Source of the DNA: an archaeon
GTDB taxonomy: Archaea > Nanobdellota > Nanobdellia > Woesearchaeales > UBA9642
Direction: 5' to 3'
DNA length: 64,000 nt
Assembly: GCA_020057295.1 (NCBI GenBank)
Contig: JAGVGF010000001.1
Location: forward strand, 121,468-185,467
Part shown: piece by piece, positions 1 to 64,000 of the stretch
Numbering within the stretch: position 1 is the first letter of the stretch
Layout: each line of letters begins with the position of its first letter
Position numbers and translations under genes: made by a program
The notes under the pieces: generated by a model
Databases searched by the model: none
Told to the model about the DNA's origin: nothing
What the model saw: the letters and a program-made list of their open reading frames with translations, nothing else

Positions 1-867
1 CGCGTTTCTATCCTTGCACATTTGCTGTGCCATCTCTTTGAGTCTAGAATTACACGCGACTCCTCCGCCTAGGACTAATTCATTTTTTTCACAATGTGCC
101 ATTGCACGTTCAGAAACTTCTAATAACATTGCAAATACTGTTTCTTCTACTGAATAACATATATCTTCAATCTGTTCTTGTGTTTTTAATTCATTGTTAC
201 GAATCTTGTTTCTAAGTATTGTTTGTAATCCTGAAAATGATACGTCCATTCCTTTAACATTATATGGTAACTCGATATATTTAGCATTTCTTTCCTTTGC
301 TTTTTGTGCCATTAAATCAATTTTTGGTCCTGCTGGAAATCCTAGTCCTAAATCTCTACCGAATGAATCTAGAAAATTTCCTATGCCCACATCTAATGTT
401 TCTCCAAAAACTCTGTACTTTCCACCATCGTATGCAATAATTTGAGTGTTTGCTCCTGATGCATATAATAATACAGGATCTGAACTATCATAAATAGTAG
501 CAATTTCTAAATGTGCAACACAATGATTCACACCGATTAATGGAATTTTTAATTGTAAAGAAAGAGATCTTGCAACTGCACTTCCTATTCTTAACGCATG
601 TCCTATTCCTGGACCTTGAGAAAATGATATTAATTGAATATCATCAAGAGATTTTTTTGAGATATTTAATGCTTCTTTTATTACTCGGTCAAAACATTCT
701 ACATGATGTTCTGATAACATAACAGGAACAAGTCCTCCTTTTTCTGTCTTATACATATCTCTAACATTAGATAAAACATTAAACTTATCTTTCTCATATA
801 ATACAACACTTGCACCAAACGTGTGTGCAGTTGTCTCTATCCCTAAACATAATAAAGATTTCTTCAT
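1..867 (-). CDS. kae1: tRNA N6-adenosine threonylcarbamoyltransferase Kae1/TsaD (KEOPS catalytic subunit); the C-terminus runs off the window start
   Basis: Absent from the ORF track because it is open to the window edge. My minus-strand translation from the ATG at 867 reads MKKSLLCLGIETTAHTFGASVVLYEKDK. Near the edge it reads EVSERAMAHCEKNELVLGGGVACNSRLKEMAQQMCKDRNA. Both match the Kae1/TsaD N-terminal GIExTAH and C-terminal GGVxxNxRL motifs. Confidence 0.85.
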   Translation of the reverse strand, partial: MKKSLLCLGIETTAHTFGASVVLYEKDKFNVLSNVRDMYKTEKGGLVPVMLSEHHVECFDRVIKEALNISKKSLDDIQLISFSQGPGIGHALRIGSAVARSLSLQLKIPLIGVNHCVAHLEIATIYDSSDPVLLYASGANTQIIAYDGGKYRVFGETLDVGIGNFLDSFGRDLGLGFPAGPKIDLMAQKAKERNAKYIELPYNVKGMDVSFSGLQTILRNKIRNNELKTQEQIEDICYSVEETVFAMLLEVSERAMAHCEKNELVLGGGVACNSRLKEMAQQMCKDRNA

Positions 868-907
868 AGAATATAGAATAAATGTTATGTTTAAAAGGAT
901 TATGCTT

Positions 908-1384
908 CTAAAATTTTGTTTGTAGATATTCTGCAAATTTTTTTATTTCTGCTAGAGATTTTTGATTTTCTGGATTCTTATTATATGCAAATATTTTGCT
1001 GCCACGATGCTCTTTGGGAAAGTTATGAGGAATAGGCACTATATGATAATGCAAATGATTAAAATTTTCTGCTTCTCCATAGAATAGATTGTATAATCTC
1101 TCGCATTTTAATTCCTGATATAATACTCTGCATGTTTTTTCTAGTACTGCACCAAATTCTGCAAACTCTTCAGATGTTAATTCATGTGGTGAAATTATGT
1201 GTCTTTTTGCAGCAATAACGCTCCATCCATAAATACTTGCAGGAACACTATGTTCAACTAGCCAATGTTCTGTTTGAAACATCGGCTCGTCTGTAGGACT
1301 GATTCTTCCGTTCTCTGTTCCAGGAAATCTACCTACATTAGATAGGCACGTATTACACGTTTCATCGATATGAACTTTATCCAT
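908..1384 (-). CDS. HIT (histidine triad) family hydrolase
   Basis: The 158-aa ORF carries the histidine triad motif NHLHYHIVP. Confidence 0.8.
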   Translation of the reverse strand: MDKVHIDETCNTCLSNVGRFPGTENGRISPTDEPMFQTEHWLVEHSVPASIYGWSVIAAKRHIISPHELTSEEFAEFGAVLEKTCRVLYQELKCERLYNLFYGEAENFNHLHYHIVPIPHNFPKEHRGSKIFAYNKNPENQKSLAEIKKFAEYLQTKF

Positions 1385-1436
1385 ACGATTAGTATATCGT
1401 GTAAATATATAAACGTTTTTATTTAATCACTATTAA

Positions 1437-2336
1437 GTGACAAACAACCGTAAACTTTTTAAATACTTATTTATGCTAAAAATCATGAGTGATTTCCCTT
1501 ATGTTGAAACAATGTTCGGCTTAATGGCCGTATATGGAGCATATAAAATTCTTAGTTCTAAAAGTAAGACTACAAGACAATCTATTGAAACTACAACAAG
1601 TACATCAAGTGAAATAACATACAGAAAAAACAAATCTCTTGAAGCACGTCTAGAATCTGAACCATTAAAAAATGGAACACATGATGACTTTGCCGTATTA
1701 ATCAGTGGAATGACCGAAGAAAGACATGAAGAAAATATTAATTTAGCATATAATACATTAATTGGTTCTGGATACAAACCTGAAAATATTTACATACTTG
1801 ATGATGATGGCAGATCTGATAGGAATTATCCTGTAGATGCTTCTGCAGAAAAATCCACTATAAAATTATTATTTGATCATCTAAAAAAAAGAGTCGATAA
1901 TAAAGATTCATTATTTGTATACGTTACTAATCATGGTGAAAAAGAAGATGATCAATCTTCAATATTATTATATGGTGAAGATGTTTATGAGAAAGATTTT
2001 GAAAAATATTTAACAGGAATTGAAGCAAAAATAGGAATATTAGTATTTGATCAATGTTATAGTGGAGGATTTGCCAAAAGATTAGGGAAAGGTAAATATG
2101 TTGCAATAGCAGCATGTCAACCTGATGAAAGTAGCAAGGAAAACACATTCCCACAAGCATTCTTCAAAGCATTCAAAGACACAATTGCAGATATTAATAA
2201 AGATGGCAGATTAAGTGTTGAAGAAGCATTCATATATGCTGCAAGTCACGATCGAAATGCCACACATGGTAATCAAAAACCAATGCTTATATCAGAATTA
2301 AATCCTAAAAAGATAATATTAGGATTATTTGAGTGA
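1437..2336 (+). CDS. Membrane-anchored clan CD cysteine peptidase, legumain/C13- or caspase-like
   Basis: There is an N-terminal hydrophobic segment (FGLMAVYGAYKIL). The catalytic dyad context is VYVTNHGEKE (His-Gly) and VFDQCYSGGF (Cys), as in the C13/caspase fold. The start is uncertain: GTG at 1437 or ATG at 1473. Confidence 0.55.
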   Translation: MTNNRKLFKYLFMLKIMSDFPYVETMFGLMAVYGAYKILSSKSKTTRQSIETTTSTSSEITYRKNKSLEARLESEPLKNGTHDDFAVLISGMTEERHEENINLAYNTLIGSGYKPENIYILDDDGRSDRNYPVDASAEKSTIKLLFDHLKKRVDNKDSLFVYVTNHGEKEDDQSSILLYGEDVYEKDFEKYLTGIEAKIGILVFDQCYSGGFAKRLGKGKYVAIAACQPDESSKENTFPQAFFKAFKDTIADINKDGRLSVEEAFIYAASHDRNATHGNQKPMLISELNPKKIILGLFE

Positions 2337-2342
2337 TAAAAT

Positions 2343-3092
2343 ATGATTAGAAAATTATGGTATAACATAACACAACCATTAGTTACACCTCCAGAGACAG
2401 TAACTGAAAGTATAACTATGAGATCAGTATATACAGTTCCTAAAGAATTAAAAGATGCTATAAGACATATTGATAAAAGTTGTGATGATATTAAAGCATA
2501 TGGATGGATGCCTGTAAGTATTAACTTATGGAATTATATACGAAATGAAGAACATAATAGATTAATGATTCCAGGACAGAAAGTTCTTGAATTAGGATCA
2601 GGAAGTGGATGTGGACTATTAACATGGTCATACAAAGGATATCCTGTAACAGGAATTGAATTAATCGCAGATTTAGAACAAAAATCACGCTCATTATTAG
2701 CAGAATATCCAGAACTAACAAAAGCACCAATAACAATCTTACAAGGAAGTTATTATCCTAAAAGATATATTCTTGACAGAAACAAAGGATTACATAAAAA
2801 AGTTATACAATTAGAACAACAAGAAGTAAGAAATTGGAGCGAAAGATATGTTAAGGAAACATTCCATCCAACATGTGGTGTTGACATTTATGAAAAGAAC
2901 GGAATTTCAATAAAAGATTTCGATGTAATATATGCATACTTATGGCAGTACCAATTCCCATCAGTTCTAGACATGTTCAAAAAACATGCACGAAAAGACT
3001 CCGTGTTTCTAGCCATCGGACCAAACCACAGAGAAATAGCACAATCATTAGGACTTCGAACGTACAAACATAGTCATGTAATAACGAAATAA
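2343..3092 (+). CDS. SAM-dependent methyltransferase (class I)
   Basis: Motif I is VLELGSGSGCG, followed by VTGIEL (motif II-like). Confidence 0.6.
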   Translation: MIRKLWYNITQPLVTPPETVTESITMRSVYTVPKELKDAIRHIDKSCDDIKAYGWMPVSINLWNYIRNEEHNRLMIPGQKVLELGSGSGCGLLTWSYKGYPVTGIELIADLEQKSRSLLAEYPELTKAPITILQGSYYPKRYILDRNKGLHKKVIQLEQQEVRNWSERYVKETFHPTCGVDIYEKNGISIKDFDVIYAYLWQYQFPSVLDMFKKHARKDSVFLAIGPNHREIAQSLGLRTYKHSHVITK

Positions 3093-3222
3093 ATAATTCT
3101 ACAGAAAAATAATATAATAATATTTCTAAAATATAGCTCTCGCTATTCCTTAATTATTTTTATGAATTTCATAGCTAAAGCTATGTTCTATTAATACATT
3201 TTCTAGAAGAAAATGATGAATA

Positions 3223-3234
3223 GACCGTGTATAG
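3223..3234 (-). other. 3'-flank strand of the 23S rRNA processing helix (partner at 6189-6200)
   Basis: gaccgtgtatag at 3223-3234 is the exact reverse complement of ctatacacggtc at 6189-6200. The adjacent gatga/tcatc extends the helix with a bulge, as in archaeal pre-rRNA bulge-helix-bulge stems. Confidence 0.7.
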
Positions 3235-6188
3235 TTGTGGACCTGAATTAGATATAACGGAATTGTTGGGTACTGCTGGCTGAATACCTCGTTACCTTGG
3301 TACTTACACCACAGTTCCATTAAACTCATCTTCTATGAGTATTCCTCACGTCTCTTTTCAAGGGGGGTTTCCGGCTTAGATGCTTTCAGCCGTTATCCCG
3401 TAACGCGTAGCTGCTCTGCATACCTTGTTAGATAACAGATCGACCAGAGGCGTCGACCCATCGTTCCTCTCGTACTAAATGGATCTTCCTTTCAGACGTT
3501 ATACATTCCCAGTAGTTATTAAACCAACTGCCTCACAGCGTTGTGAACCCAGCTAACATCCCTTTTAATGGGTGAACACCCCCACCCTTGGCCGCTTCTG
3601 CACGGCCAGGATAGGAAGAGCCGACAACGATGTAGCAAGCCGCGCCGTCGATGTGAACTCTCGGGCGCGACAACCCTGTTATCCCCGGAGTAACTTTTCG
3701 GTCAGCACTAGACCCCATCAAGGAGTCATAGTGGTTCGCTAGGCCCAAATTTCTTTACTGAGATCTATCTTATTAAGATATCAGTTAGGCTGGCTTTTGC
3801 CCTTGCACTCTACACCGGATTTCTGACCCGGTTGAGCCAACCATTGGGCACTCATGATATCCTTTCATGAGTATGCCGCCCCAGCTAAACTATCCACCTG
3901 CTACTGTTTCGATAAATCGATCAGCGGCGTAAATCTCAAAGAGTGGTATTTCATCTTTCGCCTAAACACTACCTTGCAGCAGTGCCTCAAACAGCTTCCA
4001 CCTATTCTACACATCAAGACTCGCGTCGCAATAACAGGCTATAGTAAAGTTTCACGGGGTCTTCACGACCCACTGGAAATCTTCGGCCTTCACACCGAAC
4101 AGAGTGTTCGGAAGGTTCTAGATAGGGACAGTGGACAACTCGTTACGCCATTCATGCACGTCGTCAATCAAACGACAAGGTATTTCGCTACCTTAAGAGA
4201 GTTATAGTTACCCCCGCTGTTTATCAGTCCTTAGCTCGATTGAAATCGAGTTTTAGATACTGACACTGAGCAGACGTCACCTACTATACAAGCCCTTACG
4301 GGTTAGCAGTAAGTTGTGTTTTTGTTAAACAGTCGGTCGTCCTTGATCTTTGCACCCTGTAATCGCACAAATACATGTACGAAAGCAGGGACCCCTTATC
4401 CCGAAGTTACGGGGCCATTTTGCCGAGTTCCCTTACCTAGATTATCCTTTCACACTTTAGGCTTCTCACCTAGGGGCACCAGTGCTGGTTCTTGGTACGA
4501 GTTATCAAGATTTATTCTAATTCTATTTTCATGGGCTCCAGGCATCAACCAGATACAACTTAAGTTATACTCATCAAAGCTTTAACCTGGTTCTCAATAT
4601 AATATTACTCCCCAGGCTTATGCTTCTTAACAATTATTCATTGCTGATCTAGCCCAAAACGTCTAAAATTAGACTTGCGTCACCGCACATACTTGACAAG
4701 TACAGGAATATTAACCTGTTTCCCTTTCCCGAATATACTCGTTCTCCGAGCTCGGTTAGGATCGACTAACCCTTGGCTGATCTACATTGCCAAGGAACCC
4801 TTGCCCTTTCAGTGGCAGAGATTCTCACTCTGCTATGATCCTACTACCACCAGGATTTTTATTACAGGCAGATCCACAAATGCGTGTGCACTTGCTTCTG
4901 CTCTACCCATACACCGACCTACCACATTCATTACTGAAGTCCATGGTATCGGTAGCTAATTTAGCCCCGTCCATTTTAGATGCTTACAATCTTGACGAGT
5001 AAGCTGTTACGCACTTTTTAAAGGGTTGCTGCTTCTAAGCAAACCTCCTCGCTGTCTATGATTGTAAACGATCTTCAACCCATAACACTTAAATAGCATT
5101 TAGGGACCTTAACCATGGTCTGGGTTGTTTCCCTCGAGGAGAACGAGTTTACCCCGCTCCCCCGTCTCCACACATCTACGACGTATTAGCATTCGGAGTT
5201 GGACAAGAAACCGAGTCCTTTCGAACCCTAAATCTCTAATCCGTCTCTCTACCTCTAATACTATCTCCGTGCAGGTTTGACTGCGGCCAATTTCGATCGG
5301 AACCAGCTATCACCGGGTTCGATGGGCTTATCACCCCTAATGTCATGTTACACAAACGCTTGCACACAGAACTGCTTCGGTCCTCCACCCCTTTTTACGG
5401 GGGCTTCAACCTACACAACATTAGATCACCCGGTTTCGGGTCGTATTCATGTGACTACATGGCACTTTAATACCATCCGCCTCATTGCTTGCGCGGAAAT
5501 CGGTTTCCCTTCGCTTTCCTCCTTAACAGAGTTAAGCTTGCCACACAAATATACTCCCTGGCACGTTATTCAAAACGGACGATAGGCCTCCTAAGAGGAC
5601 TATCATACTGTAACTATTAGGTTTCAAGGTCTTTGAACTCCCTGTTAGGGGTTCTTTTCAGCTTTCCCTCGCGGTACTTCTACGCTATCGGTCTCGAAAC
5701 GTATTTAAGGTTAGAAGTTGATGACTCCCAGTTTCACGCCCCGTATCCAGGGAGCGCTACTCAGGATACACTCAAAATCCATTCATCTACTCTTACGGGA
5801 CTATCACCCTTTACCGTCTGGCATTCCAGCCAAGTTCAGATCGAAGAATTAGGATAAAAGAATGTCCTACAACACCACATCTCTATTATATTACTATAAC
5901 AGATTCAGTTTGCCTTATACTGCGTTCTCTCGCTGATACTAGCAGCATCTCTTTTGATTTCTTTTCCTGCGGGTACTAAGATGTTTCCATCCCCCGCGTT
6001 CGCCGTCCTTTAGGACTTATTGTGAAGTCACATTCGGAAATCCTGGGTTCAAAGGTTACATGCACCTCGCCCAGGCTTATTGCAGCTTGTCGCATCCTTC
6101 ATCACCGTATCGAGCCAAGCTATCCACCTAATAGTGTAATAGAATCTTATAAATTATTTTACGGATTCTTATCTAAGACAGATCTTTT
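3235..6188 (-). rRNA. rrl: 23S (LSU) rRNA; ends approximate to within about 30 nt
   Basis: Reverse complement contains GGTGGATAGCTTGGCTCGATACGGTGATGAAGG near the 5' end (around 6100-6130). It contains GCTGAAAGCATCTAAGCC about 150 nt from the 3' end (3374-3391). The region is GC-enriched relative to the flanks, and all ORF-track entries inside are short and overlapping. The length is standard, so no large intron. Confidence 0.9.
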
Positions 6189-6448
6189 CTATACACGGTC
6201 TCATCGAATATAATTTATGATAACTAGTCTTGTGTTATTCACGCGAATGAATAATTAGACTGAATATATTCTACACCAACCACCCGTTACATGTTATGTA
6301 ACGAGTTTCTTTGCAAGAAACTTAACAAGCTTCCTGCATCCTAAAAATTTTTTCAAATCTTAGGGTCTCATGAAATAAATGAGTGTGAGTTATGATACTT
6401 TGTAAATTTTGTAATAAAAATAAAAATTTGGAATGTGTGGAAACAAAA

Positions 6449-6523
6449 TGGACTGGTCGGGATTTGAACCCGAAGCCTCTCCCGTGCAAGGGGAGCGTTA
6501 TACCAGGTTTAACTACCAGCCCC
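6449..6523 (-). tRNA. tRNA-Ala (anticodon UGC) in the 16S-23S spacer
   Basis: Reverse complement: GGGCTGG TA GTTA..TAAC G CTCCC CTTGCAC GGGAG AGGCT TCGGG TTCAAAT CCCGA CCAGTCC A. It forms a complete cloverleaf with the G3:U70 alanine identity pair. No CCA is encoded. Confidence 0.9.
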
Positions 6524-6600
6524 CATGAATATACACGGTAGCTTCCACAATTACCGTAATTGATTATGAAAACCACATGATCGCAAAAAGCGATTGTGGA

Positions 6601-6636
6601 ATGAGATATGTAGGAATGTGTAATGCAGAATAAATG
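6601..6636 (-). other. 3'-flank strand of the 16S rRNA processing helix (partner at 8321-8356)
   Basis: atgtaggaatgtg at 6608-6620 is the exact reverse complement of cacattcctacat at 8336-8348. The flanking bases extend it to an imperfect helix of about 30 bp with bulges. Confidence 0.65.
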
Positions 6637-6705
6637 TATTAATTATTATAATTTCTATATTGTGTACTATATGCACTGAATAGTATAATATAAAAAATAA
6701 TTAAA

Positions 6706-8168
<1,463 letters not shown>

Positions 8169-8471
8169 TTACTTTACAATCCTTAATGTATATTCTAATA
8201 ATTTAACTTAAATTTTATTCTAATTTAAATTTTAGAACTCATGCCGCTACATCTTTTTCTTATATTTGGGTCGCTTGACTTTATAGAAACTTAAATTAAT
8301 CAAGGAAATCTATTATTTAATGTCATTATGCATGACACATTCCTACATCATACTCGATTGTTATGTCAAGTACTCATTCAGTATGAATTTTTTTGAATAT
8401 GTCTTACCGTTTACAGGATTTACAGACAGTTCAGAATGGAGGCGATTTGATAATAAAGGGAATTTTAGGTT

Positions 8472-8481
8472 ATTTATAAAA
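8472..8481 (-). promoter_or_regulatory. Candidate TATA box for the rRNA operon (second candidate at 8504-8516)
   Basis: An atttataaaa element lies just upstream (on the minus strand) of the 16S leader and processing stem. The same (c)atttataaa element recurs upstream of many genes in this window. Confidence 0.35.
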
Positions 8482-8750
8482 GTTTCGCTTGATTAAGCTC
8501 ATCGTTTATAAATAAACAGTGATTATTTGAGATTATAACAAAAAATACAGATAAAATAATAAAAACTTTAACCCACAACAAAATCCGACGTAAGTCGATA
8601 ATTAAGGTAATGCTTTGTTCTATATAAACTTTAATGAAACGTCGATAAACAACAATAAAAATCCTGTAGTAATAATTTATAGAAGAAAAAATATTCGTTA
8701 ATAGAACTTAATAAGATAAAATATATAAAACACTTAAAGAATTTCAATAT

Positions 8751-9698
8751 ATGAAAACAGTTTTAGTTACAGGCGGAGCAGGTTTTATTGGCAGTCATTT
8801 ATGTAAATATTTACTTGATAAGAATTTTCACGTAATATGTATTGATAATTTTTTTACAGGAAGAAGAGAAAACATTCTGCCTCTTCTTGATAATCCTAAT
8901 TTTGAATTAATACGTCATGATATTATTAATCCAATACATTTGGAAGTTGATCAAATATATAATCTTGCATGTCCAGCATCTCCTCCTGCATATCAATATA
9001 ATGCTATTAAAACAGTTAAAACTTCTACTGTTGGAATGATTAATATGTTAGGACTTGCAAAGAGAACAAAAGCAAGAATTTTACAAGCGTCAACTTCTGA
9101 AGTTTACGGTGATCCATTAATTCATCCTCAAAAAGAATCTTATTGGGGTAATGTAAATCCTATCGGTGTAAGAAGTTGCTATGATGAAGGCAAACGAATG
9201 GCAGAATGTTTATGTATGGATTATAATAGAATGAATAATGTTGATGTTAGAATTATTAGAATATTTAATACATATGGTCCAAACATGGATCCTAACGATG
9301 GACGAGTTGTTAGCAATTTTATAATGCAAGCTCTAAAAAACAAGGATATAACAATATACGGCAATGGTTCTCAAACAAGATCTTTCCAATATGTTACTGA
9401 TTTAATTGACGGAATATATAAAATGATGAATCAAGATAATTTTATCGGTCCAGTAAATATAGGTAATCCGAACGAATTTACAATAAAAGAATTAGCAGAA
9501 AAAATAATAAAAATAACAGGAAGCAAATCAAAAATAATTTACAAAGCTTTACCTTCCGACGATCCAAAACAGAGACAACCAGATATAAGTTTAGCAAAAG
9601 AAAAATTAGATTGGGAACCAAAAATTTCTTTAGACGAAGGATTAGTAAAAACCATAGAATATTTCAAAAAAGAAATTGAAAGAAGTAATACAAAATAA
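8751..9698 (+). CDS. uxs: UDP-glucuronate decarboxylase (UDP-xylose synthase), SDR family
   Basis: The N-terminus is [19 protein letters not shown] (Rossmann GxxGxxG). [11 protein letters not shown], the catalytic YDEGKR and the overall 315-aa layout are typical of UXS. Confidence 0.8.
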
Positions 9699-9725
9699 TA
9701 TTCTAAACTAAAAAATATATAACAA

Positions 9726-10049
9726 TTATTCTTTATCATCAACTGTAAATAATGTTGAATCATGTACATCAAATAATCCTATTCTTGCTCCTGCATCGAG
9801 CCAGCCATGCGCATAATTTAATGCACCAAATGCAAGAACGTAATCATTATGTTTCATAAAATGTCCTGCATCACTATAATATCTAGAAGCCATGTCAAAA
9901 AAATCTTTAGCTTCTTTATGTCTTTTTTTATCCATTGCAATCTCGCACATTTTCAAAGCTTTGCCTGTTATTTCAAAATATCTTTCTAATTTATCTTTTG
10001 TAATTTTATCAATAATATTAGTATATTCACTATCATCTATATCATACAT
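9726..10049 (-). CDS. DUF357 family protein
   Basis: The LNYAHGWLDAGARIGL motif is characteristic of archaeal DUF357 proteins. Confidence 0.55.
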   Translation of the reverse strand: MYDIDDSEYTNIIDKITKDKLERYFEITGKALKMCEIAMDKKRHKEAKDFFDMASRYYSDAGHFMKHNDYVLAFGALNYAHGWLDAGARIGLFDVHDSTLFTVDDKE

Positions 10050-10074
10050 CTGAACACCTCAATAACAAATAATA

Positions 10075-10425
10075 TTATACTCCTCTAATCAAATCTCGGC
10101 TTGTTAAGTATTCTTCAAATTTCACTTCATCGAGTTTTGTGTTTAAACTTTCAAATTCCTCTTTTTTTAAGGCAGTTTTCAAGTCTTTGCTTAAACCAAT
10201 CATTTCCATGATACACTTATTAAATATACTTTTTATAGAGGATATATCACTCTTGAAATTTTTTAACTCAGTACTTAAATTATCAAAATCTGTTATGCGT
10301 TTTTTACCTAAATTATTTACTTGAGTTTCTATATATGCAGCATCTTTTTCTAAACTTGTTATTCTCTTATCTATTCTGTAAAGAAAATCATATACAGGCG
10401 AATAGTCGATTGTTTGATCTGCCAT
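10075..10425 (-). CDS. Hypothetical coiled-coil protein
   Basis: 116-aa ORF with heptad-like charged and hydrophobic periodicity. No family was recognised. Confidence 0.4.
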   Translation of the reverse strand: MADQTIDYSPVYDFLYRIDKRITSLEKDAAYIETQVNNLGKKRITDFDNLSTELKNFKSDISSIKSIFNKCIMEMIGLSKDLKTALKKEEFESLNTKLDEVKFEEYLTSRDLIRGV

Positions 10426-10584
10426 AGTATTTTATTTATACTCATATTTATAATTTTAACTAAATAAATAATATGAATCATAGTATAAACTAAATATTTT
10501 CTGTTTTAACTTTGCAGATAAAACAAAAGCTTTAAATAGTATAAATATCTAATCCTCAATAATAATGACAAAAAGGGGTGTGTT

Positions 10585-12498
10585 ATGCAGGATATAGAAC
10601 CTCCAGAGGTTCCTATAGATGTAGTATCTACAGAGACTGTTGCTATTCAAGAGTCTAAGAAGGAAGGATTCTTTAAAAAATTATTTTCTAAAAAAGAATC
10701 TTCGCTCCAAGAAACACAAGGAATAGATTTACCTACAAACATTAGTAATACTACAAATACATCATCAGATTATAATACTCAAACATTAAATAATACAAAT
10801 TTTTTAGATAACAATATGCCATCACTTCCTCCATTAAATGAACAATTAAATAAAATAATTAATAACCCTTCTGAATCTAAAGATAAGAATTTAGGTAAAT
10901 CAAGAGGAAAGAAAAAGAAAGGCACACAATCCAAAATGGATTCTGTAGATGTTAAGAATAAATTTAATTGGAGTACTCCAATTAAGAGTCAAGAAGAAAT
11001 AATAATGGATAATGTTAAAAATATTGATATGAAGGTAACTGCTAAAAGCAAGGGTAAAAAAAAGAAAGGAGAAAATGTTTTATTAACACCTTTTGATGAA
11101 TCAGGACAATTTGATTGGTCTAGAGAAGTTAGACAACAAGAAATACTAGTTCATGATAATGCAAGATATAATCAAGATGTTTCTGTATTAATAAAACAAG
11201 CAGACACACACATAGAAAATAAAGAACAAGTTACTAGCTCAAACACATTATTATCCGAACACCAAGATATAAATCCAAGTTTTGATCAGATAAGCATTCC
11301 AGAAACACACACTGAATTAAACAACATGATGAATGCAGAATTACCACAGTCTACAACATTAACCATACCAGCGCAACAAATTCAAGAAAATCCTGTGCAG
11401 AACGCGCAAATAATCACAGACATGCCAATAATGAATTCAGAAGAACATAAAGAGTTCAAAAAAATTAGTGCTAGTCATCAAAAGTTAAGAAAAATTTTAG
11501 AGAAAGGATTAAATAATAAAAAATTCTTAGATAACAAAGCAAGATTAAAAGAATTATTAAAAGCATACGATGAAAGTATAGAAAAGAAAATAGAAAATAA
11601 AGAAGGAGAACTAAGTTCAAAACATAACAAATTAGAAATATGGCATTCACAACTTACATTACAAGAATCTGGTGTGAAAAAATTACACACATACCTTAAA
11701 AATTTAGATAAAAAATTAAAATCTAGAGAAGATAAAATTAATGAAATAATATCAACAACCGTCAATAAAGAATTATTAAGAAGAACTGTTGCTGAAAAGA
11801 AAATGTTAAAAGAAGAATTAAATAAAACTTCTAAATTAAATAATGAATTAAAATCCAAAGTAAAAATTATAGAAAAAGACAAGATTGTTTTTGAACATGA
11901 ACATAAGAACATGATGGAGACTGAACGTAAAAAATTATCAGGATTACAGACGATGTACGACAAGAAATTATTAGAATTGGAAAAAGATCGTAGAGAATTT
12001 GAAAGTCGAAGAAACAATGCATTGTCATTGTTAAGTCAGGCAGATAATGTATCCAGAGAGTTAGATGATGTAAAACGAATGAAAGAGTTTATAGAAAAGA
12101 ACAGAAAAGTTATCAAGAAAGAATTAGATGAAGATAAAGAGTTAAAAAGAGCTATTGATAGAGGAGAAATCACACTAAAGAGAGAAAAAGAGAATCTTGA
12201 CAGTTTAGTGTTTTCGAAGTATCTTGAAAAAAAATTGAAGGGAATAAAACCTGAACTCACTGATGAAAAAGGAGAATTAAAAATCGAGTTAGATAATAAT
12301 CCATTATATCAGCAAGTCAAACAATGTAGTGTAATGCTAACGCAAGGAAATATCGAAGGCGCAAAACAACTGTATAATAAAATTAAAAGATCGTTTGAAT
12401 ATTCTGGACTTCCAAAAAGAGAGAGAGAAATATTACACACAGCAATTAGAGAGTTGTATAACGATATACAATTAAAGATTGTAGAAACAGAGTTATAA
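10585..12498 (+). CDS. Hypothetical large coiled-coil protein with a duplicated Lys-rich N-terminal module
   Basis: 637-aa ORF with a GGGGTG ribosome-binding site upstream. Two copies of a module GKKKKG..F(N/D)WS..Q(E/Q)EI..(M/H)DN are followed by a long K/E-rich coiled coil. Confidence 0.5.
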   Translation: MQDIEPPEVPIDVVSTETVAIQESKKEGFFKKLFSKKESSLQETQGIDLPTNISNTTNTSSDYNTQTLNNTNFLDNNMPSLPPLNEQLNKIINNPSESKDKNLGKSRGKKKKGTQSKMDSVDVKNKFNWSTPIKSQEEIIMDNVKNIDMKVTAKSKGKKKKGENVLLTPFDESGQFDWSREVRQQEILVHDNARYNQDVSVLIKQADTHIENKEQVTSSNTLLSEHQDINPSFDQISIPETHTELNNMMNAELPQSTTLTIPAQQIQENPVQNAQIITDMPIMNSEEHKEFKKISASHQKLRKILEKGLNNKKFLDNKARLKELLKAYDESIEKKIENKEGELSSKHNKLEIWHSQLTLQESGVKKLHTYLKNLDKKLKSREDKINEIISTTVNKELLRRTVAEKKMLKEELNKTSKLNNELKSKVKIIEKDKIVFEHEHKNMMETERKKLSGLQTMYDKKLLELEKDRREFESRRNNALSLLSQADNVSRELDDVKRMKEFIEKNRKVIKKELDEDKELKRAIDRGEITLKREKENLDSLVFSKYLEKKLKGIKPELTDEKGELKIELDNNPLYQQVKQCSVMLTQGNIEGAKQLYNKIKRSFEYSGLPKREREILHTAIRELYNDIQLKIVETEL

Positions 12499-12586
12499 AC
12501 ATTATACTGTTGTCAAAATCACAATATTTATAAAACGTTTGTTGTTTCTAGGATAATAATTATTCGGTGCTAGTTAGGAGACCAAG

Positions 12587-12787
12587 ATGTACGAATTCGA
12601 TGAAAATCCAAGTTTATTGACGAGGTTTAAGAGTTTTATACGTGAATGTGTTCGCGTATTTAAGATTACTAAAAAACCTACCCGTGAAGAGTATAAAACT
12701 ATTAGTAAAATAGCAGGGTTAGGAATATTAGTTATAGGATTACTGGGCTTTCTAGTGCATTTAGTTAAAGTGCTAGTATTTAGTTAA
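12587..12787 (+). CDS. secE: Preprotein translocase subunit SecE / Sec61-gamma
   Basis: 66 aa with FIRECVRVFKITKKPTREEY followed by a single C-terminal TM segment. It sits directly upstream of spt5 and rpl11, the conserved order. Confidence 0.75.
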   Translation: MYEFDENPSLLTRFKSFIRECVRVFKITKKPTREEYKTISKIAGLGILVIGLLGFLVHLVKVLVFS

Positions 12788-12797
12788 TGGTGTAAAA

Positions 12798-13283
12798 ATG
12801 GATGAATCTACTGAGACAAAAATCTATTGTTTAAGAACTACTGCTAATCGTGAAGATCAAGTTATGGACTTTGTTGTTAGCAACGCTGATAGGAAAAAGA
12901 TTTCTATTAATGCTGTTATTAGACCACATGGTTTAAGAGGATACATTTTCATTGAAGCACCTAACAAAGCTACTGCCGAGCAAGCTGCTTTTGGTATTCC
13001 ATATGCTAGAGGAATATTAGCTAGTGACATTAAATATACTGAAATAGAACATATGCTTGAACAAGTCAAGAAAGAAATGAATATTCAGAAAAATGATATT
13101 GCTGAAATTATTTCAGGCGCATTCAAGAGAGAAAAATGTAAGATTACACGTGTAGATAAAGTTAAGGAAGAGGCTGTTGTAGAATTATTAGAAGCAGCTG
13201 TTCCAATTCCTATAACATTAAAACTTGATGCTTTAAAAGTTATTCGTAGAGAAGGCGAAGAGTCAGACGAGGATATTAATTAA
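12798..13283 (+). CDS. spt5: Transcription elongation factor Spt5 (NusG)
   Basis: It has a NusG N-terminal-like domain (IYCLRTTANREDQV, GYIFIEA) and a KOW region (DIAEIISGAFKREKCKITRVD). It lies in secE-spt5-rpl11 synteny. Confidence 0.85.
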   Translation: MDESTETKIYCLRTTANREDQVMDFVVSNADRKKISINAVIRPHGLRGYIFIEAPNKATAEQAAFGIPYARGILASDIKYTEIEHMLEQVKKEMNIQKNDIAEIISGAFKREKCKITRVDKVKEEAVVELLEAAVPIPITLKLDALKVIRREGEESDEDIN

Positions 13284-13298
13284 TAATTGGGTGATTTT

Positions 13299-14042
13299 AT
13301 GGGTAAACAATCTGTTGATGCTTTAATAAACGGTGGCCAAGCTAGTGCAGCACCACCATTAGGACCTGCTTTAGGTCCATTAGGAGTAAATATTGGTCAA
13401 GTAATAGTTGAAATTAATAAAAAGACAGCATCATTTAAGGGTATGCAAGTTCCAATCAAAGTTACTGTTGATACTGATACAAAAGCTTTTGAGATTAGTG
13501 TAGGAACTCCTCCAGCTTCTGGATTATTATTAAAAGAAGCAGGAATAGAAAAAGGTTCTGGTAAACCTCAGAAGGATAAAGTTGCTGATATCTTAATCGA
13601 GCAAATTATTAAAGTTGCTAAGATGAAAGAAGATGCTTTACTTGGTAAAACATTAAAATCTAAAGTTAAAGAAGTCATTGGTACAGCTAATAGTTTAGGT
13701 ATGCTAGTAGAAGGTATGAATGCTAAAGATGCTATTAAAGCTGTTGATGCAGGAAAATTCGATGCTGAGATAAAAGCTGAAAAGACAGAATTGACTGCTG
13801 ATGAAATGAAGAAACTTCAAGAAGAGAAGAAGAGATTACAAGAAGATATAGAAAAGAGACATGCTGACGAGTTGAAGAAGGCAACAGATATTGTTGAATC
13901 CTTAAAAGGAAAAGAGAAATCTGTTATTAAAGCTAAACTTCACGAAGCAGGTATCCCTGAAGATCTTATCAAGAAGTTATTGCCTGCCGATGTCGCTGCA
14001 TCAGCTGGTGAAGCTAAGGGTAAGGCTCCAGCTAAGAAGTAA
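13299..14042 (+). CDS. rpl11: 50S ribosomal protein L11 (uL11) with a C-terminal extension of about 90 aa
   Basis: GGQASAAPPLGPALGPLGVNIGQV is the L11 signature. The canonical protein ends near DAGKFDAEI. A K/E-rich extension follows, up to the stop at 14042. The ORF-track start at 13287 is a TTG, so I use the ATG at 13299. Confidence 0.88.
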   Translation: MGKQSVDALINGGQASAAPPLGPALGPLGVNIGQVIVEINKKTASFKGMQVPIKVTVDTDTKAFEISVGTPPASGLLLKEAGIEKGSGKPQKDKVADILIEQIIKVAKMKEDALLGKTLKSKVKEVIGTANSLGMLVEGMNAKDAIKAVDAGKFDAEIKAEKTELTADEMKKLQEEKKRLQEDIEKRHADELKKATDIVESLKGKEKSVIKAKLHEAGIPEDLIKKLLPADVAASAGEAKGKAPAKK

Positions 14043-14220
14043 TCTTAGATTTTTTATTTTTTTATTAAATTTTTATTTTCTCATTAATATTTTCTAGAAG
14101 GAAATTTCAATTATATAAGAACATACGTGATTTAAAATAATAAAAAATACGATTTTTTGGGATTAAAAATTACAAAATAAACTCTTTATTTGACTTAAAA
14201 TAATTTTTAATAATAAAAAG

Positions 14221-14230
14221 ATTTATAAAT
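14221..14230 (+). promoter_or_regulatory. Candidate TATA box for the pilin-like gene cluster
   Basis: An atttataaat element lies about 45-55 nt upstream of the ATG at 14276, which is itself preceded by a gaggtg ribosome-binding site. Confidence 0.35.
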
Positions 14231-14275
14231 ATCAACATTCAGTATTCACGTATAATACTTTAAGAGGTGTGTATC

Positions 14276-14740
14276 ATGAATAAGAAAGGTTCTATGGAAT
14301 TGAGTGTGAACTCAATCGTCATTCTTGTTATAGCAATTGTGATGTTAGGATTAATACTAGGATTTGTAAAATCAAAATTTTCAGATGTAGGAAAAGGTCT
14401 AGATTCTAAGGAACCAGACGCACCACAACCATCTGCATCAGAACCATTAACATTATCAAGAACTGAATTATTAGTAAGTCCTGGAGATACTGGTGCATTG
14501 AAAATAAGAATATTTAATCCGAGCGTTTCTCCCACAGTTGGCACGTATCCAAATATAACTTGTACGGCTATGAGCAATGTTCTATATACTGCAAGAGATT
14601 TAAAGGCAGCTACTGAAGGTAATTATATTGTAAGTTTCGCAATTCCATCAAGTAAAGCTAAAAGTAGTTACTTGTGTCAAGTCAATGCTAGTAACATAGG
14701 AGAAGTAAATCCAGTAGATTTCGTCGTTAAGGTGCAATAG
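14276..14740 (+). CDS. Type IV pilin-like protein (class III signal peptide), paralog 1
   Basis: MNKKG/SMELSVNSIVILVIAIVMLGLILGFV gives a short basic leader, Gly, then a hydrophobic helix. A GAGGTG site precedes the ATG at 14276. The ORF-track start at 14267 is a GTG inside that site. Confidence 0.6.
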   Translation: MNKKGSMELSVNSIVILVIAIVMLGLILGFVKSKFSDVGKGLDSKEPDAPQPSASEPLTLSRTELLVSPGDTGALKIRIFNPSVSPTVGTYPNITCTAMSNVLYTARDLKAATEGNYIVSFAIPSSKAKSSYLCQVNASNIGEVNPVDFVVKVQ

Positions 14741-14751
14741 AGGTGTTTATT

Positions 14752-15243
14752 ATGAATAAGAAAGGTTCTATGGAATTGAGTGTAAACTCAATCGTCATTC
14801 TAGTAATTGCTATAGTAATGTTAGGATTAATACTAGGATTTGTAAGAACAAAATTTTCAGATGTAGGAAAGGGAATAAATTCTAAAGAACCAGATGCACC
14901 ATCAGCATCTGCATCAGAACCAATCACCTTATCAAGAAATGAAATCTTAGCAAGTCCTGGAGATAGTATTGCATTGAAAGTTAACATTTTCAATCCTGAT
15001 ACTGGAAATTATAGTACTGTACAACCAATACTTGTCTGTAGTGGAACTGATCCAACAACTAACAAACAAACTAATAATAAAAGTATAACAGCAGCTAAAC
15101 AAGGAACATACATACTAAATTTTAATATTCCTGCAAGTACTGTGAAAAGCAATTATTTGTGTACAGTTAAAGCATCTAACGATGGTGGTACAACAAGCAT
15201 TATTAACATTTCACAGGCAGATGTAGTTATCAAGATTGAGTAA
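14752..15243 (+). CDS. Type IV pilin-like protein (class III signal peptide), paralog 2
   Basis: The N-terminus is nearly the same as paralog 1 (MNKKGSMELSVNSIVILVIAIVMLGLILGFV). The C-terminal domain has diverged. Confidence 0.6.
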   Translation: MNKKGSMELSVNSIVILVIAIVMLGLILGFVRTKFSDVGKGINSKEPDAPSASASEPITLSRNEILASPGDSIALKVNIFNPDTGNYSTVQPILVCSGTDPTTNKQTNNKSITAAKQGTYILNFNIPASTVKSNYLCTVKASNDGGTTSIINISQADVVIKIE

Positions 15244-15256
15244 GGAGGAGATTTTC

Positions 15257-15478
15257 ATGAAAAGACATTTAACAAGACAAGAAGAATTTGACATTTTAAA
15301 AATAGTATTAGACAAATTTTTATTATTAGGAGTATTCCTACTAGCTTACGGATTATATAAGATTATAGAATCCACCACAAGTATATTGATGGGTGTTGCT
15401 GTAATGCTTGGTGGAGTAGTACTACTAATATTATTAACAGTATTATTAGTTAGAGAATACGAGTTCATCAAAAACTAA
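15257..15478 (+). CDS. Small two-TM membrane protein, hypothetical
   Basis: An AAGGAGG site precedes the ATG at 15257, and the protein has two hydrophobic helices. It is embedded between pilin-like genes. Confidence 0.4.
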   Translation: MKRHLTRQEEFDILKIVLDKFLLLGVFLLAYGLYKIIESTTSILMGVAVMLGGVVLLILLTVLLVREYEFIKN

Positions 15479-15533
15479 TTTTGGTTTGAATAAAACCAAA
15501 ACTTTTTATTCTATTATCTTTTTATTTTAAAAA

Positions 15534-16112
15534 ATGAACACTAAAGGCGCTATTGAACTTTCTGCAAACTTTATCGTTGTAATTATAATATCTATGGTAA
15601 TACTTGCTGGGGGAATAGGAATATTCTTCAAGCTTAAGGCTAGTGCCCAAAGTTATGTCGATAAATTAGATGGTCAGACTCAAGACAGATTAAAGAGCAT
15701 GATGCTTAGCAATAATTATAAAACAGCTATTTTTCCAAGTGATCCTGTAATTAAAAGAGGAGATTCACAATTAATAGGCATAGGAATAACAAATATTTAT
15801 GATTATAAGAATACATTTTATATTAAAACAAGCAATAATCTTATGAAATATTATGCAGGACCTGACGCAACTGCTCAACTTGCAACTGCGGTTACTCCTT
15901 CTAGCATTCCTGCAGACTTTGTTAATCCTCTTACCGGTACAACAATAGGCAGTATATCTATTAATCCGCATGATCAACAGAGTAAAGGCGTTCTATTAAA
16001 GATACCGAAGAATGCACCAAAAGGACAGTATATATACACATTTAATATAACTAATAGCAGTGTAAACGGTGCACAATACGGTATATTACAAGTTTATGTT
16101 AGTGTGCCTTAG
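15534..16112 (+). CDS. Type IV pilin-like protein (class III signal peptide), divergent member
   Basis: MNTKG/AIELSANFIVVIIISMVILAGGIGIFF has the same KG-x-x-ELS-x-N architecture as the two upstream genes. Confidence 0.55.
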   Translation: MNTKGAIELSANFIVVIIISMVILAGGIGIFFKLKASAQSYVDKLDGQTQDRLKSMMLSNNYKTAIFPSDPVIKRGDSQLIGIGITNIYDYKNTFYIKTSNNLMKYYAGPDATAQLATAVTPSSIPADFVNPLTGTTIGSISINPHDQQSKGVLLKIPKNAPKGQYIYTFNITNSSVNGAQYGILQVYVSVP

Positions 16113-16134
16113 GATAATAAAAATATTTAAGAAT

Positions 16135-16845
16135 TTATTTTACATCTTTTAATAATTCTATTAAGAATTTTTCTGGATCGCGTGCTAATACATAATGTGA
16201 TGATAACAGAACTCCTTTAGCTCCATCTCTTAATGCAATCTTTAAATCATTATTATCTTTTATTCCCGCTCCTACTAGTACAGGAACATTTCCACACATC
16301 TTTACAGCTTTACGTATTATTTCAGGTTTACCTTGACTTACACTAACTTCTCCACCTATTAATTCTGGTGGTTCTACAGCTATGAATGTCGGTTTAATAA
16401 GTTTGAATCCTGAAACTTTTTTGGCTTCAGCATAATCTTTAACACATACAATGCTTATCATATCTAATTCTTTTAATTTTATTACACTGCCTTCAATATC
16501 TTTAATTACTATGCGTTTTTCAGAATGATTAAGTAATGATCCTCTAACGTTAATATTTAGTAGATGTTCTGGAATGATATTCCCTGTGCTTTTACCAATT
16601 TCTGAATAATCAGAATGTTGAGCATATACTGGAATTTTAACGCTTGATGCTACATCTTTCAAATCTATTGCTTGAACACAAACAATAATGTTTAATCCTG
16701 TTTGTTCCTGAACTTTCTCTGCTATTTGTGCAAGTTTTGTCGCATTCAGTCCTGTGCTTTCCTTGTAAGTTTTAAAATTTATTACAATAAAGGGTTTACT
16801 AAAATCTAGTTTCTTAGTTATGAATGGTTTTTTGTTAAATATCAT
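16135..16845 (-). CDS. tpiA: Triosephosphate isomerase (archaeal type)
   Basis: INFKTY, LLNHSEKR, AVEPPELIG and LVGAGI motifs are present. The start was moved to the internal ATG (MIFNKK), which gives an archaeal-size TIM. Confidence 0.85.
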   Translation of the reverse strand: MIFNKKPFITKKLDFSKPFIVINFKTYKESTGLNATKLAQIAEKVQEQTGLNIIVCVQAIDLKDVASSVKIPVYAQHSDYSEIGKSTGNIIPEHLLNINVRGSLLNHSEKRIVIKDIEGSVIKLKELDMISIVCVKDYAEAKKVSGFKLIKPTFIAVEPPELIGGEVSVSQGKPEIIRKAVKMCGNVPVLVGAGIKDNNDLKIALRDGAKGVLLSSHYVLARDPEKFLIELLKDVK

Positions 16846-16963
16846 ACTACATAATAATAACTGGTATTTATAAGACTTATTACCCACTCTGATGGAGATA
16901 CAATATATAAATTAAGATTATGTTCGCATAAACCTTTATAAACAATATTCTAGTCTCTAAATA

Positions 16964-17629
16964 ATGAATGAAGTAAAATCATTTAATAATATCCCGAACA
17001 TTCGAATAGTTAATAACAAAAAAGTTTTTAATTGTACACAATGTGGTGAATGTTGTCATATCAGAGAAAAAGATAAAAACATAAGCGATAAAGAAGAAGC
17101 TGATTATCGTCAATACATGTTTACTAATTTTGGGATAATATACTTAGCTAAACTTTCTGATATTACTATAAATGTATGGCCTGAAGAAGCCGAAGCCTTG
17201 AAAAAGGAAGCTAAAGATAAAAAAATAAATATAAAGATTTTACCAAAAAGAGCAGTATATGATTCTAAAAATCATGAATTAACAATTTTAGATTATTATA
17301 TTGATCATGATGTTTGTCCGTTTTTTGATGCAAAAAATAGACTTTGCGGCGTATACATGCATAGACCTATAATTTGTCGATCATATCCGTTATTAACAAC
17401 AAAAAACCTCGGCAAATGCGAATATAAATTATCTAATCCTAATGATTATGCTGATGAAAAGTTTGAAGCTGAAAAACTTGAAAAGATGGTAAATTTACAG
17501 AAAAGCATACTCAAAGATTTGGTGGATAAAGGAGAGATTGTTATTCCTGAAAGTATTAGCGTTGATGAAATGGAAAATATTATAACAACAGCCAAATTTA
17601 AAGAATTAAGGATAATGGATAAGATATAA
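16964..17629 (+). CDS. YkgJ/UPF0153-type cysteine-cluster (CxxCxxCC) protein
   Basis: It has an N-terminal CTQCGECCH motif and a second Cys cluster, CPFFDAKNRLCGVYMHRPIICRSYP. Confidence 0.6.
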   Translation: MNEVKSFNNIPNIRIVNNKKVFNCTQCGECCHIREKDKNISDKEEADYRQYMFTNFGIIYLAKLSDITINVWPEEAEALKKEAKDKKINIKILPKRAVYDSKNHELTILDYYIDHDVCPFFDAKNRLCGVYMHRPIICRSYPLLTTKNLGKCEYKLSNPNDYADEKFEAEKLEKMVNLQKSILKDLVDKGEIVIPESISVDEMENIITTAKFKELRIMDKI

Positions 17630-17702
17630 AAAATTTCTTAAGATAAAAAAGAATTTAATATAAAATTTAGAGAAAATGTATTAAAAAAAATAATATAAGA
17701 AT

Positions 17703-18026
17703 TTATAACTCAAATATTTTTGGATCCACTTGCTTCTTATTTGGCAAAGTTATCCTTTGTTGCTCTGCAACTTTTGGATCAAGTGATACATCAACATTTC
17801 TTATTGGTACTCTTGGTCTTGCTGGAGCATTTGATTGCTGCGCTACAGGTGCTGGTGTTGATTGCTGCTTCTTTTGCCAACATTTTTCACAATACTTCTT
17901 GCCATTAGCAACAGTTAAACATTCTTCACATATTGGTTTACCACACCATCCACAATTATATGTGCATTCTATTTGATGTTTCATACATCTTGGTCCAGAT
18001 ACAGTTTTAATAGCCATCTTAGTCAC
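17703..18026 (-). CDS. Cys-rich zinc-binding (B-box-like) protein, hypothetical
   Basis: CMKHQIECTYNCGWCGKPICEECLTVANGKKYCEKCW is followed by a Q/P-rich tail. Confidence 0.4.
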   Translation of the reverse strand: MTKMAIKTVSGPRCMKHQIECTYNCGWCGKPICEECLTVANGKKYCEKCWQKKQQSTPAPVAQQSNAPARPRVPIRNVDVSLDPKVAEQQRITLPNKKQVDPKIFEL

Positions 18027-18075
18027 CTTTGAATAATATACTCACCACTTTATGATAGATTATACAATAACCCAT

Positions 18076-18882
18076 TTATATAGTTTTGGGTTTAATCTTC
18101 CATAGTTTCCATAGGAAAACACATGAGACTACAATTATAACTAAACTTACCCATTGTCCAACGTTCAAACTTATGCCTAAGAATGTGTATAATAGTTCAT
18201 CTCTATAGAATGTTACTATAAATCTTAAGATACTATAAGTTAATACAAATGTCCAAAATATCGTACCTTTACGATAAGTTTTTCTGACTTTCTCATGATA
18301 TATATAGTATGAGGATAAAATTCCAAACATTACAAAATTTGCTATTGATTCATAAATTTGTGTAGGATGTCTGCAATAATCATCTATTCTTTTAAACACT
18401 ACACACCATGGTGTAGACTGTGAGTCTGTTATTCTTCCATATAGTTCTGAATTAGTATAATTAGCTAATTTACCTATTACTAATGCAAATGCTGTAGGTA
18501 TAACTAGTAAATCCGCTATATCATAGAAATGTATCTTATATTTTTTGCAAAATAGTATAGTTACTATTATCGCGCCGATTAATCCGCCTTGAAATGCTAA
18601 ACCTCCATTCCATATCATATATATCTGAGATAAATCATTCGCATAATCAGGCCAACTGTAGATAAATATGTCAAATAACCTTGCCATTATTATAGAACCA
18701 ATTATTAACCATAGAAAGTATGAGTCTAATTGATCGTATGATAATTTAAGTTTCTTTTTACTGATATTATATCTTAAGAATAAATATCCTAGAATGAATC
18801 CTATAACGTACACTAGACCGTAATATCTTATGTCAAATGGTCCAATTCTAAGCAGTACAGGATTTATATTATTAATGAACAT
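18076..18882 (-). CDS. lgt: Prolipoprotein diacylglyceryl transferase (Lgt) homolog
   Basis: Polytopic membrane protein. Motifs are IGPFDIRYYGLVYVIGF, WNGGLAFQGGLIGA, GKLANYTNSELYGR (compare E. coli GRLGNFINGELWGR) and RHPTQIYES (compare RHPSQLYE). Confidence 0.8.
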   Translation of the reverse strand: MFINNINPVLLRIGPFDIRYYGLVYVIGFILGYLFLRYNISKKKLKLSYDQLDSYFLWLIIGSIIMARLFDIFIYSWPDYANDLSQIYMIWNGGLAFQGGLIGAIIVTILFCKKYKIHFYDIADLLVIPTAFALVIGKLANYTNSELYGRITDSQSTPWCVVFKRIDDYCRHPTQIYESIANFVMFGILSSYYIYHEKVRKTYRKGTIFWTFVLTYSILRFIVTFYRDELLYTFLGISLNVGQWVSLVIIVVSCVFLWKLWKIKPKTI

Positions 18883-18966
18883 GATAAAACAAAAGCTTAG
18901 AAATATATAAATTTGATTATATTAACATGTTATACACAAAATATAAAAAAATATTCTAAAAAATGA

Positions 18967-19497
18967 TTATATTAGATACTTTCTATCTATTGGTGTGAAA
19001 TCGTCTGCTACATCTAATAATTTTGAACTTGTTGTTTTTTCAAATCCTATAACTTCAACTCTACATCCTAAACCCTTAAGGTAAAGTACTAAATCTGCAA
19101 AATCTCCATCACCAGATACTAAAACTATTGTATCGACTTTTGGAGCAAGTCTTATTGTGTCCATTGCTATTCCAACGTCCCAGTCTCCTTTCTTATGTCC
19201 TCCGACAAATATTTGTAAATCTTTACTTTTAACTTCAAAACCTACATTTTTTAATGCTTCACGAAAATTGTTTTCATCAGGCATGTCTGCTTTGATTACA
19301 TACGCTAATGCCCTGATTAATCTTCTGTTAGATACTGCTTTTTTTATTAACATTCCAAAATTTACTTTTCTATTGAATAAATTTTTTCCAGAGTAATACA
19401 TATTTTGTACATCTACAAACACAGCTACTTTCTGATCTTTATGTTTTAACGAATCTTCATTTTTATTACTTGCTGTTATTCTATTAATCATTGCCAT
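18967..19497 (-). CDS. NYN-domain (LabA/DUF88) putative RNase
   Basis: VAVFVDVQNMYY and DTIVLVSGDGDFADLVLYLKGLGCRVEVIGF are typical of NYN/LabA proteins. Confidence 0.75.
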   Translation of the reverse strand: MAMINRITASNKNEDSLKHKDQKVAVFVDVQNMYYSGKNLFNRKVNFGMLIKKAVSNRRLIRALAYVIKADMPDENNFREALKNVGFEVKSKDLQIFVGGHKKGDWDVGIAMDTIRLAPKVDTIVLVSGDGDFADLVLYLKGLGCRVEVIGFEKTTSSKLLDVADDFTPIDRKYLI

Positions 19498-19539
19498 TGA
19501 TTCACCTTGTTTATATTTTGTATAATTTATTGCATTGCA

Positions 19540-19983
19540 CTATTCAATCATGCACTTGCATTTCTTATATTTCACTGTCCCGTCTAAGGATTTCAATATT
19601 ATTTTATTCTCTTTCTTAATATTTTTTCCATATGGACAGTTTGAAACATGTATAATATTAGATTTTTTTGATACATAATACTTTTTTGACTGTTTCAAGT
19701 CTTTAAGTATTTCCTGCTTTTTTTCAGATAAAACTTTTTCTTTCACGGAATCTTGCACAATACTTATTTTGTCTTTATCGCTCGAGAATTTTTCTGCAAC
19801 CTTTTCCTTTAATAAAGTGTTTATAGCATCTTTTGTTAATATCAAATCTTCCTTACGATATATTATATTACACTGTTTACAAAAATATAAGTACATATCG
19901 TTACCCTTAACGTCACTATGACATATAGGGCATGCCTTTTCTAATGTTTCTATACTCTCTGACTTGTTCCTAAATAGCGCCAT
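19540..19983 (-). CDS. Zinc-ribbon protein, hypothetical
   Basis: An N-terminal CPICH..CKQC ribbon is present. The C-terminal IHVSNCPYGKNIKKENKI...YKKCKC resembles an Ada-type metal-binding motif. Confidence 0.4.
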   Translation of the reverse strand: MALFRNKSESIETLEKACPICHSDVKGNDMYLYFCKQCNIIYRKEDLILTKDAINTLLKEKVAEKFSSDKDKISIVQDSVKEKVLSEKKQEILKDLKQSKKYYVSKKSNIIHVSNCPYGKNIKKENKIILKSLDGTVKYKKCKCMIE

Positions 19984-20026
19984 TATTGGCTTAAGATTGT
20001 CTGATTTATATTTGTTACCATTTCAA

Positions 20027-20137
20027 TAAACTATCAAAACTTCGTTTTGGGAGTTTCTCGGAAAACTTTCAGTTTTCCAGTAAACTGAAAAAACTTCGTT
20101 TTGAAGTTTTCTGGAAATCAAAGATTTCCAGTAAACT
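20027..20137. repeat. Tandem repeat of about 51-54 bp (two full units); each unit carries two hairpins
   Basis: taaact occurs at 20027, 20081 and 20132. Hairpin A is caaaac-ttc-gttttg at 20035-20049 and aaaac-ttc-gtttt at 20090-20102. Hairpin B is ggaaaact-ttc-agttttcc at 20060-20078 and ctggaaatc-aaa-gatttccag at 20111-20131. Confidence 0.7.
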
Positions 20138-20168
20138 ATTTAAATCACTCTCTAATCTTTGATTCTAG

Positions 20169-23100
20169 ATGAAATCTTATAATTTTAAGGAAGTTGAAGC
20201 TGAAATATTGAAGTTTTGGGAAGATAATGATACTTATAAGAAAGTAAAGCATAAAAATCATGGTAAAGAAAAGTTTTATTGGCTTCAAGGTCCACCATAT
20301 ACTTCTGGTAGAATACATTTAGGAACAGCTTGGAATCATTTTCTTAAAGATCAAATGTTACGTTATAAGAGAATGCGTGGATTTGATGTGTGGGATCGTG
20401 GAGGATATGATATGCACGGTCTTCCTACAGAGAGTAAAGTTCAAAAAAAATTCAACTTGGATACTAAAAAGGATATTATAGCGTTTGGTTTAGAAAAATT
20501 TTCTCATGAATGTTTCAAATTTTCTGAAGAGAATGCACATATAATGAGTCAAGACTTATGGAATATGGGTGTTTGGATGAATAACGAGAATGCGTACATG
20601 CCAATTCATAACTCATTTATGGAAGGAGAATGGTTCTTAATAAAAAAGGCACATGAAAAGAACAGATTATACAAGAGCGGAAAAGTTATGACATGGTGTA
20701 AATCATGTGAGACTGCATTAGCAAAACATGAGCTAGAATATAAGAATGTTAAGGATAAATCAATATTTGTAAAATTTAAAGTTTTAGGAAAGGAAGATGA
20801 ATACTTAATTATTTGGACAACAACACCTTGGACTATTCCATTTAATTTAGCTGTAATGGTTAATCCAGAATTAGATTATTTGAGAGCTAAAGTTTTAGTT
20901 GATGAAAAATCTAAAAAAAGTGAAACATGGATTGTTTCTAGTGTTCTTGCCGGAGTGTTTATTAATGGTGTTGCAAATCACAAGTTTGAAATAATTGAAG
21001 AATTTAAAGGAGATAAACTTCTAGGAGTTCAATATGAACATCCATTCCATAATGAAATTGCAGAATATAAAGAGTTAAAGAAAAATCATAAAAATGTACA
21101 TTCAGTAATTCTATCCGAAGAATATGTAGATATAAGTGCTGGAACCGGCCTTGTTCATTGCGCTCCAGGATGTGGTCCTGAAGATTTTGAAGTTGGTAAG
21201 AAATATAGTATTCCGCCATTCAATAGTATTGACGAGTTGGGCGTATTTCCGGAATCTACAACAAGATTTTCTGGATTGATTGCAAAGGCTGATGATAACC
21301 TATTTATAGATATATTAAGAGAAAAAGGCGCATTAATTGAGACAACATATGTTGAACACGAATATGCACATTGTAACAGATGCCATAATCCTGTAATCTT
21401 TAGACTGACTGAACAATGGTTCTTTAAGACTGAAGATATTAAGGATAGAATGTTAGAGTTTAATAAAGATATTAATTGGGTTCCAGAAACTGCAAAGAAT
21501 GCATTTGATTCATGGTTAAGAAATTTGAAAGATAACTCTATAACTAAACAGAGATATTGGGGAACTGCTGTTCCAATATGGATTTGTGATAATGATAAAT
21601 GTAACAAGTATGAAGTTATTGGATCAATAAAAGAATTAAAAGAAAAAGCAATAACGCCCGTACCAGATAGTTTGCATAAGCCTTGGATTGATAATGTAAA
21701 ATTAAAATGTTCATGCGGACATGACATGACTAGAATTCCAGATGTTTTAGATGTATGGATTGATGCAGGAACTTCATCATGGAACTGTCTAGATTATCCT
21801 CAACAGACTGAATTATTTGATAAATATTTCCCAGCAGACTTTATTGTAGAAGGTAAAGATCAAATCCGAGGATGGTTCAACTTATTAATGGTAGCGTCAA
21901 CTCTAGCTTTTGATAAACCAGCATTCAAAAATGTTAGTATGCACGGATTCATTACTGATGTTGAAGGGGAGAAGATGTCTAAATCTTTAGGCAATATCAT
22001 AGCACCATCAGAAGTAATGGATAAATATGGTTCAGACACGTTAAGATGTTATTCTGTAGATATAACTATTGGCGATGATATGAACTATTCATGGAATGAA
22101 GTTGCATTAAAATATAAGAATTTAATGATATTATGGAATTTACACAATTTCTTAATAGACTTCCAAATTAATAATAATCTAAAATTATCACACACGCCAG
22201 TATTAGATGATGAAGAACATTACATGCTATCAAGATTACATTCAACCATTAAACAAGTTACGGAAAAACTAGATTCATATCATCTTGACAGTACACCACA
22301 TTTAGTTGAAAAACTATATATGGATTTATCCAGAATATATATACAATTAGTTAGAGAAAAATCTGTAATAGGAACAGAACAAGAAAAAGAAGCAATATTA
22401 TACACCATATATCATGTATTATTAGAATCACTAAAAATGTTAAGCATAGTATGTCCATTCATTACTGAAAAGATTTATCAAAATTTGAGGGAACATAAAA
22501 TATTTGGTTTAGAAAAAGAATCAATACATGATTTTGACTGGACTGCAAGTAATAATAGTTTAATAAATACTGATTTAGAAGGTTCAATGGATCATGTACA
22601 AAATGTTATACAATCAATATTATCCTGTAGAGATAAACTAAATTTAGGTGTAAGATGGCCATTATCAGAATGTATAATAGATACTAGCGATAAAGATGTT
22701 AATCACGCTGTTGAAATCTTAAAATCATTAATAGAAAAACAAGTTAATATTAAAAAGATAATATTAAAACCTATGGATGTTGAACTAAGTGTTAAGCCGA
22801 ATTTTAAAACATTAGGAAAAGATTTCGGCCAGAAAACGCATACTGTTGTTAATTTAATTACTGAAAATGCTGGAAAAATTGCTGGACACATTAAAGAAAA
22901 TAAATCTTACAATGTTGAAGGTTTCGAAATTACAAGTAATCATGTTCAGATTGAAAAAATTTGTCCACCAGATTATATCATGTCAGATGTTACTGGAGGA
23001 ACATTATATGTTAACAAGAACAGTACTCCAGAATTAGAACTTGAAGGATATGCTAGAGAGATTGTTAGGAGAATACAACAATTAAGAAAAGATAGCAATC

Positions 23101-23291
23101 TAAATAAACGTGATGTTATAGAATTATATATTATAACAGACCTAGAAATTAACAATTTTGAAGACATGATTAAAGAAAAATGCGGCGCTAGCAAGATAAT
23201 ATTCCAAGAAAATACATTCAACAAATTCGATGCAGAAATCACAGAAAAAATCAAGGGTAAAGAAGTAAAGATAATGTTTAATAAAGTGTAG
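20169..23291 (+). CDS. ileS: Isoleucyl-tRNA synthetase
   Basis: 1040 aa with a class I HIGH variant (GRIHLGTAWNH), KMSKS and the zinc-binding/editing architecture of archaeal IleRS. Confidence 0.95.
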   Translation: MKSYNFKEVEAEILKFWEDNDTYKKVKHKNHGKEKFYWLQGPPYTSGRIHLGTAWNHFLKDQMLRYKRMRGFDVWDRGGYDMHGLPTESKVQKKFNLDTKKDIIAFGLEKFSHECFKFSEENAHIMSQDLWNMGVWMNNENAYMPIHNSFMEGEWFLIKKAHEKNRLYKSGKVMTWCKSCETALAKHELEYKNVKDKSIFVKFKVLGKEDEYLIIWTTTPWTIPFNLAVMVNPELDYLRAKVLVDEKSKKSETWIVSSVLAGVFINGVANHKFEIIEEFKGDKLLGVQYEHPFHNEIAEYKELKKNHKNVHSVILSEEYVDISAGTGLVHCAPGCGPEDFEVGKKYSIPPFNSIDELGVFPESTTRFSGLIAKADDNLFIDILREKGALIETTYVEHEYAHCNRCHNPVIFRLTEQWFFKTEDIKDRMLEFNKDINWVPETAKNAFDSWLRNLKDNSITKQRYWGTAVPIWICDNDKCNKYEVIGSIKELKEKAITPVPDSLHKPWIDNVKLKCSCGHDMTRIPDVLDVWIDAGTSSWNCLDYPQQTELFDKYFPADFIVEGKDQIRGWFNLLMVASTLAFDKPAFKNVSMHGFITDVEGEKMSKSLGNIIAPSEVMDKYGSDTLRCYSVDITIGDDMNYSWNEVALKYKNLMILWNLHNFLIDFQINNNLKLSHTPVLDDEEHYMLSRLHSTIKQVTEKLDSYHLDSTPHLVEKLYMDLSRIYIQLVREKSVIGTEQEKEAILYTIYHVLLESLKMLSIVCPFITEKIYQNLREHKIFGLEKESIHDFDWTASNNSLINTDLEGSMDHVQNVIQSILSCRDKLNLGVRWPLSECIIDTSDKDVNHAVEILKSLIEKQVNIKKIILKPMDVELSVKPNFKTLGKDFGQKTHTVVNLITENAGKIAGHIKENKSYNVEGFEITSNHVQIEKICPPDYIMSDVTGGTLYVNKNSTPELELEGYAREIVRRIQQLRKDSNLNKRDVIELYIITDLEINNFEDMIKEKCGASKIIFQENTFNKFDAEITEKIKGKEVKIMFNKV

Positions 23292-23394
23292 AGTAAATTT
23301 AAAAAATTCTACTTAAACCTTCTAATCAATTTTCACGATATTTTATCAAAACCTTTATATATTAGTTAAGCCCCTTATTCTCTATAACGTAGGG

Positions 23395-23865
23395 GTGCGT
23401 GGATTGAATAAGATTGCTATTGATAGATCGTTAGCAGAGATAACATTACGAAAATACGAGAAACCAGATTCTCTAAAAGATCGTGAACTCGTAAGAAAAC
23501 TTTGCTTAAGTGTAGGATTATTACAACCAGGAGATTCTAGAGATATTATTGTAGATATAATTTTTGTAATACTAAAGGCTCCAGGACCATTAACATCTAT
23601 GGAAGTGGAAGAGAATGTTATTGCTTACAGAAAAGAAAACAATCTACAATTATTAGGAATTGCATCAAGCAACATTAGAAGACAATTATTAAGATTAAGA
23701 GAATTATTTATTGTTGAAAAAGTAAAGAACAGCTATATAATTAATGAAAACAGTAGACTTACTGAAATATTTGCTGAAAAGATTGAAAAATATTATCTAA
23801 ATTCTATTGTTGAACGTGTTAAAGAATACGTTTTAGAAATTGATAAAAGATTTCCAAGACAATGA
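23395..23865 (+). CDS. Hypothetical protein, possibly winged-helix
   Basis: 156-aa ORF with a GTG start that overlaps the next gene by 4 nt (operon). No confident family was recognised. Confidence 0.35.
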   Translation: MRGLNKIAIDRSLAEITLRKYEKPDSLKDRELVRKLCLSVGLLQPGDSRDIIVDIIFVILKAPGPLTSMEVEENVIAYRKENNLQLLGIASSNIRRQLLRLRELFIVEKVKNSYIINENSRLTEIFAEKIEKYYLNSIVERVKEYVLEIDKRFPRQ

Positions 23866-24962
23866 AATCAGAGCATAGTTCTACAGTATACGAGCCACAA
23901 GAGGATTCATTTCTATTGCAGAAGCAAGTTATAAAATATGCTAAAGGAAAAGTTTTAGATGTAGGAACGGGTTCAGGAATTCAAGGTAATACTGCGAAAA
24001 AAAATAAGAAAGTTACAAGTGTTACATACACAGATATCAATCCTAAAGTTAAAAAAATTGTGAAAAATGCAATAATAACAGACCTTTTCAATGGAGTTAA
24101 AGGACGATTCAATACAATCATATTTAATCCACCATATCTACCAAAAGATGAACTAGACAATGAAGAGTTAATAACAACAGGCGGAAAGGAAGGATATGAG
24201 ATAATTGAAAAATTTCTAAGGGGAGCAAAAAGCCATCTGGAACCTGAAGGAATAATTCTACTCTTATTTAGCTCATTAACAAAAAAGAGCAAAATCGATA
24301 AAATAATAAAAGACTTAAAGTTTAAGAAACTTCAAGTTGCCAAACAAGGACTTTTTATGGAACAACTATATGTATACGTAATTAAGAGTTCTAATGATTT
24401 AATGCATGGACAAAGAGGAATAGTAGAAATTAAAAAAATAAAAAATAAATTAGTAGCGATAAAAAGGAAAAAGAACGATTCGTACAATCCTACAATTGAA
24501 GCAAATTTTTTGAAAATACTAAATAGGTGGGGAATTGGACCAAAACTTATAAGTTATGATAATTCATCAATAACAATTGAATATATCGAGGGAGAAAGAA
24601 TAATTGATTATTTTGAAAGCCATAATAAAAAAGAAATATTAAATGTGATAAAATTAATGCTTAATCAAGTAATACTCTTAGATAAATTAAACATAAATAA
24701 GTTAGAATTAACCAATCCATACAAACATATAATCGTAAAAAATAATATCCCATATCAAATTGATTTCGAAAGATGTAATTATACTAATAAAACAAAAAAC
24801 GTAAATCAATTTGTCCAATTTCTAGTTTCAGGAAGATTAAAACACATATTTGAATCAAAAGAAGTAAAAATAGATAAAGAAAAGATTTTAGACTCGGCAA
24901 AAAAATATAAAGAAAATTATGATGAAAAATATTTCAATATGATTATAGAATGTATAAAATAA
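23862..24962 (+). CDS. Fusion of an Mtq2/HemK-type N5-glutamine methyltransferase with a C-terminal small protein-kinase-like (COG2112/Bud32-like) domain
   Basis: The N-terminal half has VYEPQEDSFLL, VLDVGTGSGIQ and IIFNPPYLP (NPPY). The C-terminal half has GQRGIVEIKK..VAIKRKK, TIEYIEGERI and ELTNPYKHIIV..YQIDFERC. Confidence 0.65.
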   Translation: MKSEHSSTVYEPQEDSFLLQKQVIKYAKGKVLDVGTGSGIQGNTAKKNKKVTSVTYTDINPKVKKIVKNAIITDLFNGVKGRFNTIIFNPPYLPKDELDNEELITTGGKEGYEIIEKFLRGAKSHLEPEGIILLLFSSLTKKSKIDKIIKDLKFKKLQVAKQGLFMEQLYVYVIKSSNDLMHGQRGIVEIKKIKNKLVAIKRKKNDSYNPTIEANFLKILNRWGIGPKLISYDNSSITIEYIEGERIIDYFESHNKKEILNVIKLMLNQVILLDKLNINKLELTNPYKHIIVKNNIPYQIDFERCNYTNKTKNVNQFVQFLVSGRLKHIFESKEVKIDKEKILDSAKKYKENYDEKYFNMIIECIK

Positions 24963-24967
24963 AAAAA

Positions 24968-25666
24968 TTATTTAAGATAATATTCTCTAGTTTCTCTACG
25001 ATTACTAAATTTTAATCCCTTAGATTCCATTGTCTTTCTAGAATATTTGCTTAATGTTGATGATGATATATGCATACCATATTTTTTCTCTAGATACAAT
25101 GATGCCTCTTTTAAACTCATTTCTGATCTAGTGTATAATTTTACCATTTCATTCCTCATATCTTTTGGCGCGATTCTTGAATCATAATACATTGGTTTTA
25201 ATGTAGCATATTCAGGGTCAATAGTCTTTTTCACCATTACATCTCTTAACAACGATTCAATACTATCGATTTTTGATCCTGTCTCTTCATTAATCACTTC
25301 CTGAACTCTTTCTAGACTAGAATTTTTATATCTATTTGTTATATCTATTATCTTGTTTAAAGTTTTTTTAGATAGATTGTTGTATGAATTGCGTGTAAAT
25401 CTTTGTGATTCGTTTCTTAAAATACTATCTAAACTGTTAAAATCTTCTTTAATATTATACATTTTTTTTACAATATTATTTCTATCAATAATTAAATCTC
25501 TATACACTCCCACCAGACCATTACTTTGATATGCTAGTCTATTAAATGAATTGTTTGCATAAGTGAATAATTCTTTGAAGTCTGTAAATATTCTTGTCTT
25601 TATATCTTTAAATGCGTAATATCCATCAATTAGTTTGTTTAGTATCATTTTATTTAATATTTCCAA
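24968..25666 (-). CDS. Hypothetical protein with a possible C-terminal helix-turn-helix
   Basis: Last gene of a four-gene overlapping operon. The C-terminus LKEASLYLEKKYGMHISSSTLSKYSRK looks HTH-like. An alternative ATG is at 25648. Confidence 0.4.
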   Translation of the reverse strand: MEILNKMILNKLIDGYYAFKDIKTRIFTDFKELFTYANNSFNRLAYQSNGLVGVYRDLIIDRNNIVKKMYNIKEDFNSLDSILRNESQRFTRNSYNNLSKKTLNKIIDITNRYKNSSLERVQEVINEETGSKIDSIESLLRDVMVKKTIDPEYATLKPMYYDSRIAPKDMRNEMVKLYTRSEMSLKEASLYLEKKYGMHISSSTLSKYSRKTMESKGLKFSNRRETREYYLK

Positions 25667-26228
25667 ATCTATCCATAGTTCTTCTTACACCATTGACATA
25701 AACTGTGAAAATTTCTTCTGCTTGATTTTCTTTATTAGTCTGCAAAGAATATGCCTCCGAAATCTGCGGTCGTATTTTTGATGGTTTAATAACTTGAGAA
25801 TCTTTTTTTACTTCTGATAATTGTTTCAACTGGGCATCATATTGTGCTTCGTTAATCTTTTTCTCTAGCTCCTTTGTTGGTTCATCTAATTTTTTAAAGT
25901 AATTTCCTTCAACAGGCCATTTTCCTTCGCGTATCAATTCCCTATTTATAGTCTTATCTAATGAGTCTTTTTGCCATTCTAGATGTAATTTATCTCTTTC
26001 ATACAATTGCTCCTGTACGGTTTTTTGTTTCAATATTTCTATACTTGCAGGTACGATTTCTTTATTACACGTATATACGCTGGATAATAATGCAAATCCT
26101 CCAATTACTCCAAACGTCATTTTTCTATTGATATATCTATTTTTGGCTATCCAGTGCCCTAATGCTCCACTGCCTATTAGCAAGGCGCCATAACCTATTT
26201 TTTTACCTAATTCCGCCATTTGTATCAC
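25650..26228 (-). CDS. Hypothetical membrane protein
   Basis: Two N-terminal hydrophobic helices (GYGALLIGSGALGHWIA, FGVIGGFALLSSVY) are followed by a charged coiled region. It overlaps the upstream gene by 4 nt. Confidence 0.4.
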   Translation of the reverse strand: MIQMAELGKKIGYGALLIGSGALGHWIAKNRYINRKMTFGVIGGFALLSSVYTCNKEIVPASIEILKQKTVQEQLYERDKLHLEWQKDSLDKTINRELIREGKWPVEGNYFKKLDEPTKELEKKINEAQYDAQLKQLSEVKKDSQVIKPSKIRPQISEAYSLQTNKENQAEEIFTVYVNGVRRTMDRFGNIK

Positions 26229-26482
26229 CTATTATAATCTATAATATTATGATAAATTTTTATAACTGTATTAAGTGCTGGTTTTCCAAAAGTGTTTTCG
26301 ATATAGTATGACGCAATATTATTATCTAAAGCTCTGGGATCTTTAGATGCAATATTCTTAACTACTGTTGTAACTCCATTTACTGTCCTAGAAATGTTAT
26401 CCAAGAAATCAATTCCTTGAACAACATCGTCTATGAATTTAGTTTGTATTTTCTCTTTCCAACTAATAGTTTGTTCAGTCAT
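26225..26482 (-). CDS. Hypothetical small protein
   Basis: 85-aa ORF with translational-coupling spacing to both neighbours. Confidence 0.35.
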   Translation of the reverse strand: MTEQTISWKEKIQTKFIDDVVQGIDFLDNISRTVNGVTTVVKNIASKDPRALDNNIASYYIENTFGKPALNTVIKIYHNIIDYNR

Positions 26483-26483
26483 T

Positions 26484-26765
26484 TTATTCCTTAGTTTCTA
26501 TTTCCTTCTTTGCCTTGTAACTCTTGAATAATTTATATCCAGAGAATGCTGCTGCTACAACACTTAATGTTCCTAGAATTCCTAAACCTGCATTCTGATA
26601 TTTTGCTTTTACTTCTTCAGATTTTGATTCATACTTCGCTTTTAGTTCTGGACCAAAATATGATGCTACCGTTGCTGCTCCAGGTCCTGCCATAAATTTT
26701 GCTCTGTCTACAACAGTTACTTTTTTCTCTAAATTTTCTTTACTTGTTTGTGCTGCTTGATTCAT
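26484..26765 (-). CDS. Hypothetical small membrane protein
   Basis: 93 aa with a C-terminal TM helix (LGILGTLSVVAAAFSGYKLF). It is the first gene of the operon. Confidence 0.35.
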   Translation of the reverse strand: MNQAAQTSKENLEKKVTVVDRAKFMAGPGAATVASYFGPELKAKYESKSEEVKAKYQNAGLGILGTLSVVAAAFSGYKLFKSYKAKKEIETKE

Positions 26766-26844
26766 TTCATCACCTTTCTAATTGAATTATATAAACAAAT
26801 AATCGGAAGTGCTTAATAAGAATATTCTAAGAAAACCCGCAACA

Positions 26845-26864
26845 TTTCCGTATATTTACGGAAA
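26845..26864. promoter_or_regulatory. Palindromic operator-like site TTTCCGTA-tatt-TACGGAAA
   Basis: A perfect 8-bp inverted repeat sits between the Mrr-like gene stop (26869) and the start of the 26765 operon. The same TACGGAAA half-site recurs at 27687 and 27698. Confidence 0.45.
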
Positions 26865-26868
26865 GAAT

Positions 26869-27381
26869 TCATCTCATATAATTTCTAATCTGTTGATCCA
26901 TAGACAATAATCTCGTACCAACATATTTCATTGCATTGCCTATTCCATCAGTATTTAATGTTTCAAAGAATCTGAATGAAATTATTGCTAAACGCCATCC
27001 TGACTTTCTTAATTGTTCAAGTCTTTGCAGTTCATCTCTGTCAATTAATCTTATGTTCGCTTCTTTTGCTCTTAACTTAACTTTTTCATCAAAATATCTG
27101 TTAGTAACCATTTCACCAAGATATGTTGGAATGTTAAAAGTTTTTAATGTAGTTTCAAATTTAGAATAATCATCAAACGTCACATTACTATGAGAACGAT
27201 ATTTACATTCAACATATTTTCTTAATATTGGATCTTTATATGTTACATCTATCTGTCCATTAGCTGATTCTTCACCATTAGTCTTTTTAACTCTATGATC
27301 TATCTTTACATCCCTATATCCTAAATCCTTATATAATTCCGATACAAATATTTCAAGTCCTGAACCCTTATTTTTAATCAT
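26869..27381 (-). CDS. Mrr-like restriction endonuclease domain protein (PD-(D/E)xK)
   Basis: GSGLEIFVSELYKDLGY, GQIDVTY and YVECKYRS (D..ExK) are present, with a C-terminal IRLIDRDELQRL as in the Mrr catalytic domain. The start is taken at the ATG at 27381, just after the upstream stop. Confidence 0.6.
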   Translation of the reverse strand: MIKNKGSGLEIFVSELYKDLGYRDVKIDHRVKKTNGEESANGQIDVTYKDPILRKYVECKYRSHSNVTFDDYSKFETTLKTFNIPTYLGEMVTNRYFDEKVKLRAKEANIRLIDRDELQRLEQLRKSGWRLAIISFRFFETLNTDGIGNAMKYVGTRLLSMDQQIRNYMR

Positions 27382-27382
27382 A

Positions 27383-27640
27383 TTACTCCATAAAATGTTT
27401 AGATAAGAAAGATTCGTAAAGTACTGAATGTGATTCAATATCTTTTACATGTAACTTACGTGCATAATCTATTATACTATTATATTCCTTGTTTTTTTCA
27501 TAAACTAACTCTATAAAGAATCCATGCGGAATAACATATAAAGAATTCACAAAGATATTATGTTTCAAATACTCCTTTAACGTATCATAATCAAAATCTT
27601 CATTATCAATAGTTATTATAACAAAAGCCTTCTTCACCAT
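27383..27640 (-). CDS. Hypothetical small protein co-transcribed with the Mrr-like nuclease
   Basis: 85-aa ORF. Its stop is 1 nt from the nuclease ATG. Confidence 0.35.
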   Translation of the reverse strand: MVKKAFVIITIDNEDFDYDTLKEYLKHNIFVNSLYVIPHGFFIELVYEKNKEYNSIIDYARKLHVKDIESHSVLYESFLSKHFME

Positions 27641-27686
27641 AAATTACATACTAGACTAACACATTAATAAGATTTTACTAGAAAAA

Positions 27687-27705
27687 TACGGAAAGCTTAC
27701 GGAAA
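27687..27705. promoter_or_regulatory. Two direct TACGGAAA repeats spaced 11 bp
   Basis: tacggaaa occurs at 27687-27694 and 27698-27705. Both lie in the divergent intergenic region between 27640 (-) and 27733 (+). Confidence 0.45.
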
Positions 27706-27732
27706 AAAGGAAAGTTTAAATAGGAAAGTATT

Positions 27733-28299
27733 ATGAAGTATACTGTGACTAAGGATAAATGTTCTAATTGTGGAAAAATAAGATCTAAAAAATTCTGGAC
27801 TTTTAAAGATAAAACACGGTTATGCGATGATTGTCATTGGCGATACGGCGAGTTATGGCAGAAAGATATTGATACAAAAGAAACACATCCAACGTATAAA
27901 GAAAAAATAGGACAAGAACTAAAAGGTTTGGGGGGATGGTTAATAATTCCAGTAAGCATAATGTTTGTTCTTATAATTTCCGCTATTTTTAGCTTTATAA
28001 TTAGTTTAGTAGCTTCAATTTCTAAAACAGGATGGAGCTTATTTTTTGTTTTTATTTATTTAGGATTATTAGCATTATACATAACTACTCTTGTTTTTAT
28101 TTTTCAAAAATCATTATTAGGGAAAAAATTAATGATTGCCTCTTTTTATGCTAATCTAATAAATACTGCTATTGCTGATATGCTTTTGTATTCAGACCCA
28201 GAAGAATATATTGCTACAGGTATTACTTTTTTTATTACATGGATTTTAATAAAATATCTTAATAATTCAGAAAGAGTTAAAAATACTTTTACAAAATAA
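27733..28299 (+). CDS. Membrane protein with an N-terminal zinc ribbon (DUF2569-like)
   Basis: CSNCGK..CDDCHW ribbon is followed by GLGGWLIIPVSIMFVL and further TM helices. Confidence 0.45.
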   Translation: MKYTVTKDKCSNCGKIRSKKFWTFKDKTRLCDDCHWRYGELWQKDIDTKETHPTYKEKIGQELKGLGGWLIIPVSIMFVLIISAIFSFIISLVASISKTGWSLFFVFIYLGLLALYITTLVFIFQKSLLGKKLMIASFYANLINTAIADMLLYSDPEEYIATGITFFITWILIKYLNNSERVKNTFTK

Positions 28300-28316
28300 T
28301 AACTAAAGGCTATATT

Positions 28317-28730
28317 ATGTTGAAACTTATTAAGGAACATTGGAGAAAATCGAAAAATTTTCATTCTAGTTTTATTGCATGTTTGTTCGTAAATGTCTTA
28401 TTCGGAATTTATTTGACACAACTTTTAAATCAAACTCAATTACCTATATGGAATGATAATATCATAGGAAACATTACTCTTACAATTTTCTTAGTTATAT
28501 TGCTTGGTGTGGGTTATAAATGGGGCATATCTAACTGTGACGATATTAAAGATACACAAACTTTTTATGATAATTTTTTTATGAGTGTTATGATTGTGAT
28601 TATATCTACAGTGCTGATTGTATATAATCCTTTTCTAAAAGTAAAATTTAATTGGATATTAGGTCTAATGAGTATTTTAATAATTTATTTTCCTTTAAAC
28701 TGGTCATATATTAAATTACGACCTAAATAA
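28317..28730 (+). CDS. Hypothetical polytopic membrane protein
   Basis: 137 aa with four hydrophobic segments. Confidence 0.4.
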   Translation: MLKLIKEHWRKSKNFHSSFIACLFVNVLFGIYLTQLLNQTQLPIWNDNIIGNITLTIFLVILLGVGYKWGISNCDDIKDTQTFYDNFFMSVMIVIISTVLIVYNPFLKVKFNWILGLMSILIIYFPLNWSYIKLRPK

Positions 28731-28790
28731 ACAAGTATAGTGCTACGGAGACTATTCGATAACGCATAAAAATTTCTTAAAATTAAAATA

Positions 28791-28826
28791 TGAGCGCGTG
28801 AGGATTTGAACCCCACTTCTCTCACT
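28791..28826 (-). pseudogene. Orphan tRNA 3' half: anticodon-stem 3' strand, variable loop, T arm, acceptor 3' strand and discriminator
   Basis: Reverse complement: A GTGAG AGAAG TGGGG TTCAAAT CCTCA CGCGCTC A. No matching 5' acceptor strand (GAGCGCG) or D arm lies upstream. A long imperfect hairpin (28841-28904) sits there instead. Confidence 0.5.
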
Positions 28827-28890
28827 GGACATTTGCTCGTGAAGCATATAAATGAAATCATCCAACCATTTAGTGTGAGATGATTTATTT

Positions 28891-29556
28891 ATGAAAGCTT
28901 CACATATCAACAATGTCAAAATTGATGAAGACATCGCATATCTAATTGGTGTTCTACAATCTGACGGATGCATTTATGAATTCTATGATAAGAAACGAAA
29001 TAGATTGCACATAAGATTAAATTTAGGCGTAGGGAAAAATTCTTTACCAATGTCTGAAAAATTTAAACAGACACTTAAAAAATCGCTAAACATCACCGTT
29101 AATATTAGAAAAGCTCCTTCAGCTAAGAATGCGTATGTAATACAAACATCAATCAATAGAACAGCAGAAATATTTAGAGAATGGAAGAAAGAAGAGTTAA
29201 ATAACGAGATAAGTCAAAATATAAAATTATTTGGCGCATACTTAGCAGGTTTAATAGATGGTGACGGACATATAAAAGTAAAACACAATAATGATCGTAA
29301 AATTCCACAATGCATTATAAAAATAGCAGAAGATAGGCCTATGAAGACTTTGCAACAACTTTTATATAAGTTCTTTAATTGTAAATCATATTTCGAGAAA
29401 CATAACAATAGTAAATGCGTAGAAACATGCTTCTATATATCAAAGAAAAACATCGATACATTCTATAAATATGTTTACCCGCATGTTACTATTAAACATA
29501 AAGTAGAAAGATTAGATTGTTTCTTAAAATTAAAAAGTGAGCACTGCAGGATTTGA
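28891..29556 (+). CDS. Free-standing double-motif LAGLIDADG homing endonuclease
   Basis: Two LAGLIDADG motifs are present: IAYLIGVLQSDGCI and GAYLAGLIDGDGHI. The last 19 nt overlap tRNA-Arg on the opposite strand. Confidence 0.85.
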   Translation: MKASHINNVKIDEDIAYLIGVLQSDGCIYEFYDKKRNRLHIRLNLGVGKNSLPMSEKFKQTLKKSLNITVNIRKAPSAKNAYVIQTSINRTAEIFREWKKEELNNEISQNIKLFGAYLAGLIDGDGHIKVKHNNDRKIPQCIIKIAEDRPMKTLQQLLYKFFNCKSYFEKHNNSKCVETCFYISKKNIDTFYKYVYPHVTIKHKVERLDCFLKLKSEHCRI

Positions 29557-29612
29557 ACCCGCGGTCTCCCGGTCCGAAGCCGGGCGTTTTATCCAAACTA
29601 AACTAAGTGCCC
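29538..29612 (-). tRNA. tRNA-Arg (anticodon UCG)
   Basis: Reverse complement: GGGCACT TA GTTT AGTTTGGATA AAAC G CCCGG CTTCGGA CCGGG AGACC GCGGG TTCAAAT CCTGC AGTGCTC A. It forms a full cloverleaf. Confidence 0.85.
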
Positions 29613-29670
29613 ATTCTAACAATATAGATATATCTATAGTTTAAATAATTGTTGTTTCCAAAGAAAAAAC

Positions 29671-29982
29671 TTAGTTTACTTTTTCTAAGATTATTTCTAT
29701 TGTTGAAACTCGTACGTCTCGTCCTTCCTTATTTTTGAAATCTTCAGAATTTGTTTTGATTTCTCTTACACGTACGCTTCCTTTCAAAAATCTTTTAGTT
29801 GTTACTTCAGCAATATCTACTGCTTTACTTATAAATTTTCCACGAGCTTTTAAGAATACTTCATCTGCTCCTTTGGTTGTGAACTGCATTACTAGACTTG
29901 TTACATAGTTCATGAATGGTTTTGTTCCTACAAATACTGTATTATCCTTACCATCATTAATGTCCATGCTGTCGTCTTCCAT
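29671..29982 (-). CDS. albA: DNA/RNA-binding protein Alba
   Basis: NTVFVGTKPFMNYVTSLVMQF, FLKARGKFISKAVDIAEV and VSTIEIILEK match Alba. An AGGTGAT ribosome-binding site lies upstream. Confidence 0.9.
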   Translation of the reverse strand: MEDDSMDINDGKDNTVFVGTKPFMNYVTSLVMQFTTKGADEVFLKARGKFISKAVDIAEVTTKRFLKGSVRVREIKTNSEDFKNKEGRDVRVSTIEIILEKVN

Positions 29983-29989
29983 TTGGAAA

Positions 29990-30178
29990 TCACCTGCCAG
30001 TTTTCTTTAATCTAGTAGCATAACCAGCGATAATATTACGCATCTTTTTAGAACTAATTTGTGCCTTAGTGCCTAATATACGTTTATTATCGTCAAAAGT
30101 AGTGGTAAATTCGTCACCGTACTTCTCCATTAATTCTTCTGTAGTTCTCTTGATCAACATAGTTTTAATTCTGCCCAT
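29990..30178 (-). CDS. rps17e: 30S ribosomal protein S17e
   Basis: MGRIKTMLIKRTTEELMEKYGDEFTTTFDDNKR matches S17e. The start is set at the ATG after a GAGGT site. A TATA-like catttataaa lies at 30211-30220. Confidence 0.9.
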   Translation of the reverse strand: MGRIKTMLIKRTTEELMEKYGDEFTTTFDDNKRILGTKAQISSKKMRNIIAGYATRLKKTGR

Positions 30179-30339
30179 AATAAATACCTCAAATAGGAGG
30201 AACAAAATGTCATTTATAAATGTTACGCCGTAGGGTAATAGAAGGTTATTTACGCATATATCTTCTTTGGCGATAATGGCCGGTATGTTACTTTATAGTT
30301 AATATAAAGCCTTTTAAAGCCTTTATTCTCTCTAGTATT

Positions 30340-31638
30340 ATGTATCAATATATATCTACAGAAGACGTTCTTGGCATTATAATGGCTGCTGGCGATGGTA
30401 AAAGATTAATGCCATTAACAAAAGATAGAGCCAAACCTGCTGTTCCTATAGCTGGAAATTTAAGAATTATAGATTTTGTACTTACAAATTTTATAAGATC
30501 AGGCATTAAAAATATCTATATCACTGTATATTACAAATTCGATTCTTTAGCAGATCATATATACAAATATTGGAATTTTTTACCTAACGAATTAGATGAA
30601 TTTATAAAAATTATTCCTCCACAAAAACGCTTAGATGAAGATAAAAGTTATATTGCAACAGGAGTATCTATCCATCAAAATACACATTTAATACGCAAAC
30701 ATAAACCTAAACTTGTGGCAGTATTTGCGGGAGATCACGTATACTATATGGACATAAGACATATGATTACATATCATCAGGATAAAAATTCTGAAGCAAC
30801 AATTGCTGCAATTCCAATAAAGATTAGCGAAGCGCCAAGAGAACTTGATGGAAGATTATCTTACGGTGTTATTGTAACTAATGAGCATGGCAAAGTAATT
30901 GATTTCCAAGAAAAACCATTCACACCAATAGAAATTCCTAATAAGTCAGGATATTTTTGGGCATCAATGGGTAATTACATATTCAATAGCCAAACATTAA
31001 TAGATGCTGTTGATAAAGATCAAACTATAGAAAATTCTAGTAATGATTTTGGCAAAGACATACTTCCTAGAATGGTTAAGGAAGGTAAACAAGTTTATAT
31101 GTATGATTTTTCTAATAATGAAATTCCTGAAATGACGGAAGAAGAAAAAGCCAATAATAAAGGATTCTGGATGGACATAGGAGATGTTGATAAATATTAT
31201 GAAGCTAATATGATGCTTAGAAGTACATTACCAAAATTAAATTTATACAGTCACTGGTCTATACGCAAAGGTCCTACAAAAACAGTATTTTCTGATGAGT
31301 TAGAAGAAGATATTGAACATTTAAGGAGTATAAGAAGAGGAGAAGCTACTGATTCAATAATTGCTTTAGGCACAATAATTAGTGGCGGAACGGTGTTAAG
31401 ATCTGTACTTGGTTCTAATATTAAAATTCATAGTTATACCTCTGTTATTGATTCTGTAATATTTGATAACGTAAATATTGAAAGACATTGTAGAATTAAA
31501 AACACTATTATTGATAAGGATGTTATTATACCACCAAATACAGACATAGGATATGATTCAAAGAAAGATCAGGATAGAGGATTTTTTGTATCACCTAAAG
31601 GAATAGTGGTCGTGCCTAAAGGATACATCTTCCAATAA
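30340..31638 (+). CDS. glgC: Glucose-1-phosphate adenylyltransferase-like sugar nucleotidyltransferase
   Basis: The N-terminal motif AAGDGKRLMPLTKDRAKPAVPIAG is present. The C-terminus has left-handed beta-helix repeats (IDSVIFDNVNIERHCRIKNTIIDKDVII). Confidence 0.7.
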   Translation: MYQYISTEDVLGIIMAAGDGKRLMPLTKDRAKPAVPIAGNLRIIDFVLTNFIRSGIKNIYITVYYKFDSLADHIYKYWNFLPNELDEFIKIIPPQKRLDEDKSYIATGVSIHQNTHLIRKHKPKLVAVFAGDHVYYMDIRHMITYHQDKNSEATIAAIPIKISEAPRELDGRLSYGVIVTNEHGKVIDFQEKPFTPIEIPNKSGYFWASMGNYIFNSQTLIDAVDKDQTIENSSNDFGKDILPRMVKEGKQVYMYDFSNNEIPEMTEEEKANNKGFWMDIGDVDKYYEANMMLRSTLPKLNLYSHWSIRKGPTKTVFSDELEEDIEHLRSIRRGEATDSIIALGTIISGGTVLRSVLGSNIKIHSYTSVIDSVIFDNVNIERHCRIKNTIIDKDVIIPPNTDIGYDSKKDQDRGFFVSPKGIVVVPKGYIFQ

Positions 31639-31669
31639 AAATTCAGAATAAAAGTATAAAAATAAAAAA

Positions 31670-32923
31670 TTACCATTTAGCATATTTTATGCCATTTTCT
31701 TCTATACGCAACAACTGATTATACTTAGCGACTCGTTCTGTTCTGCATGGCGCTCCAAGTTTTATGTGCCCACATCCTAAACCTACAGCCAAATCAGCTA
31801 TGAATGTATCTTCAGTCTCTCCACTTCTATGACTAACCATGACAATCCATCCAGCCTTATATGCCATTTTTGCAGCATTAATTGCTTCAGTTACTGTACC
31901 GATTTGATTTACTTTTAACAATAATGCGGAACATAATTTTTTGTCTACAGCCATTTGTATACGTTCAGTATTACTTACAGTTAAATCGTCACCAATAACT
32001 CTTACCTTAGATTTTGATGCTTTCTCTGTAAATTTAGCCCAACTATCAAAATCATCCTGATCAAATACATCTTCAACAGTTACTATAGAATAAGTTTTTA
32101 ATAATCTTAAATAATATGCTATCATCTCATCTTTAGTATACTGCTTATCCATTACATAATATCCTTCCTTGTAGAATTCTGATGCTGCAGCATCTATTGC
32201 TATTTTTACCTTTCCTGAATATCCTGCCTTCTTTATTGCATCTGTTAATAAATCTAAAGCTTGCTCTGGAGTGCTTAATTGTGGTGCGAATCCCCCTTCA
32301 TCACCAACATTTGTCGCGCTTTTTCCGTATTTTTCTTCGATTAATTTTTTTAATGTTTGATAAACTTCAGCACACATTTGTACTGCTTCCTTAAAATTTT
32401 TAGCATATACTGGTGTAATCATAAATTCTTGAATTTTCAAGCTTGAACCAGCATGTTTACCACCATTAATAATATTAGAAAATGGTACTGGAATTGTGAA
32501 TTTTTTAGGATCAGTTCCTGTTATCTCTCCAATATATTCGTATAATTGTTTTTGTTTAACTTGGGCTGCAAGTCTACATACAGCCATGCTTACACCAAGG
32601 ATTGCATTAGCTCCTAATTTTGATTTGTTCTTTGTTCCATCTAAAGCTATGAGTGTATCATCAACGGCTTTTTGATCTAAAAACTCCATCCCAACAATTT
32701 TTTTGGCAATGACTTTGTTAACATTATCTACTGCTTTCATCACGGACTTTCCAAGATATTCTTTCTTTCCATCACGTAATTCTAATGCTTCATACTTTCC
32801 CGTGCTAGCACCACTTGGAACTATAGCTACAGTCTTTACAGAATTAAAGTATGCTTCAACTTCTATTGTAGGATTGCCCCTAGAATCTAAAACCTGTCTA
32901 GCGCACAATTTAGTAACCTTCAT
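31670..32923 (-). CDS. eno: Enolase
   Basis: ARQVLDSRGNPTIEVE, SHRSGETED and the overall length match enolase. The start is set at the ATG after a GAGGTG site. Confidence 0.95.
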   Translation of the reverse strand: MKVTKLCARQVLDSRGNPTIEVEAYFNSVKTVAIVPSGASTGKYEALELRDGKKEYLGKSVMKAVDNVNKVIAKKIVGMEFLDQKAVDDTLIALDGTKNKSKLGANAILGVSMAVCRLAAQVKQKQLYEYIGEITGTDPKKFTIPVPFSNIINGGKHAGSSLKIQEFMITPVYAKNFKEAVQMCAEVYQTLKKLIEEKYGKSATNVGDEGGFAPQLSTPEQALDLLTDAIKKAGYSGKVKIAIDAAASEFYKEGYYVMDKQYTKDEMIAYYLRLLKTYSIVTVEDVFDQDDFDSWAKFTEKASKSKVRVIGDDLTVSNTERIQMAVDKKLCSALLLKVNQIGTVTEAINAAKMAYKAGWIVMVSHRSGETEDTFIADLAVGLGCGHIKLGAPCRTERVAKYNQLLRIEENGIKYAKW

Positions 32924-32973
32924 ATTCACACCTCAGTTATAATATAAAAAGAAATTTAAAAAAGATAAAAAAT

Positions 32974-33480
32974 TTATTTGTTAGATTTTCCAGTTACTGA
33001 TATAATTACCTGTTCTGCTAATCTGCTTTGATCATTCATATAGGATAATTTTATTTCTCCTTTAACAACTTGAACATTAGCAAATGCTGAACAATTAGTT
33101 AATCTTATAGTAATACCAGAACCATCGGATATTGTTTGCGTGGCACTAGTACAAGTGACATCTCCTTGAGGACAAATATATCTTCCAGTACAATTGTTTA
33201 ATGGCGCTGTTAGTGTCATGTTAGCTGTATCATTGTATACATTTACAGGATATCCTAATCCATTAACTAAAGAAAACATTGCACTATTTGAAGTAAATAT
33301 TGGTTTACCAGGACATGCAAAACCGCTAGATGCTAAACACGTGTCTGGCGTAAATTTACTCGGGTTTAAAATACCGAAGTATGATAATGCTCCGATTGCA
33401 GCAAGAACAACTAAGATTGCCCAACCATAAGTCATCATAAACTCTAAAGCAGCTTGACCTTTAAAACTATTTTTCCTCAT
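32974..33480 (-). CDS. Type IV pilin-like protein, class III signal peptide (KG/QAALEF type), paralog A
   Basis: MRKNSFKG/QAALEFMMTYGWAILVVLAAIGALSYFG has Gln at +1 and Glu at +5 after the Gly. This resembles EppA-type archaeal pilins (Class_III signal). Confidence 0.65.
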   Translation of the reverse strand: MRKNSFKGQAALEFMMTYGWAILVVLAAIGALSYFGILNPSKFTPDTCLASSGFACPGKPIFTSNSAMFSLVNGLGYPVNVYNDTANMTLTAPLNNCTGRYICPQGDVTCTSATQTISDGSGITIRLTNCSAFANVQVVKGEIKLSYMNDQSRLAEQVIISVTGKSNK

Positions 33481-33508
33481 CAAAATTCACCTCAAATAAT
33501 ATTATAAT

Positions 33509-34036
33509 TTATTTTGCTTTACCTGTTACTGAAACAATTAAAGTTTCTACTAAACCACTTTGTGTATTAGTATAATTAAATAATACTTCTCCCTTAACAA
33601 CTTGAACCTTACTAAAATCACAAGCAGTTAAGTATGTAGTAATACCAGAACCATCATTAACAGCTTTAGTAGTAACAGTACTATTAGTACAACTAGCACC
33701 AGATGTAAAACCTTGATCACACATAATAGCATTACAATTAGTTAAAGTTTTATAAGCAATTTTTGTAGTATCTAAAGTTATTTGATAACCAAGACCATTA
33801 ACGACAGAAAAAGCTATAGTACCAGAGTTTTGAACAGTTGCTGAACCACCCATTATTGGTTTACCTGGACATGCAAAACCAGCACTTGCCAAACAAGTAT
33901 CTGGAGTAAATCTTGAAGGATTTAAAACACCGAAGTATGATAATGCTCCGATTGCAGCAAGAACAACTAAGATTGCCCAACCATAAGTCATCATAAACTC
34001 TAAAGCAGCTTGGCCTTTACTAGATTTATACATCAT
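33509..34036 (-). CDS. Type IV pilin-like protein, class III signal peptide (KG/QAALEF type), paralog B
   Basis: The N-terminus is MMYKSSKG/QAALEFMMTYGWAILVVLAAIGALSYFG. An 84-nt stretch is identical to paralog A. A TATA-like atttataaat lies at 34081-34090. Confidence 0.65.
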   Translation of the reverse strand: MMYKSSKGQAALEFMMTYGWAILVVLAAIGALSYFGVLNPSRFTPDTCLASAGFACPGKPIMGGSATVQNSGTIAFSVVNGLGYQITLDTTKIAYKTLTNCNAIMCDQGFTSGASCTNSTVTTKAVNDGSGITTYLTACDFSKVQVVKGEVLFNYTNTQSGLVETLIVSVTGKAK

Positions 34037-34161
34037 AAACAACACCTCTGAAAGTTAATAGAACACATCTTGGTAAAGACATTTATAAATATTTCGATTT
34101 TACGCATAAAAAACTCTATTAACGATTATCACTAAAAAATTAGAAAATTTGTTCTTTAAAA

Positions 34162-34515
34162 CTATTTCTTAGAAAAAAAGATTTTTTCACCGAGTTTCAT
34201 ATTATATTTTCGTATTGTTCCAGATTCTAACTCGACGAATTTTTTGACACTATGTTTTGAAGTATAATTTCTAAAAGGTTTTAAACCAATAACAGTCTCT
34301 ACTATTGCATTTTCTTCATCTAAGAACATTATATCTATAGGATAAAATACAAATAACATTGTTACCGGTATTCTCATAGGCAGATTGAATTCAAAAATCC
34401 GAGCAGTATCTTTTACAGCATCTCGTGTGCGAAATGTTAATCCTGTGCCTTGACTCCAAATATTTCTGCAATAAACAATTTTAGAAGCTATAATCTTTTT
34501 ATTATATATTAACAT
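34162..34515 (-). CDS. DUF192 (COG1430) family protein
   Basis: PIDIMFLDEENAIVE and the overall 117-aa size match DUF192. Confidence 0.6.
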   Translation of the reverse strand: MLIYNKKIIASKIVYCRNIWSQGTGLTFRTRDAVKDTARIFEFNLPMRIPVTMLFVFYPIDIMFLDEENAIVETVIGLKPFRNYTSKHSVKKFVELESGTIRKYNMKLGEKIFFSKK

Positions 34516-34516
34516 T

Positions 34517-35350
34517 TTATCCTATATAGTTTACATCTGAATATTTTTTGTATTTCGCTGAATCTTTATCACTGCCTGAATCTGTGTTTTGATTTTCTCC
34601 AGGATTATCTACTTTCTTTATTTCTTTATCTAACTTGTCTAGATTAATATTCAATTTATAATACTTATTTAGTATATATAATATATTCTTTGATCCTTTC
34701 AATCCTACGTATACTGGATGTCCAAATGTTTCTGCAAGTAAACAATATGCTTTAAGATTTTGTTTTCTTGCCATTCCTAATAATAATCCTGATATACCCA
34801 TTATTGGACCGACCATTCCATAAATTTTCGGTTCATAAACAAACTTCTGTTTTGTAAATGATTTTGTTATTTCTTGAACAAAATTTTTATCATTACCCGT
34901 AATATATATTTTAGGAGTTTCTGGAACAGTACTTAATCCTATCCCTCCAAGTGTAACTAAATGTTTTGTGTTAAATTCTTTTAATAATTGAATAATCATT
35001 TCACAAAAATTGTATGATGCATGCTCATTAACAGGCTGTACATCTCCTGTAAGAAATAAGTAATCCTGAGTTCCTATATGTTTATAGTATAATTCCATTT
35101 TTGGTAAATCTACTAAATTTTCTTCATTAACAAAAACGGAATTTGGAAGATTTTTTGAAAAGAACGACATTAGAAGTTTTGCCTTTGTTTCCTCAATCAA
35201 TATATCCATTGATATTTTGCCTACATTGCCAATACCAGGCATTCCCTCGATAATTATAGGATTAATAATTTTTTGGTTAGAATATTTAGTTATTTCCCAT
35301 TCATTGATGTGAATTATATTAACAGTTTTTGGTATAGAATTATTTTTCAT
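34517..35350 (-). CDS. PAC2-family proteasome assembly chaperone
   Basis: IIEGMPGIGNVGKISMDILIEE is a PAC2/COG1938 signature. The ORF-track start at 35356 is a TTG, so I use the ATG at 35350. Confidence 0.7.
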   Translation of the reverse strand: MKNNSIPKTVNIIHINEWEITKYSNQKIINPIIIEGMPGIGNVGKISMDILIEETKAKLLMSFFSKNLPNSVFVNEENLVDLPKMELYYKHIGTQDYLFLTGDVQPVNEHASYNFCEMIIQLLKEFNTKHLVTLGGIGLSTVPETPKIYITGNDKNFVQEITKSFTKQKFVYEPKIYGMVGPIMGISGLLLGMARKQNLKAYCLLAETFGHPVYVGLKGSKNILYILNKYYKLNINLDKLDKEIKKVDNPGENQNTDSGSDKDSAKYKKYSDVNYIG

Positions 35351-35504
35351 CTTCAATCATCTTCTTAGCTTCTCTACGATATTTGCCGTATTTGTCTTCT
35401 GGAGAATACTTTGGTGGTTTAGGTTCTATCCTATTTTGGCCGCAATCACACTGCTCTTTCATACTGTAACTTCCACATTTAGGGCATTTAAGAATATGTT
35501 TCAT
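35340..35504 (-). CDS. nop10: H/ACA RNP protein Nop10
   Basis: Below the ORF-track size cutoff. My translation is MKHILKCPKCGSYSMKEQCDCGQNRIEPKPPKYSPEDKYGKYRREAKKMIEDEK, which has a zinc ribbon plus the PxxFSPxDKY motif. It sits in the conserved position after aIF2-alpha and overlaps the PAC2 start by 11 nt. Confidence 0.8.
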   Translation of the reverse strand: MKHILKCPKCGSYSMKEQCDCGQNRIEPKPPKYSPEDKYGKYRREAKKMIEDEK

Positions 35505-35571
35505 GATACTTAGGAATTAATTAAATATATAAAATTTTTGTAAATATGATGGTATAAGAGTTATTCTAAAA

Positions 35572-36363
35572 TTAACTTGCTGTATCTACAGCAATGTTTT
35601 TTACACGCTCATATTCAACTTGAGCTTTATGTTTCTTCATATATGCTGCAATACTGTCTGATGCATCTTTTAACATTTTTTCTACTGTTTTATAATCCGT
35701 ACCCTTAACCATTATTCTATAACGTCCGCCACCAAGATATGATATTGTCATTCTATCTTTTATTACACTAGTAAGAGCGGTTCTTATGTCTTCAACACCA
35801 TTTTCTTCCCAACTAGATATAGTAACATCTCCTGCTACAATTATTTCTTTTGGCTTAATTTTTTCTCTAATAGTTTTTTCTAATGCTTCAGCAATATTTT
35901 TATCAAAATAGTCTGATAATGTAATATTATTATTTAAGAAGTCATCAAATGCTTGATGTATATAAAAATAATTTTCAAGTAATGGAACTGAGACTTTATC
36001 ATATAATATTTTAGCGTCAATCTTTAATAAATGTGCTGTCATTTCTATAATCTTTTCAGATTTTAATTCTTGTTTTACTTCATCATTTTTTTGTCTACGT
36101 TGACCCTCACTTACTCTTCGTAATGATAAGTCAATATATCCACGTTCTTGATTAACGTATAATACTTTACATACAATAACTTTTCCTTCAACAACATAAT
36201 CTCTAATATTTCTTATTCTACCAGGAGCTACTTCAGAAATTGTAATCATACCCTGTTTATCGTATTCTTGAATATTTACAAATATAGAATTGTGCTGAAT
36301 GTTAACTACATTACACATTACTAAGTCCGATTCTTCAGGAAATCCTGAACGTTTAATAAGCAT
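35572..36363 (-). CDS. eif2a: Translation initiation factor aIF2 alpha subunit
   Basis: It has an S1 domain (GMITISEVAPGRIRNIRDYVVEGKVIVCKVLYVNQERGYIDLSLRRV). It lies in rpl44e-rps27e-eif2a-nop10 synteny. Confidence 0.9.
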   Translation of the reverse strand: MLIKRSGFPEESDLVMCNVVNIQHNSIFVNIQEYDKQGMITISEVAPGRIRNIRDYVVEGKVIVCKVLYVNQERGYIDLSLRRVSEGQRRQKNDEVKQELKSEKIIEMTAHLLKIDAKILYDKVSVPLLENYFYIHQAFDDFLNNNITLSDYFDKNIAEALEKTIREKIKPKEIIVAGDVTISSWEENGVEDIRTALTSVIKDRMTISYLGGGRYRIMVKGTDYKTVEKMLKDASDSIAAYMKKHKAQVEYERVKNIAVDTAS

Positions 36364-36377
36364 GTTGTTACCAGAAT

Positions 36378-36563
36378 TTACTCTAGAACTTCTAATACTC
36401 TAGCTTTAATCTTTGCCTTTCCACCTGTTGGACTAGCAATTGTTCGACCACAAACTAGACAGTTAACTTCTGATGTTGCCTTACCAAATATTATCTGTTC
36501 ATTCTTACATTTAGGACATCTGACTTTGATGAACTTTGACACTGGCTCTCTAATAGCGACCAT
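36378..36563 (-). CDS. rps27e: 30S ribosomal protein S27e
   Basis: FIKVRCPKCKNEQIIFGKATSEVNCLVCGRTIASPTGGKA is the C4 zinc ribbon of S27e. Confidence 0.9.
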   Translation of the reverse strand: MVAIREPVSKFIKVRCPKCKNEQIIFGKATSEVNCLVCGRTIASPTGGKAKIKARVLEVLE

Positions 36564-36618
36564 TTTTTTTACCTCTCAAACATAAATTAATATTTTAAAG
36601 TGATATATTCTAATTTAT

Positions 36619-36936
36619 CTAGATTATTTCTACCTTTTTAGCTCTCTTACCTTGACTCTGAGTATGCTGCTTTCCGCAAGCTTTACAAGTATACCTGAAA
36701 TCTGTCTTCTTAGTTAATTTCTTACCCGACATCTTTCTAGAACCAACGGGTGGTCTTGAAAATCTACCTTGGTTACCTGAACCTCTCCATGCTCCTCTTA
36801 ATCTTAGTCTAGTATATGATGATCTGCTCTGCGTATGTACAGAACCGACACCCTTCTTTTTAGCCTGACTAACAGTATGTTCGGCATGTTTGTTACAATG
36901 TGGACAATGTCTCTTAATAGTCTTTGGAACTTTCAT
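36619..36936 (-). CDS. rpl44e: 50S ribosomal protein L44e (eL42)
   Basis: MKVPKTIKRHCPHCNKHAEHTVSQAKKKG and TCKACGKQHTQ match L44e. The start is moved to the ATG after a GAGGGT site. Confidence 0.9.
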   Translation of the reverse strand: MKVPKTIKRHCPHCNKHAEHTVSQAKKKGVGSVHTQSRSSYTRLRLRGAWRGSGNQGRFSRPPVGSRKMSGKKLTKKTDFRYTCKACGKQHTQSQGKRAKKVEII

Positions 36937-37099
36937 ATTACCCTCACAATAATAAAGATTATATCGAATATAAGGAATTTTAGGGTATTTATAAATATTT
37001 CTATATGTTTTTTTAAATATCAATCTAAAAATTAGCACGATTTGAGCTAATGTATAATAAAGTATTTAAATCGTTAAATTACCCTTCAATTAGAGCTTT

Positions 37100-38200
37100 A
37101 TGGATAAAATTAATTATAAGTCAAGAATTATTTCTTCAGAGCAGGCTAGGGAACATATTAAAGATGGCTATTTTGCTCTTGATCCTCATTGCCACACATC
37201 ATATTCGTATGACGTGCCTGATGCTGTACAAACTAATCCTGAAAATGTTATCAAAGTACAAAAAAATATTGGTTTAAGACCATTAGTATCAGATCATGAT
37301 ACATTGAATGGATATAATTATTTGAAACGTAAAGGATATTCTAAAATCATACCGGCTGTAGAATTAACATTTAGACCTAAAATTGCTAGGAAAGTAAATT
37401 TTAATGGCCCAATGCATACATTACACATAAATATTTTTGGATTAAATAATAATGATTTAGTATCATTAAAAGATATTGCACATAGAGGAGATTTAGACGA
37501 GTTAGTAAGATATCTAAAACATAATGATTTAGACTGGATGTATAATCATCCGTTCTGGCATGAAAAACATGAGCATTTGAATTGGCGTGTAATACCAGGA
37601 CTTGCAAAAAATTATTTTGATATTATAGAGTTAAATGGCACATTTTCTAGGAGTATGAATGATATAGCGTTAAGGATGGCTCAAAATTTGAATAAGGGAG
37701 TAATAGCCAGCAGCGATAGTCATACAGGAAAGCCAGGTATAGGATATGTTATCGCTGAAGGTAAAAATTTTAAGGAATTTTGGGAAAATGTTAAGAATAA
37801 AAAAATGTATGTTATGAGACGTGACATGGGTACATTAGATATTGTTAGAGAAGGATCATTAATGATTAGTCAGGCAGTTAATGCAAAAATCCGTCCTATA
37901 AATGAAAAAAAATTCACTCCATCAACAGATTTTAAACCATTCAATACTCTGATGCGATCATTGACTAGCGGTAGTTTAAAAAATAAATTAATCATAAAAA
38001 AAGTTATTCAAATGGTAATACAAAGTATAAATTATACGGCTGGACCGATATTGATTTGGAAATTTTACGTTAGTAAAGATGATAAGAATGCAGAATATAT
38101 TAGAAGAAGAATTGCATTATTAACACATAAAACTAATTTATCAAAATTAAATCATAAAAAGTATTCTACAAAAATAAGAAAAGATAATACTATATTATAA
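37100..38200 (+). CDS. PHP-domain metal-dependent phosphoesterase
   Basis: The N-terminal LDPHCHTSYSYD motif is present, with later SDHD and SSDSHTGKPG His and Asp clusters. Confidence 0.6.
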   Translation: MDKINYKSRIISSEQAREHIKDGYFALDPHCHTSYSYDVPDAVQTNPENVIKVQKNIGLRPLVSDHDTLNGYNYLKRKGYSKIIPAVELTFRPKIARKVNFNGPMHTLHINIFGLNNNDLVSLKDIAHRGDLDELVRYLKHNDLDWMYNHPFWHEKHEHLNWRVIPGLAKNYFDIIELNGTFSRSMNDIALRMAQNLNKGVIASSDSHTGKPGIGYVIAEGKNFKEFWENVKNKKMYVMRRDMGTLDIVREGSLMISQAVNAKIRPINEKKFTPSTDFKPFNTLMRSLTSGSLKNKLIIKKVIQMVIQSINYTAGPILIWKFYVSKDDKNAEYIRRRIALLTHKTNLSKLNHKKYSTKIRKDNTIL

Positions 38201-38238
38201 CAATATAGTAAAAAGAATAATAATGTTATTAGAAATAA

Positions 38239-38892
38239 CTAATTTACACGCATTTCTTCTGCACGATCCTTTTTAATGAGAATGTTAGCAATTTTTGAAG
38301 GCAGAGATGCTATGTCGTTCTCGTCGAATGGACCGTAAGTTTCTAATTCTGAACCTAAAAATTTAGGCACTGGTTTAATAAACCGTACAGATTTTATACC
38401 ATTATCATCTAAAATTTTATCTTCGGATTTACCGTTTATAGATTTTATTTCTAAAGTATCATATGCGGTTTTATTATCCATTACAGGCATTTTACCGGAA
38501 TTAATATTAGTAATTATTGCAGAACGATATTTAAATAATTGTGAATATACACTCTCAAACAAATATTTTTCTTCAGCAAGTAATGATTCTGTATTTATTA
38601 CTTCTGAACCGGTTTTAATTTTATAGATTGCTAAACTTATTATTTTTTTTTCTCTACGATCATATAATTCTAACAATAATTTTTTAACATTATTTAATTG
38701 TATCTTTGTTAGCTCTCTTTCAGAATTACTTGTAGCAGGATTAGTTATAAATGATTCTTTAATATTTAAGTAGTCTACAACATTTGCATAAAATTTATCG
38801 TCCAATTTCTGTAATTCTTCTCTAGATTTTTCAATTCTTAGTACATCAAACAGTAAATCGTATGTAATACTTATTTCCGACAAATTGTACAC
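38239..38892 (-). CDS. Probable GINS subunit (Gins51-like)
   Basis: The N-terminus is LLFDVLRIEKSREELQKLDDKFYANVVDYL, followed by ELYDRREKKIISLAI. The C-terminus is FIKPVPKFLGSELETYGPFDENDIASLPSKIANILIKKDRAEE. All resemble archaeal Gins51 A and B domains. Confidence 0.5.
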   Translation of the reverse strand: MYNLSEISITYDLLFDVLRIEKSREELQKLDDKFYANVVDYLNIKESFITNPATSNSERELTKIQLNNVKKLLLELYDRREKKIISLAIYKIKTGSEVINTESLLAEEKYLFESVYSQLFKYRSAIITNINSGKMPVMDNKTAYDTLEIKSINGKSEDKILDDNGIKSVRFIKPVPKFLGSELETYGPFDENDIASLPSKIANILIKKDRAEEMRVN

Positions 38893-38966
38893 CCCAATGC
38901 TTAAATTGTAGAACTATGAATTTTTTATAAAGTTTATGTTATTGAAGTTGATTTATACTATTATAT

Positions 38967-40526
38967 TTAACCAAATAATGAGCTGAGAAAATCACTTATG
39001 CCTTCTAATATACTGCTTATGAAATCTTTATTTTCAGAAGGGACTTTAATCTTTGTTGTGTTACTTGAAGCACTTGATGTTGTATTAGTAACCGAAGTCT
39101 GTGTTATAGACTTGTTTGATGTGACGTTTGTATTCAATACTTTTGGTGTAGTAATATTTATTATATAATTTGTGTTAACTAATTTTTCTGCACTTAAACT
39201 TTTTTCTAATCCTTCCTTATCTCTATATACCCCGTTGAATTTGAATACTGTGCCATTACCGATGTTAGATAAGTTGTAGTATCTTGCCAATATAATTGTT
39301 TTAGTATTTGGTGTAATATTAGAGTATATTAATGATTCATCTTCCAATCCTGTGAATGTTCCGTAAATATTATAATATGTTTTTATTAAATCATCATTAG
39401 TTAATTTTAAAATTAGATATAACGTGTTATTATTAGTTTTGTTTGGATCTGCATCTATTGATGCTGTCACCTGTGCTTTTTTTGCGTATAATTCTTGAAC
39501 GGAATTGTATTCAAAATCTTTGCTTTCTATACTTATAGTTCCATTAGCAACTACATTATATAAACCATAGTCTATAGTTTTTAACATTATAGTTATGTCT
39601 CTATTCTGACCTGCTGGTACTAATGTGGCATAATTATATGTTGATGTAGTTTTTTGTAATTTATCATCAAAAGATAACACTCTAAAGTTTGATGCACTAA
39701 ATATTATGTTGACTGTTAATATGCTTGTAGGATTAGTGTTGTTAATACTCCAAGTATACTTTATTGTTTCTCCAAGATTATTTGTAAGATGTTCAGATAA
39801 ATTTTCATTAACAAAATATGATGCTGTCACATTTAACAATAATCCTGTAACGTTTGTCGTTATGGTCTGATTGTTATTATTATACGTGTATACACCACTC
39901 CAAAACTTCGATTTACAATCTAGATTATTTATTGTGTATGTATAATTTTTTGCCATTCCTGGACCAAATATATCTCTAAAAGTGATTATATTAGAATTTA
40001 CATTTCCACCTTCCGTCGATGTGACTACAACATTTACCGGTAAAGTTTCTGAATAGGATATTGTTGTACTTTGTGTTCCTGTATTCTGTATACTTAATGG
40101 TATAGTTATTGACTTTCCACAATATCCTACCAAATTTTTTGTTCGAGTAATTACGGCTATTGATGTTGTTTGATCTAATGCTTCTAATGTTACAGTCATT
40201 ACTGGCTGCATAAAATCTCCCTGATACGTTTTTGGATTGTTTTTATCTATAACAACATCTTTGTAACAATACTTATAATTATTTGTTGAGTAGCAAGTTC
40301 CATTTCTTAGATTTACTGACTCTATATCACTTCTTACGAATACTTCCTTATAATATATCATTGAATCGCCGTTTAATAGAACTTTAACTGGTTCTCCACC
40401 GTATATATTAAATGTTTTATTGCTATAATTGAAGCTTTCTCCACTATAATATGATCCTGTCTTTAATACAGTCGCAGAAACAAATGGTATTAACAATAAT
40501 AGTATAAACAAAAACTTAATGTTCAT
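38967..40526 (-). CDS. Secreted sequon-rich protein, hypothetical (envelope associated)
   Basis: It has a signal peptide (MNIKFLFILLLLIPFVSA) and many N-x-S/T sequons. It lies directly downstream of the S-layer gene. Confidence 0.5.
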   Translation of the reverse strand: MNIKFLFILLLLIPFVSATVLKTGSYYSGESFNYSNKTFNIYGGEPVKVLLNGDSMIYYKEVFVRSDIESVNLRNGTCYSTNNYKYCYKDVVIDKNNPKTYQGDFMQPVMTVTLEALDQTTSIAVITRTKNLVGYCGKSITIPLSIQNTGTQSTTISYSETLPVNVVVTSTEGGNVNSNIITFRDIFGPGMAKNYTYTINNLDCKSKFWSGVYTYNNNNQTITTNVTGLLLNVTASYFVNENLSEHLTNNLGETIKYTWSINNTNPTSILTVNIIFSASNFRVLSFDDKLQKTTSTYNYATLVPAGQNRDITIMLKTIDYGLYNVVANGTISIESKDFEYNSVQELYAKKAQVTASIDADPNKTNNNTLYLILKLTNDDLIKTYYNIYGTFTGLEDESLIYSNITPNTKTIILARYYNLSNIGNGTVFKFNGVYRDKEGLEKSLSAEKLVNTNYIINITTPKVLNTNVTSNKSITQTSVTNTTSSASSNTTKIKVPSENKDFISSILEGISDFLSSLFG

Positions 40527-40646
40527 GATTAATTGTTGCTAACGCTAATATAAAAATCTTATGTTTTGAATAAATGTTTTAGAATTATAAATTTAAAAAA
40601 AAAAGAAAAATAAAAAAAATTTAGTCTGTAGTGTTTATTTCAAGGT

Positions 40647-43166
40647 TTAACTTGAAACTTTCTTTACGGACAAGTCTGACAAGCTAGCAGTTACTACTTC
40701 TACTTCCATTCCGCTTAATGCGTACTTTGGTGTATCATAGTTTGCTAATACTCTACATGCGCCCTGTGTATCCTTACCAGTTGCACCTGCGACTAATAAA
40801 GCATTCTGTGTTGAGAATAACTTTATTGTTGCCTTTCCTTCTGTCCATCCTTCATAACACTTTTCTGGGTTGCCCATTAATGTTGCTGCTACTGTGTTTG
40901 CACATGGTCCACCGATTACTATGTAAGGTGTTGTTCCGCCTAGCTTTGCATCAGTATCTAATATTGCTAATCCAACACTAATTGGATTTAAGCTTACTGC
41001 TCCTGATGTGCTTGTGGATGTTGCCTTTGCTGCTGTTGGTGATATAAACACATTTGCGTACATTTGGTCTTGTGGGTACATTACCTTTACTTCTACATCG
41101 TTGTTACCTGATGGATTGTACTTTGTTACGTAAGTTCCAAAGAAGTCCATGTAGGAGTTAGTGTATGTATCTTTCATTGACTGAATAGCTGAGTTTGTTC
41201 CTGTGAACAATACTGCGCTAGGTCCGTCAACACCAGTTCCTGCTACGTATGTTGAACCAACAAATACTAAGTTTTCAACGTTGCTGTTATCCTTTTCTTC
41301 CCTGATTAATACACCAGGTAATGAAGGTGCGCTTCCGCCAACTGTTGCAATTCCAATAGAGTTTATTACTCCAGCAGTTGTGTTAGTATATGTGTAGTTT
41401 ACTCCACCTATAGTTACTGAGTATCCTGCTCCAGCTGCTACAGTAGTTAATGTTGCTGCTGCTCCTGATGGGAACAATACACTAGTTGCATTTGGTATAC
41501 TTAGTCCTGTCAAGTTAGCTAAGAAAGTGAATTTTTCACCACTTGCTAACTCAATCAATGGGAATACTACAGTCTGGCTGTCAGAGTATGTTACACTAAC
41601 GTTGTTGCTTGCAGTTGTTGAGTTGCTCATTAACTGTACATTATATGCTTTACCATCTACTGTTAATGATCTATTATCACCAACATTTACAAATCCACCT
41701 TTTACAGTGTCGTAGTATGTTCCTGGTTTTACTGCATCTTCAAATCTTGCATAACCGTTTGTTGCATCTAATGTTACATCAGATACTTTAACCAAGTGTG
41801 TATACTTCATATCTGTATTAGTGTTTGGTGACAAATACAAGTAGTCATCCTGATTTGCAGCTGATCCTTCAACAGGCAATATGTCTCTATTCTGATCATA
41901 TTGTAATGCTCCATTGTAAGAGAAGTAAACATCTTGTTTTTCACTTGTACTTACTGGCACATTTGCATATACTCTAGTTGAACCTGCTGGTCTTACTATT
42001 ACAGTATCTGCTCCTGCTAATGCACTATTTGCTGTGTCAATGTATTTTATTGCAAATGTTCCGAATACTGGATCATTGAATGAGCCACCTTCAGCTAAGT
42101 ACTTCTTACTTGAATCTGATGAAGTAACATATACTTGTAGTGATGTTAATCCATGTATCAAGTTAGGAGTTGCTACTGAACTGCTCATTTGAACCAAAGT
42201 TCCTTGAACTGAATCTTCGGAATTTCCTGTTGCTACCTTTTTACCATGCTCTAAGACTAATTTCTCAGCGCCTAGTTGTAATGTTGCAAATCCGTCAATG
42301 CCGTTGTTCCATGAAGATACTGACTTAGCGTAGATTTTTAATCCACCAATAGTCTTTGATGTTCCTTCTGTTACTGAGTCTGTCTCTCCATTTACAGATA
42401 ATGTTACCTTACTTGCTGTTGATGCGAATCCGATAACCTTTACTACAAACTCTTTACCATTGATTGTCTTTGTTGCTTCATCCTTTGGTGTTAAGGATAC
42501 TTGTTCAGATGAACCGAACAATACTAACTTATTACCAGTTGATTCAGATGAGAATGTATATTCTTTACCGAATAATACTATCTTCTGACCAATGATTGAT
42601 GCCTTAGTTGTATTTACTGCTTTGTTGAAGTCAACTTTTGCCTGGAATAAATAGTCTGAAGTTGTTGCAGTTGTTGAAGCCATATCAAATGCTAAGAATG
42701 AATCAGCACTTGACTGTGAATGTTGACTGAATGCTAGATTTTGTGTCTTAGCAAATACAACTGACTGTGAGTAGTCGTATACAGTTCCTTCATTGTCTTC
42801 AAATTGCTTATCTGACATCAAGTTTAGATTGTCTTTTGTTACTGAATCTACTGAGAATGCTTCTCCGTAATAGATTCTGTTACCGCTAGTGTCTAATCTG
42901 TAACCGCCTTCAACTGAAGTTGAGGAGCCGCTTGTTGATACAACTGTTGTTGATGCTCTCTGTAAACTTGCTGCTACATCTAATGCACCTACAGTATCTA
43001 TTGCGTATGCTTTCTCTCCGATTACAATCTTACCTACAAATACTCCATCCTTTACGAATGGTGCTGGGTAGTTACTTAAATCTGTTGCTAGTGCCATTGC
43101 TGCAGTACCTGCTAGCATTGTTGCACCCATACCCAAAGCAACTATCTTCTTTATTGTCTTATTCAT
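40647..43166 (-). CDS. S-layer protein
   Basis: After the signal peptide comes LSNYPAPFVKDGVFVGKIVIGEKAYAIDTVGALDVAASL (S-layer N-terminal domain type). The C-terminus has YIVIGGPCANTVAATLMG. The composition is T/S/A/G/V-rich and visibly different from neighbouring genes, consistent with a highly expressed structural protein. Confidence 0.75.
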   Translation of the reverse strand: MNKTIKKIVALGMGATMLAGTAAMALATDLSNYPAPFVKDGVFVGKIVIGEKAYAIDTVGALDVAASLQRASTTVVSTSGSSTSVEGGYRLDTSGNRIYYGEAFSVDSVTKDNLNLMSDKQFEDNEGTVYDYSQSVVFAKTQNLAFSQHSQSSADSFLAFDMASTTATTSDYLFQAKVDFNKAVNTTKASIIGQKIVLFGKEYTFSSESTGNKLVLFGSSEQVSLTPKDEATKTINGKEFVVKVIGFASTASKVTLSVNGETDSVTEGTSKTIGGLKIYAKSVSSWNNGIDGFATLQLGAEKLVLEHGKKVATGNSEDSVQGTLVQMSSSVATPNLIHGLTSLQVYVTSSDSSKKYLAEGGSFNDPVFGTFAIKYIDTANSALAGADTVIVRPAGSTRVYANVPVSTSEKQDVYFSYNGALQYDQNRDILPVEGSAANQDDYLYLSPNTNTDMKYTHLVKVSDVTLDATNGYARFEDAVKPGTYYDTVKGGFVNVGDNRSLTVDGKAYNVQLMSNSTTASNNVSVTYSDSQTVVFPLIELASGEKFTFLANLTGLSIPNATSVLFPSGAAATLTTVAAGAGYSVTIGGVNYTYTNTTAGVINSIGIATVGGSAPSLPGVLIREEKDNSNVENLVFVGSTYVAGTGVDGPSAVLFTGTNSAIQSMKDTYTNSYMDFFGTYVTKYNPSGNNDVEVKVMYPQDQMYANVFISPTAAKATSTSTSGAVSLNPISVGLAILDTDAKLGGTTPYIVIGGPCANTVAATLMGNPEKCYEGWTEGKATIKLFSTQNALLVAGATGKDTQGACRVLANYDTPKYALSGMEVEVVTASLSDLSVKKVSS

Positions 43167-43580
43167 TTAAAAACACCTCCGTGTTTTCTATTTTATAACA
43201 TAATCTTTGTAATTTACAAAGACTCACCGCTCACAACACAAGCTTTTTAATTTGCGAAGTTGTACTGTAATAATCTCCATAGAGATAATTACATTTCATG
43301 CCTTCACATATCACTTGCAAAGTAAGCACAAGTATAGGTAAACACCATTATTTATAAAGTTTTTGGTGAGGTAAATGGACTAAAAACGATAAAGTGACAA
43401 TGAAGCCTTGAAAGTAGATAATTCATGGTTTTAAGGCTTTTGTAACTCTAAAATGAATAAATTCTAATTTGTCTACCAAAGGCGTATTTTTATACCTTTT
43501 ATGTCTTATTTGTAACTAATATAGATTACTTTATCTAAAAAAATGATAAAGTTTATATTTTCAAACATTTACGTAATTTA

Positions 43581-44378
43581 ATGAATAAAATTTACCTCGA
43601 ATTTTATCAAAAAAAACTCTTTAGTTTGCAAGAAGCAAACAAAATAATTAAAGATTATCAAGTTTGCAGAAACAACATTTGTAGATTAGTTAAACAAAAA
43701 TATTTAACCAAACTTAAAGGAGGCTTATATTACATTACACCTTTGGATAATCCAGAATTCTATCCTGACCCAATTCACATAGCATCCAAACTAAGGCTTG
43801 ATGCAGTGATTTGTGCTAATTCAGCTTTAAGTGTGCTTAAACTAAGAAACATTCCTGAACGCAATATAACTTTAGCTTCAAAACATTCTTCTAAGATTAG
43901 AATTGATGAATATACATATAAAATCATTAAGAATTACAATTTCGGTGTTGATAAGATTGAATATCAAACATCTTATGGCTTATTTGAATTACGAGTTACT
44001 GATCTTGAACGATCAATTCTAGATTGTTTAAGAACTAGAAGTGTTAAGGCTGAAGAACTGATTAATATAATAAAAAGTAAACCTTTAGATTTTAATTTCA
44101 AAAGATTACTTAATTATCTAGAAAAGTATAATATGCCTATATTATATAACAAGGCAGGACTAATATTAGAACTTTGCAAATCTAACCTTAAAATAGATAA
44201 TGATGATATTGATAAAATTAGAAAGAAACTTACTAAAAAAATATATTACTTCAAAGAACGCGGTATCAAATTGATTAGACCAAAATATTATTACTTCAAA
44301 GAATGGAACATCATGCTTCCAGATCACTTATTCGAATTAGCAAAAACAATCAGACCAATAACAACAGTTGTGAAATAA
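43581..44378 (+). CDS. AbiEi-like (COG5340) putative transcriptional regulator/antitoxin, with no adjacent toxin gene
   Basis: The N-terminus FSLQEANKII...ICRLVKQKYLTKLKGGLYYI resembles the AbiEi wHTH with the conserved (R/K)G-LY motif. Confidence 0.45.
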   Translation: MNKIYLEFYQKKLFSLQEANKIIKDYQVCRNNICRLVKQKYLTKLKGGLYYITPLDNPEFYPDPIHIASKLRLDAVICANSALSVLKLRNIPERNITLASKHSSKIRIDEYTYKIIKNYNFGVDKIEYQTSYGLFELRVTDLERSILDCLRTRSVKAEELINIIKSKPLDFNFKRLLNYLEKYNMPILYNKAGLILELCKSNLKIDNDDIDKIRKKLTKKIYYFKERGIKLIRPKYYYFKEWNIMLPDHLFELAKTIRPITTVVK

Positions 44379-44467
44379 GGAAGTAATCCGTAAATTTTTC
44401 GAAAATTTCTAGAAAAGCCTTATTAAAAATATTAGAATAATAACATAGCCACTCTAGGAAGTGGCTA

Positions 44468-44552
44468 CTTACATCGCGTTGAAGACAACGGAGATGCTGA
44501 AGGGTCTAGGATACCTTCATGATGAAACCTCTGTTACGCTGAGTGATGTAAG
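44468..44552 (+). ncRNA. Candidate C/D box sRNA (2'-O-methylation guide)
   Basis: The terminal stem is cttacatc (44468-44475) with gatgtaag (44545-44552). The C box is degenerate (TTGAAGA, 44479-44485), followed by an 11-nt guide and D' CTGA (44497-44500). An internal hairpin comes next, then C' ATGATGA (44519-44525), a 13-nt guide and D CTGA (44539-44542). Confidence 0.45.
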
Positions 44553-44650
44553 TATATCCTAGTATAAAAATTTTTCTAGAATTACAAATGCTGTCGCAAC
44601 AGTTAACCTTTTCTTTTTTAGCGCAGGTTTTTTCTTGAAAAGAAAAAAAG

Positions 44651-44734
44651 TGCGGGGAGTAGGATTCGAACCCACGAACGCACTAAGCGAACAGGTCCTA
44701 AGCCTGCCCCATTTGGCCACTTTGGTATCCCCGC
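44651..44734 (-). tRNA. tRNA-Leu (anticodon UAG), type II with a long variable arm
   Basis: Reverse complement: GCGGGGA TA CCA..TGG G GCAGG CTTAGGA CCTGT TCGCTTAGTGCGTTC GTGGG TTCGAAT CCTAC TCCCCGC A. Confidence 0.9.
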
Positions 44735-44862
44735 ATATTATGACGAAACTTTGAGTCATATTTAAATTTGTCGGAATAATAAATATTGTTTTACCCACAA
44801 CATTTATAAATAATCTTAAAATCCTTCTAGTATTATGTTTTGTTTTTTTGGAGGGTATTAAA

Positions 44863-45090
44863 ATGGATTCAAGCAGACCTATTGATGCATTAAACAATGC
44901 TAAAAATAAGAAAGTAATTATAGAATTAAAAAATGGCCGACAATACGTCGGAATATTACGTGCATTAGACATGCATATTAATTGCGTTTTAGAAAATGCT
45001 GAAGAGCGTGTTGACGGCGAAGTTAAGAGAAAAATGGGTATAATGTTTCTAAGGGGCGACATGATCACTATGGTCATGCCAACTGATTAA
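44863..45090 (+). CDS. Sm-like archaeal protein (SmAP/LSm)
   Basis: VIIELKNGRQYVGILRALDMHINCVLENAEE (Sm1) and IMFLRGDMITMV (Sm2) are present. The ATG follows a GGAGGGT site. Confidence 0.9.
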   Translation: MDSSRPIDALNNAKNKKVIIELKNGRQYVGILRALDMHINCVLENAEERVDGEVKRKMGIMFLRGDMITMVMPTD

Positions 45091-45104
45091 GGAGTGGATG
45101 AATT

Positions 45105-45278
45105 ATGACTAAAGGCACTGCTTCAATGGGTAAAAAGTCTGGTGGAAAGAATCACATCAAATGTAGACGATGTGGTAAACATTCTAGAAATATTTCTACT
45201 GGTGTTTGTAGTTCTTGCGGTTATGGCAAGAGTGCACGATTAAGAGCTTATAAGTGGAAGAGACCTTCCAAGAGATAG
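45105..45278 (+). CDS. rpl37e: 50S ribosomal protein L37e
   Basis: Below the ORF-track cutoff. My translation is [57 protein letters not shown]. It has the C4 zinc ribbon of L37e and an AAGGAGTGG site upstream. Confidence 0.9.
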
Positions 45279-45290
45279 AGGTAATAGAAA

Positions 45291-45671
45291 ATGGTTATTA
45301 TACAGTCTAAATCAAGAAGAAAACCTTCGGGTGCAAGATATAAGTCTAAGATTATTAAGAAGAGACAACACTTAATTGGTAGATTACCAGCAATGACTAA
45401 AGTTGGTCCTGTAAAGATTCAATCAATTAGAGCAAGAGGCAATTCTACAAAACTTAGATTACTAAATACTAATAAAGTTAATGTTTACGATCCAAAGACT
45501 AAGACTTACAGCATTGAAACCATAAACAATGTTACTGACAGTCCAGCTGATAAAAACTTTATTAGAAGAAACATTATAACTAAAGGTGCTGTTATCCAAA
45601 CTTCTAAAGGTAATGCTAAAGTTACTAATAGACCAGGACAAGATGGCATAGTTAATGCTGTACTAGTATAA
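45291..45671 (+). CDS. rps8e: 30S ribosomal protein S8e
   Basis: SKSRRKPSGARYK at the N-terminus and the 126-aa size match S8e. It lies in Sm-L37e-S8e synteny. Confidence 0.9.
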   Translation: MVIIQSKSRRKPSGARYKSKIIKKRQHLIGRLPAMTKVGPVKIQSIRARGNSTKLRLLNTNKVNVYDPKTKTYSIETINNVTDSPADKNFIRRNIITKGAVIQTSKGNAKVTNRPGQDGIVNAVLV

Positions 45672-45721
45672 AATTATTTTTTTCTTTAAATTAAACTTTT
45701 TCTAGAATAAAAAAATAAAAA

Positions 45722-48700
45722 TTAATTATGTTCATGTATTGGTGGAGAGTTATCTTTCTTACTCTTCTTAGCCACAATGAATATAATTATTCCGAATATT
45801 ACAATAAATATCACAACAGTCCAAACACCATTATATGGATTCTTAGGTGCAGTCGGAGTGCTTGTATTGTTTCCTGTACTATTATTTGTTGCATTGCCCG
45901 TTGTTACCGTACCATTAGTTCCTGAATTGTTTGTTGTAACATTACCTGTTAAATTACCAGTATTATTAGCCACAACTACTGGAGCTTTTGTTGATATTGC
46001 AAATAAACTTAGTCCAGGACTGTCTGCTAGATAATAAACATAGTTTGAATCGTCGTTGGTTATTGTTGTAATTAATTCAGTCCATTTAGAAGCATCGTAT
46101 CTTACTAAGTATATTTCTTCTTTAGTTTTTCCGTTACTTGTTAACCAATTCTTCTCAATCTTAAACTTTATCTTTGCATTATCTATCTTACTATTATCTA
46201 ATGCGTCGTGATCAATTTTTAGATATTTGTAAACCTTTCCTGTGTAAGTTGACGTTGGACTGGTTGTTGCTGTAACTACAAATTTAACATTAGTAGCAGA
46301 TGCAATAGTTGTTAAGAATATTTCACTTAATGGAATACTAGTACTATCAATTGTTATTACTTTAGATCCTGGAGCTATCAAATCATACGTTACAGTTTTT
46401 GAAGGATCAGGAGTAGCACCACCGCCACCACCGCCACCACCAGAAGAACCGCCAGAACCACCAGTACTTCCAGAAATACTGAAAGATACTGAACTATATC
46501 CTATATTACCAGACATATCAGTACATCTATAATAGTAAGTATATGATGAACCAGCATCTACACTCTCGCCTGTCTTGGTGTGTTGTGTTATATTATCATT
46601 CGAAAAAATTATATTTGTTCCGGACGTAAAATTATATAATCTATTAAATTCACAAGTTGTATTTTCAAATGTTGTTACTGTTAAAGTTACAGTACTTACG
46701 CTGCCTTGCGCTCCTGATGGTCCTGAGCTACTTAGTACTGGAACCACCGTATCATTGACTGTAAATTGTTTAAGTGATGAATTAATATTGTTGAAACTAT
46801 CATTGACGTATAATGTCAAATTATATGTTCCGTTAGCTAGATATAAATACTGTATACTCATATTAGCACTACTAGTACAATTACTAATAGGTACATTATT
46901 TTTAGTTAGTGTTCCACTTAATGAATACCAACAACTGTTCAAAGTTCCACTATTATCCGAAGCGTTAAAATCAAGTTGTAGAACTGAACCATACAAACTA
47001 TCATATCTTGTATTATTAGCAGGATTTGTAATATTTATCGTTGGATAAACATTATCTAAAATAATAGTTCTATTTATTTGATATAAATTTCCTGCAGTGT
47101 CTGTGATGTTGACAGTGATGTTATATAATATTTGTGCAGTTGCATTCAAACCATAGATTGTGTAGTTCCATACTGTTGTTGTAGAATTATAATTCTGCAT
47201 TGCAGTACCATTTAGGATATTGTTTACTGTTAAAGTAACATTTGCTACACCATAAGTATCATTAGCCGTACCTATAAATGTGTAATTGTTTAAGTTTGGA
47301 TTAATATATGTTGTATTTGCTGATGGTGTTGTTATTGTTCCTGTTGGTAATGCATCGTATGTTATATTAGATCCGTACTTGATTGCAGTTCTACCAGCTA
47401 AATCATAAGTAATTACTGTTATATTATATACTCCTTCAGCAAGTGTTGGAGATAAAGTAATACTTCCATTACTTGAACTTGTTGTAGTATTAACAACTGA
47501 ACCAGTAGAGTTAGTTACATTAATCTGTGTATAATTAACATTTGCTTCGACGACAGTAACATTAATTACAAAAGTACTGTTAACTGTGTTGTTTGTTGGA
47601 TTAACTATGGTTACTACAGGCGCAATATTATCTACAGTAAATTGTACTGTTGTATTTGCAGTATTTCCAGGAGAATTACCACCATAATCATATGCAATTA
47701 CAGTTAGATTATATACTCCATCAACTTTATTACTTAAATTGAAATAACATTGGAATAATTCAGATCCTTCTGTAACATTAGTACAATTAGCAGTATTACT
47801 AATATTGGTATAATTAGCTATCATTGCACCATTAACATAGAAGAATGCTTGACTAATTTGAGTATCAGTACCATTTAATGAAACATTAATTATAGTGTTG
47901 TTGTTAGTCGTATATATCCCACTCAGAGGAGCATTAACAGTCAACGTTGGAACGATATTATCAGTCATGTTATATCCTGAAAATCCGTTTACAACAAATG
48001 TTAAATTACCTTCTCTTAAACCTTGAACCCATCCTGTTGTTGTATTTACTCCTGCAGCTCCGTTATCAGCAACGATTGGTGGCTGTGATGTAAAAGGCAA
48101 ATGATATAACACTATAGTAGTTCGAGTATTGAATGATGCTAACATTGTTGAGTTAAAATATATCCTTGAACTACCAAAACTATTCGGTGCACTAATGTTA
48201 ACTTGAATTGCGCTTGGTAAATTACTCAAATTACCTATAGTATTGTTATCTGTAAGATTGAGATTTGTAAAATTTAGCATTGCAACCGTAGTATAAGTTC
48301 TCATCCATGCACTTATGTTAAGAGTAGGATTAGTACAACTTAAATTAATCATTGGCTCTAAAGTTAAATTAACAGCATTGAAATTAGATATTGTAGTAAA
48401 ATTAATAGTATTAGATCCCCACTGTAAACATCCGCCAGTAGGAGGAGTAGTCATATTATATAGTATAACAGTAACAGTAGTTACACTTGGTGCACCATAA
48501 GATTCGTTAGCAGTTATTACAATAGGTCCGCCAACAAAATTTGATAATGCGGCCTCATCAGCAACGTTACATGAAGCATTCCAATTATTAGGAGTGGCTG
48601 ATGAATTAGATAAATTGATTAAAGAAGTTCCTGCACCACTACAGTTTACACCAAGAGCAGAAAAATCTGCTGTAACTGTTACATTATTACCTGGAACTGC

Positions 48701-48874
48701 ATTAGCACCACTGACGGTAACTAGTAAATTTACTATATTATTACTAGTATAATTAGAATACAGATTATCCGATTCATTTACACCGGCAGAACTGATAGTA
48801 ATAGCTTGTACAGCTACTACCACAGTTAATAAGATTATTATGAATGCTAATATGCTGAATATTTTTTTATTCAT
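45722..48874 (-). CDS. Giant sequon-rich surface protein with a poly-Gly hinge, PGF-pre-PGF-like domain and C-terminal TM anchor
   Basis: The signal peptide is MNKKIFSILAFIIILLTVVVAVQA, followed by dozens of N-x-S/T sequons and Ig-like repeat character. The hinge is SGSTGGSGGSSGGGGGGGGATPDP. A YKYLKIDHD...SKWTEL...ADSPGLSLFAIS domain and an N/T-rich stalk follow. The C-terminus has a TM helix plus KKSKKD. Confidence 0.7.
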   Translation of the reverse strand: MNKKIFSILAFIIILLTVVVAVQAITISSAGVNESDNLYSNYTSNNIVNLLVTVSGANAVPGNNVTVTADFSALGVNCSGAGTSLINLSNSSATPNNWNASCNVADEAALSNFVGGPIVITANESYGAPSVTTVTVILYNMTTPPTGGCLQWGSNTINFTTISNFNAVNLTLEPMINLSCTNPTLNISAWMRTYTTVAMLNFTNLNLTDNNTIGNLSNLPSAIQVNISAPNSFGSSRIYFNSTMLASFNTRTTIVLYHLPFTSQPPIVADNGAAGVNTTTGWVQGLREGNLTFVVNGFSGYNMTDNIVPTLTVNAPLSGIYTTNNNTIINVSLNGTDTQISQAFFYVNGAMIANYTNISNTANCTNVTEGSELFQCYFNLSNKVDGVYNLTVIAYDYGGNSPGNTANTTVQFTVDNIAPVVTIVNPTNNTVNSTFVINVTVVEANVNYTQINVTNSTGSVVNTTTSSSNGSITLSPTLAEGVYNITVITYDLAGRTAIKYGSNITYDALPTGTITTPSANTTYINPNLNNYTFIGTANDTYGVANVTLTVNNILNGTAMQNYNSTTTVWNYTIYGLNATAQILYNITVNITDTAGNLYQINRTIILDNVYPTINITNPANNTRYDSLYGSVLQLDFNASDNSGTLNSCWYSLSGTLTKNNVPISNCTSSANMSIQYLYLANGTYNLTLYVNDSFNNINSSLKQFTVNDTVVPVLSSSGPSGAQGSVSTVTLTVTTFENTTCEFNRLYNFTSGTNIIFSNDNITQHTKTGESVDAGSSYTYYYRCTDMSGNIGYSSVSFSISGSTGGSGGSSGGGGGGGGATPDPSKTVTYDLIAPGSKVITIDSTSIPLSEIFLTTIASATNVKFVVTATTSPTSTYTGKVYKYLKIDHDALDNSKIDNAKIKFKIEKNWLTSNGKTKEEIYLVRYDASKWTELITTITNDDSNYVYYLADSPGLSLFAISTKAPVVVANNTGNLTGNVTTNNSGTNGTVTTGNATNNSTGNNTSTPTAPKNPYNGVWTVVIFIVIFGIIIFIVAKKSKKDNSPPIHEHN

Positions 48875-48922
48875 CTAAAAAACCCCCCACTAAAATACTT
48901 ATTAGCTTATTACAAGTATTTT

Positions 48923-48932
48923 ATTTATAAAG
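48923..48932 (-). promoter_or_regulatory. Candidate TATA box for the 45722-48874 surface-protein gene
   Basis: atttataaag lies about 50 nt upstream of the ATG at 48874. A GGGGGG/GGTT purine-rich ribosome-binding site lies immediately upstream of the start. Confidence 0.35.
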
Positions 48933-49037
48933 TTTCTCGTATTAGTATACTAAAAGGTACTCGATGTGTATTCCACAAGGAGTGATAAAAAAGTAATAAT
49001 CATCAAATATTTAAATTAATGTCATTCAAGTAGTATT

Positions 49038-49439
49038 ATGCGTTTCACAAGAATAACTATTATTAGAATTAAAAAGCCAGAGCAAGATCATATTAATGAA
49101 GAACTAAGATTCTTAGGAGAATCATTAGGACTTTTTAATGAGAGGGATAAAGACAAGAGTTGTTTTAGAATATTTATCGCGTTATTAAAATCATTAAAGA
49201 CAAATCATAGATTAACGAGCGATGAAATTGCAGATAGAACAAATCTTACACGAGGAACAGTCGTACATCATTTAAATCGTTTAATGGAATCTGGAATTGT
49301 TGTAAATCAAAAAGGATACTATATTCTCGCTGTTGATAATATGGAAGAACTTGTCGAGTTAGTTAAAAATAATTTAACAAAAACATTCGATAATCTAAAA
49401 CCTATAGCAAGAAATATTGATAAAAAGTTGGAATTATAA
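49038..49439 (+). CDS. Winged-helix (ArsR-like) transcriptional regulator
   Basis: LTSDEIADRTNLTRGTVVHHLNRLMESGIVV is an HTH plus recognition helix. The gene is convergent with the operon end, 3 nt away. Confidence 0.6.
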   Translation: MRFTRITIIRIKKPEQDHINEELRFLGESLGLFNERDKDKSCFRIFIALLKSLKTNHRLTSDEIADRTNLTRGTVVHHLNRLMESGIVVNQKGYYILAVDNMEELVELVKNNLTKTFDNLKPIARNIDKKLEL

Positions 49440-49442
49440 TTC

Positions 49443-50753
49443 TCAGAATATATATCCAGCAAATATTTTATACGCTTTAGGATTCGCAAGTGTTGTTCTC
49501 ATTCCAGCGTACAGATGTGTTTCCTTAACTCCAAGACTTAATGTATGTTTATTTTTATAAGCTGTATTATTATTAAATATTCCTTGATCATTATTAGTAT
49601 ATATTATAAATATCGGAACAGTTTTTATTAATCGAGATAAATCAACACCTAAAGTAATTTCTGGTTTCTCGCCGCTAAATTTTATTCTAAACTTTATAGG
49701 ATTACCGACAAGAGGATCATCGGCGTAGAACATATTCATTAAATTACTCATCGATTGTGGTGTTTTAACATAGCTTAACGAGTCAGTAATATTTTTTTCT
49801 AATTCATAATTATCAATTCTTACAAAGTCATCTGTGGATATTGTAAGATCTAACATTTTAGATTTACGATGTAATTGTTGCATATTTTGCATATATGTTA
49901 ATCCAAAATTTATTCCAACACCAACATTTTGACGCTGCCGCAATCTTAATGCAATATCCCATGACGACATCTTAGTATTATCATAACCAAAACCGTAAGC
50001 GTTTATACTGGTTCGTCCATTCATTAACAAAATTTTTGGAATATTAAGATTAATAACATAACCTCTAGCATGTTCAGATATCTCGTCTGCTTTTATAGTA
50101 TTATTTAACATTTTTAGTTTAAGATAATTGGTTAATTTTAGAGAATATATCTCCGTAGTCCAATTTATATCAATATTTTGCACAGATACTGATTCTGAAC
50201 CTTGATATCTAATTAATGTTCGAACATCAGTATTATCTTTAATATTATGTAATACATATTCTAAACCAAAGTCATTAAAACTTGCATAAACTTTTTTTGA
50301 TGACAAATTTTCATTTCTTAATATTCTGGTATTAGCATATAAGGTGTCAGGACCCATAATGGTTGTAGACCCCTTCGTATCCTCTTTATTATTATACGCG
50401 TAATCAATAGTTGAACCAAATAGTATCTTATGTTTTTCTAAATACCCTGTTAATAAACTAATCACTCTAGAATCTATACTACCACCATATCTATGATTTG
50501 TAAGTCCAGTTTTTGCACCATAAACATTTGTAGAATCAGTTGCTTTTAATGCTAAATATCCTTGAATATTAACTAGTTCAGATTCTTTAAACATTCCAAA
50601 ATTATTCTCGACATTTAGAACAACAGGCTTCGTCTTCAACCCTATTTCTGTATCACTTAATCGAAAATCATTATTTTGAGCATTAATATTACCAGTAAAC
50701 AGTTGATATAGTAATAGTATTCCTGCGGTAGTGTTTCGTATTTTTTTGAACAT
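49443..50753 (-). CDS. Outer-membrane-type beta-barrel-like protein (PorP/SprF- or porin-like candidate)
   Basis: The signal peptide ends INA/QNN. Alternating hydrophobic beta-strand patterns run throughout (VGVGINFGLTY, SINAYGFGYDN, LSLGVKETHLYAGM). The C-terminus AYKIFAGYIF has hydrophobic residues at positions 1, 3, 5, 7 and 9 from a terminal Phe. This is the classical OMP beta-signal. Confidence 0.5.
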   Translation of the reverse strand: MFKKIRNTTAGILLLYQLFTGNINAQNNDFRLSDTEIGLKTKPVVLNVENNFGMFKESELVNIQGYLALKATDSTNVYGAKTGLTNHRYGGSIDSRVISLLTGYLEKHKILFGSTIDYAYNNKEDTKGSTTIMGPDTLYANTRILRNENLSSKKVYASFNDFGLEYVLHNIKDNTDVRTLIRYQGSESVSVQNIDINWTTEIYSLKLTNYLKLKMLNNTIKADEISEHARGYVINLNIPKILLMNGRTSINAYGFGYDNTKMSSWDIALRLRQRQNVGVGINFGLTYMQNMQQLHRKSKMLDLTISTDDFVRIDNYELEKNITDSLSYVKTPQSMSNLMNMFYADDPLVGNPIKFRIKFSGEKPEITLGVDLSRLIKTVPIFIIYTNNDQGIFNNNTAYKNKHTLSLGVKETHLYAGMRTTLANPKAYKIFAGYIF

Positions 50754-50774
50754 GTTATCATTCTAACCAATTTT

Positions 50775-51500
50775 TTATTTAACTAATGTCATCTTTTTTG
50801 TTTTAACACCATCAAATGTTTCTAGTTTATAGAAATAAGTTCCGCTAGCATATTTGCTTGCATCAAAACTTACAATTCTTAATTGTCCTGCTTTGCAATA
50901 TTCATCCACTAAAGTTTTTAATTCTTTACCAGACATATCATAAACTCTTAATCTAACTTGTCCGTCGTGTTCTGGCTTGAATGATATATTTGTTGACGGA
51001 TTAAATGGATTGGGATAATTTTGTAATAGACCATATCCTTGTGGAATAGTTTCATCAATACTATTCACAGATGTCAATCCTTGTAATATACTGTGTAATT
51101 TTTGTGCATTCTGCTCTGCAGTAACTGATGTATCATAGATAGTACTATTACCAGTTAGAAAAGTAATTATTGGAGAATATTTATTAGCACTATCTTTACT
51201 AGTAAATGTTATAGAGAATGGTTTTACCATACTATTATTAGGATTAGCAGCATCTGTTTTACTAATGTACAATTCTGGAACTATTCTAACTGACAAACCA
51301 GTGTTAGGATTGAAAGGGTCTAATCTTACCGTATCTTTTACAGCAGTACCATGAACAACATATCCTAAATTATCTCTTAAATAAGTTCCCATTTTAGTAA
51401 TATTTGATTGCGCATTAGAAATTGCAGGAGTAGTGAATGCTAATACTGTTGATAAAAATATAGTTCCTAAAATATTTTCTAAAGATTTCTTTATAATCAT
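50775..51500 (-). CDS. Secreted protein with a T9SS-type C-terminal sorting domain (Por_Secre_tail / type A CTD)
   Basis: The signal peptide ends SNA/QSN. The C-terminal roughly 85 aa read LLQNYPNPFNPSTNISFKPEHDGQVRLRVYDMSGKELKTLVDEYCKAGQLRIVSFDASKYASGTYFYKLETFDGVKTKKMTLVK. This matches the T9SS CTD consensus almost motif for motif. Confidence 0.75.
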   Translation of the reverse strand: MIIKKSLENILGTIFLSTVLAFTTPAISNAQSNITKMGTYLRDNLGYVVHGTAVKDTVRLDPFNPNTGLSVRIVPELYISKTDAANPNNSMVKPFSITFTSKDSANKYSPIITFLTGNSTIYDTSVTAEQNAQKLHSILQGLTSVNSIDETIPQGYGLLQNYPNPFNPSTNISFKPEHDGQVRLRVYDMSGKELKTLVDEYCKAGQLRIVSFDASKYASGTYFYKLETFDGVKTKKMTLVK

Positions 51501-51504
51501 TTTA

Positions 51505-53331
51505 TTACTCCATTACATAATAATCTTTTTTCTTTGATGGATCATTGCCACCATATTCATAATGTGTCAATACTTTCTTCTTAGTATTTTTTACATCGTT
51601 CTTATAATTATTAGCCTTTATTTTAGGAGTAGATTTAGAAACAGATTTGTATTTCACATCAACATTTTCTGTGACTTTCTTATCTTTCTTTACAGGAACA
51701 TCATCTACGATTATATCACGGATATCGTCACGAATTGCCTGACCATTTCCACCGCCTAAAATTTTTACTGATGCAAAATTTATAGTATTATCATCATAAT
51801 TGGCTTCCATAACCTTTTTATCATAATTTACTGTAACACTTGGAACATATACTCCGGGAGTAATATATTTTATTCCAGTCCATACTATTGTCTCTTGATG
51901 AGCAGGAATGACTGCCGTAACAGAATTTATACTTGCACCATCTCCTTTATCTATCTTCCAAGATACTACGTTATCAATATCTGCATTATTCACTATCTTA
52001 AATTGTACAATCACTAAATCATTAGGTTTGACTGTATCATTGTATATATAGGAACTATATGGATAAAGATTATCGTTTGTTATTGCTTTTACAGTAATAT
52101 TAAATTCTTGAATTTTAGAGAATCCCCTATTTTGTGGATCTCCACTGAAGAATGTGTGTTTAACTTCTAATTTTACAGTATTTGTTCCTTGCTGCATTGC
52201 TGTAGGTGTCCATGTAATTGTGCGTGTCTTTTGATTTATAGTCATTCCACTTGGCCCTTTCAAAAGATAATATTCAAAGAAATTAGTATCTTGTGTTATG
52301 TTAATATGTAATGGTTCCACAGTCAGAGTATAAGTATATGCTTTATTTACTTCAGCATCTAAAGATGGTGTAGATGTAATGTGTGGACTCCATCCTATAG
52401 TATTGTTAACATAAAAATCTTGAGTTGTAATAACTACATTATTTTGTACTCCGCTTTTCTTGTATGCAATAATAGCTATCATCTTATAAGCATCTGTTGG
52501 TATCCATGTAGGAACTTCTGCGTCCATTACAGATGCAGGATTTTCTATACAAATAAACTCACTACCGCTAAGATCAAAATTTTGATTAGTATCTAATCGT
52601 GTACCAAATGATTTTCCAGTACATACTTTATTTACACCATTTTGTGAAGTTATACGTATCCATCCACCATTAGGTTTAAGTGTTAGGATCATTTGAATAT
52701 CTTTTGGTAAAAGACTGCCCCACCATGTAACCCTATAACTAGTGTTTGATTCAACAGTCTTTATTAACGTATTAGGAGCATCTAATTCTATATTTTCATT
52801 GACAATATTATTTGCTTCTATCTGAAAGTTTCTCAAATCACCAGGAACATATTTAGTACTTTTATCAAAACTACTCATTATTACTTCAATATTTCCATCT
52901 TGTTCATAATAACTATACCATTTATCTGGTGAAACAGGAGATAATTGAACATTCTGATTAGAATTACCAACAACAAATAAGAACCCTGTTTTAACGTCAA
53001 AACCAGTTTTATATATTGTCCACTGATATAACTTTTGTGATTCAAGATTAAATGATACTGAGCCAGTGTTATCAGTAACACCACGTGTGCTAAAACTTGC
53101 ATCATCAATACCTTGAATAATAACAGCAGCTCTATTAATATTGTTACTGCTTGTATCCGTTACCTTAAAAGAGACTTGCGACACAGTTACAACTTTATTA
53201 TCATAAACTATCCTATCAATTTGTCTTGCGTCATCAATATATTGTCTGGCACAAACAAGAGAGAGAACTGTAACCATTATTAAAGAGTAAATGAAAAAAA
53301 TTGTTATTCTTGCAAGTATTTTTGATTTCAT
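51505..53331 (-). CDS. Anchored surface protein with Ig-like and CARDB-like repeats and a Lys-rich tail
   Basis: The N-terminal anchor or signal is MKSKILARITIFFIYSLIMVTVLSLVCA. PSGMTINQKTRTITWTPTAMQQGTNTVKLEV resembles a putative Ig domain. A CARDB-like segment ends EANYDDNT. The start is ambiguous: 53331, 53352 or 53370. Confidence 0.5.
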   Translation of the reverse strand: MKSKILARITIFFIYSLIMVTVLSLVCARQYIDDARQIDRIVYDNKVVTVSQVSFKVTDTSSNNINRAAVIIQGIDDASFSTRGVTDNTGSVSFNLESQKLYQWTIYKTGFDVKTGFLFVVGNSNQNVQLSPVSPDKWYSYYEQDGNIEVIMSSFDKSTKYVPGDLRNFQIEANNIVNENIELDAPNTLIKTVESNTSYRVTWWGSLLPKDIQMILTLKPNGGWIRITSQNGVNKVCTGKSFGTRLDTNQNFDLSGSEFICIENPASVMDAEVPTWIPTDAYKMIAIIAYKKSGVQNNVVITTQDFYVNNTIGWSPHITSTPSLDAEVNKAYTYTLTVEPLHINITQDTNFFEYYLLKGPSGMTINQKTRTITWTPTAMQQGTNTVKLEVKHTFFSGDPQNRGFSKIQEFNITVKAITNDNLYPYSSYIYNDTVKPNDLVIVQFKIVNNADIDNVVSWKIDKGDGASINSVTAVIPAHQETIVWTGIKYITPGVYVPSVTVNYDKKVMEANYDDNTINFASVKILGGGNGQAIRDDIRDIIVDDVPVKKDKKVTENVDVKYKSVSKSTPKIKANNYKNDVKNTKKKVLTHYEYGGNDPSKKKDYYVME

Positions 53332-53341
53332 TTTAAAACCT

Positions 53342-56041
53342 TTATTTTCCATACTTTTTGTATAGTACAAATGCTAATATTCCTAGAATAATTATTCCTA
53401 GTATTAACCACATTGCTGTACCAAGACTTAGTATAGATTCTACATCAGATGTTACTTGTCCTGTTATTCCAGGAATTCCATCAGAATTATCTTTATTAGT
53501 ACTTGATGGAACATTAGTTTGTGTATTATTTGATGGTGTTGGAACATATTTTTCCAATTTATCAGCTACCTTAGTTGTATTAGTAACATTGGAAGGTGTT
53601 GTTTCAATTGTAGTATTTTTTATAACAGTAGTTGTAGTATTCTTTGGAGTATAAACTCCGCCACCGCCTCCACCGCCACAACTATTAGTACATGAACATC
53701 CAGAACATGGAATTACAGTTTGTGTATAAGCTACAAAATCTGTAAAGTGTTTAGTCCATATAGCAAGATCTGAACCAACTGTTATTACACATTCACTATT
53801 TAAGCTCAAAGCATCACCTGCAGATTGCGTATCTGCACTACATGTATTTACAATCTTTGTAAAAGTAGTTCCTCTCTGGAACCCTGCAGATTTACCACTC
53901 ATTCCTGGAAGAACTAAACGTACTGCTTTATCAAATGTTAAATTTTCACTATCAGTACCAACTTTAATAACTAGATTTGTTGCAGCAGTATATCCAGAAT
54001 CTGGTGTAGCATTTGCAGCAGCAATTAACAAAAGTTTTGGTAATGCGAATGAACCATCCCATGTGCTACCACCACTAATAGTGATATTTGCAGGGAATGC
54101 AATATTAATTATTCCTGAAGTAGTATTAACAGTTGCATCAATTGTTCCAACAACATTAACAGTAGTAATGTTAGTTACATTATTAACTATACTTAATGCG
54201 CCCAAGTCTAATGTTACTTCTGTTACATTTTGTGAAACTGTAATTGTTGAATTAATATTTTTTGTTGTATTATCCATTACTATTTGAGTATATGTTTGTG
54301 TTACAGTATTATTTGCAGCATAAGTTTTTATTTCTTCAGTTCTAAAAGTTGTAAAATGCGATGTGTTAAAAATTAAAGTTCCAGTAACATTATTATAACT
54401 TATGCTGTTATTATTTATACCTGTCAAATTAATATTAATAATTTCAACATTATTATCATCAAATATACGTATGTTTGGTGTGCTAGTGTATGGTAAACCA
54501 TACATCGTCAATGTTGCGTTTGCATTTTTTATGATACTTGCTGTTGTTGCATCAAGTCCAATAACACCTTTAGTCATGTTAAGTTTATTACCAAGATTCT
54601 GCATTAAAGCAATAGTTGTAGCACTAGTCATATCTAAAGGATCATTAAAACTTATTTGTCCATAACCTGTCTTTTCAAAATATAATCCTACACAATTTGT
54701 TGGATTATCGCCGCATGTATTAATATTACTTGCGATACCATTATTGTTTAGTATTGTATGAAGTGCATTGAATTCTACAGTCATTGTTGGAACTATATCT
54801 AATATGACAGTCATATTTTTTAATGCAGTATTTCCATACTTATCTGCTGCTTTAACTGTTACAGTGTATGTTCCTGATATTAAAGGCACTTGTGATGTGT
54901 TAACACTTAAATTGCCTTGAGGTAAATCATATGTTACATCACCAGCACTATTAGTTAATGTAATAGCTTTAGAAGTTATTTCTCCTATACTAAATACTCC
55001 TGTAGAATTAACGTATGATGCTACCGTTTCAAAGAAATCTGAAGGATTTAACGTTTGAACATTATCGTTAATTATGTCTGTAATATTTTTTATAGTATTA
55101 TTACTGAATGTAGTATATCCATTGTCAAGATAAACAGTATAAAAAGTACCGTTCTTGTAGAAATCCATAGTAGTATCGTACACACTATTTAAACTTGCAG
55201 CATCTATAGCTTGATTAAAACATGTGTAATCTTTATTAACATTAATAGAGTTTACAGAACATATAACATTGCTAGTTCCATTATTCTCTTTAATATTCTT
55301 GAAACTAAAATAGCCGCCAACAATATTAGCTGCCTGACCTCCGACAACATTAACATAGTTGTATGTAGGATATTTATTACCTTCCTTGAATGAAATATTT
55401 ACTGTTAGTTGATCTAGAACATTAGACTGAAAATCAATTGATCCACTTAGGCCATTAATATTATATGCCTGTGCTAATTTATCTAGATTTTGATACTTTA
55501 TAGTATCATGAGTAAAATCTATATTACCTTGTATAGATGAATTTTTTTGATTAATTGTCAATACAACATTATTGAATCCATCAACAAATTCATCTGCATC
55601 ACTCCATACAGTCACTTGAACAGATTGATTATTGACTGCTAACGCAGTATTATTGAATGTAAACGTTCTAAGGCCAGAAATATTATTATTATTCCAATTA
55701 TATATTAATGTAGTAACATTGTTACTATCAGTAGCATTAGTAAAATATGTTATAACATCACCCAAAATATTATCAGTTAATGTTATATTACTAGGATTAA
55801 TACCAGTATAATATATATAGATACGATTTGTACCACCAACTACAGGATTATGTCCTGCTTGTGCCGTTACACCAGTAAAGTTCATTGAACCTTGAACAGT
55901 TAAATCTGAATTATGACTATTAAAACTCATTGTTACTAATGTTATAGTACTAGTATCATTAACAGCATTAATAGCAGTAGCCACTAAAAGTATAGACAAG
56001 AATGTACAAAAAATTAAAAAAGATGATTTCATATTATTCAT
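53342..56041 (-). CDS. Giant sequon-rich surface protein with a poly-Gly hinge and C-terminal TM anchor
   Basis: The start is taken at MNNMKSSFLIFCTFLSILLVATAINA. Dozens of N-x-S/T sequons are present, with domain ends SHFTTFRT and KHFTDFVAY. The hinge is CGGGGGGGVYTP, followed by an N/T-rich stalk. The C-terminus has the TM helix WLILGIIILGILAFVLY plus KKYGK. Confidence 0.65.
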   Translation of the reverse strand: MNNMKSSFLIFCTFLSILLVATAINAVNDTSTITLVTMSFNSHNSDLTVQGSMNFTGVTAQAGHNPVVGGTNRIYIYYTGINPSNITLTDNILGDVITYFTNATDSNNVTTLIYNWNNNNISGLRTFTFNNTALAVNNQSVQVTVWSDADEFVDGFNNVVLTINQKNSSIQGNIDFTHDTIKYQNLDKLAQAYNINGLSGSIDFQSNVLDQLTVNISFKEGNKYPTYNYVNVVGGQAANIVGGYFSFKNIKENNGTSNVICSVNSINVNKDYTCFNQAIDAASLNSVYDTTMDFYKNGTFYTVYLDNGYTTFSNNTIKNITDIINDNVQTLNPSDFFETVASYVNSTGVFSIGEITSKAITLTNSAGDVTYDLPQGNLSVNTSQVPLISGTYTVTVKAADKYGNTALKNMTVILDIVPTMTVEFNALHTILNNNGIASNINTCGDNPTNCVGLYFEKTGYGQISFNDPLDMTSATTIALMQNLGNKLNMTKGVIGLDATTASIIKNANATLTMYGLPYTSTPNIRIFDDNNVEIININLTGINNNSISYNNVTGTLIFNTSHFTTFRTEEIKTYAANNTVTQTYTQIVMDNTTKNINSTITVSQNVTEVTLDLGALSIVNNVTNITTVNVVGTIDATVNTTSGIINIAFPANITISGGSTWDGSFALPKLLLIAAANATPDSGYTAATNLVIKVGTDSENLTFDKAVRLVLPGMSGKSAGFQRGTTFTKIVNTCSADTQSAGDALSLNSECVITVGSDLAIWTKHFTDFVAYTQTVIPCSGCSCTNSCGGGGGGGVYTPKNTTTTVIKNTTIETTPSNVTNTTKVADKLEKYVPTPSNNTQTNVPSSTNKDNSDGIPGITGQVTSDVESILSLGTAMWLILGIIILGILAFVLYKKYGK

Positions 56042-56260
56042 TTTACGCCCCCAAGCTGTAAATACAAAATAAAGTGTATGATACGTAACAGTACGCATCA
56101 AGTAAATAAAGACATTAAATGTATCCGTTCACAACAACAACGGAATTACCCCAACAGTTAAATTTATGCTTAAAAGGTATAATCAAATGGCATTTATAAA
56201 CTTTTCTATAGAAATTTACTACTATTTAGAGAATAATTAAAAATTAAAAAAATTTAGAAC

Positions 56261-56497
56261 TTACTTCTTTTTCTCATCTGATGGTAGAACTTCACGTAAT
56301 ATTTCTATTGGTATTACTCCTTTTTCGAATTCTAGTTTTGCTATTTCTAAAGGATCGTAGTGTAGTTCTTCTAACATTTTTGGAGTTAATTTAACTGCCA
56401 TAGGTGCACCCATTGATATCTGCATTGATCTTGCGCCTATAATTCTAGCTTTTTCATATTTTGTAAGTTTATTCTTTTCAAGTTTTAAGTCAACCAT
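56261..56497 (-). CDS. rpoK: DNA-directed RNA polymerase subunit K (Rpo6)
   Basis: LTKYEKARIIGARSMQISMGAP matches RpoK. The start is set at the ATG after an AGGTGAT site. Confidence 0.85.
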   Translation of the reverse strand: MVDLKLEKNKLTKYEKARIIGARSMQISMGAPMAVKLTPKMLEELHYDPLEIAKLEFEKGVIPIEILREVLPSDEKKK

Positions 56498-56529
56498 GAA
56501 TATCACCTATTAACAATAACTCTTTGGAG

Positions 56530-57315
56530 TTATTGTTGTTTTATAAGTTTTCTTATTTCCTCGCCCTTCTGTAAAGCTAGGTCTAACATGCTGTCAATCT
56601 CTTCAATTGTTAATGTTTCATCGCCACCCTTTTGTAAACTACACAATCTACCGTCATCAATAGTAGTTATTGTTAGTCTTGCATCAAGTGCTTGAGCTTC
56701 TAGTTCAGTTGGGTCTACAATGAATGCGTTTCCAATTTTTACAACAGTTACAGCTACAGGAACTCTACATATTGGAATCTTTTCATCAGTTTTCTTTTTG
56801 TAATCTACCTTTACTCCGTCGAAGAATGGGAATCTTGCATTTAATATTGCAGCGACTGCAGCCATTGAACCAACATCAATTAAGTTACCATCATCGTTTA
56901 ATGGGCAAATATCTACGTTGATAGTCCATACTTTTTCGCCTGCTTTAATGCATAATCTTTGATTATCAAGAGTTTTACTCTCTCTAATTCCTCTATCGAT
57001 TAAACGTGCAACTTCAATAGATGTTGCATCTGGTGGACCGCTTTCATATTTTGGATTACTTAATGGTAATAGTTCTGCACCAACCATTAATATTCCTTGA
57101 TCTGGAGTGTCTGGGAATGGTTTTTCAACACTCATTTTTACACCAGCTATTACTTCAGTATCTCCACATTTTACATGTGCGCTACCTTCTGCTGTAGTAA
57201 TAAATCCTGTCTTTATCTCTATAGTTCTAAACTCGTCTTTTTTACGACCATCATATCGCACTCCTTTCTCGAGTGACTCTCTTAAATGTTTTTTTGCTTC
57301 TTGATCAATCATCAT
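56530..57315 (-). CDS. rrp42: Exosome complex component Rrp42 (RNase PH-like, inactive subunit)
   Basis: GVRYDGRKKDEFRTIEIKTG..AEGSAHVKCGDTEVIAGV is an RNase PH fold. It follows rrp41 in the conserved operon. Confidence 0.85.
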   Translation of the reverse strand: MMIDQEAKKHLRESLEKGVRYDGRKKDEFRTIEIKTGFITTAEGSAHVKCGDTEVIAGVKMSVEKPFPDTPDQGILMVGAELLPLSNPKYESGPPDATSIEVARLIDRGIRESKTLDNQRLCIKAGEKVWTINVDICPLNDDGNLIDVGSMAAVAAILNARFPFFDGVKVDYKKKTDEKIPICRVPVAVTVVKIGNAFIVDPTELEAQALDARLTITTIDDGRLCSLQKGGDETLTIEEIDSMLDLALQKGEEIRKLIKQQ

Positions 57316-57356
57316 TGTTATCATTCCTCATTATATTTATCGATTTTATCAAATCT

Positions 57357-58106
57357 TTACTCAAATCCATTATCGCCATTTACTTGTGTAGCGAATTTTT
57401 CTCTTAGAGCATTTTTTTGTACTTCATTAACTTTCATTGCAGCAGTTCTCGCTTTATTTAATGCACTTATTACTGTAGCCTTATCTACAATACCATCCAT
57501 TTGTAATAGAGTTATTTCTCCAGTACTTGGAATTATTGCAACTGGAATATCAGCAACATCTTTTTCATCAAGTCCTTCAACATAATCTGGTAGATGTTCT
57601 TCTTCGTAGTTTAAATCTACGATTACTTTATTTCCTGCAAATCCTACAGCTACTGCAGATACTAAGTCTCTCATTGGAATACCAGCATCAGCAAGTGCTA
57701 TTGCTGCCGCGTTTATACCACAACATCTTGAACCTGCATCAGTCATTGGTAATTCTATATATACATCAACAACTGCATTTGGTGAATCATACAAGTCAAC
57801 AACAGAAACTAATGCGTTACTAGTAACAGCTGAAATTTCTTTACTTCTTCTACTAGGACCTGGTCTTACTCTCTCACCAGCTCCTGAAAATGGCATCATG
57901 TTATAGTTGCATCTTAATACTGCTTTCTTTGGATCTTGCTGAAATTTTGGAAACATTTCTCTTGGTCCATAAACTGCTGCATATGCTACAGTATTTCCCA
58001 TTCTGAAATATGCTGATCCATCAGCTTTCTTAATTACTCCTGCTTTTGCTTCAATAGGTCTTAACTCGTCAAAGTCTCGCCCATCAATTCTTTTATTGTA
58101 ATCCAT
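57357..58106 (-). CDS. rrp41: Exosome complex exonuclease Rrp41 (RNase PH)
   Basis: RIDGRDFDELRPIEAKAGVIKKADGSAYFRMGNTVAYAAVYGP and TDAGSRCCGINAAAIALADAGIPM match Rrp41. The start is at the ATG after a GGTGAT site. Confidence 0.9.
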   Translation of the reverse strand: MDYNKRIDGRDFDELRPIEAKAGVIKKADGSAYFRMGNTVAYAAVYGPREMFPKFQQDPKKAVLRCNYNMMPFSGAGERVRPGPSRRSKEISAVTSNALVSVVDLYDSPNAVVDVYIELPMTDAGSRCCGINAAAIALADAGIPMRDLVSAVAVGFAGNKVIVDLNYEEEHLPDYVEGLDEKDVADIPVAIIPSTGEITLLQMDGIVDKATVISALNKARTAAMKVNEVQKNALREKFATQVNGDNGFE

Positions 58107-58818
58107 TGTAATCACCGCCTTCGCTTAATGAAATCTTAACGCCAGTAGTTTCTTCAAGGTATGTTTTCATCCTATCAGTTAAACCTGACATGTGGCTTTC
58201 AACTTCTATCTTTCTAATTGCATTTACAGCAATGTTTTCTTTATCTGGTTCTCCATCAATCCATACTAAACCGTTTTGTCCGACTATAATTCTACAGTTT
58301 GATGCTTGTTTAATCATTGAAACCATTGAACCTTTCTTTCCAATAATTCTTGGAACCTTATGAGTGTTAACTCGAATTATTCTTCCGCCTCTTAACTTTC
58401 TTAAACCTTGATCTCTTGTACTTACATCAATTAAATTTTGTGATGTAACATTAGTAACTTTACATACTAAATATTCATCTAGATCAAAGTGTTTTGATAA
58501 GTCATCATTTCTTTCAATATATTCTGCAGTCTCTTTACTTGATAACACTGCACTGTACGGACTGTTAATATCAACTCTCCATCCAGCCATCAATATATCA
58601 AAGACTCTTGCAATGACTATATCATTTCTTCTAGGTAAGTATTTTCCAGATAAAGGTATTATCTTTAGTACCTTTCCTTCTACATTTACTAATCCTAGTC
58701 TTGAACATACTAAATTATTATTATTCCTGTATGTTCCAAATCCTGGTATAAAGCCCAAATCATCGGCTAATACATCACCAGGAACTACAACTTGTTTATC
58801 TTTCACTAATAAACCCAT
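58093..58818 (-). CDS. rrp4: Exosome complex RNA-binding protein Rrp4 (S1 + KH)
   Basis: VVPGDVLADD is followed by an S1 domain (GWRVDINSPYSAVL) and a KH domain (IIGKKGSMVSMIKQASNCRIIVGQNGLVWI). Confidence 0.9.
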   Translation of the reverse strand: MGLLVKDKQVVVPGDVLADDLGFIPGFGTYRNNNNLVCSRLGLVNVEGKVLKIIPLSGKYLPRRNDIVIARVFDILMAGWRVDINSPYSAVLSSKETAEYIERNDDLSKHFDLDEYLVCKVTNVTSQNLIDVSTRDQGLRKLRGGRIIRVNTHKVPRIIGKKGSMVSMIKQASNCRIIVGQNGLVWIDGEPDKENIAVNAIRKIEVESHMSGLTDRMKTYLEETTGVKISLSEGGDYNGLQ

Positions 58819-58927
58819 ATTAATCAACTCCTTATATTAATTGTAACTTTTGGTTATAATTTTATTTTTATTTTTTTATTATTATATTATTTTGTGTAAT
58901 AATTTTATTTTCTATCACAACATATAT

Positions 58928-59722
58928 TTATCTTAATTTCTTATGTACTTTTTTGTTAGTAACTTCCGTCGTACCATATTTACCATTCTTGCTGTCAAGT
59001 AATGTTATTTCTACACCACCATGTGTCTTCTTGTTTAAGTCATCAATAAAGTCTAAATATAATCCTGCTGGAATCTCTACTGTTCCCATATAACATCCAT
59101 CATCTAGCCATTCTTCATTTAATATTCTACCATATTGATGTAATGTTTTGAAGTATTTTTTTGCATAATTTTCGCTGATATGTACTCGAACATGTTTATG
59201 TTCAAATTTTATTGGAAGTACTGGTTGTAGTTTCTTAACAATATCATTAACTTGATCATGTGCTGATTTATTATCATCAATTTTAATCTTTACTTCATTC
59301 ATCGCATTTTCTATTCTAGTTATTGGATGTGGTAAATTATTTTGTGGATTAACACTATTACGATGAATAGACTCAATTATTGATCTACGTTTTTCTTCTT
59401 GTTTTGACTCACGATATTTAGCACTTAATTGTAATTCTCCTTTAGACAATATTAATTCAGCTATTTGTAATGTGTCCATTTTAGGAAATACTGTTTCTAA
59501 ATCACTTTTTGGACTGAAAATTCCTTTTTGTACATCTTCAAATATTCTCTCTGCAATTAACACTTCTCTAATATCAGATAATCTTCCTTCTTTATGCGCT
59601 ATGGCATTGTCTGGATCAATAACTATTTCGAACTTTCTACCGCCCTTTTTTAGTTTTGCAAGATTAATATGTAATCTTTCTACTTCTGGACGTTTCTTAC
59701 TGAAATTTTGTGTTGAACCCAT
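58928..59722 (-). CDS. sdo1: Ribosome maturation protein SBDS/Sdo1
   Basis: LKKGGRKFEIVIDPDNAIAHKEG matches SBDS/Sdo1. It occupies the conserved position between psmA and rrp4. Confidence 0.9.
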   Translation of the reverse strand: MGSTQNFSKKRPEVERLHINLAKLKKGGRKFEIVIDPDNAIAHKEGRLSDIREVLIAERIFEDVQKGIFSPKSDLETVFPKMDTLQIAELILSKGELQLSAKYRESKQEEKRRSIIESIHRNSVNPQNNLPHPITRIENAMNEVKIKIDDNKSAHDQVNDIVKKLQPVLPIKFEHKHVRVHISENYAKKYFKTLHQYGRILNEEWLDDGCYMGTVEIPAGLYLDFIDDLNKKTHGGVEITLLDSKNGKYGTTEVTNKKVHKKLR

Positions 59723-59770
59723 ATTGACCACCGATTTTTTTATACAACATATTTATCGAGTATTTATCGC

Positions 59771-60517
59771 TTACTTCCTCTTAATATCTAATGAAGATAA
59801 AATTTTTGTAATCTTATCTTTAGGCATTTTTTCATATGCTTTCTTTTCATTAGTAATATATACACAGTCTATCCTATCGCTATCAAATCCATCATTAATA
59901 ACTCTCTTTAATGCACTTAATGCTAATTTTAATCCATCATCAATAGTCATTGATTCTCTGTATTCTTTAATCAAAATATTTTTAACATCTACTTCTCCTT
60001 CACCAATAGCTGTTGCTTTATACTGGAAATATATTCCTGTAGGATCAGTTTCAAATAATTTTACTCCTTCCTCGTCAGCACCTGCTATTAATAATGATAC
60101 ACCAAAAGGTCTTAATCCGCCTGATTGCGTACACATCTGCTTTAAATCAGCAATATCTTTAACTATTGTTATTACATCTATTGGACTATCATAAATTATT
60201 TTATGTTCTTGAGCCTTAATTCTTGCTCTATCTACTAATACTCTAGCATCAGATAATATTCCTGCAGCTGTTATTGCAATATGATCATCAACCTGCCATA
60301 TTTTTTCTAAGGAATCTGCAATTATTAATTTATCAACTATTCTCTTATCTGTAACAAGTAATATGCCATCCTTGCATACCATGCCGATTGCCGTTGATCC
60401 TTGTCTAACAGTCTTTTTAGCATATTCTACTTGTAATAATCTTCCGTCTGGACTAAACATTGTTATAGCCCTATCATATCCCATCATTTGGTGTTGTAAT
60501 GGTTGTACTTCAGTCAT
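59771..60517 (-). CDS. psmA: Proteasome subunit alpha
   Basis: GYDRAITMFSPDGRLLQVEYA is the alpha-subunit signature. The start is at the ATG after a GAGGTGGA site. Confidence 0.95.
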   Translation of the reverse strand: MTEVQPLQHQMMGYDRAITMFSPDGRLLQVEYAKKTVRQGSTAIGMVCKDGILLVTDKRIVDKLIIADSLEKIWQVDDHIAITAAGILSDARVLVDRARIKAQEHKIIYDSPIDVITIVKDIADLKQMCTQSGGLRPFGVSLLIAGADEEGVKLFETDPTGIYFQYKATAIGEGEVDVKNILIKEYRESMTIDDGLKLALSALKRVINDGFDSDRIDCVYITNEKKAYEKMPKDKITKILSSLDIKRK

Positions 60518-60615
60518 ATTATCCACCTCGATAATTAATCATTTTAATTAAAATCATAATTTATGTGTTGTCAAATCATTTGCTGATTTGATTTGTATAT
60601 TTGTTAACTGGATTT

Positions 60616-61026
60616 TTAGTTGTCCATCTTATCAAATGCTTTGTTTAACATTCCTGAAACAAACACACAGTCTACAATAACTTCTTTACTATCAATATTT
60701 TTTATTAATCCTAGACAAATTTTTAGCTTGTCTACGTATTTATTATTTACACGTATTATTCCTGTACATTTTTGAGCATTATATTTGGCACTCATCAATC
60801 CAGCTTTTGCCCCCTCAAATATACCTAACATCGCATTGCATTGATTAAGTATATTGTTATGTACAAGGTTAAAATCTTTAAACACATTATCCGATACCAC
60901 TTTATATACAACATATCTTTGTTGCTCTTTTAATGTTGGCAACAAAATTTTTTGTTTAGTAGTATTAGCGTGCTTTTTAATGTTAACACCCGACACTTCG
61001 CCTTTTTTATGCTTAGTACCGACCAT
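60616..61026 (-). CDS. rnp2: RNase P protein component 2 (Pop5/Rpp14)
   Basis: QRYVVYKV, TGIIRVNNKYVDKLKICLGLI and VFVSGMLNKA resemble archaeal Pop5. It is the first gene of the conserved pop5-psmA-sdo1-rrp4-rrp41-rrp42 superoperon. Confidence 0.65.
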   Translation of the reverse strand: MVGTKHKKGEVSGVNIKKHANTTKQKILLPTLKEQQRYVVYKVVSDNVFKDFNLVHNNILNQCNAMLGIFEGAKAGLMSAKYNAQKCTGIIRVNNKYVDKLKICLGLIKNIDSKEVIVDCVFVSGMLNKAFDKMDN

Positions 61027-61214
61027 AGTATTGCTTAAATACCAACCATTTTATACACTATTAGAAAGTGTAGTATAGCACATATACTAAAACCAACGCT
61101 TTCCCTTAAATCAATCCAAGAAAAGGGAAGTTATTTATAAATATTACTATTACTATAAAAATATGTTTTTGCAGCTTTTTTGACAAAAAATTTAAATAGC
61201 TGACATGTTAATTT

Positions 61215-61964
61215 GTGTTAATGGCAGATATTATAGTAATATTCATTGTAATGTTAGTTATTTTCCTTATACTATTTAGATTAAGAAAGGCGTTGTTCCT
61301 TTTGGGATTATTTTTTAAAATATTTAGTATATTAATGATATTATTAGTTGTTGGATCTATAGTATTCTCATATTATATCATTAAGGATGCAAATAATTTT
61401 AAAAATAATTTCACCAATTCAAGCAATCTGTTTTTGATGAAACAAAACGTTAATGGTAATGACTCATTACTTGTTGGCGTAACGATTGATCCAAATAATA
61501 AAGCATTCCAATCATTAAATAAAGAGAGTATAGATAATTTACAGAAGATGTATACTGATGGAAAATTACAGTTGATGGAAAAAGATTATTATAAAATATT
61601 TGTTATAGATATTAAGTCATTAGATAATATTAGCTTATATAATATTACTGATCGTAATGTACAATTGACAAAAGAGGAAACCAAAAGAGTATTATCAAGC
61701 AGTAATGCTCGTGAAGAATTTTCTAGTATTGTAGCGGGGAAACAGGGTACTGACAAGAATAGTGTTTTAAAAACATTATCAGCTAGCAACGAAGAATTGA
61801 AAGGATATTTATTCTCATACTATCTATCTACAGTATTTAATCCAAAAAATATGGGTGAATTCTTGTTACAGTTAAAGAATGATAATATTAAGGTATATGA
61901 TGAGACTGCATTATTTACTGCAATAAAGCTTGTGCCTAAATCATTGATTGATAAATTATTATAA
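61215..61964 (+). CDS. Hypothetical membrane-anchored protein
   Basis: Two N-terminal TM helices are followed by a soluble domain. No family was recognised. Confidence 0.4.
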   Translation: MLMADIIVIFIVMLVIFLILFRLRKALFLLGLFFKIFSILMILLVVGSIVFSYYIIKDANNFKNNFTNSSNLFLMKQNVNGNDSLLVGVTIDPNNKAFQSLNKESIDNLQKMYTDGKLQLMEKDYYKIFVIDIKSLDNISLYNITDRNVQLTKEETKRVLSSSNAREEFSSIVAGKQGTDKNSVLKTLSASNEELKGYLFSYYLSTVFNPKNMGEFLLQLKNDNIKVYDETALFTAIKLVPKSLIDKLL

Positions 61965-61975
61965 GAGGTGTGATA

Positions 61976-62368
61976 ATGGGTATAATGGATTTTTTAAAAA
62001 AGAAAGAGGAAATACCGTTTGATCAGAGTAGTTCTTTTAACTCTAATGATATGAATTCCAACATGATAACACCAGATACTACAGGAATACCAAGCAGCAA
62101 CATCGATACATCATCTTATCACACTGATCAGAGCTTAAATTCTTCATCAAGTATGTCTGGTATGAATAGCGGAAATTTTAATCAATCATTTAGTCCTTCT
62201 CAATCACAAGCTTCTCCACCTCAAGATATTGGTAGAGATTTACAAGTAATATCTTTAAAGCTTGACGCGATAAAGGCAGAACTTGATGCAATGAATCAGC
62301 GTATGAAAAATCTAGAAGGTATTGCTGAACGTGAGCAAACGCATGCGCAACAAAAAAAATGGTATTAA
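61976..62368 (+). CDS. Hypothetical S/N-rich protein with a C-terminal coiled coil
   Basis: The ATG follows a GAGGTG site. The middle is low complexity. The C-terminus is LQVISLKLDAIKAELDAMNQRMKNLEG. Confidence 0.35.
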   Translation: MGIMDFLKKKEEIPFDQSSSFNSNDMNSNMITPDTTGIPSSNIDTSSYHTDQSLNSSSSMSGMNSGNFNQSFSPSQSQASPPQDIGRDLQVISLKLDAIKAELDAMNQRMKNLEGIAEREQTHAQQKKWY

Positions 62369-62880
62369 AAAAAAATTATTCTAAAAATAAAGATAATTTG
62401 AGAATGAATAATATTGCATCACGTAATGTTCGTAAGAAAGAATTTAAGTCGAAAAATGTTAAAATTAAAGGATATATTACAATAATATTTTTTCTTATAC
62501 TAATATTTATTGATAGATTAACAAAAATTTGGGCTATGAATTTGAAAGATTCTATAGATTATGGAATTATAGCATTTACATATGTTACTAATACAGGCGC
62601 AGGATTTAGCATTTTACAAAATATGAATACTTTACTGATAGGAATTTCTGTATTAGTATTAGGATTGCTTCTATATTTTCATGATCACATTAACAATACA
62701 TCCGTATTATTGATAAGTTCTGGTATTGTTGGTAATGTTGTTGATAGAATATTTTACGGCAAAGTTATTGATTTTATAGACTTCAAATTTTGGCCAATAT
62801 TTAATATTTCTGACTCACTAATATTTGTCGGAGTATTAATCTGGATAGTTATCATATTTAGAGATAATAAGAAAAAATAG
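62359..62880 (+). CDS. lspA: Lipoprotein signal peptidase (signal peptidase II, LspA) homolog
   Basis: It has four TM segments with TNTGAGFSIL and GNVVDRIFYGKVIDFIDFKFWPIFNISDS. Compare the bacterial NxGAAF and GNxxDR..G.VVDF...FN.AD motifs, which carry the catalytic Asp residues. Confidence 0.8.
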   Translation: MVLKKNYSKNKDNLRMNNIASRNVRKKEFKSKNVKIKGYITIIFFLILIFIDRLTKIWAMNLKDSIDYGIIAFTYVTNTGAGFSILQNMNTLLIGISVLVLGLLLYFHDHINNTSVLLISSGIVGNVVDRIFYGKVIDFIDFKFWPIFNISDSLIFVGVLIWIVIIFRDNKKK

Positions 62881-62951
62881 TTTATAGAATATAAAAATAA
62901 AAAACAAGCCAAAATAATGTTATAATAAAATTATAATTCGAAGATGATGCT

Positions 62952-63308
62952 CTAGAATTCTTCCATATCTTGTAATTTATCTAAATGACCATTCTTTTTT
63001 AGCCATAATACTTGATTTGGCTTATACTTAAATATGATATCGCCTTTCTCGTCACCATCAAATTCCCATGGCTCAACAAGTAACACGTCATTTTCTCTAA
63101 CCCATAATTTTCTTTTTAATCTTCCTGGAATTCTACAATTTCTAGTTTTACCATCAAGACATCTAACTCTACATCTACTGCCACCTAGTCTTTGTTCAAG
63201 TATTCCGAGTACTTCCTTGTTTCTTGGAACTCTTACTCTAAAGAACTCTTCTGATCCTTCAGCGCCTTCTACGCCTTCTGGACTTGATGGTTTATCTTCT
63301 GGTGGCAT
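62952..63308 (-). CDS. eif1a: Translation initiation factor aIF1A
   Basis: [51 protein letters not shown] is the S1-like OB fold of aIF1A. Confidence 0.9.
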
Positions 63309-63467
63309 GTTTTTAAGAATAAAGGGTTCTTTATATAGCTTTTGATTTAATTATATATAACATATTTTATAATATATTCCTATAGTATTAAGATAAAATA
63401 TAAAATTTTTAAATATGCACCTATTAATATATATTAATAAGATATTATTACTCAAATACACAAGAAA

Positions 63468-64000
63468 ATGGGTTTAAAAGAATCGTTAAAAAAATTGCAA
63501 GAGAATGAATTAAAGTACGGTAAAGTTTCTTTAAAGCGTGAAGTTAAAAAAGAATTAACAAAAATTAAGAATATTAAGGTTTTAGATAAAAAATGCACAA
63601 TGTGCGGTGAAAAGGCAAAATATGCTATTAAAGGATCTAATGAATGGTATTGTAAACATTGTGCTATAGAATATTTTGGCGACTTGACAAGTTTAACAAA
63701 AGTACAAGAAAAATCTAAAACAAAAAATAAATCTGATTTAAGAAAAATCTATGTAATCACGGGCAATAACAAAAAATTTGAAGAAATTAATAGTATAATT
63801 CCCTTTACTGAACAATTAAATATAGATTTGATAGAAATACAGGAAGTTAATCCTGCTAAAATCATCGAAGCAAAAATTCTTGAAGCACGTAAACATTTCA
63901 AGGGAGAATTTATCGTTGAAGATACATCATTATCTATTGATTGCCTTAACGGATTGCCTGGACCGTTAATCAAATGGTTCTTAGAAAAACTTGGTGTTGA
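63468..64000 (+). CDS. Non-canonical purine NTP pyrophosphatase (HAM1/RdgB ITPase) with an N-terminal zinc-ribbon extension; the 3' end runs off the window
   Basis: Absent from the ORF track because it is open to the edge. My translation starts MGLKESLKKLQENELKYGK and includes CTMCGEKAKYAIKGSNEWYCKHCAIEYF. It continues KIYVITGNNKKFEEINSI...EDTSLSIDCLNGLPGPLIKWFLEKLGV, which carries ITPase motifs. Confidence 0.75.
   Translation, partial: MGLKESLKKLQENELKYGKVSLKREVKKELTKIKNIKVLDKKCTMCGEKAKYAIKGSNEWYCKHCAIEYFGDLTSLTKVQEKSKTKNKSDLRKIYVITGNNKKFEEINSIIPFTEQLNIDLIEIQEVNPAKIIEAKILEARKHFKGEFIVEDTSLSIDCLNGLPGPLIKWFLEKLGV

Follow-up and report, generated by a model that had tools for sequence, protein, structure and literature searches.

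A probable insertion scar of a homing-endonuclease cassette that replaced the tRNA-Arg(UCG) gene of a Woesearchaeales-type archaeon

The window analysed here, a stretch of 64,000 nucleotides, lies on contig C4 of an archaeal genome (G000; 1.2 Mb, 31% G+C, six contigs) with a completeness score of 100% and a contamination of 0.46%. It contains a free-standing gene for a monomeric double-motif LAGLIDADG homing endonuclease of 221 amino acids (28891-29556, plus strand), identified by Pfam, alignment, structural model and fold search. The 3' end of this gene runs into an intact tRNA-Arg(UCG) gene on the minus strand (29537-29612; detected by ARAGORN and by Rfam with 65.5 bits), an outlier allele within the genus. 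On the other side of the endonuclease gene lies an orphan tRNA 3' end of 28 nt (28791-28818, minus strand), referred to as the stub. The plus strand carries the promoter word CACTGGACA of the endonuclease gene at 28823-28831 and, 14 nt after it and 38 nt before the ATG, a TATA-like box ATATAAAT read from the sequence (28846-28853). A long imperfect hairpin detected with RNAfold (28839-28903, plus strand) surrounds the TATA box and the start codon. Beyond the stub follow accessory genes, among them genes for an Mrr-like nuclease and for membrane proteins.

Pfam LAGLIDADG_3 matched the open reading frame in two stretches with 1e-11, and both motifs, YLIGVLQSDG and YLAGLIDGDG, were recognizable. 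Residues D25 and D123/D125 were invariant across an alignment of seven homologues. An AlphaFold2 model (pLDDT 88.6, pTM 0.87) matched I-PnoMI, E-DreI, PI-PfuI and the I-OnuI family with a Foldseek probability of 1.00; TM values were 0.63 to E-DreI and 0.64 to PI-PfuI, and phmmer gave E = 0.002 to 1mow. Predicted model and fold search thus both returned the two-domain, pseudo-symmetric alpha-beta-beta-alpha-beta-beta-alpha LAGLIDADG fold. With its acidic residues invariant and a confident model of homing-endonuclease fold, the enzyme looks intact. It shares the monomeric two-domain fold and the catalytic motifs with I-DmoI and PI-PfuI (E-DreI being a chimera of I-DmoI and I-CreI), but, unlike these intron- and intein-borne enzymes, it comes from a free-standing gene that adjoins a tRNA gene in antisense orientation. 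The sequence-only reading of this DNA had already described a 221-aa double-motif LAGLIDADG frame on the plus strand ending 19 nt inside tRNA-Arg, and Pfam, fold search, ARAGORN and Rfam all agreed with it, the overlap being 19-20 nt. From the alignment, this overlap is incidental, since conservation of the protein stops around residue 212: the overlapping tail is not conserved among homologues, and in two congeners (G004 and G008) the frame simply continues across the tRNA on the opposite strand. A family HMM found no second copy of this endonuclease family in the genome. A second LAGLIDADG gene, belonging to another subfamily, is located beside tRNA-Trp (C2:65175-65816).

Read on the minus strand, with its discriminator at 28791, the stub comprises the end of the variable loop, a T arm TGGGG-TTCAAAT-CCTCA, the acceptor 3' strand CGCGCTC and the discriminator A, followed by a T-rich trailer. 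It was identical to the tRNA-Arg(UCG) of congener G009 (28/28) and nearly so to that of G007 (27/28), as against only 21/24 to the adjacent intact gene. Homology to tRNA begins at the AAG before the T stem, near position 46 (about 45/46). The 8 nt upstream (28819-28826) match no tRNA-Arg allele and overlap the promoter word, the reverse complement of which had been mistaken for an anticodon-stem strand. Because homology starts at AAG and these 8 nt match no allele, the piece is a 3' end and not a half from position 38. The earlier description of 28791-28826 as a clean tRNA 3' half from position 38 was therefore right about a tRNA-like 3' piece and 8 nt too long, only 28 nt being tRNA; the position 38 and anticodon-stem 3' strand that it listed are bases of the endonuclease promoter. 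It had also held the piece apart from tRNA-Arg on the grounds that the two T arms differ, a remark that fails since the stub is the 3' end of a different allele of this very tRNA-Arg(UCG). Across all 1.2 Mb of the genome, a strict T-arm scan returned only two T arms outside tRNA genes. The second lies beside tRNA-Ala(CGC) on contig C3, with no endonuclease adjoining, and no parent allele for it was found among 40 relatives. An Rfam scan of the region with E values up to 10 returned the intact tRNA-Arg only, the stub obtaining no score, and no second copy of the stub was present in the genome, the matches being confined to T loops.

DPANN archaea are known for split and intron-rich tRNAs. The stub could accordingly be imagined as the 3' half of a split tRNA of the Nanoarchaeum type, whose transcript, with its leader, would be trans-joined to a 5' half from another locus. 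Like the split tRNAs of Nanoarchaeum equitans, it is a 3' portion lying apart from any 5' portion in a DPANN-type archaeon, and its T arm, acceptor strand and discriminator are intact and run into a T-rich trailer. A pattern scan of the whole genome, however, found no 5' half in which a D arm and CTCAC accompany an acceptor strand complementary to CGCGCTC, be it GAGCGCG or a version with G-U pairs, and a blastn-short search for the complement of leader and hairpin gave only AT-rich matches of at most 22 nt. All 36 Rfam tRNA matches in the genome were full length. In contrast to Nanoarchaeum equitans there is neither a 5' partner nor a complementary leader, the break is not at 37/38, and the isoacceptor concerned is intact: the piece is the end of tRNA-Arg(UCG), present in full 700 bp away, and homology begins near 46, upstream of which lies the promoter word of the opposite-strand gene. 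Of the tRNA complement that the sequence-only reading had proposed to tally, the arginine set was present (ARAGORN and inspection by eye): the intact UCG gene beside the endonuclease, CCU, an intron-containing UCU gene and, at C4:109653, a candidate GCG gene with a 37/38 intron, which ARAGORN called Cys and for which GCG is our own reading. As no 5' half exists in a marker-complete genome, we regard the split-tRNA explanation, put forward by that reading as one of two options, as refuted and give it next to no credence. A permuted tRNA with its 5' half downstream of the stub was also considered; nothing of the kind is present in the sequence.

The order S17e-Alba-tRNA-Arg(UCG) was kept in 10 of the 11 congener loci fetched. 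An endonuclease gene directly 3' of tRNA-Arg(UCG) on the opposite strand occurred in three of the 12 genomes compared, namely in G000, G008 (68% amino-acid identity to the G000 enzyme) and G004 (59%); none was detected at this place in the remaining eight congener loci. Same-site endonucleases were also seen in other families of the order (G118, G209). Close relatives thus differ in whether they carry the gene at this homologous site, the pattern expected of a mobile element. That relatives carry an intact tRNA-Arg(UCG) at the site supports the second option of the sequence-only reading, namely that the locus is the scar of a homing or recombination event. The flank beyond the stub was non-syntenic in the congener loci compared, and an empty site with both flanks can therefore not be demonstrated.

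The distribution of tRNA alleles indicates which of the two tRNA-Arg sequences is the older resident. By a 99-aa marker the closest congeners of G000 are G005 and G007 (86% each), G001 (84%) and G009 (79%), and the Alba/S17e DNA likewise places G005, G007 and G009 among its nearest congeners. These three of the four closest carry the stub-type allele; from the fourth, G001, tRNA-Arg was not recovered. The intact gene of G000, by comparison, was at most 79% identical to every congener allele and differed from them in every arm, and its best match among 300 genomes of the order reached about 81%. Because the closest congeners carry the stub allele and the intact gene is divergent, we conclude from these alignments that the stub is the end of the native tRNA-Arg, and its intact neighbour, the working tRNA-Arg, the newcomer. 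No donor of the newcomer allele was found among the 300 genomes. The donor search also gave a weak match in the unpublished genome G289, on which our conclusions do not rest. At the second position of the T stem, G000 and G008 have C instead of G. This C is absent from G004, and the cleavage target site could not be derived from the allele differences.

Another origin might be sought in a local tandem duplication of tRNA-Arg, with decay of the 5' part of the downstream copy and later settlement of the endonuclease in the spacer, of which it would then not be the cause. Tandem tRNA duplicates do occur, and the tRNA-Ala(CGC) stub on C3 shows that a stub can exist in this genome with no neighbouring endonuclease. 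Decay of a duplicate, however, predicts the reverse of what was seen, since here the stub agrees at 100% with a functional allele of a relative, and it is the functional neighbour that has diverged by 21%. Congener G004, the most informative case, is also difficult to accommodate. A 5' stub just upstream of its intact tRNA-Arg covers positions 1-35 and matches a G006-type allele at 31/37; beyond the endonuclease promoter a 3' stub, from about position 51, matches the same allele type at 21/23. The complete tRNA-Arg between them is of another type (B-type). Because stubs of one allele flank a complete tRNA of another, the inserted unit in G004 is [tRNA-Arg + endonuclease]. At a further locus (L022) a 3' stub follows right after the promoter word and differs from the 3' end of the neighbouring tRNA, so that in three independent genomes a stub borders the endonuclease promoter. 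Duplication followed by decay is for these reasons an improbable explanation. The break points of the stubs, at position 35 and about 51 in G004 and about 45/46 in G000, bracket a candidate cleavage site. G000 has no 5' stub, and replacement of its whole gene is deduced from the allele divergence together with the G004 case.

In G000 the unit of 747 bp is flanked by a 41-nt direct repeat (repeat search, no strand assigned; 85% identity, spacing 747). One copy, at 28773-28813, consists of T-loop, acceptor 3' strand and 18-nt trailer of the old tRNA-Arg; the other, at 29520-29560, consists of T-loop, acceptor 3' strand and trailer of the intact gene and doubles, on the other strand, as coding sequence for the endonuclease C-terminus. 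Archaeal integrative elements insert at tRNA 3' halves and leave direct repeats. The repeat could thus be viewed as attL and attR of a virus or plasmid that an integrase had brought into tRNA-Arg and that was later mostly deleted, the endonuclease being an unrelated passenger; the Mrr-like nuclease and membrane protein genes past the stub would fit such a history. Against it stands that no integrase is found in or beside the unit, in which LAGLIDADG is the only ORF family, and that the repeat, at 85% over 41 nt, falls short of the near-exact copies expected of att sites. The intact tRNA moreover diverges from the parent of the stub from end to end, including the 5' half, which site-specific integration would not alter. 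No integrase accompanies the same tight layout of tRNA and endonuclease where it recurs, at this site in several genera and also beside other tRNAs. We therefore consider an integrase-derived scar very unlikely.

The explanation that we favor, with a probability of roughly 85%, is that the locus is the insertion scar of a homing-endonuclease cassette that replaced the resident tRNA-Arg(UCG) and left the old 3' end stranded. The identity of the stub, the presence and absence of the gene among relatives, the fold of its product and the promoter module that it shares with other genes are the observations behind this account. A mobile cassette, composed of a replacement tRNA-Arg(UCG) and, 3' of it on the opposite strand, an endonuclease gene with its own promoter, would have landed in the resident tRNA-Arg(UCG) gene of a Woesearchaeales-type DPANN archaeon. 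The endonuclease presumably cuts endonuclease-free tRNA-Arg alleles between anticodon and T stem, and repair of the break would copy the cassette from the donor. The part of the old gene past the break, its last 28 nt and trailer, would be stranded on the far side as a dead stub, which may serve as a short right-hand homology arm for further homing. Since the carried tRNA would maintain the supply of tRNA-Arg(UCG), the insertion should cost the cell little.

One observation speaks against the simple form of this scheme. The 16-nt trailer of the stub, TTTTAATTTTAAGAAA, is identical (16/16) to the trailer of the endonuclease-linked tRNA and unlike the trailers of endonuclease-free relatives; in the linked gene the matching trailer codes for the last conserved residues of the endonuclease. 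A simple one-step model does not predict this match, which would fit either a previous occupancy of the site that was later lost or a conversion event involving the two repeats.

The promoter region links the cassette to genes of the host. The spacing of CACTGGACA to the TATA box was the same in related cassettes, and an arrangement CACTGGACA-N12-14-TATA preceded the endonuclease gene in 17 of the 50 loci of our collection, including tRNA-His-linked ones, and in both cassettes of G000, that is, also before the tRNA-Trp-linked LAGLIDADG gene. In G000 the same module stands before a 100-aa gene followed by radA, before hef (helicase plus ERCC4 domain) and before a priS-like primase gene and, with one mismatch, before lhr and before the gene of a rad50-like ATPase. 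Among 20 related loci, 19 retain it ahead of the radA operon. At the genus level the word has a longer form, CACTTCCCACACTGGACA, which the endonuclease promoter of G004 reproduces letter for letter. The module thus combines a fixed distance to the TATA box, a position before DPANN repair genes and conservation in relatives. The conserved word ATGTCCAGTG at the cassette end had also been considered as a decayed copy of the anticodon stem or as a recombination site; both ideas were dropped, since the word also stands before the TATA boxes of repair genes and before those of endonuclease genes linked to tRNA-His and tRNA-Trp. From the copy of the module of the radA operon, hef, lhr and the rad50-like gene in the cassette promoter, we infer that the endonuclease is transcribed within a recombination and repair regulon. 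Because the promoter module is shared with repair genes, the enzyme is probably made while the recombination machinery is on.

The hairpin starts 7 nt ahead of the TATA box and ends at codon 5, with a folding energy of −23.0 kcal/mol (z = −3.8 against shuffles). It had been placed at 28841-28904 over the endonuclease start codon by the sequence-only reading; the structure is real and those coordinates were 1-2 nt off. In G004 the inner arms are different and still pair through compensatory changes (−27.5, z = −4.9). The hairpin was seen only in G000 and G004 and was not conserved in more distant cassettes. A gene on the same strand lies upstream (28317-28730), and no oligo-T was seen on the plus strand between it and the endonuclease gene. 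Transcription from the promoter of the cassette itself would start within the hairpin, so that the start codon stays accessible, whereas a read-through transcript from the upstream gene would fold into the hairpin and hide the start codon. That the hairpin hides the start codon only in upstream read-through transcripts is a tentative idea, for which we would not claim even odds; such control would resemble that of some phage endonuclease genes.

The association of this enzyme family with tRNA genes extends well beyond the genus. A query of genome contigs with the single protein gave no matches, and a profile query gave 50 family loci in records of Woesearchaeota, Nanoarchaeia, Aenigmatarchaeota, Micrarchaeota and Iainarchaeum. 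The nine close homologues, with identities of 44% or more, all adjoined tRNA-Arg(UCG), and distant ones adjoined tRNA-His, Cys, Arg(GCG), Trp, Val and others. At least 20 of the 50 loci had a tRNA gene no more than 40 nt from the stop codon, 16 by ARAGORN and four multi-intron tRNAs recognized by eye; by a rough estimate, at the tRNA density of G000, the chance of such adjacency is about 1%. In other genera, endonuclease-linked tRNA-Arg genes contained one to three insertions each, and endonuclease-free congeners were intronless. The putative insertion positions, assigned by eye, were about 35/36, 37/38, 38/39, 46/47, 53/54 and 59/60. The insertions in linked tRNA-Arg alleles fall between anticodon and T loop, in the same region as the stub breaks, and could confer immunity by disrupting the cleavage site. 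Going further, one might envisage a DPANN-wide guild of tRNA-gene-specific LAGLIDADG endonucleases, each accompanied by a spare copy of the tRNA that it targets and wired into the recombination and repair regulon of the host, whose repeated invasion would be a main source of orphan tRNA fragments and odd-position introns. We consider this conceivable and, on present evidence, rather doubtful.

Intronless homing is known from phage T4, where SegB is a free-standing endonuclease encoded in a tRNA gene cluster. As in G000, the gene adjoins tRNA genes, and SegB cuts the endonuclease-free allele and spreads with its flanks by gene conversion. SegB (GIY-YIG) and mobE (HNH) differ from the G000 enzyme, which is a LAGLIDADG protein in a cellular and not a phage genome. 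Stranded gene stubs and a carried spare tRNA are not known to be described for these phage systems. SegB is discussed in PMC13096335 and mobE in PMC2790892.

Our analysis points to the fungal mitochondrial mobile ORFs (mORFs) as the closest published parallel of the G000 cassette. In these, a free-standing endonuclease ORF lands within the 3' part of a host gene and brings with it a foreign version of the gene end, producing gene hybrids in Allomyces macrogynus atp6 and in Glomus atp6, atp9, cox2 and nad3; the native end is stranded downstream, identical or near-identical to that of a sister species, and the inserted copy is divergent (PMC3630166). The same signature was found here, the stranded piece matching relatives at 28/28 and 27/28 as against at most 79% for the working copy. 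The G000 case differs from the mORFs in that the target is a tRNA gene instead of a protein gene and the host an archaeon, that the endonuclease lies on the opposite strand with no in-frame fusion, that a whole tRNA gene (at least in G004) is carried and not just an end, and that the cassette promoter appears borrowed from the repair regulon.

Among archaea, the tRNA-Thr(GGU) locus of Caldiarchaeum subterraneum is comparable: a variant copy replaced the gene, a fragment of the old gene was left stranded, and an ORF-bearing insertion lies between the two; its authors saw in it a way in which tRNA introns and fragments may arise (Sugahara et al. 2012, PMC3293823). The ORF was called a putative recombinase and transposable element with a pNOB8-like composition, and the insertion was read as an integrase-type element (PMC3293823). 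Unlike in G000, the Caldiarchaeum fragment is a 5' piece, the insertion measures 1.9 kb and the ORF lies on the same strand; no LAGLIDADG enzyme or homing mechanism was proposed. Literature searches returned no paper describing LAGLIDADG cassettes at archaeal tRNA genes, DPANN included. Of tRNA introns in Asgard archaea, an October 2026 preprint states that "how they arrive remains open" (10.64898/2026.10.13.758758).

For annotation, stubs of the kind described here should be counted neither as halves of split tRNAs nor as tRNA genes. As dated remnants, they reveal which tRNA allele was overwritten. The locus offers a concrete route by which tRNA fragments, introns at odd positions and split forms may arise, namely a homing endonuclease that brings a replacement tRNA with it. 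A selfish gene that carries the promoter signal of the recombination genes of its host would also provide a handle on an undescribed archaeal repair regulon.

A second cassette with the design seen at tRNA-Arg(UCG) is present in the same genome (G000), outside the window, at tRNA-Trp (locus L071, contig C2:65119-65893). The minus-strand tRNA-Trp(CCA) gene (C2:65820-65893) is followed, after a gap of 4 nt, by a LAGLIDADG gene on the opposite strand (C2:65175-65816, 213 aa). The encoded protein belongs to a subfamily other than that of the tRNA-Arg-linked endonuclease. Its gene is preceded by a CACTGGACA-N13-TATA promoter, as in the tRNA-Arg cassette, and beyond it only a decayed T-loop-like stretch is found.

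At tRNA-Arg(UCG), the trailer (window 28773-28790) of the stub, the orphan tRNA 3' end, was compared with that of the intact endonuclease-linked gene (29520-29537), which holds the C-terminal codons of the enzyme. The two are identical at 16 of 16 positions, whereas the trailers of endonuclease-free relatives did not match the stub trailer. This pattern hints either at an earlier round of invasion followed by loss or at conversion of one repeat by the other. In two congeners, G004 (L004:1333-2058) and G008 (L002:2031-2756), the endonuclease frame has no stop ahead of the tRNA and reads through the entire antisense tRNA-Arg to give 242 aa. The T loop there encodes ...GFEP... in the read-through tail; these tails are not conserved.

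G000 carries another orphan tRNA 3' piece (locus L072, contig C3:97982-98030, minus strand), about 75 nt downstream of an intact tRNA-Ala(CGC). Both share 24 nt from the anticodon loop to the T stem, after which the piece diverges, with GAAGCCC as its acceptor strand. A small hairpin lies ahead of it. No endonuclease gene lies near this piece, and 40 relatives yielded no parent allele.

More distant members of the endonuclease family adjoin tRNA-His(GUG) genes (L017:1360-1480 and L018:95-275) with several insertions, placed behind the anticodon loop as well as within or close to the T arm; ARAGORN fails to call these genes. Three odd ARAGORN calls in G000 (C4:83944-84060, C6:47294-47421 and C4:109653-109772) prove on inspection by eye to be normal tRNAs carrying 37/38 introns: Gln(CUG) in place of Pyl(cta), Ser(GCU) in place of SeC(tca), and probably Arg(GCG) in place of a second Cys(gca).

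A limited set of G000 promoters (C5:11577, C5:73774, C4:101589, C6:97136 and C1:17821) is distinguished by the word CACTGGACA, placed 12-14 nt upstream of a TATA box. The genes behind them are a 100-aa protein with radA, hef, lhr, a rad50-like and a priS-like gene, the lhr and rad50-like copies of the word each having one mismatch. At the radA operon, the word is kept in 19 of 20 related loci. Judged from these promoter sequences, the set looks like a previously undescribed repair regulon.

What the first reader, a model, noticed from the sequence alone, without database searches (positions are those of the whole stretch)
49443..50753. Candidate outer-membrane beta-barrel with a canonical C-terminal beta-signal in an archaeon
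Seen:
- The 436-aa protein has a cleavable-looking signal peptide and no long hydrophobic helices.
- Dyad-repeat beta-strand patterns are pervasive.
- The C-terminus is AYKIFAGYIF, with hydrophobic residues at positions 1, 3, 5, 7 and 9 counted from a terminal Phe.

Established: this is the BamA-recognised beta-signal of bacterial outer-membrane proteins. PorP/SprF-like barrels are commonly encoded next to T9SS cargo.

Inference: archaea are generally monoderm and lack BAM. A genuine barrel here would need an unusual target membrane, possibly a host or partner membrane, or a second envelope layer.
Basis: partly seen in the sequence, partly recalled or inferred. Interest (0 to 1): 0.7.

Follow-up and report, generated by a model that had tools for sequence, protein, structure and literature searches.

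The report
Bacteroidota-like secretion gene pair in archaeon
An AT-rich archaeon keeps, under purifying selection, a bacterial-style gene pair: a small protein with a type IX secretion sorting domain, followed by an orphan beta-rich protein that looks like an outer-membrane barrel, although the barrel fold could not be shown.

Summary
The 436-aa ORF at 49443-50753(-) is a real, selected gene (dN/dS 0.11). It lies on a real archaeal chromosome, with 16S/23S rRNA, proteasome, exosome and RpoK genes alongside. It has a Sec-type signal peptide, no transmembrane helix, and the C-terminus AYKIFAGYIF. The gene directly upstream encodes a type-A T9SS C-terminal sorting domain that passes the Pfam and NCBIfam cutoffs.

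The order [large surface protein][He_PIG protein][CTD protein][this protein]/HTH recurs in five other contigs from three lineages. In two lineages the cassette follows the exosome superoperon. Assembly chimera and recent transfer are therefore excluded.

Both bacterial-like proteins carry Gln right after the predicted signal-peptidase site, which is the Bacteroidetes Q-rule.

The barrel claim is unproven:
- Two AlphaFold runs failed (pLDDT 27 and 30).
- No PorP/SprF, PorV, FadL or generic OMP model matches.
- Period-2 amphipathicity does not separate barrels from soluble beta proteins.
- One of the three lineages lacks the terminal Phe.
- An exhaustive search of 1.84 billion representatives finds only three clusters.

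Best reading (about 0.45): a domesticated Bacteroidota cargo plus OMP-like partner pair working at the archaeal surface.

Side finding: the same contig encodes bacterial-type Lgt and LspA.

The parts
49443..50753 (-). 436-aa orphan secreted beta-rich protein, the candidate OMP-like barrel. It has no Cys and no Pfam, NCBIfam or PDB sequence match.
   Evidence: ORF. No family hits. Homologs P0001 (96%), P0002 (53%) and P0003 (36%) are the only ones found. dN/dS against L002 is 0.108. Codon usage matches the host.
50679..50753 (-). Predicted Sec signal peptide (residues 1-25, MFKKIRNTTAGILLLYQLFTGNINA), with Gln at +1.
   Evidence: Read directly from the sequence. The +1 Gln is conserved in P0001, P0002 and P0003. 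The Bacteroidetes Q-rule is described in PMC5837995.
49446..49475 (-). C-terminal decapeptide AYKIFAGYIF, an OMP-like terminal strand or beta-signal-like motif.
   Evidence: Conserved as FLGYRF in P0003 but VGYVCPL in P0002.
50775..51500 (-). 241-aa secreted protein. It has a signal peptide ending SNA|QSN, an orphan N-domain of about 125 aa, and a T9SS type-A C-terminal sorting domain. It lies 21 nt upstream of the 436-aa gene.
   Evidence: Pfam Por_Secre_tail 39.6 bits (cutoff 27) and TIGR04183 41.5 bits (cutoff 23). tblastn matches Rhodothermus and Chondrinema CTDs at 37-40% identity, E down to 1e-12. dN/dS 0.079.
50778..51017 (-). The CTD itself (residues 162-241). It carries the YPNPFNP, V.V.D..G and SG.YFY.L motifs and the C-terminal K-M-x-x-x-K.
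   Evidence: Alignment with the L001 and L003 CTDs and a Chondrinema CTD. There is only one CTD ORF per locus.
51505..53370 (-). 621-aa protein with an N-terminal hydrophobic anchor or signal and a He_PIG Ig-like domain. It is the second gene of the conserved operon.
   Evidence: Pfam He_PIG, E 2.3e-8. Orthologs occupy the same position in L001 and L002.
53342..56101 (-). 919-aa surface protein rich in N-X-S/T sequons, with a C-terminal TM anchor. It is the first gene of the operon.
   Evidence: Sequence. An ortholog of 764 aa occupies the same position in L001.
49038..49439 (+). 133-aa winged-helix (ArsR/HTH_24) regulator, convergent with the 436-aa gene. It is about 90% identical across all three lineages.
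   Evidence: Pfam HTH_24 and HTH_5. Present next to the homolog in L001, L002, L003 and L015. Sequences. dN = 0 against L002.

Best explanation
The 241-aa and 436-aa genes form a two-gene module of Bacteroidota-type ancestry. It has been domesticated inside an archaeal four-gene cell-surface operon and inherited vertically in a small archaeal clade.

Gene 1 encodes a small Sec-exported protein ending in a genuine type-A T9SS sorting domain. Gene 2, the finding, encodes a Sec-exported, helix-free, beta-rich protein of about 410 mature residues with an OMP-like last strand.

By analogy with bacterial CTD/shuttle pairs (PorV with type-A CTDs, PorP/SprF with adjacent type-B cargo), I infer that the 436-aa protein folds into an OMP-like beta-barrel or beta-meander. 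I further infer that it is the dedicated binding and anchoring partner that holds the CTD protein at the cell envelope, together with the two archaeal-type surface proteins of the operon.

Shown: gene reality, archaeal host, synteny, purifying selection, CTD identity, signal peptides with +1 Gln, and the C-terminal motif. Inferred: the barrel fold, the physical interaction with the CTD, and the place of insertion.
For: - Archaeal chromosome: rRNA, and exosome, proteasome and RpoK genes directly upstream.
- Same cassette and same chromosomal position in L001. Same gene order in L002, L003 and L015.
- Host-like GC3 and RSCU.
- dN/dS is 0.108 for this gene and 0.079 for the CTD gene.
- The CTD passes curated cutoffs and aligns with Bacteroidota and Rhodothermota CTDs.
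- There is exactly one CTD gene per locus, always immediately upstream.
- The cargo-then-OM-partner gene order matches four Bacteroidota loci and the literature (PMC12618676, PMC9143113).
- Both proteins have +1 Gln in every lineage examined, while four other secreted proteins of the window do not. This is a Bacteroidetes-specific trait (PMC5837995).
- The protein has a signal peptide, no TM helix and a terminal ...GY[IR]F in 2 of 3 lineages.
- The 4-sequence AlphaFold model, though low-confidence, consists of 17 mostly long strands in tight hairpins. Its top Foldseek hits are nearly all outer-membrane barrels, and the first is a chain of the T9SS translocon complex, 8gl6_F.
Against: - There is no confident structure: pLDDT 27 and 30, pTM 0.14 and 0.23.
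- The Foldseek hits are non-significant (E >= 0.02, TM < 0.2). The other model gives unrelated hits.
- No HMM or profile similarity to PorV, PorP/SprF, FadL, OMP_b-brl or any PDB chain was found.
- Amphipathic periodicity does not discriminate barrels from soluble beta proteins and is absent in P0003.
- The terminal aromatic residue is lost in the P0002 lineage.
- No BamA/Omp85 or other T9SS component occurs among the ORFs of the window.
- No membrane is known that could receive a barrel in an S-layer-bearing archaeon. An S_layer_C protein lies at 40647-43166.
Confidence: 0.45

Rival explanations
1. The protein is a soluble, secreted or S-layer-associated beta-rich surface protein, not a membrane barrel. 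The C-terminal AYKIFAGYIF is simply its last amphipathic strand. The operon encodes an adhesin or surface complex in which the CTD serves as an ordinary Ig-like domain.
For: - Period-2 amphipathicity is equally high in soluble beta proteins.
- The strict alternation count equals the shuffle value.
- The terminal Phe is not conserved in P0002.
- No OMP family or fold match was found.
- The organism encodes an S-layer protein and archaeal-type anchored surface proteins in the same operon.
- No BAM is visible in the window.
Against: - It does not explain why a Bacteroidetes-type +1 Gln signal peptide and a T9SS CTD neighbour co-occur in every lineage.
- No internal repeats typical of propellers or solenoids were detected.
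- The strands predicted in the better model are long (9-12 residues) hairpins rather than Ig-like short strands.
- Its Foldseek neighbours are OM barrels. Both of these last points rest on weak evidence.
Confidence: 0.35
2. The protein is a genuine OMP-type barrel destined for a second membrane. That membrane is either an as yet unseen outer membrane of this archaeon or the outer membrane of a diderm partner or host cell, where the CTD protein and barrel would mimic Bacteroidota T9SS components.
For: - It shares all the evidence for an OMP-like barrel listed above.
- The contig also carries bacterial-type Lgt and LspA that pass equivalog cutoffs, so this lineage has imported several bacterial envelope functions.
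- The divergent 16S rRNA (two mismatches to the recalled ARCH915 target) and the many pilin-like genes are compatible with a symbiotic, DPANN-like lifestyle. This last point is inference.
Against: - No Omp85/BamA, Sov/SprA, PorU or other T9SS gene is present in 64 kb, or in the 17 kb of the 21-kb L001 contig that was read.
- The organism's identity and lifestyle are unknown.
- No route is known by which an archaeal secreted protein would reach a partner's periplasm.
- The fold is unproven.
Confidence: 0.12
3. The finding is an artefact. Either bacterial DNA was mis-assembled into an archaeal contig, or the pair is a decaying relic of a recent transfer with no function.
For: Both proteins have purely bacterial-type features, namely the T9SS CTD and the Q-rule signal peptide.
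Against: - Five other contigs (JGI, two ENA samples, one NCBI MAG) share the gene order, and two lineages share the flanking archaeal exosome operon.
- GC3 and RSCU are indistinguishable from housekeeping genes.
- The ORFs are intact at 36-53% protein divergence, and dN/dS is about 0.1.
Confidence: 0.03

Closest known systems
PorV (LptO), the outer-membrane beta-barrel shuttle for type-A CTD cargo of the Bacteroidota T9SS (PDB 6H3I, 8GL6; PMC10994853, PMC12618676)
   Same: - The partner protein carries a type-A CTD, and in bacteria PorV is the receptor for these.
- Size is similar: about 410 mature residues here, against the 345-367-residue T9SS-complex chains that Foldseek matched (their identity as PorV was not verified).
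- The protein has a signal peptide with +1 Gln and an aromatic C-terminal strand.
- The top, non-significant Foldseek hit of the better model is a chain of the T9SS translocon complex.
- The archaeal CTDs keep an invariant Lys near the C-terminus. One conserved Lys is the conserved PorV contact in bacteria, but which Lys corresponds was not established.
   Different: - No sequence or HMM similarity to the PorV models in Pfam or NCBIfam was found.
- The fold is unverified.
- Bacterial porV is a single-copy core gene not linked to individual cargo genes, whereas here the gene is dedicated to one adjacent cargo.
- The host is an archaeon with no visible SprA/Sov, PorU or outer membrane.
PorP/SprF-like shuttle or anchor barrels encoded next to type-B CTD cargo genes (PMC9143113, PMC12618676)
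   Same: The gene order is identical: the cargo gene is immediately followed by its cognate OM protein gene, as in four Bacteroidota plasmid loci examined here. The concept is also the same, one dedicated partner per cargo.
   Different: - The neighbouring CTD is type A (TIGR04183), not type B.
- The 436-aa protein is about 130 residues longer than PorP/SprF (289-312 aa).
- It lacks the N-terminal QQDPxFSQY..N...NPAYAG signature and the PRYF end.
- hhalign probability against a PorP alignment is 0.1%.
Generic BAM-dependent bacterial outer-membrane beta-barrel proteins with a C-terminal beta-signal (e.g. OmpF ...VGIVYQF, Bacteroidota TonB-dependent receptor ...ASFAFRF)
   Same: - The protein has a signal peptide and no TM helix.
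- It is Cys-free.
- Its beta periodicity falls in the range of real OMPs.
- It ends in Phe with alternating hydrophobic residues and Tyr at -3.
   Different: - No Omp85 was seen.
- The motif is not conserved in one lineage.
- No family-level homology was found.
- The barrel is not demonstrated.

Membership tests
PorP/SprF family (PF11751 / TIGR03519) | Significant match to the family HMM or profile | tested here: not met
   No Pfam or NCBIfam hit at E <= 1-10 for any of the four members. hhalign of the family alignment against four annotated PorP/SprF proteins gave probability 0.1%.
PorP/SprF family (PF11751 / TIGR03519) | N-terminal mature motif QQDPxFSQY..N...NPAYAG and a length of about 290-320 aa | tested here: not met
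   The motif retrieved annotated PorP/SprF genes from plasmids and is visible in their sequences. The mature N-terminus here is QNNDFRLSDTEIGLK..., and the protein is 436 aa.
PorP/SprF family (PF11751 / TIGR03519) | Encoded next to a type-B CTD cargo gene | tested here: not met
   The adjacent cargo has a type-A CTD (TIGR04183, 41.5 bits). No type-B model hit was found.
PorV / LptO (T9SS type-A CTD shuttle) | Match to PorV family models | tested here: not met
   Nothing was reported in full Pfam-A and NCBIfam scans of all members. I could not obtain a PorV sequence for a profile-profile test.
PorV / LptO (T9SS type-A CTD shuttle) | FadL-like outer-membrane beta-barrel fold | tested here: inconclusive
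   The AlphaFold models have pLDDT 27 and 30. Foldseek on model 2 puts a T9SS complex chain (8gl6_F) first, but at E 0.02 and TM 0.14. Model 1 gives noise.
PorV / LptO (T9SS type-A CTD shuttle) | Binds type-A CTDs | not testable with these tools
   The only support is genetic linkage to a single type-A CTD gene in all loci.
Bacterial outer-membrane beta-barrel protein (BAM substrate) | Cleavable Sec signal peptide and absence of TM helices | tested here: met
   Sequence and hydropathy. Conserved in homologs.
Bacterial outer-membrane beta-barrel protein (BAM substrate) | C-terminal beta-signal (terminal aromatic residue, alternating hydrophobic residues) | tested here: inconclusive
   Present in the window protein and P0001 (AGYIF) and in P0003 (LGYRF). 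Absent in P0002 (VGYVCPL), as confirmed in two assemblies.
Bacterial outer-membrane beta-barrel protein (BAM substrate) | Closed transmembrane beta-barrel with a hydrophobic belt | tested here: inconclusive
   Structure prediction failed. Periodicity statistics do not discriminate barrels from soluble beta proteins.
Bacterial outer-membrane beta-barrel protein (BAM substrate) | Omp85/BamA insertase and an outer membrane in the same organism | not testable with these tools
   None was found among the ORFs of 110 aa or more in the 64-kb window that were scanned, nor in L001. The rest of the genome is not available.
T9SS type-A C-terminal sorting domain (neighbouring gene 50775-51500) | Match above curated cutoffs to PF18962 / TIGR04183 at the extreme C-terminus, preceded by a Sec signal peptide | tested here: met
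   39.6 bits (cutoff 27) and 41.5 bits (cutoff 23), covering residues 162-237 of 241. It aligns with Bacteroidota CTDs.

The most novel reading that the evidence does not exclude
A small archaeal clade makes a true bacterial-type outer-membrane beta-barrel and a T9SS-style CTD cargo. It places them either in a second envelope membrane of its own or in the outer membrane of a diderm (Bacteroidota-like) partner. This would be the first OMP-type barrel working for an archaeon. It would sit in a lineage that has also imported the bacterial lipoprotein enzymes Lgt and LspA.
Probability: 0.12. Interest if true: 0.9.

Novelty: new variant of a known kind. Interest (0 to 1): 0.6.

Why it matters
T9SS sorting domains and OMP-type barrels are regarded as features of diderm bacteria, and of Bacteroidota in the case of T9SS. 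No beta-barrel outer-membrane protein is known from Archaea.

A cargo plus candidate-barrel pair that has been kept under purifying selection in an archaeal clade raises two possibilities. The CTD and partner interaction may be a self-sufficient surface-display module that works without the rest of the T9SS or an outer membrane. Alternatively, these archaea may have an unrecognised envelope layer or an intimate diderm partner. Either outcome would inform how secretion modules are repurposed across domains.

The same contig contradicts the current statement that archaea lack Lgt and Lsp homologs (PMC12462473). This makes the lineage a good target for studying bacterial-type envelope biogenesis in an archaeon.

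Tried and rejected
- **Structure prediction.** AlphaFold2 with 3 and with 4 sequences was unusable both times. Foldseek on both models gave nothing significant.
- **Enlarging the family.** I tried a k-mer search with the single sequence and with the profile, an exhaustive hmmsearch of 1.84 billion representatives, and scans of genome, metagenome and viral contigs. I also searched with the N-domain of the neighbouring protein. These yielded only three clusters plus near-identical copies.
- **Family and structure matches.** I searched Pfam, NCBIfam and PDB by sequence with single sequences and with the profile. Only noise came back (DUF3598_N at E 0.06-0.1, SOBIR1, HMG-CoA reductase, MAP3K12).
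- **Profile comparisons.** hhalign against PorP/SprF, FadL, OmpF, OmpC, OmpA, LamB, TBDR, SusC and the neighbouring proteins found nothing. A self-comparison found no internal repeats.
- **Home-made barrel statistics.** The beta moment, strict alternation count and autocorrelation were calibrated on E. coli and Chondrinema OMPs and on soluble controls. They do not separate the two classes, so I dropped them as evidence.
- **PorV.** I could not obtain a PorV sequence for a profile-profile test.
- **Taxonomy.** Recalled FISH-probe sequences gave no assignment. The 'Methanosarcinales' label on the P0003 MAG sits on a 2.4-kb contig and is not trustworthy. A literature search for the sample identifiers found nothing.
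- **Other checks.** The sigma-70 promoter scan is irrelevant to archaea and was not above shuffles. A lipobox search in the window found none.
Full report
**What is there**

The window carries an ORF of 436 aa at 49443-50753 on the minus strand. Its N-terminus, MFKKIRNTTAGILLLYQLFTGNINA|QNN, has the n-, h- and c-regions of a Sec signal peptide. The most hydrophobic 19-residue stretch of the whole protein scores only 1.53 on the Kyte-Doolittle scale and contains charged residues. There is therefore no transmembrane helix.

The protein has no cysteine and ends in AYKIFAGYIF. Given the amino-acid composition of the window's ORFs, a terminal Phe with hydrophobic residues at -3, -5, -7 and -9 is expected in about 0.12% of proteins. 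Among 64 ORFs of 100 aa or more in the window, only this gene and one spurious ORF overlapping a tRNA come close.

The claim of pervasive dyad repeats is only partly borne out:
- Strict five-of-five alternation is no more frequent than in shuffles: 4 observed against 4.8 +/- 2.9.
- The beta hydrophobic moment is raised in the window protein (z 2.3-2.9) but less so in its homologs (z about 1.5 and about 0).
- I calibrated the same statistics on E. coli OmpF, OmpA, OmpC, FadL and LamB, a Bacteroidota TonB-dependent receptor and SusC, and on soluble secreted proteins. Soluble beta-rich proteins score as high as real barrels.
- The statistic therefore shows that the protein is beta-rich and nothing more.

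**Is it really archaeal, and is it a real gene?**

The same contig holds a complete archaeal 23S rRNA (2534 bits), tRNA-Ala and 16S rRNA (1392 bits). It also holds aIF2-alpha, GINS, L44e, S8e, an Sm protein, Rpp14, NusG/Spt5 and L11.

Immediately upstream of the operon that contains the finding lies the archaeal exosome superoperon: proteasome-alpha, SBDS, Rrp4, Rrp41, Rrp42 and RpoK.

Relatives of the 436-aa protein exist, but they are extraordinarily few:
- P0001 is 96% identical (ENA contig, locus L002).
- P0002 is 53% identical and 524 aa long (JGI contig L001, and a second ENA assembly L015 that differs by one residue).
- P0003 is 36% identical and 432 aa long (an NCBI MAG contig, L003/L004).
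- There is also a 97% identical fragment (L005).
- An exhaustive HMM search of 1.84 billion representative proteins found nothing else.

In every locus the gene order is the same: [large surface protein][He_PIG protein][CTD protein][this protein], with a convergent 133-aa HTH regulator. In L001 the cassette again follows proteasome-SBDS-Rrp4-Rrp41-Rrp42-RpoK.

GC3 and relative synonymous codon usage of the two bacterial-like genes match those of housekeeping genes. Between the window and L002, dN/dS is 0.108 for this gene, 0.079 for its upstream neighbour and 0.127 for the He_PIG gene.

Assembly chimerism, contamination, recent transfer and pseudogene decay are thus excluded. This is a functional, vertically inherited archaeal gene.

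**The neighbour**

The 241-aa protein, encoded 21 nt upstream (50775-51500, minus strand), has its own signal peptide, an orphan N-domain of about 125 residues and a C-terminal domain. That domain passes the curated cutoffs of Pfam Por_Secre_tail (39.6 against 27 bits) and NCBIfam TIGR04183, the type-A T9SS sorting domain (41.5 against 23 bits).

It matches CTDs on Rhodothermus, Chondrinema, Salinibacter and Hymenobacter plasmids at 27-40% identity, with E down to 1e-12. It aligns without difficulty to a Chondrinema CTD, including the YPNPFN and SG.YFY.L motifs and the C-terminal K-M/L-x-x-x-K. The orthologs in L001 and L003 keep these motifs.

Only one CTD-bearing ORF occurs per locus. The N-domain has no relatives outside this clade.

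**A Bacteroidetes fingerprint**

The predicted signal-peptidase sites of both proteins are followed by Gln in every lineage available:
- INA|QNN, GA|QNN and GFG|QDS for the 436-aa family.
- SNA|QSN and AKA|QSN for the CTD protein.

Four other secreted proteins of the window have T, T, I and V at that position. These are the S-layer protein, the 519-aa protein, and the 1050-aa and 919-aa surface proteins.

Exposure of an N-terminal Gln by signal peptidase I is described as specific to Bacteroidetes (PMC5837995). The four Bacteroidota PorP/SprF proteins I retrieved show it too. Together with the CTD, this points to a Bacteroidota-type origin for the pair, followed by complete amelioration of codon usage.

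**Is it a barrel?**

This is the point I could not settle.

AlphaFold2 with the only alignments obtainable (3 and 4 sequences) gave mean pLDDT of 26.6 and 30.0. The second model consists of 17 strands, mostly 8-12 residues long and joined by tight turns, plus four short helices. Foldseek ranks almost exclusively outer-membrane barrels at the top for this model. A chain of the T9SS translocon complex (8gl6_F) comes first and 6h3i_F comes lower. However, E is 0.02 or worse and TM-scores are below 0.2. This is a hint at best.

Sequence and profile comparisons found nothing:
- No Pfam or NCBIfam family matched any of the four members, even at E <= 10.
- No PDB chain matched.
- hhalign found no similarity to PorP/SprF, FadL, porins, OmpA, TBDR or SusC.
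- No internal repeats were detected.

The C-terminal motif is conserved as ...FLGYRF in P0003. It is replaced by ...AVGYVCPL in P0002, and two independent assemblies agree on that ending. For context, the Chondrinema SusC control also ends in Leu.

**Comparison with known systems**

In Bacteroidota, type-A CTDs are all recognised by the outer-membrane barrel PorV. Type-B CTD cargo is often genetically linked to a cognate PorP/SprF-like barrel that shuttles or anchors it (PMC12618676; PMC9143113). PorV grips the CTD with its extracellular loops (PMC10994853).

I retrieved four annotated PorP/SprF genes from Bacteroidota plasmids. Each lies immediately downstream of its CTD cargo gene, which is the gene order seen here.

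The archaeal protein fails every PorP/SprF membership test. It has no HMM or profile match, it lacks the QQDPxFSQY..NPAYAG signature, and it is about 130 residues longer. Its neighbour's CTD is type A.

Functionally the nearer analogue is PorV, which has a type-A partner and a similar size. No sequence relationship to PorV is detectable, and the fold is unverified.

**Most likely explanation**

I commit, at about 0.45, to this reading: a Bacteroidota-derived cargo plus OMP-like partner pair, domesticated within an archaeal cell-surface operon. In this reading the 436-aa protein is the dedicated binding and anchoring partner of the adjacent CTD protein.

The main rival (about 0.35) is that it is a soluble or S-layer-associated beta-rich protein whose last strand merely resembles a beta-signal.

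The exciting sub-case (about 0.12) is a true barrel inserted in a second membrane of the archaeon or of a diderm partner. It cannot be excluded or supported with 64 kb. No Omp85 or other T9SS gene is among the window's ORFs or in L001, and the organism encodes an S-layer protein.

**Seen in passing**

- The contig encodes bacterial-type prolipoprotein diacylglyceryl transferase: Pfam LGT E 1e-64, and TIGR00544 at 192 bits against a cutoff of 119.
- It also encodes signal peptidase II: Peptidase_A8 E 9e-28, and TIGR00077 at 76.5 bits against a cutoff of 74.
- The 16S rRNA is divergent, with two mismatches to the ARCH915 target as I recall it.
- The lineage could not be named.

Noticed in passing
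window 18076-18882 (-) and 62359-62880 (+): The contig encodes bacterial-type Lgt (Pfam LGT E 1e-64; TIGR00544 at 192.3 bits, cutoff 118.9) and signal peptidase II LspA (Peptidase_A8 E 8.6e-28; TIGR00077 at 76.5 bits, cutoff 73.95). Both have host-like codon usage. [quoted passage not shown] No lipobox ORF was found in the window by a strict regex.
   Followed up: partly
window 1437-2336 (+): A 299-aa protein has a Peptidase_C13 (legumain-like) domain, E 5e-10. From memory, C13 belongs to the same peptidase clan (CD) as the C25-type T9SS sortase PorU. It lies 47 kb from the cassette, and no link was tested.
   Followed up: no
window 49038-49439 (+); L001 11939-12340; L003 1703-2104: The 133-aa winged-helix regulator convergent with the finding is about 90% identical across lineages whose neighbouring 436-aa proteins are only 36-53% identical. 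It shows dN = 0 against L002. It is a very strongly constrained regulator, always next to the cassette.
   Followed up: partly
window 6706-8168 (-): The 16S rRNA is divergent. It has two mismatches to the ARCH915 probe target as recalled from memory, an unusual 5' end and 50.6% GC. None of the recalled order-level methanogen, ANME or SM1 probes match. The lineage is unresolved, possibly DPANN-like. The only organism label among relatives ('uncultured Methanosarcinales archaeon') sits on a 2.4-kb MAG contig.
   Followed up: partly
window 14267-14740, 14743-15243, 15534-16112 (+); 32974-33483, 33509-34045 (-): There are five small ORFs with class-III (type IV pilin-like) signal peptides, such as MNKKGSMELSVNSIVILVIAIV... 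and ...KGQAALEFMMTYGWAILVV..., arranged in two tandem clusters.
   Followed up: no
window 28891-29556 (+), next to tRNA-Arg at 29537-29612 (-): A LAGLIDADG homing-endonuclease ORF (E 1e-11) overlaps the end of a tRNA-Arg gene on the opposite strand.
   Followed up: no
L001 10001-11575 (P0002), alignment columns about 236-340 of A2: The 524-aa homolog carries three insertions of 15-28 residues relative to the window protein. One is a tandem duplication (LDNTIKTE LDNTIKTE). The insertions fall in consecutive predicted inter-strand loops, a pattern that neither supports nor contradicts a barrel.
   Followed up: partly
window 40647-43166 (-) and 45722-48874 (-): An 839-aa protein has an S_layer_C domain. 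A 1050-aa surface protein has a PGF-pre-PGF domain (TIGR04213, E 6e-22) plus Big_13 and Big_7 repeats and a C-terminal TM anchor. The organism therefore has a conventional archaeal surface-protein repertoire alongside the bacterial-like pair.
   Followed up: no
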